This document shows, in pieces, positions 1 to 40,882 of a stretch of DNA of 40,882 nucleotides. Position 1 is the first letter of the stretch; every line of letters starts with the position of its first letter. Source of the stretch: Macrostomum lignano (Eukaryota); the NCBI GenBank assembly GCA_002269645.1, contig NIVC01003475.1, forward strand, positions 1 through 40,882. The letters are read 5' to 3'. The notes beneath the pieces were generated by a model. It did not search any database, had not been told where the DNA came from, and saw only the letters and a list, made by a program, of their open reading frames with translations. A program made the translations under genes and the position numbers.

Positions 1-791
1 TGGTAGGAAACACACAGTTGTCGTTTCCAGTAGATCCAGTAGACGCCTGGATTAGGCGTCCATGGTCCAGAAAAGCATATGCTGATTCAGACAGGTTCTG
101 ATATCTTTATTTTGTCGGACTTCCAAACCGCTTCGCCCTGATAGTTTTATCTCTCGTCTGTCTGTCTGCCTGTCTGTCTGCCTGTCTTTATCTATTCACC
201 GCTCTCTAGCATTCCAAACCCAACGTTTCACTTCTGCATTGCACTTATGCACTTATTTCTGAAATGTGCAACCCATCTGTAGCCCCCCTCCATGTCTCCC
301 TGAACCTGCGCATTCGTTAATCAGCATGCCGCAGTTTAATACGAGTAGGGGAAAGAAGTCTGCGTTGTTTCAACCAGGACAGAGAGGCTTCTATGATAAC
401 GCAACGAATTACTGTTTTATAGGATAGAAATAATCCATTACTTTTCCCCATTCGATTCTGCAAATTTTTGTAGCACCTATAATTTTGGTAATAAAGGTAG
501 AATAAACAGCTTTTACGTGGGTAGTTCTGTCTCGCTTGAACCTATGATGCAGCGGTTGTTGTTTAGATTTCAGAATTCTTTTATTCTGTCATTAATACTA
601 TAAAGCAGAACCCCGTATCGCATTAAAACATTCCAGACTGCAATTGAAATGACATTCTACTGTAAGTAGTACTGAGCTACTAGTCGAGACATCAATTTTT
701 TAGCCGCGTCCAAACAGATTTGGTTTTTCAATGTTAAAAGAATTGTTTTCGAACAGTTTCAAACAAAAAAATCCGGAAAAAATATATTTGT

Positions 792-1278
792 TAAAGGTCC
801 GTCTAAACCAAGGGCCAGATAAAGAATCTACGAGTAGATCATCGCTGCGAGCCAGATGAGAGTGGGAAGGAGAGGGAATGGGAGAGAGAAAATAAGAAAG
901 AGGAAGATAAGAGATAGCAGAAGAGAGGAGAGGTGAGAGGCCAGATGAGAGATGCGATGAGGGATATGATAAGAGAGAGAGAGAAGAAATGAAAGGAGAG
1001 AAGAAAGGAGTATAAAAGAAGAAACAAGATAAGAGGAGAGAGGAGATGAGAGGAGAAAAGAGAGGAGATGAGAGGAGGGAGGAGAGATGTGAGAGAGAGG
1101 AGAGAGAAAGAGAGGAGATGAGAGGAGAGAGCAGAGGAGAGAAGAAAGAAGAAAAGAGAAGAGAGCTGAGAAGAGACAAACCTTGAGAGCGCCAGATTGC
1201 TATTGTGAAGTTTTAATGGACCCGAGGGCCGGATACGTTCGTAGAGAGGCTTCACAGGCCGCAAGGCTTCGACCCCTG
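792..1278. mobile_element. hAT/Charlie-like MITE copy 1 with expanded GA-rich interior
   Basis: Shares AAACCTTGAG...TGCTATTGTGAAGTTT...GGGCCGGATA..GAGAGGCTTC with 37700-37780 and, inverted, with 9955-10015. Ends GACCCCTG. The left terminus is degenerate. Confidence 0.6.
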
Positions 1279-1460
1279 GTCTAAACTATCGGGCATTTTG
1301 ATTCCTCTGCAATGAATTTAAACACCGAATAGGGATCTTCTCGAGGAAAGCAAGACTTTATTATTGCCTTGGCTTAAATCACGAAAAATAATTCTACAAA
1401 GAATTATTATCGTTAACAGATTCGAACCAATTACTAGTAATGACAGCTACTCAGACTCAC

Positions 1461-2219
1461 GGCCTCGACCGGCGTCTTCGCATGAAAGCGTCCTGCAATT
1501 CCCTTTCCAATAGTTGGTTGTCCGCCGTATAGCTGAATGGCTTTTTGTCCTGCGGTCCGCCCTGATAGTATAGGTTCAGTAGCTTGTCCGGTACCTGCTG
1601 CTGTTGCGGTTGAGGCTGCTGGTTGAACAAATTGTACTGACTGCCACCAGTTCTGAACGAGTGCGGCAGCGTCGCCGCACTGCAACTGCGTCGCAAGTTA
1701 GACAGCGGGTCCGGCGGATCCCACGCGTTGTTGGCCATAAACTGCTGCTGCTGCTGCGGCTGCTGCAACTGTCTGACGTAGCTGTGGTATGCGGCCGACC
1801 GAGCCACACTGGACGCGTTGCGTCTTCGAACCGCTTGGCCGAGCTGGTTCTGCTGCGACATTGCCGGCGATTCGTCCGTTGACGACTGGGAAATCCCAAC
1901 CATGGGACTCATCCGGGCTTCTTGACTGTTCACCCGACGGAATGCTGGTTGGGCCGTGGACCAGGCCGTCATTGGCGCTGGGTTGTGCGTCTGCAGCAAG
2001 TTGACAACGCTGGACGACGGGCTGAGACAATCGTCGGCTAGCAGACTCTGAAATTGATTTTGTTGTTGCTGTTGATGGAGCTGCTGCTCGCGCTGCTGCT
2101 GGAACTGATAGCGCAACTGCTGGTGCGGCTGCATGAGCTGGCAGTGCAGCAGAGACAGCTGACGCCTAGTCCGTCCTGGTGAGCCCGAGTATTCCGACTG
2201 GCAGCTGCGCATTTTGTCT
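1461..2219 (-). CDS. PDZ-domain protein, large Gln-rich exon (probably exon 3); gene continues toward or beyond the window start
   Basis: The 251-aa ORF 1457-2212 is Q/S-rich with a GGPQDKKPFSYT motif. A phase-2 acceptor (AATAG|A GAC AAA ATG) matches the exon 2 donor, and the exon ends at a phase-2 donor CC|GTGAGT. Intervening exons are not excluded. Confidence 0.65.
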
Positions 2220-4031
2220 CTATTGCACGCCTTTAGATTTTCTCAATAATATTGATTTGCTATATGAAAGTAGGAAGTTTTGGCGAGGATCAAACGCTAT
2301 ATAGTCGGGCTCGGAGACCCAAGACCAGAAGTGATACAGCAGCCAGGTGCGTAAAAATAGAATTCACCCACTCCGTTCTGTCCTTTCATCTCGGCCCTTC
2401 TGTCTATCTCTCTACCAGCAATTGAATCCTTCATCCAATCCACCTCCCTCCAGAAAGAGCGCGCCCTTCACGAATGCCCCTTTAGATACGTTCCTTTTTT
2501 CTCCTAAATTTCCTTCCCACGTGATGCTTAGGTAGTCGGGGCATTGCTGTGTCACTGGTAAGACAGTGCGCCAGGCGTATTACTCGTAACCTGCGTCGCG
2601 CGCGATTGGAGCCGTTGCGGATTGGGACTTTACTGGAGAGAGGAGCAAGCGATGGAACTGCAGAGTGTATTTTGGAATTAGTCCTAGCTGGGAGGGGAAT
2701 TGCTGCTGCGTTTATGATGATGCGAATCGGCTACGTGCATTCTCTCTCTGTCTCTCCCTCTATACGCAGCAGCTCTCGGAAACCTGCGCCAAATCTAGGC
2801 TATAGCTACAGTTGTTGAAATCCCAAAGGTAGCTTAGCTTAGTGCTTCAAAATGTCTTCCTATTCGCTAAACGGAATATTCTGGCTCCCTTAACGGTACC
2901 TTGGCAACATCCAAGCCGTGCCAACTGCCCAGAAACACCATTTCGAATCGAAAATTGCAACACTGCATGCACTCTGGAATCCGAAACACAAGCACCACTA
3001 GTCTCTGCTTGGTGGGTCATAACTTAAGCAGTGCGCGATGCAACAAACTGAACACAACCGTACAGGGGTGGCAGCTGTTGTAGCTTGTCGGTGATGGCTT
3101 AAGAAACATTCACTAGGGCATGTCACCAAGTGTATGACTTAGCGCTCGTTCCAACGATCTCTATATAACTCATATCTACTTTCATCTCTCTATATTTTCC
3201 TTGGTTTATATAAAAGCTCGATGAAATGCCACCGCAAGTTCAACGCAATTACAGAACGTTCAGTGATCAAACCTTGCGCTACAGTGTTTGAAGTGTTCGA
3301 TAAGGCTCTCTGTAGAATTCAGAAACGAACTTACCGTGTTTCTCGAGTGCCTCGGAGAAGCGGACAGCATAGAGTGCAGATCGTTAGAAGATAGTTCACT
3401 GCTGAAGCCGCTTCTAGAAACGGGTGATAAAATTACAAAGTGTAGATTAACTCAGGTAGAGGGCTCGCTGAGAGGGTGCAAAACAAAGTACGAGTATTTA
3501 TTCGACCATGACAATGATAAATGATCTCATAAATGAATATGTACCAAGATCCACTCCAGTTCTATTTAGATCTCGCTAAAAACACGTCGGTGTTCGAAAG
3601 AGAATTCCTTAAAGGTTCCAAGGTGCAAAAGGGAAATCTTTATATATGTATGGGCCTAGTGGCTGAACACTCTGTGTGCTAACAACGTAGCTGACCGTTA
3701 GACCCCCTAAGCCTTCAGTGTCGGTTCTGAACGTCGGAAGTAGACTGATAGTGTGTAATCTGCGTGCACTGGCGTTCTGACAATCCCGCGGCCTGCAGCG
3801 CTCTCGATAAAATGAATCGGTCGGTCGGTCTGTCTGTCTGGGCGCAAGCGGGAGGTCTTAAGAGCCTCGGCCGAGCTAATTAAGGAGGAACGAGAATCTA
3901 CCGAAGCCTGCTAGCTAGAGTCAAAGATGCGCTTCAGTGGCTCCAGAAATGCATTTGTAGCTTCTGTGCTGGAGCTGCACAGGTACCGAACTGTTTATGT
4001 ATATCTATCCGTGTGTATCTGTGTATCTATG

Positions 4032-4647
<616 letters not shown>

Positions 4648-5221
4648 ACTAAAGCGTTTCCATAAACGCCTGTAAGACGTCTACGAGATTCGGATGTATG
4701 AAACCTTTCCCGGTGCAGTGAGCGAGTCAGACTAGAATTTTTTTTCTTTCTCCACCCTTGCAAACCTGCACCCCCACCACAGCTTTCTATTCTGACGTGT
4801 TCTGCTATGGATTTCCCCTGTCTTCTGCTTGCATACATGCTGCTGCAGTTGCCAGGCTAATTACGAAAATGCAAAAATGCAAAATTCGGTAATAGTGTTC
4901 GTATAGCTCGGTAGAAACGCTAAACGCCAGAAGCCAGTCATGAAAAAAGCAACACAACGTTTCGACTTGTTGCGGCGGATTTGCAGCGCAAGACAAAAAT
5001 CGGTTCTGTCGGTTCTCGTACAACCAAATTCTTTGCATCTCGATGCTGCTGGCTGATAACGCTGTTTCTTTGGGTGTAAGCAAATTTCAGCAGGATTTGG
5101 TGCAGCTGTTTTTTCAATTAATAATAATTTCTTTTTATAGTCTAGCGCTACTTGTTGGATCAAAATGGAAACAGAATAAAGCATAGTATTCACAGTATTG
5201 AGCTTGATTAATTGTTAGAAA

Positions 5222-5535
5222 GCATGAACCATTGTCAGGAAGCATGACCCACTATCAGGAAGCATGACCCATCTACTTCAGACCATGACCCATCTACTTC
5301 AGACCATGACCCATCTTCAGACCATGACCCATCTACTTCAGACCATGACCCATCTACTTCAGAGCATGACCCATCTACCCCAGAGTATGACCCATCTACC
5401 CCAGAGTATGACCCATCTACCTCAGAGCATGACCCATCTATTTCAGAGTATGACCGATCTACCTCAGAGCACGACCCATCTACCTCAGAGTATGACCCAT
5501 CTACCTCAGAGCATGACCCATCTACTTCAGACCTA
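5222..5535. repeat. 21-bp minisatellite (AGCATGACCCATCTACTTCAG)
   Basis: About 15 units; produces the spurious MTHLLQT ORF. Confidence 0.95.
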
Positions 5536-5600
5536 TGACCTAGGGCCTATGACCCTGACGAACATAAAATCGAGCGCCACGGAGCGCACTGTATACTCAC

Positions 5601-5752
5601 GGTATAATTTCCAACGCCATCGTACCGCTGTTGCGTTTTAACATTTGCATAGCGTCGCTATAGGTGAGGTCGGCGCCCCGACAGCCGTCGATGAACTCGA
5701 TGGTGTCGCCTTTCTGCAGACCGGCCAGAGCTGCTGGACTGCCCGGAGTGAC
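5601..5752 (-). CDS. PDZ-domain protein, coding exon 2 (second half of PDZ)
   Basis: Translates VTPGSPAALAGLQKGDTIEFIDGCRGADLTYSDAMQMLKRNSGTMALEII, a canonical PDZ betaC-betaF segment. Acceptor is CAAG|, donor is CC|GTGAGT (phase 2). Not in the ORF track. Confidence 0.85.
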
Positions 5753-5984
5753 CTTGGAGTGTACCGGTAATTTAGCACTAGTTATTATTCCGTTAGTGAA
5801 ATGTCTGATATTGCTACTGCCAGTAGTAGCGCGTGAACTGCTTCTTCACTTCTATCTACGTTTTCACATATCACAGATTTTATTGCACATGAATTTCTCT
5901 GTAACGATGCAATGTTTTAAATTTAGCCAAATTTTTGGCATGTTTTGAAAATTTTTGTTTGTAAATCTCATTCTTATGAGGCCG

Positions 5985-6975
5985 TAAACAGTGTTTTTGA
6001 AGCCGTAAACAGTGTTTATAAAGCTGTAATCAGCGTTATCGAAGCTGTAATCAGTCTTTGTGAAACTGTAGTCAGTGTTTGTAAAACTGTAGTCGATGCT
6101 TGTAAAACTGTAATCAGTGTTTGTAAAGCTGTAATCAAGTGTTTGCAAAGCTGTAATCAGTGTTTGTAAAGCTGTAATCACTGCTTGTGAAGCTGTAATT
6201 AGTGTTTGTAAAGCTTTAATCAGTGTTTGTAAAGCTGTAATCAGTGTTTGTAAAACTGTAATCAGTGCTTCTAAAACTGTAATCAGTGTTTGTAAAGCTG
6301 CAATCAGTGTTTGTAAAACTGTAATCAGTGTTTGTAAAGCTGTAATCAGTGTTTGTAAAACTGTAATCAGTGCTTCTAAAACTGTAATCAGTGTTTGTGA
6401 AGCTGCAATCAGTGTTTGTAAAACTGTAATCAGTGCTTGTAAAGCTGTAATCAGTGTTTGCAAAGCTGTAATCAGTGTTTGTAAAGCTGTAATCAGTGTT
6501 TGTAAAACTGTAATCAGTGCTTGTAAAACTGTAATCAGTGTTTGTAAAGCTGCAATCAGTGTTATCGAAGCTGTAATCAGTCTTTGTAAAGCTGTAATCA
6601 GTGTTTGTAAAGCTGTAATCAGTGTTTGTAAAGCTGTAATCAGTGTTTGTAAAGCTGTAATCAGTGTTTGTAAAACTGTAATCAGTGTTTGTAAAACTGT
6701 AATCAGTGTTTATAAAACTGTAATCAGTGTTTGTGAAACTGTAATCAGTGTTTGTGAAGCTGTAATTAGTGTTTGTAAAGCTGTAATCAGTCTTAATGAG
6801 GCTGTAATCAGTGTTTGTAAAGCTGTAATCAGTCTTAATGAAACTGTAAACAGTGTTTGTAAAGCTATAATCAGTGTTTGTAAAACTGTAATCAGTGTTC
6901 GTAAAGCCGCAATCAGTGTTTGCAAAGCTGTAATCAGTGTTTGTAAATCTGTAATCAGTGTTTGTAAAAATGTAA
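5985..6975. repeat. 21-bp minisatellite (TGTAATCAGTGTTTGTAAAGC)
   Basis: About 45 units with A/G variants. Confidence 0.97.
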
Positions 6976-7782
6976 CCAGTGTGTTTTTGAGTGCTTTAAA
7001 TGCGTTATTAACGTCTATAAAGTAATCGCTTTTAAAAAAGCGCGGTGAAATTGGCGGTAGAAACCACATCAAAGCGCAAAGTTCGCAGCTAGGGAGCAAT
7101 TAGACACCAGTATTAGTGAGAGGCATAGAAAATGAAGGGCTTTGCTCTACTCTGTTACTTTTTGAAATGGCGCCACTGCTTGAATCGACAGTTGAAAAGT
7201 TTCCTATAGCTTGCTGTACAAATCGTACATTTGGACTTTTAAAGCCTTCTATTTTTAGCTCAACGCAGCTACATCACGTGCAGTATACGCTGTGTCTTGC
7301 GAACGCCTGTGTCCCTTACCCCCTGAGACAGGCTACACAGAGAGGGGGCAGAAAAGACGTCACTAGTACATGTACGAACGTAGGTAGGTAGAAAGAAATA
7401 GACAGTATTAAGCCTTATTACTCCTATGCTTTCCAACTGAACCTTGCTTTCTTGTGCAGCAACGAGAATTGGTTGATATTTTTTAAACAAATCTTTTCTC
7501 TCGAGTGTTTAAATTCAATAAATCAGCAGCCTGCGCATGGTCAGTTGTACCGCAACTGCGCCGTAACGACTTTTGCAGTTTGTACCCCCTGGCGATAATT
7601 AAACTATTTTTTAATATTCGTGTGCGTCAACCGCTGTTTTTTTTTGGTTTGAGTTCGTCCACTCGTTTCAGATTGCGATAAGTCTTGGTGAGCGAGGGAA
7701 AGAGAAATAGATTACCAAGCAGCCTCTAGCGGTGCGTGGCATACGTAGATAAGCTATAGGTATAGGATATATAAGCCGGAAA

Positions 7783-9769
7783 ATGGCCGATCAAGAGTTG
7801 CAAAACGAGCAGCAAAGTCCATTAGTAGCCAGCGGTTACACTGCCGCGAATCAGCCAGAAGGTGCAGAAACTGCTTCAACCGCAATGGGTCGAATGCCTG
7901 CTAACGAAGATGAGACTGGATTCGGTTACTTGAAATCCGCAGCCAGGTGCGAGAAGACGCCGAGAAAGAATTTAAGCTTGAGCTACGATTATTACGAATA
8001 TTTTGTGTATTCTCAGGTGAGTTTTGACTTTCAGTTCTGTTGACCCTATAGTATACAGAGATCTGGATTCTGGTAAACTGCTGGAAGACCCTGTAGTATA
8101 CAGAGAGCTGGATTCTGGTAAACTGCTGGAAGACACTGTAGTATACAGAGATCTGGATTCTGGTAAAGTGCTGGAAGACACTGTAGTATACAGAGACCTG
8201 GATTCTGGTAAACTGCTGGAAGACACTGTAGTATACAGAGAGCTGGATTCTGGTAAACTGCTGGAAGACACTGTAGTATACAGAGAGCTGGATTCTGGTA
8301 AACTGCTGGAAGACACTGTAGTATACAGAGAGCTGGATTCTGGTAAACTGCTGGAAGACACTGTAGTATACAGAGAGCTGGATTCTGGTAAACTGCTGGA
8401 AGACACTGTAGTATACAGAGAGCTGGATTCTGGTAAACTACTGGAAGACACTGTAGTATACAGAGAGCTGGATTCTGGTAAACTACTGGAAGACACTGTA
8501 GTATACAGAGAGCTGGATTCTGGTAAACTACTGGAAGACCCTGTAGTATACAGAGAGATGGATTCTGGTAAACTACTGGAAGACACTGTAGTATACAGAG
8601 AGCTGGATTCTGGTAAAGTGCTGGAAGACACTGTAGTATACAGAGATCTGGATTCTGGTAAACTACTGGAAGACCCTGTAGTATACAGAGAGCTGGATTC
8701 TGGTAAACTACTGGAAGACCCTGTAGTTATATTTTATAGAAAACAACAAAGATATTTGAGTATTTTTGACAAATCCATGTGAGACCTTGAATCATGTATT
8801 GAACCGATTTGCTCAAACCCAATTCTAAATGTTCAGTGCCTGCCAGCATGGCTCATGCTCGTCCTGCGCTTCATCATGGGCGGCATCTGCGTGTCGGTGT
8901 TCCTCTACATCACATTCTCGCAGCCATTCGTCAACTTTGTGCCTGACAACTCTACGGATTCCAACAGCGGCGCCTCGGACATAACATTTTTAGACAGCGG
9001 CAACGATACAACGACAAAGCCGCCGACCGTGTTTAAACGCCATTTCTTTCTGTGCTATTTGACCATCTGGAGCTACCTAGTGATTACAATTTACTTTATA
9101 GTTGCCATTGTGAACACTGTCACACTCTGGCTGTGCTCCGGTGGTCAGACATCGGCGAGTCTCGGTGCCACTTTATCTGTTCAGCGCTACAGCTTGTCAG
9201 CCAGCGGATTCAAGTCGACGGACAATCTGATGGGCAGTCGAGGCGATCCGGACTCAGCCTTGGCTGGCGACTCGAGTCCGCGTCAGGTCGGACTCCGGCT
9301 GCAGTGGCTCCTGTGCGGCATCGCCGCCAATGCTGCCCTGCTTGTCACCGGAGCATACTTTGGCGTGCTCTACCCAATGATCCAGAAGGCTAATCCCGCA
9401 CCTATCAATCCTATCGACGTTCTAGTGCACGCATTTAATTCAGTTTTCATGCTCACCGAAGTTCTATTCTCCGGAGTGCCAGTCAGACTGGTGCACGTGA
9501 TCTACACGGCATTATACGGCCTGATCTACAGTGCATTTAGCCTGCTGTACTGGCTGCCGGATCACAGCAATGTCATCTACCCGGTTCTGCTGGATTGGAA
9601 CCACGTTGGCTTAACCATCGGCATGATGTGTCTGCTTCTGTTCGTTGGCCTGCCAGTCATCCAGCTGCTTTGGTGGCTGATCTACCTGGCGCGCTGCTAC
9701 GTTGCCGGCTCGTTGCTAAACGGTCGCCATTCCTCTTCGTCTTGGAGTCCAGACGGTCTAAGGGTTTAA
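7783..9769 (+). CDS. rost: Protein rolling stone-like multi-pass membrane protein; join(7783..8016,8837..9769), about 388 aa
   Basis: Exon 1 ends FVYSQ|GTGAGT and exon 2 starts TTCAG|CLPAWLMLVLRF, in frame. Family motifs seen: YLTIWSY, LQWLL, YFGVLY, DVLVHAFNSVFMLTEVLFSGVPVRLVHVIYTALYGLIYSAFS, and IYPVLLDW. Orthology within the family is not established. Confidence 0.85.
8043..8727. repeat. 45-bp intronic minisatellite (CTGTAGTATACAGAGAGCTGGATTCTGGTAAACTGCTGGAAGACA)
   Basis: About 15 units inside the rolling-stone intron 8017-8836. Confidence 0.97.
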
Positions 9770-9933
9770 TTTAGTTTCAACAAGCCTTTCATGCCTAGAT
9801 GATTCTCTATATGCGTTCAATCAATGACGTCAATTTTTAGTTTTTGTCGATACAGATTGGTCGCGAAAGTTTTATGTAAAATTTTGCCAAAACTGTTGAA
9901 ACTCCCTAAACCTCCTTGGTTCTTTATGAGTAG

Positions 9934-10100
9934 TAGGAGTTGGCAAACTTCGGGCCGCGAAGCCTCTCTATCCGGCCCGATCCGACACTTCACAATAGCA
10001 ATCCGGTCCGCTTAAGTTCGTCTCTTCTCAGCTCTCTTCTCTCTTCTCTCATCTCTCTCTCTCATTATCTGGGCCCCATGTAAAAGTCTGCCGACCCCTG
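9934..10100. mobile_element. hAT/Charlie-like MITE copy 2 (opposite orientation)
   Basis: Termini are TAGGAGTTGGCAAACTT and AAGTCTGCCGACCCCTG, resembling the CAGGGGTCGGCAAAC termini of MER58/Charlie. The TSD is not conserved. Confidence 0.7.
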
Positions 10101-11364
10101 CCCTAAGCAATAATTTAAGAGACTAAGCTCACCGTAAACACCTTATAGTTTTTTCTAACATTTTCGAGCCCTCGTGCAAGCCTTCATAATACTGTTCCAT
10201 TTTATTCAATAGTTTTTTAGCATCGAAATTCAGTGGTTATACGGTAAATTAAAAGGCTATATTTTAATACCTTTTGATACCTGTTTCTGTCAAACTGAAT
10301 TTGGGGTCTTTTTGTGAATGCAAAAGTACACCCTGGGTATATTTTTTTAATTAGCGCCAAGTTACAATGGAAAATATGTTACCTCATTTTCCTTTCGAAC
10401 CAGATTTAGGCAACAATTTGTTTTGTTAAATCTGCGAATAAAATTATAAGTACTACTGATTTCAGTAATATAAAAATCTAGATTTCGGTTGCTCACTTAG
10501 AAAAAATGCTTTTATCCTGAAAAAATTGGTTACTTTTTAACGATACAGAATTATGCTCGCTGGCTTGATCTTGTTTACTACATGTACTTCAGAACTTTGC
10601 TTGACCACGGAACGCTCTAAGAAAAAAGACTACGATGGCCCCAGGGTGACAACAAGCCCTCCTGCAACTACATGTATTAAATAGTTAATTACTGAACGTT
10701 GTTTTTTAGCAAACCTGTTTGTACCTGTCTGCACCGTTTCAGCAAACGAGTTGCGCTACGAGACTAATAATACGCATCGAAAGTGCAGCCCTGATGATAA
10801 CATAGGAACATGCAGACGAATTCCTACTCCTTTCCACGGTTACCAACCACCCCAAATGCAGCCGTATATAATGCACGAATATTTTGTTTATTGCCAGGGA
10901 GAAAACTTCGGTTTCCCGAAAGAGGATTTTGATTGCCGATTCGGAATCGTGGATTAACGGTCAAGAAAATATCTTACAATGCGCCCCTACACATGCAGAG
11001 GGGCGCATCTCCTGAATTCATCCCATCCTTACTAAGCCCTCCATGTGCTGCTGCATTTGCACACGAGCCAGACTAGTCTAGACCTTCAGGCAGGGGGCCA
11101 CGCAGTCTGCGCATCGGCAAATTGGTGACATTTTACTGCGCTGGAAAGCAAGGAGACATGGCGACCGCGGTTACTGTTAGCTGTTAATGCCAATAGAAAA
11201 CTTACAGTAAAGTACAAACGTGACGAATCGAAGCTCTGTAGAAATAATAGGCGAAAATCTATCTACATGTATTAAAAAATCATGCCTCGTAGCTTTTTGC
11301 CTCTGGCGTAATGCGTGTATCCATCCTAAAATATGTATTGAGCCTTCTTAAAAGGTATCAGGAT

Positions 11365-12560
11365 CACTAAGACGGTGTCAGTATCCCTAAGAAGATGTCA
11401 GAATCTCCAAAAGGGTTTCAGAGTCTCTAAGAGGATGTCAGAGTCTCTAAGAGGATGTCAGAGTCTCCAAAAAGGGTGCCAGGTTCTCTAAGAGGATGTC
11501 AGAGTCTCCAAAAAGGGTGTCAGTGTCCCTAAGAGGATGTCAGAGTCTCCAAAAAGGGTGTCAGTGTCCCTAAGAGGATGTCAGAGTCTCCAAAAAGGGT
11601 GTCAGTGTCCCTAAGAGGATGTCAGAGTCTCCAAAAAGGGTGTCAGTGTCTCTAAGAGGATGTCAGAGTCTCCAAAAGGGTGTCAGTGTCCCTAAGAGGA
11701 TGTCAGAGTCTCCAGAAAGGGTGTCAGTGTCCCTAAGAGGATGTCAGAGTCTCCAAAAAGGGTGTCAGTGTCCCTAAGAGGATGTCAGAGTCTCCAAAAG
11801 GGTGTCAGTGTCCCTAAGAGGATGTCAGAGTCTCCAAAAAGGGTGTCAGTGTCTCTAAGAGGATGTCAGAGTCTCCAAAAAGGGTGTCAGTGTCCCTAAG
11901 AGGATGTCAGAGTCTCCAAAAAGGGTGCCAGGGTCTCTAAGAGGATGTCAGAGTCTCCAAAAAGGGTGTCAGTGTCTCTAAGAGGATGTCAGAGTCTCCA
12001 AAAGGGTTTCAGGGTCTCTAAGAGGATGTCAGAGTCTCCAAAAGGGTTTCAGGGTCTCTAAGAGGATGTCAGAGTCTACAAAAGGGTGTCAGTGTCTCTA
12101 AGAGGATGTCAGAGTCTCCAAAAAGGGTGCCAGGGTCTCTAAGAGGATGTCAGAGTCTACAAAAGGGTGTCAGTGTCTCTAAGAGGATGTCAGAGTCTCC
12201 AAAAAGGGTGCCAGGGTCTCTAAGAGGATGTCAGAGTCTACAAAAAAGTGTGTCAGTGTCCCTAAGAGGATGTCAGAGTCTACAAAAAAGGGTGTCAGTG
12301 TCCCTAAGAGGATGTCAGAGTCTCCAAAAAGTGCCAGGGTCTGTAAAAGGATATCAGAGTCTACAAAAAAGGGTGTCAGTGTCTCTAAGAGGATGTCAGA
12401 GTCTACAAAAGGGTTTCAGGGTCTCTAAGAGGATTTCAGAGTCTCCAAAAAGTGCCAGGGTCTGTAAAAGGATATCAGAGTCTACAAAAGGTTGTCAGGG
12501 TCTCTAAGAGGATGTCAGAGTCCCGAAAAAGTTGTCGCAGTCTCTAAGATGGTTTCAGAG
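11365..12560. repeat. About 41-bp minisatellite (CTAAGAGGATGTCAGAGTCTCCAAAAAGGGTGTCAGTGTCC)
   Basis: About 28 units with a variable A-run and degenerate edges. Confidence 0.97.
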
Positions 12561-12949
12561 TGTGCTCTATAAAGTTTTCGGTCGTCAGCTGTGCAAGTCA
12601 ATTTCCCGAATCTTCCTAGATCGCTTGAAGTTCGATTCGTGCAAAAAAATAAAATGTTTTTTACAACACACTTGCAATCTTGTTTTATTATGACCGATCC
12701 ACCACCCTTAAATACTATACTATTTGGCTTACAATTCTTTAACGTATGATGCTCTGCGTGTAAACTATCCAGATCGAAATATCTCTAATACTTAGCTAAT
12801 TTGATTTTATTGCCGTGCAACCAAATTTGTTTTGACTATAAGTTTAAGTATTTCATATATAGTCTATGAACTTTTGAAGGGGGAATAGAAAGTCAGAGAG
12901 ACAGACAAACAGAATATTAAAAGGAGAATATAGGATTATCTCAACTGGT

Positions 12950-13350
12950 TACGCACTGTTTATGGCCACAATCGAATACACACTGTTTATGGTGATGAAT
13001 GATTAGGTCTGTTTATGGTAAATTGATGATTAGACATTGTCTATGGCCACAAATGATTACACACTGTCTATGGCCTCAACTGATTGTAAACACACTGTCT
13101 ATGGTCTCTACTGATTACACACTGTCTATGGCCTCAACTGATTGTAAACACACTGTCTATGGTCTCTACTGATTACACCCAGTCTATGGCCTCAACTGAT
13201 TGTAAACACACTGTCTATGGTCTCTACTGATTACACCCAGTCTATGGCCTCAACTGATTGTAAACACACTGTCTATGGTCTCTACTGATTACACACAGTC
13301 TATGGTAAATGGATGATTACACACGGTTTATGGTCTCAACTGATTACACA
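12950..13350. repeat. 27/31-bp alternating (58-bp dimeric) minisatellite with core ACACTGTCTATGG
   Basis: Directly visible alternation of two subunits. Confidence 0.9.
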
Positions 13351-13969
13351 TAATGATCAAAACTGGTTGCAATGCGTACTTTTAAAGGCTTCTCCGTGTT
13401 AGATAAAGTTCACAGTAAACTAATCTAATAAATTTACACTGAACGGAATGCACACTTAAATAAGTTTTCTGCATTTCTAGCCCAACAAAATTGTATTCCG
13501 CACGGTACATCCATATTTTCTTATAATTATATAGGCAGTGCAGGCCTACTGCAAGCTTCACACCGGGTGTGTTTGACAGCTGCTGATGCGAACTAACAGA
13601 TAAAAAGAGCCGACATTGTAGGCAAGGCCCCCTCCTAAGGTGGCTTCAGAATGGCTCTGGGCGCAATGTAAGAATTGGTTCGGCCACGCAAAAGAGGTCA
13701 GAAAAATGATCGAACATCTCGAGGCGGCTTTATGTTCAGCCTTCATATCCTGTTTCTCACGTTGGTTTGCTATTGTGCAGCAATGCAGGTATAGTATAGT
13801 TGGCTGAAGGAAAATGGATAAGTGCAATTCATGCTACTGAGGGTGTAAGGTAAAGTTCTTCTGCCGATTTTTATTGCCCAACTGTGGGTTTTTTGGTAAA
13901 GAAGATGCTGTTTAAAGCAGTTTTTCCAGACTTTTCCAATAGTATATAATTGAAAACAGGTGCATAATT

Positions 13970-14340
13970 AGCAGGTGAGAATTCTTATATGGTAACTAAC
14001 AGGTGAGGATTCTTATCTGATAACTGGAAGGTGAGGATTCTTATCTGATAATTAGCAGGTGAGGATTCTTATCTGATAACTAGCAGGTGAGGATTCTTAT
14101 CTGATAACTAGCAGGTGAGGATTCTTATCTGATAACTATAGCAGGTGAGGATTCTTATCTGATAACTAGCAGGTGAGGATTCTTATCTGATAACTAGCAG
14201 GTGAGGATTCTTATCTGATAGCTAGCAGGTGAGAATTCTTATCTGATAACTGGCAGGTGAGGATTCTTATCTGATAACTAGCAGGTGAGAATTCTTATCT
14301 GATAACTGGCAGGTGAGAATTCTTATCTGATAACTGGCAC
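13970..14340. repeat. 28-bp minisatellite (TAGCAGGTGAGGATTCTTATCTGATAAC)
   Basis: About 13 units. Confidence 0.95.
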
Positions 14341-14779
14341 TAATAAAATAAATTGATTCTTTATAAATAATTCTTATCGCTACAATAACCATGATTTTTG
14401 GGCGGCAGTAACAGGCAACAAGCGCACTTGCATTGCCAATTATGTTTGCCTTCGAAACTTCTTCAAAAGTCCTGCAAAATTTCAATAATATCCAAGAGAA
14501 TCTGGATTGTATCGCACCGATATAAAACTGAATGGTTGCAAGAGCTTTTGTACAGTCAGCTAATCTATAAAATATCAATAGCCTGAGAAACATGTTTTTT
14601 ATTTTGCGTGCCTGTTTTTTGTCTAACACTTAGCGTTGCATAACCGTGCACTGAATAACTTTTTTTCAACGTTGTGCTTTCTCCTTGCTACATTCTTACT
14701 AAGTTGTTTTTTGCGCTCTGGTTGATTTAACCGTCCTCTGAATGTTAAGCATAAAATTTCAGTTCGGTGCACCCTCGCC

Positions 14780-15042
14780 AAGACAATGAGTCTGGCGCCT
14801 CTCCCACTCCAAGACAATGAGTCTGGCGCCTCTCCCACTCCAAGACAATGAGTCTGGCGCCTCTCCCACTCCAAGACAATGAGTCTGGCGCCTCCAAAAG
14901 CAATAGGTCTGGCGCCACCAAGGCAATAGGTCTGGCGCCACCAAGGCAATAGGTCTGGCGCCACCAAGGCAATAGGTCTGGCGCCACCAAAGCAATAGGT
15001 CTGGCGCCACTAAAGCAATAGGTCTGGCGCCACTAAAGCAAT
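14780..15042. repeat. Compound minisatellite: 31-bp units followed by 23-bp units sharing the GTCTGGCGCC core
   Basis: CAAGACAATGAGTCTGGCGCCTCTCCCACTC x3-4, then CAAGGCAATAGGTCTGGCGCCAC x about 7. Confidence 0.92.
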
Positions 15043-15103
15043 AACAAATCGCATTATCAGCGCTTAAGCCAAACCAATCCCTAACCAGAAAAGATTCGCT
15101 CAC

Positions 15104-15226
15104 CCTGGTGACGAACAGCTTGCTGGCCTCCTGCAGTCCCCCAGCCAGACGGAAGCCCCAGGCCACATCGCTAGACAGCCGCTGCAAACAGAGACTTGTC
15201 CTGGAGACGCAGTTTCTCGACGCCAT
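15104..15226 (-). CDS. PDZ-domain protein (PDLIM/Zasp-type N-terminal PDZ), coding exon 1
   Basis: Translates MASRNCVSRTSLCLQRLSSDVAWGFRLAGGLQEASKLFVTR, containing the WGFRLxGG carboxylate-binding loop of PDZ domains. It ends at a phase-0 donor AGG|GTGAGC that joins in frame to the exon at 5752. Confidence 0.85.
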
Positions 15227-15824
15227 CAATGCCAGTTTAGTTAGGTCGCTAGTTTGACAATAATTCTCAACTTTGTTGGCGCGCCACTTTCGCTTAGTGC
15301 GTTGGTCTTATTTATCCGCTGCAAACTGCGAACTGCATCGAACCGCAAAGGAAAGTAAAGAGGATGTGTTGCCGCGAATGGAGTGAGGTCGAGGGGAAAC
15401 GATGAAGGTTGGCTTAGCGGGGGGGGGGTTCCGAAGCGAATATGGCGCTCTACCCTCTCCCCTCTGACCCCTCTACCCCTCCGTCGCCCCTGTCTGCGCC
15501 ACCCATCAGCCCCAGCTTCCCAATGCAAGCCACTCTGCATCTGCAATCTACTATACTTTGCTTTCCAATTTATAGAAAAGTTTTCCATCGCCGAAAAAGC
15601 ATTTTCCTTCTGTTCCTTCTTCTTAGTAGATCCATCCTCCTCTATTTACTCCCCCATTTTCGGCCACTGTCTCTCGCTATGTCTGCTTTGCTTCCATCTC
15701 TGCTGCTGACTGAACTACCGGCACACAGTCTATTGAAGTGACCCAGCCAATTGTGGGCTGAATTCCAGCGGCTCCTGCTTTTAGTGCACCATTCGCAAAA
15801 ATGCTTCCCACATGCCAAGCTAGG

Positions 15825-15871
<47 letters not shown>

Positions 15872-15872
15872 G

Positions 15873-15940
<68 letters not shown>
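15825..15940. repeat. (TAGA)n microsatellite at the PLE 3' end
   Basis: About 29 units with one interruption. Confidence 0.98.
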
Positions 15941-15984
15941 CGAAAATAAGAAAACCGCACACACAGTGAGAGAATTTGTTAATT

Positions 15985-16025
15985 AGACCAAATTTTCGGC
16001 CAAATCGTGGCCTTCTTCAGGGTCC
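15985..16025 (-). ncRNA. Minimal type I hammerhead ribozyme motif of the PLE
   Basis: Minus strand reads GGACC-CTGAAGA-A-GGCCA cgatt TGGCC-GAAA-ATTT-GGTCT. This gives the CUGANGA and GAAA core, a 5-bp stem II, stem I GGACC/GGUCU, and a loop-less palindromic stem III (AAUU) of the geometry known from dimer-acting PLE hammerheads. Confidence 0.75.
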
Positions 16026-16208
16026 GAAAAAATAATTTATTTACGAGCAAAGGTGAAACGATATTATATAAGAATGAGCAGTCAAAATGGGTTGCTGGGA
16101 ACATTAAAATCAATAAATTGTTATATGTTATGATGGTAGTGAAGCGATGAGATATGAATAATTGATGTGCCCGGCTTGACCACGTGCAGTCAGAATTCTA
16201 AAAATAGT

Positions 16209-17459
16209 TTAAGTAATGCGATTGGTCAGTGCAGGGAGTTTGGATGGGCACAGAATGTCTTTTATAGAGTTCGATCTCGTGTACGCAGCCACCGTGTCAA
16301 ACTCTTTGGCATGCTCAGCCATAAGCGATCTGATTTGGTGTACGATGCGCCCAGAGTGGCCCGTGAAAGGAATGACAATGGGAACGCAAGCACTACGGTT
16401 GGTGTCAATGCAGTTCAAACCATCTGGGGCTAGAGTTTGCAGAAGATGAATGAGCTTCAACTCCATGTCTCTGCGTCTGCGTTGTTTACCCTCACTACTG
16501 GCCTCGCACTCAGGGCTAAGATACCACAGGCCCATGAAGCGAAGGTCTTGAGGGCTGTGGTCCGCCAAGCGGAAATGCCTTGAGATCGGGGTATCTTTTG
16601 CCAGTTTGATGTCGCTTAGGTGGGCTTGGAGTCTGACCTTGAGGGCACCTCCTGTCTCTCCGATATAGATGCAGCGGTCATTGCAGCTTCTGCACAGGAT
16701 CGCATAGACCACATTTCTGGAATCACAGCGGACTTTCTGGCAGATTCTGTACACCATTTTCGTGGATCCGGAGCCCGGGCATACCTGACCGAACCGGCCG
16801 TGTTGCTTGCATACCCAGCAGTCCTCATTGCCACAGTTTCGGAATCCAAACTCCCAGCGACGGTCAAGGTAAAAGCCGAGTTGGAGGAGAGCCGACCTTT
16901 TGGCATCCCGAATCAGGCGGACCGAATAGCCTTGTTTTTTGAGGACACGCAGAAGGCTTGTGCTGGATAGGTCAAAGTCCTTCTTGTGAGTGCAGCGACG
17001 GGCATAGCGCAAGAATTGGGATTTTAGGATGCCTCTGAAGGTGTGCTTTGGGTGGAAGGAACCCGGGTTCAGCAACTGGCGAGAGTCAGTCGGCTTAAAA
17101 TAGACCGAAGTGGACAATTTTTTGCCATTGACACCTTGTTCAAGGGTAACCAGGCAATCTAAGAAGGTCACTTGGTCTTTGCTATACTGCATTGATAGAC
17201 TGATATTTGTGTCAAAGTTGTTCAGATGATGGTGTAGTTGCTTCAGTTCAGACTCCGTGCCTAGAAAAATCATGAAAATATCGTCAATGTAACGCTTGTA
17301 CAGGCGCGGAGTAACAGGAGCCTGTTCTAGTGCTCTGGATTCCCAGTCGGACATGAAAATGTTGGCGTAGGATGGAGCAAAAGCCTTTCCCATGCTAGTT
17401 CCTTTGACTTGCAAGTAGCGGCAGCCATTGAAGACGAAGTCGTTCTGGTTCAGAATATT
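16209..17459 (-). CDS. PLE reverse transcriptase (partial) + GIY-YIG endonuclease
   Basis: ILNQNDFVFNGCRYLQVKGTSMGKAFAPSYANIFM and RYIDDIF are RT motifs. SVYFKPTDSRQLLNPGSFHPKH is the PLE thumb motif. CGNEDCWVC is a Cys linker. NVVYAILCRSC..IYIGETG..RLQAH..SRHF is the GIY-YIG domain. The frame is open to the stop at 16209. Confidence 0.92.
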   Translation of the reverse strand, partial: NILNQNDFVFNGCRYLQVKGTSMGKAFAPSYANIFMSDWESRALEQAPVTPRLYKRYIDDIFMIFLGTESELKQLHHHLNNFDTNISLSMQYSKDQVTFLDCLVTLEQGVNGKKLSTSVYFKPTDSRQLLNPGSFHPKHTFRGILKSQFLRYARRCTHKKDFDLSSTSLLRVLKKQGYSVRLIRDAKRSALLQLGFYLDRRWEFGFRNCGNEDCWVCKQHGRFGQVCPGSGSTKMVYRICQKVRCDSRNVVYAILCRSCNDRCIYIGETGGALKVRLQAHLSDIKLAKDTPISRHFRLADHSPQDLRFMGLWYLSPECEASSEGKQRRRRDMELKLIHLLQTLAPDGLNCIDTNRSACVPIVIPFTGHSGRIVHQIRSLMAEHAKEFDTVAAYTRSNSIKDILCPSKLPALTNRIT

Positions 17460-18677
17460 TTTATTTTATATTTTTTATATATTTTATATATTTTTTATAT
17501 ATATTTTTACTTTATGAGTCCTGAATACGTCATTGTGTCATTTAATGACTGCGCTTTGAATGACCTCTTGTGACAAGTTGTTCTAAAATTAGACTGTATC
17601 TGATAGTTGTGAGCTTCACATACGAGCCGTATGTTCAAGTTGTGTTGCTTTTAAAATAGAAATCTCATAGCATCATCTGCGCAATTGCACATGTTGCATT
17701 TATTCTCCAATGGATTCTCCAATGAATCTTGTATTTTACCGGGAGTGGGTGGGGATTAGCTGTCCCCGATTGACCCCCCTGGGTCAGCCACTGAGTAAAG
17801 TGCTCTCTCCCTTCAAATTTTCTGAACTGAAGTTTCAAAAATGCATTTCAGGTAAAAAAGTTTTCTATCTTAAACGCCGCACATTATGGAGGAAAATTTA
17901 TGGCCACAATATTTTGACACTTTGTCCAACAAAACTGTTCTTATTGCTACACGTTTGCCATAAGACACAAACACGTGTAAAACTGTGACCTACATGTATG
18001 AACCCTCGCCCTACGCTCGATGTTGAAGGTAAGGGTTTAGGGTCGCAGCAGTCGGTATTGCTGCCACATCTGGCCACAAACAGCGGTGTAGGAGGTCACA
18101 GCGAAACTCCGTCATCGCTCTACTTTGCCGGGCCAGAATCCAGCTGCCTGCCAACCCGCGCTTTGCCATAGCAACAGATGCATAGATAGAGCCAGCGAGG
18201 GAGACAGATAGACTTGAACCCTGTGCAGCAAGTCTGCGCATTCCCAATGCGAACAAATTGCAGACAGCTGCTGCAATGCATTGTGCACTCGAGCTTCCCG
18301 GATGAATGACCATCTTATTGTACGTTGATAATCGCGTTAATTCGTTCTACAGGATTATAGCACTAATAGAAAATTACGTCCATACCCCATTTTTCAATTG
18401 CAAAACACGTAATAAGGTACCCGTCAGAAATTTTATTACGCACATACTATATTTTTCTATTAAAAATCAAGTAGTAAGGTACTGAACCAAATGGTAGGGT
18501 ATTCTACAGGAATTTCAACTACACTGCACGGTACCCACAAATAATTCAAAAGAAGAAAAGATCCCAAGTCCGATTAACCGACCAACTTGTCCAAAAACGC
18601 ATTTTCAGTATATTTCTAAACGATGCGAATCAAAATAATTCCCCGACTCTTCGTCCACGCCCCCCCCCTCCCTAAAT

Positions 18678-19058
18678 TTAAGGATCTCGGCGACGCACCC
18701 GCGGCGGAGCGCGCATGTATACCATCTTAAAACTATTCGCAGTCTCGTCCACCCGGAATCTGGCCACACTCTCAATGGACACGGAGCCATCGGACTCCAA
18801 GTGACGGCAGTAGCCAGCACCGTCCAAAGAAGTGCAGCGGCGGTCGGATGGTAGTCTCCACGCCGTCGCTCGTACCCCCGTCCCGTGTCGTCCGAGTAGA
18901 TTAATTCCCTCCGCCCGGCACACCGTCCTGATTTCATCAATCCGGGCGTTCGTCATCAGCCGCCGCGGCGTATAAGCAGTCGCCACGCACACGGCCCTGG
19001 CCACGGTGTCAAGCACCTGCGTCAGTGGAAGCCCGGCCTGCTGTCCTTCCAGGCGCAT
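18678..19058 (-). CDS. Hypothetical ORF in left inverted arm (mirror of 21776-22158)
   Basis: MRLEGQQAGLPLTQVLDTVARAVCVATAYTPRRLMTNARIDEIRTVCRAEG..., the same sequence as the right arm. Confidence 0.3.
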   Translation of the reverse strand: MRLEGQQAGLPLTQVLDTVARAVCVATAYTPRRLMTNARIDEIRTVCRAEGINLLGRHGTGVRATAWRLPSDRRCTSLDGAGYCRHLESDGSVSIESVARFRVDETANSFKMVYMRAPPRVRRRDP

Positions 19059-19382
19059 GCGCTGGATCTGCGCGCGAAGTGCAGCAACCGAGGGGTTCTG
19101 GCACCACTCATACCGTACTTACCGCGCCAACGTGGTGAAAATTGCCCGGCGGGAGGAGCAGGGTGCAGCTCCACTCGGGGTCGGCTCATGACGCTCGTTT
19201 GATTCGGCCATTGCAAAGATGTAGGTCCAATCTCACCGTAAAAATGTAGGTCTAATCTCACTATCTGTGGGCAACTCTGACTCTGAGCCGACCATCCGCT
19301 CGATTATACATGTATGTCAGTGTGGACTCAATGTGGACCCGGGGCGGGGGCGCGGCTCGAGGATGAAGGGGGAAAGTCCAGC

Positions 19383-19770
19383 TGCGCCCCTCCCCGCCCT
19401 CATGCGCCCAAGAAACCGAAGCCTGCAGCAACGACCAGCTGGCCCTCCGCGCCCCTCCCCACCCTCATGCGCCCAAGAAACCGAAGCCTGCAGCAACGAC
19501 CAGCTGGCCCCCCGCGCCCCTCCCCACCCTCATGCGCTCAAGAAACCGAAGCCTGCAGCAACGACCAGCTGGCCCCCCGCGCCCCTCCCCACCCTCATGC
19601 GCTCAAGAAACCGAAGCCTGCAGCAACGACCAGCTGGCCCCCGCGCCCCTCCCCACCCTCATGCGCCCAAGAAACCGAAGCCTGCAGCAACGACCGGCTG
19701 GCCCTCCGCGCCCCTCCCCACCCTCATGCGCCCAAGAAACCGAAGCCTGCGGCAACGACCGGCTGGCCCG
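19383..19770. repeat. 61-63 bp GC-rich tandem repeat inside the foldback element
   Basis: GCGCCCCTCCCCACCCTCATGCGCCCAAGAAACCGAAGCCTGCAGCAACGACCAGCTGGCCCC, about 6 units. Confidence 0.95.
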
Positions 19771-19993
19771 GCTGAAGGCCCTTTCCAGCCAGTTGGGCGA
19801 CCGGCTGGACTTTCACTTAGCGAGATAGTAATACAATAGAGCACCTGACCCCACGTGGGCGGCCTGTGGACTCTCAACTTAGCGAGACAGTATTACAATA
19901 GAGCAGAGCTCGCGTGCGTGGGCCGGAAAGCACCATTATTTTCTCCAAACTGCCCAACTTATTTAACCAGCCTGCCGAACGGATTTGTTTGTC

Positions 19994-21563
19994 GAATTCT
20001 AGATAACTAACTGGAAGCGAAGGCTTTTTTGGGGGGCGGACACAACCGGGCCGAGTGGGAGCCTGCATGTTTTCTGGCTGCCTTATTCAACACTAATGTT
20101 TTCACTAATAATTGGCTGCTGTTATTAAGAGTAATATTTAATTCTTTAAGTTTATTTTTTTAATTAACAAGTCAGTGCTTATTAAGAGTCACTAAAGGTA
20201 TTTGTGACATATCTTAACAAAACTAATATTTTTGCAAAGCCGCAAAGTAAACACATAGGATCAGTAAAAAATCATAGTATGAACATAAATTAGCTGCTTA
20301 ATCTAATCTATGAAGAAGATGCATCGCGGTACCATCGCCACTGCATCGCGGTACTTTCCGGCGATCGATTTCACCTGATACATCGCGGTCAAACTCGACG
20401 ATTTCGTCGAGTCTCTTCCTGCCGACCGTCGAACGCGCCCAGCGCCAGCTGGACCAGCTTGTGAGCGTTGCTGCGAGCGTCGGCCCGGGGGTCAACACGC
20501 AGAAGACCGTCGTGCTTCGGCCTGTCCCTTCCCAGCAAACTTTTGCGCCGTCCACGACTCCAGCTGGCAGGCCACATCATCCGAGCCGAGTCCTAAAGTC
20601 CACAGCCGGTGCAGGAAGTGCTGCTGCTGTCGCTGCAGGCACCCTACCGGCGGGGACAGGCGCGCAGTCTGTGTTTCGTCGACTTCTTGCCGGCTAATGC
20701 CGGCGCCCCGGACTCTGCCGGCGGTGCGGCCGGCGGTTCGCGCCCAGGCCCTGAAACGTGTGACGTTGTCCTTGTCTCTCATGACCATGACTCGCTGGAA
20801 TGGCTGACAGCGCATTTTGTTGTTGTATGGAGGGCACACCGGCACACCATCATTCCTTATTCAGAGTGTCGCTGTTTCTCCTGCGCTCACTAAGAATCTT
20901 GTGACGTTGTGTGAAAATCGGTGGCAATAAAGTGCAACGAGCACAGTTGAGATTCTGTCCTGGGTTGGTAGTTTACCCTTCGAATTCGTTGCGACCATTC
21001 TTCAAATAGTTGAAAATCATGCAAAGGAAGCACATGAGAAAATATTCTGCTTTCTGTTCCTGAAGATTGAACCGCTGGATTTTTATTTGTAGTTGCATAT
21101 CCAGATCCAGACCTGTAGTTGTAAGCTGCGTATTTATAAACCATTCTTTTTCTCTGACTATAGTCTCTGATATAGCATGCATCATATCGAATCTTTATAA
21201 ATTTTTCATTTAGGGTGAAGTGGAGACGGCATCCACAAAAGCATGCGAGCAAATGTACACCCAATGTGCATGCGTTCAGCTTTCAAGTGGGGGGCCTGTT
21301 ACCCCGTGTGCATCACAGACAAAGAAACAGCACTGATTTACCGGGGATCTTCCTTCCCCTCCGAAGGGTTTTTCTCCTGTCTAGGACAAAAAACTTCCAA
21401 GCCTTGTGAAGAGCCTGCCCACCTCAAACCCCGCTTAGTCAGTGGGACTGAGATAGGGAAAGGCAGGCCGTTTAAACAAGCTAAAATGACTCGGCCCGGT
21501 TGTGTCCGCTTTCGACCCACGAAAAAGTGAGCCTTCTCTTCCAGTTAGTTATCTAGAATTCTA
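19994..21563. mobile_element. Nested unit with about 65-70 bp imperfect inverted termini and flanking 8-bp direct repeat TGTTTGTC
   Basis: GAATTCTAGATAACTAACTGGAAG...GCGGACACAACCGGGCCGAGT (19994-20056) is inverted at 21489-21561. TGTTTGTC occurs at 19986-19993 and 21564-21571. Confidence 0.6.
20826..21144 (-). pseudogene. Degenerate THAP zinc-finger domain
   Basis: MVYK[Y]AAYN[Y]RSG...LP...EEWSQRIRRVNYQPRTESQLCSLHFIATDF, then stops/frameshifts and a NDGVPSI remnant of the AVPxIF box. The W, P and CSxHF residues are retained, but both N-terminal Cys positions read Tyr. Confidence 0.75.
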
Positions 21564-21687
21564 TGTTTGTCCATGGGGCAGCTGTTCCTTCGTTATTCAA
21601 GCCCAACCCCGAAACTGCCACGTGGCACAAAAAGCCAGATGGCGCCCCTCCCTACCAAATCCTGCTCTATAAAAGAAAGTAGAAAAT

Positions 21688-22158
21688 TTGCTCAAAATCC
21701 CAACGAGCCAAGGACAACAGGAAGCAACCCAAGCGTCCTCGGTTGCTGCACTTCGCGCGCAGATCCAGCGCATGCGCCTGGAAGGACAGCAGGCCGGGCT
21801 TCCACTGACGCAGGTGCTTGACACCGTGGCCAGGGCCGTGTGCGTGGCGACTGCTTATACGCCGCGGCGGCTGATGACGAACGCCCGGATTGATGAAATC
21901 AGGACGGTGTGCCGGGCGGAGGGAATTAATCTACTCGGACGACACGGGACGGGGGTACGAGCGACGGCGTGGGGACTACCATCCGACCGCCGCTGCACTT
22001 CTTTGGACGGTGCTGGCTACTGCCGTCACTTGGAGTCCGATGGCTCCGAGTCCATTGAGAGTGTGGCCAGATTCTGGGTGGACGAGACTGCGAATAGTTT
22101 TAAGATGGTATACATGCGCGCTCCGCCGCGGGTGCGTCGCCGAGATCCTCAAATTTAA
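21688..22158 (+). CDS. Hypothetical ORF in right inverted arm (mirror copy at 18678-19058 on the minus strand)
   Basis: GC-rich 126-156 codon frame, open in both arms with only a few amino acid differences. No family recognised and coding status is unproven. Confidence 0.3.
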   Translation: MLKIPTSQGQQEATQASSVAALRAQIQRMRLEGQQAGLPLTQVLDTVARAVCVATAYTPRRLMTNARIDEIRTVCRAEGINLLGRHGTGVRATAWGLPSDRRCTSLDGAGYCRHLESDGSESIESVARFWVDETANSFKMVYMRAPPRVRRRDPQI

Positions 22159-22644
22159 GGGGGGGGGGCGTGGACGAAGAGTGGGGGAATTATTTTGATT
22201 CGCATCGTTTAGAAATATACTGAAAATGCGTTTTTGGACAAGTTGGTCAGTTGATCGGACTTGGAATCTTTTCTTCTTTTGAATTATTTGTGGGTACCGT
22301 GCAGTGTAGTTGAAATTCCTGTAGTATACTCTACCATTTGGTTCGGTTCCTTACTACTTGATTTTTAATAGAAAAATATAGTATGTGCGTAATAAAATTT
22401 CTGACGGGTACCTTATTACGTGTTTTGCAATTGAAAAATGGGGTATGGACGTAATTTTCTATTACTGTTGATTATAACAGCGAAGGTGTGAAAGAGGAAG
22501 GATGGAGGGAGACTGCTGGGTGTGTTTAAATGTCACTGTGGCTGTAGATTTCAGATTTTAACTAAATGTGACAAAATCGGAGAATGGCAAGCAAGCTATC
22601 CAGTGGATGCAAAGCAGTCCTGCCCATTCCACTGGTCCCTGAGC

Positions 22645-23354
22645 CAAGGACTGCTCAAGTAGAAGCACGGAAACAGCGTTTCTTAGATAATGTTTATGAG
22701 GCTGGTTTTCGCAGAAAAATACACTACGGAGATTGGAAATTTTCATTTTTCAGCACAAAAAGTGTTATTACTTTCGATAGGAAGCAGACCCAGTGTTCAT
22801 CTTTTAATATGTTGTGCCTTTTATATAGCTCTATTGATATTCATAAAGCTTTTCGTTCAGAAAATTGGGATTCTTTGTTAATTTTTTATTCTACGTACAA
22901 TTATTGTAACATACTCTGTGCCTAAAAACCTTTAAAATGGCAAGGCACGGCTCATGGGTTTTACTAATCTAATTTGTCATTTTTAGCTGGCTGTGCAACA
23001 ATATTTGTAACAGAGTTGATAAAACAGATTCATAAAACCAAAGAGTCGAGCTGTGCCATGCACTTTTATGATTTTTAGCCACAGAAAATGTACGTAGAAT
23101 AAAAAATTAAGATAGAATTCTAATTTTCTAAACGAAAAGCTTAATGAATATCAGTAGAGGATAAAAAAGGCAATGAGAAAGACACAGCATATCAAAATAT
23201 GAACATTGGGTCTGCCTCCTATCGAAAGCAATAACAATTTTTGTGCTGAAAAATAAAAACTTCCTATCTCCGTAGTGTATTTTCAGAGAAAATCAGTCTC
23301 ATAAACATTTTCTAAGAAACGCAGCTTCTTGTCCTTCTACTTGAGCAGTCCTTG
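22645..23354. mobile_element. Non-autonomous TIR element (P-like MITE) with long imperfect TIRs and perfect 8-bp TSD CCCTGAGC
   Basis: Begins CAAGGACTGCTCAAGTAGAAG and ends CTTCTACTTGAGCAGTCCTTG. Inverted similarity extends roughly 200 bp. CCCTGAGC lies at 22637-22644 and 23355-23362. Superfamily (P vs hAT) is inferred only from the CA terminus and 8-bp TSD. Confidence 0.9.
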
Positions 23355-24126
23355 CCCTGAGCATGAGCATGCACACGCTCACACATGACTTTCCAATCAT
23401 CAGGCATGTACAGGCGCTGTTGTACGCCATGTAATGGTCCTTGAAAATCGAAAGTCAACTAGAACTAATCTCGATTAAATTTTAAATCAATTCGGTATTA
23501 CAGGCGCGCAGTTTTAGGCAGACGTGCAGCAAAGCCTGTCAGAAAGGTATTATTCAATGTTTACTTTTCAAGTGCTTAGGGTGCAAATAAAGTTAGTCGA
23601 ATTAAATGAAGATAAGACTGGCGGCCTGTTAAACTCTGAATTTCGGTGCAGCACGTTAAGCACTGGATGGATGGACGAATTGTCTTTCCACCGGTACTTT
23701 CTAACCCCGCAACCCGCAGACTCACGTGACCCAGTCCTGCTCTCTTTGATAATGCTTCTGAGACTCCAACTAAACCCTTTCTGTACACGGAGCGAAGCTT
23801 AAATAACGTACTCAACTCTCAAATTATTTGAGTACTGCTCGAGTCCTATTGCAATAAGAAATTGGCACTGCGGTTGGCTGCCACCAGTGATACCAATACC
23901 TAGGAGGGTTGGGCGCAGCACCGACCCCGAAAATGCCGCCCGCCCCCAAACACGCAGCCGTCATTCGACCTTTACATACTTTCAGAGACTGGAGAGAAGA
24001 AGTTATATAATACCTTCGTCTATTGCTCTATTACCACTTAGTCAAAGGTGTAGAATCAGAAGGAACGACCCATTGTCGCGACTATAAACTAACAATCAAT
24101 CGCAATTCTCTAACCAGACTCCGAAA

Positions 24127-24816
24127 ATGTTCTTCGAAAAGAAAGACGGCATCGTCTACAAGACGGTGACGGGCAACGATTATTGCCAGGTTGCTCGCCT
24201 CCTGTGCGACAGTTTCTATTCGGCCACTCCTCTCAGTTGGCCGCTGGGTGGGCCGCTGGCTCCGGCCGAGGTTGAGACCGTCTTCCCCCAGCTCAGCGTT
24301 ATCATCTCGCATCGGGTGTCGATTTTGGCCTTCGACGCTGACACGAAAGAAATTGTCGGCGTCCGGCTGTCTGTCCTGTCGGATAGAGAGTCGCGATGCT
24401 CGCCATCGGATCCGCTGTTGGACAGCGCGGAGCTGGCGGCTCGCTACCCGAAGCATAGCCGACTGGTTCAACTGGAGCAACACCTGGACATTCAAGCAGA
24501 TTGCCTGGCCAGGTACCGAGTCAGCCGGGCAATGATCGGCAGGTTCCTAGCCGTGAAAGAGTCGCACGCGAATCGCGGCATCGGCGGCCGACTCGTCGAG
24601 AGCAGCGTTCGTCTGGCTAAAGTGCTCCGAATCCCGCTGGTGATTGGCACGTCGCACAATGTCTATTCGCATCGGATTTATCGATCGCTTGGCTTCGATT
24701 GCATCTATTCGGTTCAGTTCCGCGACTACACAGACGAATTGGACGGCGAGAAACCGTTTGCGGCTCTGGAGGATACTGAGCACTCCGAGGCGGCTGTGTT
24801 TGCCTATCGACTGTAG
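24127..24816 (+). CDS. GNAT-family acetyltransferase, arylalkylamine/dopamine N-acetyltransferase-like, single exon, 229 aa
   Basis: Acetyl-CoA-binding motif A is LAVKESHANRGIGGRLV, followed by TSHNVYSHRIYRSLGF. N-terminal LLCDSFYSATPL and the AFDADTKEIVGV strand fit insect-type AANAT/NAT folds. Codon usage is GC3-rich. Confidence 0.85.
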   Translation: MFFEKKDGIVYKTVTGNDYCQVARLLCDSFYSATPLSWPLGGPLAPAEVETVFPQLSVIISHRVSILAFDADTKEIVGVRLSVLSDRESRCSPSDPLLDSAELAARYPKHSRLVQLEQHLDIQADCLARYRVSRAMIGRFLAVKESHANRGIGGRLVESSVRLAKVLRIPLVIGTSHNVYSHRIYRSLGFDCIYSVQFRDYTDELDGEKPFAALEDTEHSEAAVFAYRL

Positions 24817-26688
24817 CTAATCTCGCTAGACACGGCGGCGAACGAATTGCCCATCTTCCCACAAAAACTGCGCCCCTCCAAAAACCAAAACGACAGAGCC
24901 CAACAAACTACCTGCGCCCCCATATCTACCTTGATATGCATAGAAATTGCGTAACTCAATGTCTTTCCATCATATGCTGAATTAAATTTCATTTCAGCCA
25001 AAACTCGACTTCATGCATTCATCTTATTATCGACGAAGATTTCTATTGGATGTTGCTAATGAGACTAATGACAATGCGTTAACTTTTAACGGATTGCATA
25101 AAGAGTTTAAACTATCTGTGATGCCTATTTTGCCATTTAGGTTCAGCAGTAATGAATTGATGAAGTATAGCAAATTTCTCATTTCTCGAAGACGCCATGC
25201 TCAGAGCTGGGGGAACACTGAACCGTTCATTTCTTAATATGTCTATTGTTATCGCACCTTTCCTGCACCCTCCTAAATTGTGAAGGCACAATAGCTCCGA
25301 AGACCCTTCGCTCTATCGGACTAACTAGAATTGAATGTTCATTTCAATTCATTTTAGTGACCATGCACTGCGCACTTCGCCCACCCTGCAACTACAGTTT
25401 CAGTTGAACAAATATGCGCCAACTTCGTCATCTTTCGCAGAATAAATCTTCTAACTAAACTAACTTGGCAGAGATATTTTTTATAAATAGACTGCTTTTC
25501 AGAATGCAATATTTAACTGAAGCATATCATAAGGTACGTGTATGCGCATGATATAAAAATACCATGAAATGCAGTCACCCTTCAAAGCTTCTTGCTATCT
25601 GGTCAGTGAACAAATATATAATAATTATACAGCCATCTTTGAAATCGTATGCATAAGCTTTCATTAGATTATTTTTATTGGTGTCTTTTCATAATCTTAA
25701 GCATCGAATTTATGTGTAACTTAGTATAACCCACTCATTTCGAAAACTCATTTTGTTAACAGGACATTGCCCAAGAACTGCCACTGAGGTACTCGTGGAG
25801 TGGAGCGCCGTGGATTGATATTTAAGCATCCTTGAAAGAGAATCTGGTGCCAATGGAGTCATCGTGTTGCCACCGAATTGGCCCCAGGTGACAAACTCAT
25901 GTCAAGTGCCCCAAAGCCGTTCGAGAAGGTACGTGCTGCTCCAGATGGCCAGCGATGTCGGACCCTGGCCGGAGACTCACAGCAGGCAGTTAGTTCACCT
26001 GTAGAGGCATGGCCGCAGTAGCCAGTTGAAGTCGCCGCCCTCTAAATGCATGGCTATATCTTTCGAGCTATTATAGTCATTCTCCTAGTCTCATTTTGGT
26101 CTCAAGGCGCACCTTACTGTCGGTAGATATCGTTTTGTTTCGTGTACATTAACCTAAGCGTGATTAATTCCAATTGATTACCAATTTCAATACATTGATG
26201 TATACTTACTGGCAAAGGTAAACAGAACCGATGTGGTAGCTCTGCAAAAAACCCATCATGTGCTTCTTTCACTCACGGGAATGAAGCTAGCTATGCTGGC
26301 ATCCGAGTGTATATATAGCTATACACTGTAGGCGTGTTAAACTGTGTTTGATGGTCTTCTTGCAGGGAACAACAACTGTCAAAATGCAAACGTCTCTTGG
26401 AGTTTAAAAGAGAAATTTCTAAAATAGCAGCACTGCAGTCAATAGCTCGTATAGCTAGCTGGGTCAAATTCCTACCAACAGCTGACGGGAAAACGTTTGT
26501 AGCTAAACTTGCTTCGGGTAAACATGCACGAATATAAGGCTGATAGTGATAGCTTACTCGTTATTTGTAAATATCACGGGGCTTATAATCTCCTTAAATC
26601 ATAAGTAGATATTGTTGAAGTGTCTGGCAATTTTACATGTTCTTAAACTGGATTTGAACTGACGTACATGTATATATAGATATGCATA

Positions 26689-27006
26689 GACTGCTGCTGC
26701 TGGTCATGCCCACAATGCCGGAAACAGGCCTCTAATCCGAAAGGGCTCCTTCTTTGAGGCCAGTCATCTGCCCTTGACGCAGATAGCTAGTGGACCTCAG
26801 CTACTGGAGTGCAGGCCTAACAACCCGGATGTCCATACTAACACAATAGAGGGCACATTGCCCACCACGAGGGCCATGCATGGCACATTGGCACATCCAA
26901 GGCTCTGTTCAACACCCACCTGGACGAGTTCCTGTGGCGCCGTTGCCACCCACGCAACACCTTCGGCAACATCCTTTTCTGGGTGGCGCATTACTACGAC
27001 GTCTGA
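26689..27006 (+). pseudogene. Merlin/ISXO2 (IS1595-like) transposase remnant, internally deleted and frameshifted
   Basis: N-terminal piece WSCPQCRKQAS/IRKGSFFEASHLPLTQI is fused to the C-terminal piece VHTNTIEGT.../HIGTSKALFNTHLDEFLWRRCHPRNTFGNILFWVAHYYDV*. The catalytic core is absent. Confidence 0.8.
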
Positions 27007-27311
27007 AACTCTCCATTTAGTAGTTTAATAACAACGTCTCCGTTGGCGTTGCTCCGTTGTTAAAACTTCGTTACAATTTCGTAAAATAATCATAGCGCTA
27101 TACTAGCGGTAGGTAGTCATAGCGTCATGGTCTATATTTTAATTCATACGCAATTATTCGCCCTAAGGGCTAAGGCCAAAGCCTGCTCGCCCTACCTACC
27201 ATTGGCCATTCAAACTGAAGGAATTGCCGAAATATAGCAGACGAAGATCATGGAATAAAACACTTCATTGTTAACTGTTTATATTTTCCAAATGTCGCTC
27301 CAATTGATAAC

Positions 27312-27383
27312 TCCTCGATAGTATAGTGGTCAGTATCTCCGCCTGTCACGTGGAAGGCCCGGGTTCGATTCCCGGTCGGGGAG
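27312..27383 (+). tRNA. trnD-GTC: tRNA-Asp (anticodon GTC)
   Basis: 72-nt cloverleaf TCCTCGATAGTATAGTGG...CTGTCAC...GGTTCGATTCCCGGTCGGGGAG. All stems pair, and a T6 Pol III terminator follows at about 27386-27391. Confidence 0.97.
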
Positions 27384-28604
27384 AATTTTTTGCGTAATTT
27401 AAACTAAAACGTTTTATCAATCATGTCAGTTTTCGCACTTCTCCGTATTTATTCACAAGCAGTGTATCTTTTGCTTATTGCTGATTTCAATGTCAAAACA
27501 TAATGACCCCTAAAATACTATTTCCACAATTTCAAAAATAATAAAGTATTTTGACTTAGGTTTTGTTATCATTGAGCATTTGAACTGAGCCTAAATTCGA
27601 TTAAACAATCGAATGTGGAATTTGTGAAATTTAAAACAAGACATTTATTAGATAACGAATCATAGCAAACTTAGTGTTTTTTTAAATTGTTTTATTCTCA
27701 TTCCGAGTCAGTTATCCAAATAAAATTATACCTGCACATAGCCGATATGTATCGAAAAACATCTAAAGGCACTTAAATAATTAACAATAAATGTAGGTCA
27801 GGCTATTAAAAAACTTTTAATAAATTTCTGTCAACTGCTGAAATTTTTGGACGTCGTCAAAAATCAGAAAAAAGATTTTATTGCAACTATTTGTTCTTTC
27901 TTATCTTTGACTTCTTTATTCTGAGCAATCAAAATATTCTACTTGTTAGTAGAACCTACAAAAATTTATTAAAAGGTTTCTTCCACGCTGTAAAAAACAA
28001 TAAACCTTTTTTTGAGTACGCTTTGGATTTTCATTGCTATGTAAAATCAATCGTATTCGTATGTGACTTAATTGTAGTCTCATTAGACATGCACATTTAT
28101 ACATGAATGCCCATGTAGCTCGTACTTGAGAGAAGTACTCCCCGTCTAAAGAAAAAATGTTAATAATTACAAGGTTTCCTTTGTTATAGCTATGTCTCAT
28201 TTTTAGTCAGCGTAGATGCCTCGCTGTTTAAAAAGAAAGAAACTCGACGAATTTTTTAAAATATTTATTTGATTTTGCACGTAGACACCACGTGTGTCGC
28301 TCGTATATTTCAAAACAATAGATACGATATGCCACAAGGCTTGAAAGAGCAAACATATAATAAACCTTTCTGTCAAGTCGAAGATCAGCCACCCAGATCA
28401 GTTACCAAGACCTGCGGAGAGACATCGACGTGCGATGGAACAGGTTGCAAGTGAAACGTATTTTAACGATACGTAGATTATATATATGAATAATTTAGAA
28501 ACTGCATTCTCAATCTAAACTAGGTCTACCGTATTTTCAAACTACAGTATGCCACTGACATACGCCTCTAATTTCTTCCCATACTTACGAGGTAGAACTC
28601 CCAC

Positions 28605-29345
28605 CAATCCGTCGATTTTGCAACTCCCTCCAGTCTGTCGGTTCTGCCACTCCCTCCGATCCAACGGTTCTGCAACTCCCTCCCTGCATCCATCGGTTCT
28701 GCCACTCCCTCCGATCCAACGGTTCTGCAACTCCCTCCCTGCATCCATCGGTTCTGCCACTCCCTCCGATCCAACGGTTCTGCAACTCCCTCCCTGCATC
28801 CATCGGTTCTGCCACTCCCTCCGATCCAACCGTTCTGCAACTCCCTCCCTGCATCCATCGGTTCTGCCACTCCCTCCGATCCAACGGTTCTGCAACTCCC
28901 TCCCTGCATCCATCGGTTCTGCCACTCCCTCCGATCCATCGGTTCTGCAACTCCCTCCCTGCATCCATCGGTTCTGCAACTCCCTCAATTCTTCGAACCT
29001 GCAACTCCGTTAAATCCTTCAGTCCTGCAACTTCCTCCAATCCTTCTGTTCTGCAACTCCCTCAAATCCTTCAGCCTTGCAACTCTCTCCAATCCTTTGG
29101 TTCTGCAACTCACTCCTTTGGTTCTGCAACTCCCTCCTTTGTTCTGCAACTCCCTCCTTTGGTTCTGCAACTCCCTCCTTTGGTTCTGCAACTCCCTCCT
29201 TTGGTTCTGCAACTCCCTCCTTTGGTTCTGCAACTCCCTCCTTTGGTTCTGCAACTCCCTCCTTTGGTTCTGCAACTCCCTCCTTTGGTTCTGCAACTCC
29301 CTCCTTTGGTTCTGCAACTCCCTCCTTTGGTTCTGCAACTCACTC
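28605..29345. repeat. Compound minisatellite in lipase intron: 55-bp (26+29) dimer grading into 21-bp GGTTCTGCAACTCCCTCCTTT
   Basis: Shared core GGTTCTGC(A/C)ACTCCCTCC; the 55-aa periodicity of the spurious ORFs confirms the 55-bp unit. Confidence 0.95.
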
Positions 29346-29448
29346 CAATCATCCATCCCTGCTCCTGCCCTTCCCTTCAAACAATCATTCGATCCTCCAA
29401 ATCCAACTTCCAATTCGAAATGCAAAGGCAAAAATGAACGTCACTCAC

Positions 29449-30901
29449 TCTCGAATGGCTCGTGGCCGGCAGTGTCCAAGTACATTTTCACGTTCACCCG
29501 GCCGTTGGGCTTCCACTCTCCAGCACGCATGCCCATGCTGGCGCAGCCAATCGTGCCGCACGACCTGCACTTTCCGGCTTTAAAGTCCTCGTAGCTAGCA
29601 CAGGGGTAGGCCTGAAACGACCCAATAGAGACGTAATATCATGATAAATCTCATTCTGATTGTGTCAAGAGAGTACAAAAATCCAATATGCTTCAGCATA
29701 TTCACCAGATAGTTTCCTCGCCGGTTGGCAATGGTGCTGGTCATTACAGGCAAAACGCGGTTATGACTGCAGGTCATGCGCCAGATTGTGCCGCTAATGA
29801 TGCCCCCGACACTTCCGCTGGGCGGATCGTTGCAGTCTGGCTGCGATGTGCCACCGTTCGGGTAGAAGTCCACGTGGCCCACCGGTTGCATCAGACCGAA
29901 TCCGCCCTCCAACTTGATGATGCTCAACGTGCTGTCTCCGTCGGTGTGGATTGCGTCAACGAACCGAGCATCGGTGGGATCGAGTCGAACCTCCGGATGG
30001 GTGTTCTCGAAGTAGGGTCCGGCCGGATCCAATCCGGAGATGCGGCCCAGCTTCTTGCTTCCAGTGCTCAACCGTTCGCCTGCGTAGCCGGACACGTGAG
30101 CACCCAGGCTGTGGCCGATGAGGTGGAAGTTCTCTCGATTGACGCCAAAGTTCGACTCCAGCCAAACGATGAACTGGGCGATGAGGGCGCCGATGACGCG
30201 GGTGTTCGCCGTGGCCTGCAGTTCGGTTTCAGTTTGGTTGGTGCTCAAAAAGTTTAGAAGAGTTTCCAAAGATTTTGGGTTGATTATCATCTTAGGATGT
30301 ATTTTTTCAATTCTACCCATAAGTAGTTGATACTTTGAGGCTAAAACTTGAGACTGTCAAAGTTTTATCAAAGTTTCACAGTGTTGGTTGAGGCAATAAG
30401 TGAAGTTGTTTAGGGCACTCCAAGAATTTGGCTGGGTTCTCCACAAATTTTAAATCCTTTCAGCCAACTCACCTGACCGTAAGGAAAGCCGTTGCCTCGA
30501 CTCCAGTCCAGCTGGATCACATTGTGGTCGCCTTCATTGAGCAGGGCAACCTTCATCGCCTTGTTCCAGTCGGAGTCACCACTGTCGGTAAAGCCGTGAA
30601 TGATGATCTTAGTTTGTGATCGAGACCTGAAGTTGGACCTGCTCACGCTGTCCTTGTTGTTGTAGACCAGGTTCTGGGCAGTGTTGACATTGCGCCTGGT
30701 GTACAGGGCGAAGGTCGGTCGGATTCTGTCGGGATCCTGCGGCACCTGCAGCACCGGTCGCCTGATGATGTCGTAGAAGTTGCCTCTGTTGCTGAAGCAG
30801 CCCAGTCCATCGTAGCAGACTTCTCTGAAGGCGGTCTCTCCGTTAGAGTAGATTGAGGAGCCACAGAGGCCCAGAAGCAGCAGCAGAATGCTCTGTCGCA
30901 T
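29449..30901 (-). CDS. Pancreatic lipase-related secreted triacylglycerol lipase; exons 30473-30901, 29706-30215, 29449-29611, probable next exon starting at 28145; 3' end unresolved
   Basis: Signal peptide MRQSILLLLLGLC; motifs IIIHGF, GHSLG (Ser), LDPAGP (Asp), VDAIHTD, GHVDFYPNGG, lid C..C, CSH (His) and AYPCASY. All GT-AG junctions are phase-consistent. Confidence 0.93.
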
Positions 30902-31493
30902 CTTGACTACCAATAAACGGTGCGTGTCTCAATCGAGTGCTTAAATCGGTAACTTAAACTGCAAAGGTAGTTTTATTGAAGAGTTCCAGTCAAGTTTAAA
31001 TAAGTAAATATTTGTCGTAAATTGGTAACACATTTCAACTTCACACGATTTTTTTTGTCATTGATATGATATGGGAGAAAAATACGCCAAAATGGGTACG
31101 CAAAACATATCTCACTCGTAGAGTGCCTCAGTTCTCAGCACAGACCTACCTTTGTACTCGTATTTGGAAATCAATAGCCAATTAATTAAGATGAAGTCAT
31201 TCCAGCAAAGCGCAAAAAAAATCCCGACAATCGCGTGAACTTCAATTGCTTTGGTTGAGTCCGGTGCATGGGAGTTGCGCAGATGCTTCACCGACTTTCT
31301 ATACACAGGTATAGAAACTTGTATGCGTGCATGGTTTTGTTGTTTTGAAATTCATTAACTATAAGCGCACCTGTTTCATTCTTTTCTTTCAAAACAATTC
31401 AAAATGTAATTAAGTTAATGCTTCAGAAATACGGTTAGCTTTGCGACTGAAGTTTCAACTTAGGATTGCAGCTTTCAAGAAGTTGGCTACTTG

Positions 31494-32125
31494 GTTTAGT
31501 TCGTCACTTGCAGGTTTAGTTCGTCACTTGCAGGTTTAGTTCGTCACTTGCAGGTTTAGTTCGTCACTTGCAGGTTTAGTTCGTCACTTGCAGGTATAGT
31601 TCGTCACTTGCAGGTTTAGTTCGTCACTTGCAGGTTTAGTTCGTCACTTGCAGGTTTAGTTCGTCACTTGCAGGTTTAGTTCGTCACTTGCAGGTTTAGT
31701 TCGTCACTTGCAGGTTTAGTTCGTCACTTGCAGGTATAGTTCGTCACTTGCAGGTTTAGTTCGTTACTTGCAGGTTTAGTTCGTCACTTGCAGGTTTAGT
31801 TCGTCACTTGCAGGTTTAGTTCGTCACTTGCAGGTTTAGTTCGTCACTTGCAGGTTTAGTTCGTTACTTGCAGGTTTAGTTCGTCACTTGCAGGTTTAGT
31901 TCGTCACTTGCAGGTTTAGTTCGTCACTTGCAGGTTTAGTTCGTCACTTGCAGGTCTAGTTCGTCACTTGCAGGTCTACTTCGTCACTTGCAGGTTTAGT
32001 TCGTCACTTGCAGGTTTAGTTCGTCACTTGCAGGTCTAGTTCGTCACTTGCAGGTCTAGTTCGTCACTTGCAGGTCTAGTTCGTCACTTGCAGGTCTAGT
32101 TCGTCACTTGCAGGCTTAGTTCGTC
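31494..32125. repeat. 20-bp minisatellite (GTTTAGTTCGTCACTTGCAG)
   Basis: About 31 nearly perfect units. Confidence 0.98.
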
Positions 32126-33504
32126 TGCAAGTTTAGTTTGCTTCTTTCATTTTTAGTTCTCTAGAAGAACCTTATTTAATTCCATAATATTTAGGGACTG
32201 TTTTAGGGACTATTACATGTAAAAATAGAATTTAGGTTAGGAAATTAGGAAATTGCTGTGCTATCAGTGCTATCAGTGGATTGAGTGTAGACTGTTGTGG
32301 ACCAGCTGCGCTCTTTCAAAAAGCCACAATTGCTTGATTTAATTATGTGGGGCGGGGATTTAATTACATCCAATATTAAGATATTTCAGATGCGCACGAG
32401 CAGGAAGGTCCGAGGGAATCGGCCAGAATTGCGAGTCTGGGACCGGCGCATGCACTGCCCAGCGGTGAAAACCTTTTGAAGGGGTGACGTGGGGGGGGGA
32501 ATAATGTTAAAGGATCTTCGACCTAACTAGGCTAACTATGTGTAAGCTAGGATATAATAGTAAATTATTAGTAGCATTAAATTAGCATTAGTCATTAGTT
32601 AGACGATAGTGACTCAGACTTATCCTATACGCTTAATGCTTGCTTTAATATACTCATATCAGATATGTTAAGAAACCACTAAATATATATTTTAAGTTAC
32701 CGCATCATCGGATCGTCTATTCAAAATCCAATCCTTTAATGTGTTTGTCTTTATAAAGATGATGAGCAGCGGATGGGTGAGAGAGATAAAAATTATTAAT
32801 CATTTGTAGGTCGCCGACTAGAAACTTATAATCTTACGTCTTGTGGTCTCGGTCTCGCGAATAGAGGCTTCAATAGCTTCAAAATTAGATTGTTCTTTTG
32901 ATGTAGTTTCAGCTGCACAAAACATTTTTGTTTACATGTACTATACAAAAAATGTATATCGACGTACTGCAAGACTTAAAACGGCAACTTTCCTTTTTTG
33001 GATTCCAAATACAATAGCTAAAAAAGTTGAGAGCTTTACTGTAACTAAACATACGGGTGTTTTTAGCTAGAAAAATGCGTACACAATGGCCTGACACACG
33101 GAAAGACAAAATAACAAGATTTTCATAAAGACTTTTTTAGCGAAACAAAAAATCTGGTGAATATATGCTGTCGGTTTGAACAAAAAATTGCGCCAAATAG
33201 TTTTAATTTTGTTTGCATGGCACTGCAGCGCCTCTTGCGTCCGATTTATTTTGGACTTTTAACAGAAAATTAAGCATTTAAGTAGCCAGTGACGCTGATT
33301 GTGGAGAGCAGAAGATTTGGATGGCAAAAACAGGCCGCGATAGAAGCATTTGTGAAGTTAGTGCAATGCCACAGGAGTTGTTGTTAATTACTTAAAAGCA
33401 TGGAAATGAACAGCAGAATGTTCAATGCCTGACAGCAGGGCAACTCACAAGCAGTGCTCCTCATTAGCTATAGGATATTCACTGGCTGCACAATGCTCGC
33501 GGCG

Positions 33505-33816
33505 TCACTTCCCGTCCTTCGATTTGCCGTCCTTGCCTTCCTTTGCGGGCTTCGGCGACTTGGACTTTCCCGCGTCTTTTGCGCTCCGCTTCGGCCCGGG
33601 CTGCGGCTTGCCGCACTTGCAAGACTTGAAGGGTGACGCAAAGCAGTTCACGCAGTAATCGTCGTCGTTGATACCCGGCGCAACGTCCTTGCTGGCGTCA
33701 TTGAGAAAAATCTTGGGATCTAGCGACTGCTTTGGCACGTAGCCCGCCGACGTCTCCTTCTTGTCGTCGTCGTCGTCCATGAATTCATTCGGGAACTTCT
33801 TCTTGGAGCCGGCCAT
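33505..33816 (-). CDS. Hypothetical 103-aa protein (acidic N-terminus, CxxC-x6-CxC, Lys-rich tail)
   Basis: ATG-initiated, strongly GC3-biased island in AT-rich DNA, with natural low-complexity composition. No family recognised. Confidence 0.7.
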   Translation of the reverse strand: MAGSKKKFPNEFMDDDDDKKETSAGYVPKQSLDPKIFLNDASKDVAPGINDDDYCVNCFASPFKSCKCGKPQPGPKRSAKDAGKSKSPKPAKEGKDGKSKDGK

Positions 33817-34327
33817 TTGACAAAATGGTAAGTTGGTTTTTAAACTTCTTTTGTCGTTTGAACGGAAGTGGCGCTCCTTGCGCTCGTTATGGTTTTTACC
33901 GCGTCGCGATTAGCACCTAGTCGACAAAGTGAGTTTTTAATAAGCTTACTAAGGCAAGGCTGTTGTTTGGCAGTGACAGTTCGAGGCAAGATCGGATTCC
34001 TTGCACGGCTCTGTGACAGCCTTGGACATAGACAAAACTGAGACCCCTACCGATGGGCGCTGCTTTTGAGCTTTGCGACTGACAGCTTAACAATAAGAAT
34101 TTAATAAGTACAAAGCATGCTTTATTAAAATTATCATAAAATTATCATAAGTAGAACTGATCCATGAAGTAAATTTACAAATGTTTACACGCATTAAACT
34201 TGAAACATCTGGGATCCTGCAAACGTTAATTTTATAAAATCTCGTACTATCTAGTCACTGTTCAAAATGTGTTCAATCGAAGTCGGGTGTTTAATAAGTA
34301 ATGAACAGTACGAGCGTACTTTCATTC

Positions 34328-37300
34328 CTACTCTGAACGAACCCCTTTGCTCCGAGTCGACCTGTGAGACCGACTGTCGTGCAGGCTGTTCAGCTTGTAA
34401 CTGTGCACCCAGATCTCGGAGAGGCACACAGTCGAGTGAAACCTGTAGAATATGATCAAGGGCTGAAAGATTAGCTTTATGATGCTCCACGGCATGACGC
34501 CAAAGTAGTAGTTCAAAAAGTCCTGGGCAACATCGCGTTGAACTTCGAACACGGACTCGATCCACATGGCCAAGTTGGCAAGTAGCAGAGCCGCTGTGAT
34601 GCCTCGACCGGGTTTCTCCATTTTCTGGGCTAATTCAATTATAATTTTCCGCTGAATCGCCTGCATAATGAACAAAGTCTGAGCAACCGATTCTGTCAGA
34701 TCAGCCAAAGCTTTCAATCCAGTTAACTGAGTAATTTGAGCTTGTCGCCTCCTGCCCCACTGACAGCCTGTGTGTTGATCGTTCGGTGACGTCATCATGC
34801 AAGCCCCGACAGAGATAGACACGAACAAGCTGTAACAGACGATGCCAGCCAGGCCGACAAACAATAAATTGACGTCGAACGCTTCGTGACGCTCGAGTTT
34901 GGACAGTTTTAATTTTCGGATAGCATTGACAGCTCCAAATAGAGCTATTATTGTTGTGCAGACTAACACGACGCATTCAATAATCAGCATGGCGATAACG
35001 TGCAGATCTCTGTACTCACTATTGGCTTGCTGACGCGCTATCAGCAAGCTGACCATCGGTACCAGGACGCAGATTGTGACAATTAGGCCGCCGAATAGGC
35101 CTCGGTGCGACTTGTGACAAGTTGTGCTTCGAGGCAGCGCAGTCGCTTCACTGACAGGAGTCGACTTCTTTGCCGCCTCCGTGTTGCCGACATTTGTGAA
35201 GAATTTGTAACAAATGGCTGCGCAAATCAAGCCGTACTCCACTGCACATGGGTACAGGTAGGGTCCGAGCTGGGCCGATGGAGAGTTTTTGTCGATTTTG
35301 AATCGGCCAGTGCAAGACGAATTTCGGGCGGTGCCGTTGCCTGAATAAGGATTTTATTGCAATACATTTGGGCGCTAGTCAGTCGAGTAAGAACAAGTAT
35401 GACTAATATTTTAAACCGTTTTACCAACATATCTGGACTAATGGGGAAGCCCAGGCCCCAGAGTAGCTCACCGCTGCTATCACAGCAGGGTGAACTCTGG
35501 AACAAATCGCTTACTTTGCTGTTTGTTTGTTCCCTGTGGCCGCTCTAACCTCGTACTAGTTACGTATACTCACCAAGGCTGCATCAAGGACTGCTCAAGT
35601 AGAAGGACGAAAACTGCCTTTCTTAGTAAATGTTTAGGAGGCTGGTTTTCGCTGAAAAATACACTACGGAGATCGAAAGTTTCCATTTTTCAGCACAAAA
35701 ATTGTTATTGATTTCGATAGGAATATTAGGAAGCAGATCCAGTGTTCATCTTTTGATATGTTTTGCCTTTTTTATAGCTCTATTGATATGTATGAAGCTT
35801 TTTGTTCAGAAAATTGGGACTCTATGTTAATTTTTATTCTACGTACAATTGTACATGCTCTGTGCCTAAAAAACCATTAAATGGCACGGCTCATTGGTTT
35901 TGTGAATCTATTTTGTCATTATTTGCTGACTGTGTAACAGTATGTGTAACACAGTTGATAAAATAGATCCATAAAACAAAAATTCGAGCTGTGCCATGCA
36001 TTTTATGATTTTTAGGTACATGAAATGTACGTGGAATAAAAAATTAACATAGAATTCTGATTTTCTAAACGAAAAGCTCTATTAATATCATTATCTAAGA
36101 AACGTTGTTTACCATCATTTAACTTGAGTAGTCCTTCGGCCAACTCTGATTAACTTTAATTACTCACTGAATAGCTAACAAACTAAACAGTAATTATAAG
36201 ATTTCTACTCACTTTGTGTCGCGGTTGCATTTGTCAATACCGCATTGATTAACTGGGGGTCTTGAATATTAAAAACGTTGCTAATATTCAGCAGCTCATT
36301 TGCTACGTCCAAACTTTGTCCGTAGCTTGGCGTTGTAAAATTAGCTGCAGCATTAGGGACCGTTCTGTCCAGCTTCTTCCCAGTAGAATGCATCAATCCG
36401 GTCTTGATCTCGTAGACTACCGTCTTAATCCAAATGCACAGATTCGCAACGGCCAGGTGAATTAGAAAGAATCGAATCAACGACTTCTGAGTATTTATTG
36501 TCACCTGGTTAATGCGAGTTCAAGTTTGATATTTATGAATACCACACGAGCATAGAGAGTAAAGATCCCATAAAGAACTCCATTACCTTGTGATGCTTGA
36601 ACAGGAAATAGGTCTGCAGTACGATGAACAGCAGATCAATAATGTGTTTGGGCAGAAACCAGGGGCTCAAACAGAGTTTGCTGTCGCCACGTTTGCTCAA
36701 ACTGTCAACAATTTTGAAGGCACTGTGCATCATCACGCCGAACCCGAAAACTGGATTGAATTATTTAAACAGATATTTTCAAGTGTCCGTCACGCTTACA
36801 AATGTCTAGAGAACATCTTTAAGCTTACTAATTGCTCCGAATCTCAGGTAGAGATTGACGCCAACACCCGACAGAATAATTTTTTCCTGTTCAACAGCTG
36901 CTAATGCGCCGGAGTCTGGAGGTTTTTGTTGGCATTTGATATGATTTGATAATATATATTTTACAGTCAGTGAATGATCGAGCATTAGAATTTTACCTGA
37001 TAAAAAGCAAGTCATTTCGACTCAAACCTAAATATACCAAGTTCTGGGGGTAAAGGACCAAACTTTACATGTTTCATAGTACCAAGATTGATGTTTTGCA
37101 TTGAATTGAAAGTTGCCAAAAGTGAAGCAAACCATTTTACTCACTTAATGTTCGTCTGAGCTTCCAAATTCTTTCGCGTCGTTGAAACCAACCGCTTGCC
37201 GAATTGCGTCTACTGTCGTTGCGGCGACGGCGAATCTGGCGCAAGGTGCTCCGACCTGGCCTGAGCACCTGGGGCTGTACAGAATCTGCCATTCCCCAGG

Positions 37301-38564
37301 GGCTGCTGTCACCTCGTCTGCACTGATTCCATTGCGGGAAACGAGTGCGGTAGAGTGTTCCGGATCAACGGACTCAGTGGCGTCACTGGTTGCAGCGGTC
37401 GAGTCTCGTTCTAGAACTAATTTCTTGTCAACTTTGCTTTTGCAAATTCTTTTGTAATAATTGCTCCCATAGTAGGATATCAGGCTGTTCATGTACACAA
37501 TGCCAACAATGCCAACCGCGTGCATAAAAATGTAGAATATCTGAAAAAAATGAAAAATAACTTTATACTGAATAGCTCTCTCTCTATAGGAGGGGTTGGC
37601 AGCTCATCACAAAGAAAAGGAAAAGGGAAAAGAGAATAGAGGGGAAGAGGGAAGAAGAGATGAGAGATAAACGGCGGAAAGGAGAGGTGGAGATCGGGAG
37701 AGCAGAGACACAAACCTTGAGTGGGACGGACTGCTATTGTGAAGTTTCAAGGATTCGAGGGCCGGATAGAGAGGCTTCGCGGGTCCTCCCGGAGTTTGCC
37801 AACCTCTGCTGTATACATCACGTTGTTTGCGCCACAATCCTCGTCATCCATCCCAGACTTAGCTACCTAAAAAGCCCCAAATTCACCTGTCTGTACTCAG
37901 CGTGCTCCTCAGGCTGAGCGAGGGCGTCGGTAATCGGTACAACAACGCCAAGCATCAGTGCGAGCATGCAGTAGAGAGTCAGTAGCGACTGCAGCATTGA
38001 CAGTCTGGTAGATCCGTCTTGATAGGAAGTGAATGCTAAATGGCTTGGTTTCCTGTAAATTTAAGCAAAAGAATAATTAATAACAATGATAACTGATTAA
38101 CTACCGTCCAATGGGCAGATGTGCAACCGACAGCTCAGCCGCAGCTATTGCGCGGCGCATCTGAAGGCTCAGTGCAAGGACTGGGAGGTTGCCACACACA
38201 CCTTCAATTAACCCCAGCTAATGCTGGCACCCATTTTACAGCTGGGTGAACTGAAGCAATGCAGAGTTAAGTGTCTTGCTCATGGACACAAATTGCTCCG
38301 GGTGGGTCGAGAATCGAACCCCCGACCTTTCAGTAGTGAGTCCGACGCTCTGACCACTGGGCTACAACAGGATAAAGTGCCTAGAAGGAGTTTATTTCAT
38401 GTGGCTTTATATCAAACTGGATTTCCATTCACAACTGTCTCCGACATCTCGATAGTAGTATAATTCGTGTAGAAAAACTTGGTTCTGAAAAATTCCCGAA
38501 AATTACCTAACTCTTCTCCTCCTTTGCTGAAATTGGCCGGACTTTGATTGCTGCCAGGTGTCAT
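34328..38564 (-). CDS. Otop: Otopetrin-family proton channel; exons 38507-38564, 37887-38017, 37145-37540 (with putative mini-intron 37269-37312), 36829-36915, 36587-36750, 36213-36504, 34328-35340
   Basis: Family motifs: NLYLRFGAIIFGFG, FIVLQTYFLF, RFFLIHLAVANLCIWIKTVVYE, PYLYPCAVEYGLICAA, CHKSHRGLFGG, QTLFI, LLLANLAMW, and WSIIKLIFQPLIIFYRFHSTVCLSEIW. Splice phases are consistent except for the 37145-37540 exon. The start exon is less certain. Confidence 0.9.
35585..36103. mobile_element. Second, right-TIR-deleted copy of the CAAGG MITE in an otopetrin intron
   Basis: Colinear with 22645-23150 from CAAGGACTGCTCAAGTAGAAG. The right TIR is reduced to a remnant (TCTAAGAAACG). Confidence 0.85.
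37590..37808. mobile_element. hAT/Charlie-like MITE copy 3 (otopetrin intron)
   Basis: Termini are GAGGGGTTGGCAG and TTTGCCAACCTCTG. Flanks CTCTATAG and CTGTATAC match at 6/8 positions, consistent with an aged 8-bp TSD. Confidence 0.7.
38100..38369 (-). mobile_element. tRNA-derived SINE with CORE-like central domain (in otopetrin intron)
   Basis: Minus strand shows an A box (TAGCCCAGTGG) and a B box (GGTTCGATTCTC), followed by GCAAGACACTTAACTCTGCATTGCTTCAGTTCACCCAGCTGTAAAATGGGTG, which resembles the MIR/CORE CTGTAAAATGGG block. The 3' boundary is approximate. Confidence 0.75.
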
Positions 38565-39019
38565 TAGACTTCGGTCTTACGGAGTCCATCGTTGTATGAA
38601 GAAGGCTCAGTTGGCTACAATCTGGATTGTAGACTCGAATTAAACAACAAAACCGAATAGATTTATTTATGACCAGGGCAAGTTAGAAATTTTTTCAGTC
38701 GACTTAAAAATAGAGTCCTGTGTTAGTTTGCGAACTTCGAGAGTGAATAGAAGAGAAGAATTAAGAAAGAGGTGTGCGTGTGCGCTCAAACCGGCTTCCG
38801 ACGGCGCGGGGCTCATCCAGAATTCCAAGTAATTAATTACTCACGTGACTGTGTTTGCTCCAGAGCCAGTACTGGGCAGTGTTTTCTTGTGATGGAAAGA
38901 AATTTATTGTGCATTTGCTCTGTTGAGCTATAATTTATTATATTTAAAGCAATTGAAACTGAGTTTGAGTAGTAAAGTAGCAAAACTGCTTTGTTGCCTG
39001 CTTGGCAGATCTCCGGCTC

Positions 39020-40440
39020 TGCAGCATCTATCTGCTGATCTCTATGCATCTATCTGTTGATCTCTATGCATCTATCTGCTGATCTCTATGCATCTATCTG
39101 CTGATCTCTATGCATCTATCTGCTGATCTCTATGCATCTATCTGCTGATCTCTATGCATCTATCTGCTGATCTCTATGCATCTATCTGCTGATCTCTATG
39201 CATCTATCTGCTGATCTCTATGCATCTATATCTGCTAATCTCTATGCATCTATATCTGCTAATCTCTATGCATCTATCTGCTGATCTCTATATGCATCTA
39301 TCTGCTGATCTCTATGCATCTATCTGCTGATCTCTATGCATCTATCTGCTGATCTCTATGCATCTATCTGCTGATCTCTATGCATCTATCTGCTGATCTC
39401 TACATGTATGCATCTATCTGCTGATCTCTATGCATCTATCTGCTGATCTCTATATGCATCTATCTGCTGATTTCTATGCATCTATCTGCTGATTTCTATA
39501 TGCATCTATCTGCTGATCTCTATGCATCTATCTGCTAATCTCTATGCATCTATCTGCTGATCTCTATATGCATCTATCTGCTGATCTCTATATGCATCTA
39601 TCTGCTGATCTCTATGCATCTATATCTGCTAATCTCTATGCATCTATCTGCTGATCTCTATATGCATCTATCTGCTGATCTCTATATGCATCTATCTGCT
39701 GATTTCTATGCATCTATCTGCTGATCTCTATATGCATCTATCTGCTGATTTCTATGCATCTATCTGCTGATCTCTATATGCATCTATCTGCTGATTTCTA
39801 TGCATCTATCTGCTGATCTCTATATGCATCTATCTGCTGATTTCTATATGCATCTATCTGCTGATCTATATGCATCTATCTGCTGATCTCTATGCATCTA
39901 TCTGCTGATCTCTATATGCATCTATCTGCTGATTTCTATGCATCTATCTGCTGATCTCTATATGCATCTATCTGCTGATCTCTATATGCATCTATCTGCT
40001 GATCTCTATATGCATCTATCTGCTGATTTCTATGCATCTATCTGCTGATCTCTATATGCATCTATCTGCTGATTTCTATGCATCTATCTGCTGATCTCTA
40101 TATGCATCTATCTGCTGATTTCTATATGCATCTATCTGCTGATCTATATGCATCTATCTGCTGATCTCTATGCATCTATCTGCTGATCTCTATATGCATC
40201 TATCTGCTGATTTCTATGCATCTATCTGCTGATCTCTATATGCATCTATCTGCTGATCTCTATATGCATCTATCTGCTGATCTCTATATGCATCTATCTG
40301 CTGATTTCTATGCATCTATCTGCTGATCTCTATATGCATCTATCTGCTGATCTCTATATGCATCTATCTGCTGATCTCTATATGCATCTATCTGCTGATC
40401 TATATGCATCTATCTGCTGATCTATATGCATCTATCTACA
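39020..40440. repeat. 22/24-bp minisatellite (ATCTCTATGCATCTATCTGCTG)
   Basis: About 60 units with AT-insertion variants. Confidence 0.98.
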
Positions 40441-40882
40441 AATCTCCATGCTCTATCTGCCGATTTCCATGCCTCTATCTGCCGATTTCCATGCATCTAC
40501 TACCCTGTCCCTACTTCGGTCTACACTGTTTTAATGCATCTAGGAACGTATGCACACGATTTGATTTAATTATATTTATTTGCAGAAAGCACACTAGCTG
40601 TCTCAGCTGACAGTGTTTAGAATCAGAGGCAGCATAAACAAGTTCTAACTGAATCCGATGGTTTTAATTTTCACTGATGCTGCTTATGCCAATGCAGTTG
40701 GAAGATTCTGTAACAGACACTTATAACTAACTAATAGTTTCTACACTCTCAGTTTGCTTGTATATCCTGTCAGCTAGCGGAAAAGCTATAGTGAAACTTC
40801 ACCTCCAATAACTAGGCTCATGCGCTGAAATGCTGAACTTTAAAGCCAGCCAGATTTGTGCCCACCAAATTTCAAGCGACCA

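What the first reader, a model, noticed from the sequence alone, without database searches (positions are those of the whole stretch)
18361..22467. 4.1 kb foldback element with CACTA terminus, 730-bp arms and THAP cargo: a possible Galileo/P-related family
Seen: 18361-19093 and 21737-22467 are near-identical inverted arms, each with an AT-rich outer ~300 bp and a GC-rich inner ~430 bp. The left end starts CACTAATAG. The interior holds tandem repeats and a decayed THAP domain. GATTATA occurs 1 nt outside the left end (18353-18359) and 2 nt outside the right end (22470-22476). Known: Drosophila Galileo is a P-superfamily foldback element with long TIRs, CACTA ends, a THAP transposase and 7-bp TSDs. 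Inference: this could be a non-autonomous member of an undescribed long-TIR family in a non-arthropod, able to form large hairpins or dsRNA and to promote rearrangements. The offset TSD and the single mismatch in the right terminus (CAGTA) keep the assignment tentative.
Basis: partly seen in the sequence, partly recalled or inferred. Interest (0 to 1): 0.8.

Follow-up and report, generated by a model that had tools for sequence, protein, structure and literature searches.

The report
Old long-armed transposon with nested insert
This is a dead, non-coding DNA transposon with two 733-base inverted arms in the flatworm Macrostomum lignano, carrying a second transposon inside it; it is ordinary repeat debris, not a demonstrated Galileo/P relative.

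Summary
Arms 18361-19093 and 21737-22467 align inverted over 733 bp at 97.8% (outer third 35% GC, inner part 63% GC). GATTATA flanks both ends (chance about 1e-3). A 65-bp x6 array and a partial THAP domain lie inside.

The window is Macrostomum lignano (Mlig_3_7, contig NIVC01003475.1).

- CACTA is not the terminus. The three distinct arm ends read AGCACT, AACAGT and AGTAGT. The symmetric reading gives a 6-bp duplication GATTAT; 7 or 8 bp are also possible.
- The THAP remnant sits in a separate nested element (19994-21563) with its own 63-73-bp inverted ends and 8-bp duplication TGTTTGTC. It says nothing about the outer element.
- No transposase remnant was found. The 156-aa arm ORF has no homolog among 1.84 billion proteins and shows no coding constraint.

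Two homeologous contigs carry the right arm and right flank but unrelated DNA left of 21351. The insertion is therefore old, and a rearrangement breakpoint lies inside it.

The ends fit Maverick/Polinton (6-bp duplication, (AGT)2 end, TIR length) at least as well as P/Galileo. Copy number could not be tested. Interest is low.

The parts
18353..18359 (+). Left copy of the flanking direct repeat GATTATA. This is the target-site duplication: 6 bp (GATTAT) if A18359 is the first base of the element, 7 bp as written, or 8 bp (GGATTATA vs TGATTATA) with one mismatch.
   Evidence: Chance of a >=7-nt shared word in 10-nt flanks is 1.2e-3.
18360..19093 (.). Left arm (terminal inverted repeat). The outer ~295 bp is AT-rich and the inner ~437 bp is GC-rich. 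The end reads (A)GCACTAATAG.
   Evidence: It shows 15, 10 and 14 mismatches to the right arms of the window, L001 and L003.
19094..19993 (.). Left internal spacer, 61% GC. It has no counterpart on the right side and no protein domain.
19384..19769 (.). Tandem array, 65-bp unit x 6.
19986..19993 (+). Left copy of the 8-bp direct repeat TGTTTGTC flanking the nested element.
   Evidence: chance 2.4e-4.
19994..21563 (.). Nested second TIR element, about 1.57 kb. Its inverted ends are 19994-20056 and 21489-21561. It holds the THAP remnant and a GC-rich segment.
   Evidence: (I6, I8).
20390..20810 (+). GC-rich segment whose translation resembles the C-terminal tail of a LINE ORF2. The motifs, read across a frameshift, are GVNTQKT..., RLQLAGHIIR and RRGQARSLCFVDFL. 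This is my reading from memory; no tool supports it.
   Evidence: translation. Pfam finds nothing. Inference only.
20893..21138 (-). Decayed THAP domain. It keeps the P, W, C-x2-H and F positions and lacks the first C-x(2-4)-C.
21350..21351 (.). Breakpoint of collinearity with the two homeologous contigs L001 and L003. To the right all three align; to the left L001 and L003 carry unrelated DNA.
21564..21571 (+). Right copy of TGTTTGTC, 2 nt (TA) beyond the nested element's GAATTC end.
21572..21736 (.). Right internal spacer of the outer element.
21737..22469 (.). Right arm. It ends ...CTATTACTGTT in the window and ...CTATTACTACT in L001 and L003. It contains an outward-facing 156-aa ORF (21688-22158) that is not a constrained coding sequence.
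   Evidence: ORF.
22470..22476 (+). Right copy of GATTATA. It is also present in L001 and L003.

Best explanation
It is one old insertion of a non-autonomous class II DNA transposon with long terminal inverted repeats, of an uncharacterised Macrostomum lignano family.

Shown:
- Two 733-bp arms, about 98% identical, end exactly where a short direct repeat of host DNA, GATTAT(A), begins on both sides.
- There is no recognisable coding capacity.
- A second TIR element (19994-21563, 8-bp duplication TGTTTGTC) is nested inside it. That element, not the outer one, carries the THAP remnant.
- The right arm and right flank are shared by two homeologous contigs, and the left arm is as far from its own partner as from theirs. 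The insertion therefore predates the divergence of these copies.

Inferred:
- The element was moved in trans by an enzyme that recognises the AT-rich outer part of the arms.
- It is now immobile, because the terminal 5-6 nt differ between all arms.
- Its only remaining effect is structural. A 733-bp inverted repeat 2.6 kb apart can snap back as single-stranded DNA or as read-through RNA, and can act as a substrate for recombination or breakage.
- The L001/L003 lineage lost or replaced everything left of 21351.

The enzyme cannot be settled from one copy. My ranking is:
- Maverick/Polinton-type integrase, about 0.3 (6-bp duplication, (AGT)2-type end, typical TIR length).
- A cut-and-paste transposase making 7-8-bp duplications, about 0.35, of which P/Galileo-like is about 0.15.
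- Other or none for the rest.
For: - Arms and identity.
- Flanking repeat abutting the symmetric ends, and its chance level.
- No domains in any frame of the arms or spacer.
- The arm ORF has no homolog by word-index search or by exhaustive phmmer against 1.84e9 proteins. Its substitutions fall 5/1/2 on codon positions 1/2/3.
- Nested element ends and 8-bp repeat.
- Homeologous loci share 21351 onward, including the arm and GATTATA.
- At seven sites the window's right arm is unique while the left arm agrees with L001 and L003. The left arm is therefore not a recent copy of its partner.
- The same region shows another clean insertion versus empty site: a 47-bp mini-element with a 7-bp duplication in L001/L003. 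A neighbouring 710-bp foldback MITE has an 8-bp duplication. TIR transposition has clearly shaped this locus.
Against: - Only one full copy was seen. No second copy of the arms occurs in the window, in L001 or in L003, and the host genome could not be searched, so mobility as a family is unproven.
- No empty site was recovered. Both homeologs have the right arm, and neither shows the window's left flank within 7 kb.
- Two of three loci have a single arm. If that state were ancestral, the window's two-armed state would be a secondary rearrangement and the flank match would be chance (about 1e-3).
- L001 is a mosaic of the other two haplotypes, so the tree cannot polarise the change.
- The terminal nucleotides are imperfectly paired and the TSD length is ambiguous.
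Confidence: 0.7

Rival explanations
1. One reading: a non-autonomous Galileo-like member of the P superfamily. It would have 7-bp duplications, a CACTA end, and a THAP transposase remnant as its own cargo.
For: - Long arms and a 7-nt flanking repeat GATTATA in AT-rich DNA.
- Galileo makes 7-bp (rarely 8-bp) duplications in AT-rich targets and has foldback-like TIRs (PMC4168063).
- A THAP remnant is present within the coordinates.
- A 47-bp mini-element with an exact 7-bp duplication inserted nearby in the homeologs. An enzyme making 7-bp duplications therefore exists in this genome.
Against: - The 7-bp reading leaves 1 unpaired nt on the left and 2 on the right.
- CACTA occurs in one of the three distinct arm ends.
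- GATTATA does not match GTANTAC.
- THAP lies inside a nested element with its own ends and 8-bp duplication. It is closest to cellular THAP1/2, with no hit to P transposase.
- No Tnp_P/THAP9-type catalytic remnant appears in any frame.
- The arms are not internally repetitive, unlike Galileo or FB arms.
Confidence: 0.15
2. A gutted Maverick/Polinton. Only the two TIRs and some filler remain, either after internal deletion in place or as a TIR-only derivative integrated in trans by a Maverick integrase.
For: - The symmetric reading of the ends gives an exactly abutting 6-bp duplication GATTAT.
- The right end in L001 and L003 is ...ACTACT, i.e. 5'-AGTAGT. That is the commonest vertebrate Maverick end motif, (AGT)2//(ACT)2. 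Maverick TIRs span 46-1447 bp and their TSDs are 6 bp (PMC8097293).
- C. elegans Polinton TIRs are 744 bp, and TIR-only remnants persist and drive rearrangements (bioRxiv 10.1101/2024.01.15.575659).
Against: - No remnant of polymerase B, integrase, protease, ATPase or capsid genes.
- The size is 4.1 kb against 12-25 kb.
- Both window arms differ from AGTAGT at 2 of 6 positions and share C at position 3.
- The motif comparison was made after the fact, with some freedom in choosing the boundary; I estimate chance at about 0.5-1%.
- Mavericks are not documented for Macrostomum in the papers I could search.
Confidence: 0.3
3. Not a transposon. The two-armed structure would be a local inverted duplication, an ectopic-recombination product, or an assembly join made in the window's lineage from an ancestral one-arm state like that of L001 and L003.
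For: - Two of the three homeologous contigs have only the right arm and different DNA to the left of 21351.
- No other copies were seen.
- The M. lignano assembly is known to be difficult and to contain mosaic sequences (PMC10733133). L001 itself is a haplotype mosaic.
Against: - The arm homology stops exactly at a direct repeat of flank sequence on both sides (p about 1e-3). An inverted duplication does not predict this.
- The arms differ at 15 sites. At seven of these the right arm carries changes made after it split from L001, and the left arm lacks them. It is therefore neither a recent duplication nor a palindromic read artefact.
- L001 and L003 share a derived 47-bp insertion next to the breakpoint, so they form one lineage there.
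Confidence: 0.1

Closest known systems
Galileo (P superfamily, Drosophila)
   Same: Long inverted arms of several hundred bp. A possible 7-bp duplication in AT-rich DNA. Non-autonomous copies are common, other transposons are often nested inside, and the element is linked to rearrangements (PMC4168063).
   Different: No P-type transposase remnant. The THAP remnant belongs to a nested element. The target is not GTANTAC. The arms have no internal tandem repeats. CACTA is not the consensus end. The host is a flatworm.
Maverick/Polinton TIR-only remnants (for example the C. elegans Polinton_CE_TIR, 744 bp)
   Same: Arm length, a possible 6-bp duplication, an (AGT)2-type end in two homeologs, and a rearrangement breakpoint at the locus (PMC8097293; bioRxiv 10.1101/2024.01.15.575659).
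   Different: No Maverick gene fragment at all. The end motif is degenerate in the window's own arms. No Maverick with related TIRs is known or testable here.
Foldback-like elements in general (Drosophila FB, Tm1 of Meloidogyne, FARE)
   Same: Most of the outer element is inverted repeat, it has no coding capacity, and it carries a tandem array. The class is polyphyletic, with different transposases behind similar shapes (PMC3169594).
   Different: FB and Tm1 arms are built from short tandem motifs and vary in length between ends. Here the arms are unique sequence and the tandem array sits in the spacer. Tm1 makes 9-bp duplications.

Membership tests
P superfamily / Galileo | Transposase with an N-terminal THAP domain plus a P-type (THAP9-like) catalytic domain, or clear remnants, between the same TIRs | tested here: not met
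   The only hit in the ORFs and six-frame segments scanned is a partial THAP. It lies in a nested element with its own TIRs and TSD. PDB hits are to THAP1 and THAP2 only.
P superfamily / Galileo | 7-bp (Galileo) or 8-bp (P) target-site duplication | tested here: inconclusive
   GATTATA flanks both ends, but with 1-nt and 2-nt offsets. A 6-bp (symmetric ends) or 8-bp (one mismatch) duplication fits equally well.
P superfamily / Galileo | Galileo target consensus GTANTAC / palindromic target motif | tested here: not met
   The TSD is GATTATA. The consensus comes from PMC4168063.
P superfamily / Galileo | Conserved terminal TIR sequence shared with family members | not testable with these tools
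   No Galileo or P consensus library is on hand. Internally, CACTA occurs in one of the three distinct arm ends.
Maverick/Polinton | 6-bp target-site duplication | tested here: inconclusive
   GATTAT abuts both ends if the ends are read symmetrically, as 18359-22469. A single copy cannot exclude 7 or 8 bp.
Maverick/Polinton | End motif 5'-(AGT)2//(ACT)2-3' or (AG)3//(CT)3 | tested here: inconclusive
   L001 and L003 right ends are ACTACT, an exact match. The window ends are AGCACT and AACAGT, 4 of 6 each. The motif comes from PMC8097293.
Maverick/Polinton | Core genes (protein-primed polymerase B, retroviral-type integrase, protease, ATPase, capsid proteins); size 12-25 kb | tested here: not met
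   No Pfam hits in any frame. The element is 4.1 kb.
CACTA / EnSpm (CMC) | CACTA termini directly flanked by a 2-4-bp duplication (established knowledge) | tested here: not met
   The bases abutting CACTA.../...TAGTG-type ends are TAG on the left and TTG on the right. CACTA occurs in one arm only.
hAT | 8-bp duplication directly abutting short TIRs that start YARNG (established knowledge) | tested here: not met
   With ends placed at CAC/CAG/TAG, the 8-mers are GATTATAG and TTGATTAT, out of register.
Kolobok / piggyBac | TTAA target duplication (established knowledge) | tested here: not met
   No TTAA at either junction.
Foldback (structural class) | Arms composed of tandem sub-repeats, variable between ends | tested here: not met
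   The tandem-repeat scan finds arrays only in the spacer, 19384-19769, and none in the arms.
Any transposon family | Multiple dispersed copies with independent TSDs; empty sites | not testable with these tools
   No eukaryote genome nucleotide search is available. There are no further copies in the window, L001 or L003, and none in JGI metagenomes.

The most novel reading that the evidence does not exclude
The outer element is a TIR-only derivative of a Maverick/Polinton, with an (AGT)2-type end, a 6-bp duplication and about 730-bp TIRs. This would reveal an undescribed Maverick lineage in macrostomid flatworms whose leftover inverted TIRs seed structural differences between the subgenomes of this neopolyploid. 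Less likely, it is a Galileo-like P-superfamily foldback outside Drosophilidae.
Probability: 0.3. Interest if true: 0.45.

Novelty: new member of a known kind. Interest (0 to 1): 0.25.

Why it matters
As it stands, this is routine annotation of decayed, nested repeats in a genome that is largely repeats.

It would matter modestly in three ways:
- Transposon families of Macrostomum are essentially uncharacterised (PMC10468722). The arms give a ready probe for defining one.
- The three homeologous copies differ by a rearrangement whose breakpoint lies inside the element. They also differ by a clean mini-element insertion. Both are useful markers for how the subgenomes of this neopolyploid diverge.
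- If the ends prove to be Maverick-type, this would be a further case of leftover Maverick TIRs shaping loci, as at eri-6/7 in C. elegans.

Tried and rejected
- Arm ORF as a protein: no Pfam hit, no hits by word-index search, and none by exhaustive phmmer over 1.84e9 proteins. Substitutions show no codon bias. Rejected as a gene.
- THAP fragment as a route to an autonomous copy: the homolog search found nothing.
- Other copies: terminal 23-mer with 3 mismatches in the window, the arms by blastn and tblastn in the window, L001 and L003, and a 26-mer in JGI metagenomes. Only the known arms were found.
- Walking to the left flank in the homeologs through the upstream gene 8855-9769: that product is not on record.
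- Extension of the arms inward: no similarity between 19094-19993 and the reverse complement of 21562-21736. The inner inverted repeat is therefore a separate element, not a continuation of the arms.
- Polarising the one-arm versus two-arm states by phylogeny: L001 is a mosaic of the other two haplotypes, so this failed.
- RNA families and tRNA: none.
- Considered and rejected: composite of two independent insertions (no repeat of GATTATA at the inner arm ends); palindromic read artefact (arms differ at 15 sites and are separated by a 2.6-kb spacer); CACTA/EnSpm, hAT and Kolobok (the junctions do not fit).
- The LINE-tail reading of 20390-20810 rests on motifs I recognise from memory. Pfam does not support it.

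Full report
**Observation**

The two arms are real. Window 18361-19093 and 21737-22467 give a single inverted BLASTN alignment of 733 columns at 97.8% identity. The repeat finder reports it as 432 nt at 99% plus 308 nt at 97%, split by an indel in a C/G run.

The outer ~295 bp of each arm is 35% GC and the inner ~437 bp is 63% GC, against 44% for the window.

The left end reads CACTAATAG. The right end, reverse-complemented, reads CAGTAATAG. GATTATA lies at 18353-18359 and 22470-22476. A shared word of 7 nt or more between 10-nt flanks occurs in 0.12% of random position pairs in this repeat-rich window.

The interior holds a 65-bp x6 tandem array at 19384-19769. It also holds a partial THAP domain on the minus strand, about 21138-20893. 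Pfam gives E=1.2e-4 at 23.3 bits, just below the 23.9 cutoff, covering profile positions 17-60 of 87. Human THAP1 and THAP2 are hit in the PDB at E=8e-5 to 6e-4. The first zinc-binding Cys pair is gone.

**Where it comes from**

The GNAT acetyltransferase gene at 24127-24816 is recorded on contig NIVC01003475.1 of GCA_002269645.1 at those same coordinates. That locus is 100% identical to window 14127-34816. The window is therefore the first 40,882 bases of that contig.

The assembly is Mlig_3_7 of the free-living flatworm Macrostomum lignano. This species is a neopolyploid with three homeologous subgenomes and a repeat-rich, hard-to-assemble genome (PMC10733133).

Other genes in the window are a rolling-stone homolog, a reverse-transcriptase fragment, a pancreatic-type lipase and an otopetrin.

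**Homeologous loci**

The same or a 99%-identical acetyltransferase lies on two further contigs: NIVC01001378.1 (L001) and NIVC01001839.1 (L003).

Both align with the window from 21351 rightwards. The aligned stretch covers 385 bp of interior, the whole right arm, the GATTATA flank, the neighbouring MITE and the genes. Substitution identity is 98.3-99.2%.

Left of 21351 both contigs carry DNA unrelated to anything in the window: 49-bp and 23-bp tandem arrays and a mariner at L001:5415-6602. Within the 7 kb I could see, these two loci have one arm only.

L001 turns out to be a mosaic. It equals the window in 24351-27350. It equals L003 in 27351-28350 and at the left edge. At the breakpoint there are effectively two lineages, so the tree cannot say which state is ancestral.

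L001 and L003 also share a derived 47-bp mini-element next to the breakpoint. It has the perfect 18-bp inverted ends CAGGGAATACTCTACATA and an exact 7-bp duplication GATAGGG. The window has the clean empty site.

**The ends**

The terminal hexamers are:
- AGCACT for the window left arm.
- AACAGT for the window right arm.
- AGTAGT for the L001 and L003 right arms.

The position-wise consensus is AGCAGT. CACTA is therefore neither terminal nor consensus.

Read symmetrically (18359-22469), the element is flanked by a directly abutting 6-bp repeat GATTAT. Read for the longest repeat, the duplication is 7 bp with 1 and 2 unpaired bases at the ends. Read as 18360-22468, it is 8 bp with one mismatch (GGATTATA versus TGATTATA). 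One copy cannot decide between these.

**Age and origin of the left arm**

The left arm differs from the right arms of the window, L001 and L003 at 15, 10 and 14 sites. At seven sites the window's right arm is unique while the left arm agrees with L001 and L003.

The left arm is therefore not a recent copy of its partner. The two arms have been diverging for at least as long as the homeologous copies. This argues against both a recent inverted duplication and a palindromic sequencing artefact.

Together with arm homology ending exactly at a flank repeat on both sides, the best reading is a single old insertion of a two-armed element. The L001/L003 lineage would then have lost or replaced the left 3 kb later. 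The opposite polarity would make the flank match a coincidence of about 1 in 1000.

**The interior is not one thing**

A second inverted repeat, 19994-20056 versus 21489-21561, shows 32 nt at 97% and 21 nt at 100%, or 82% over 73 columns. It is flanked by the 8-mer TGTTTGTC at 19986-19993 and 21564-21571, with a chance of 2.4e-4.

Nothing else between the arms pairs up. This is a nested 1.57-kb TIR element.

The THAP remnant lies inside it and reads inward from its right end. So does a GC-rich stretch (20390-20810, plus strand) whose translation looks to me like the tail of a LINE ORF2. That reading is from memory only, and Pfam finds nothing.

The 8-bp duplication plus a THAP remnant makes the nested element itself a possible P-type derivative. 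No catalytic-domain remnant supports this, and the THAP is closest to cellular THAP1/2.

Without the nested element, the outer element is about 2.5 kb: two arms, a 900-bp spacer with the 65-bp array, and a 175-bp spacer.

**Coding capacity**

No frame of the arms or spacers hits Pfam.

The 156-aa ORF that runs outward in each arm has no homolog in the word-indexed 5.8-billion-protein search. It has none in an exhaustive phmmer run over 1.84 billion representatives.

The eight substitutions among the four copies fall 5/1/2 on codon positions 1/2/3. The ORF is best explained as an open frame arising by chance in GC-rich DNA. No Rfam family or tRNA is present.

**Which kind of element**

P-superfamily membership rests on the transposase (PMC4168063), and none is present.
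- Galileo's 7-bp duplication is possible here, but only with asymmetric ends.
- GATTATA does not match GTANTAC.
- The arms are not internally repetitive.
- The THAP argument falls away because of the nesting.

Foldback-shaped elements are polyphyletic: P, MULE and Phantom transposases have all been found inside such arms (PMC3169594). Shape alone therefore assigns nothing.

The symmetric reading fits another known kind. Mavericks/Polintons make 6-bp duplications, have TIRs of 46-1447 bp, and most often end in 5'-(AGT)2//(ACT)2-3' (PMC8097293). The right end in L001 and L003 is exactly ACTACT. In C. elegans the Polinton TIR is 744 bp, and TIR-only remnants persist and mediate rearrangements (bioRxiv 10.1101/2024.01.15.575659).

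Against the Maverick reading:
- There is no Maverick gene fragment.
- The window's own ends match the motif at only 4 of 6 positions.
- I noticed the match after the fact.

I rank Maverick-type at about 0.3, P/Galileo-like at about 0.15, another 7-8-bp cut-and-paste family at about 0.2, and not a transposon at about 0.1. The remainder is unassigned. CACTA/EnSpm, hAT and Kolobok junction rules are not met.

**How it works now**

It most likely does nothing enzymatic. The ends are degenerate and no partner enzyme is identified.

What remains is a 733-bp, 98% inverted repeat with a 2.6-kb spacer. By inference, this could fold back in single-stranded DNA or in a read-through transcript, and could act as a recombination substrate.

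A collinearity breakpoint between homeologs does fall inside the element, at 21351. However, it lies in the nested element and not in the arms. It is a single case, and it does not show that the element caused the rearrangement.

**What could not be done**

No tool here searches a eukaryote genome by nucleotide sequence. Copy number, other ends and TSDs, an autonomous partner and a true empty site therefore remain untested. The exact tests are listed under next steps.

**Verdict**

This is an uncharacterised member of a known kind, a non-autonomous long-TIR DNA transposon with a nested second element. It is of low general interest, with a modest chance of being a Maverick-derived TIR-only element.

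Noticed in passing
window 22645-23354 (related copy about 35585-36135): A 710-bp foldback MITE 175 bp right of the element. Its arms pair almost end to end at 85-96%, its ends read CAAGGACTGCTCAAGTAGAAG, and it has an exact 8-bp duplication CCCTGAGC. It is present in all three homeologs. A second, roughly 85%-similar copy lies 12 kb downstream.
   Followed up: partly
L001 7275-7328 (also L003); empty site at window 21452-21458: A 47-bp mini-element with perfect 18-bp inverted ends CAGGGAATACTCTACATA and an exact 7-bp duplication GATAGGG. It is present in both homeologs and cleanly absent from the window. This points to an insertion since these copies diverged, by an enzyme that makes 7-bp duplications.
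   Followed up: partly
window 21351 onward vs L001 and L003: L001 is a haplotype mosaic. It is identical to the window over 24351-27350 but groups with L003 over 27351-28350 and at 21351-21850. This indicates either homeologous exchange or gene conversion, or a chimeric consensus in the assembly.
   Followed up: partly
arm alignment columns 449-614 (window about 22185-22350): Five clustered sites where the window's left arm agrees with L003's right arm, against the right arms of the window and L001. This looks like a gene-conversion tract between arms or copies rather than independent substitutions.
   Followed up: no
window 16209-17414 (minus strand): A 401-aa ORF with a weak reverse-transcriptase match (RVT_1, E=1.8e-4). 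By eye it has a GIY-YIG-like motif (IYIGETG) downstream, so it looks like a Penelope-like retroelement fragment 1 kb left of the element.
   Followed up: partly
window-wide, e.g. 4032-4651, 5984-6982, 8042-8727, 11396-12561, 28596-29346, 31493-32125, 39024-40499: Minisatellite and microsatellite arrays are unusually dense, with more than a dozen arrays of 20-65-bp units and up to 1.5 kb each. Some lie in or next to genes. L001 and L003 differ from the window in array lengths.
   Followed up: no
L001 5415-6602: A mariner-type element with 41-bp inverted ends and a 301-aa transposase ORF (HTH_48 plus Transposase_1). It lies in the DNA that replaces the left part of the element in the homeologs.
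   Followed up: partly
L001 7077-7161, directly left of the breakpoint: A 25-bp-stem GC-rich hairpin (88% paired, 35-nt loop) ends 11 nt before the point where collinearity with the window begins. It may be the end of another inserted element or may relate to the rearrangement.
   Followed up: no
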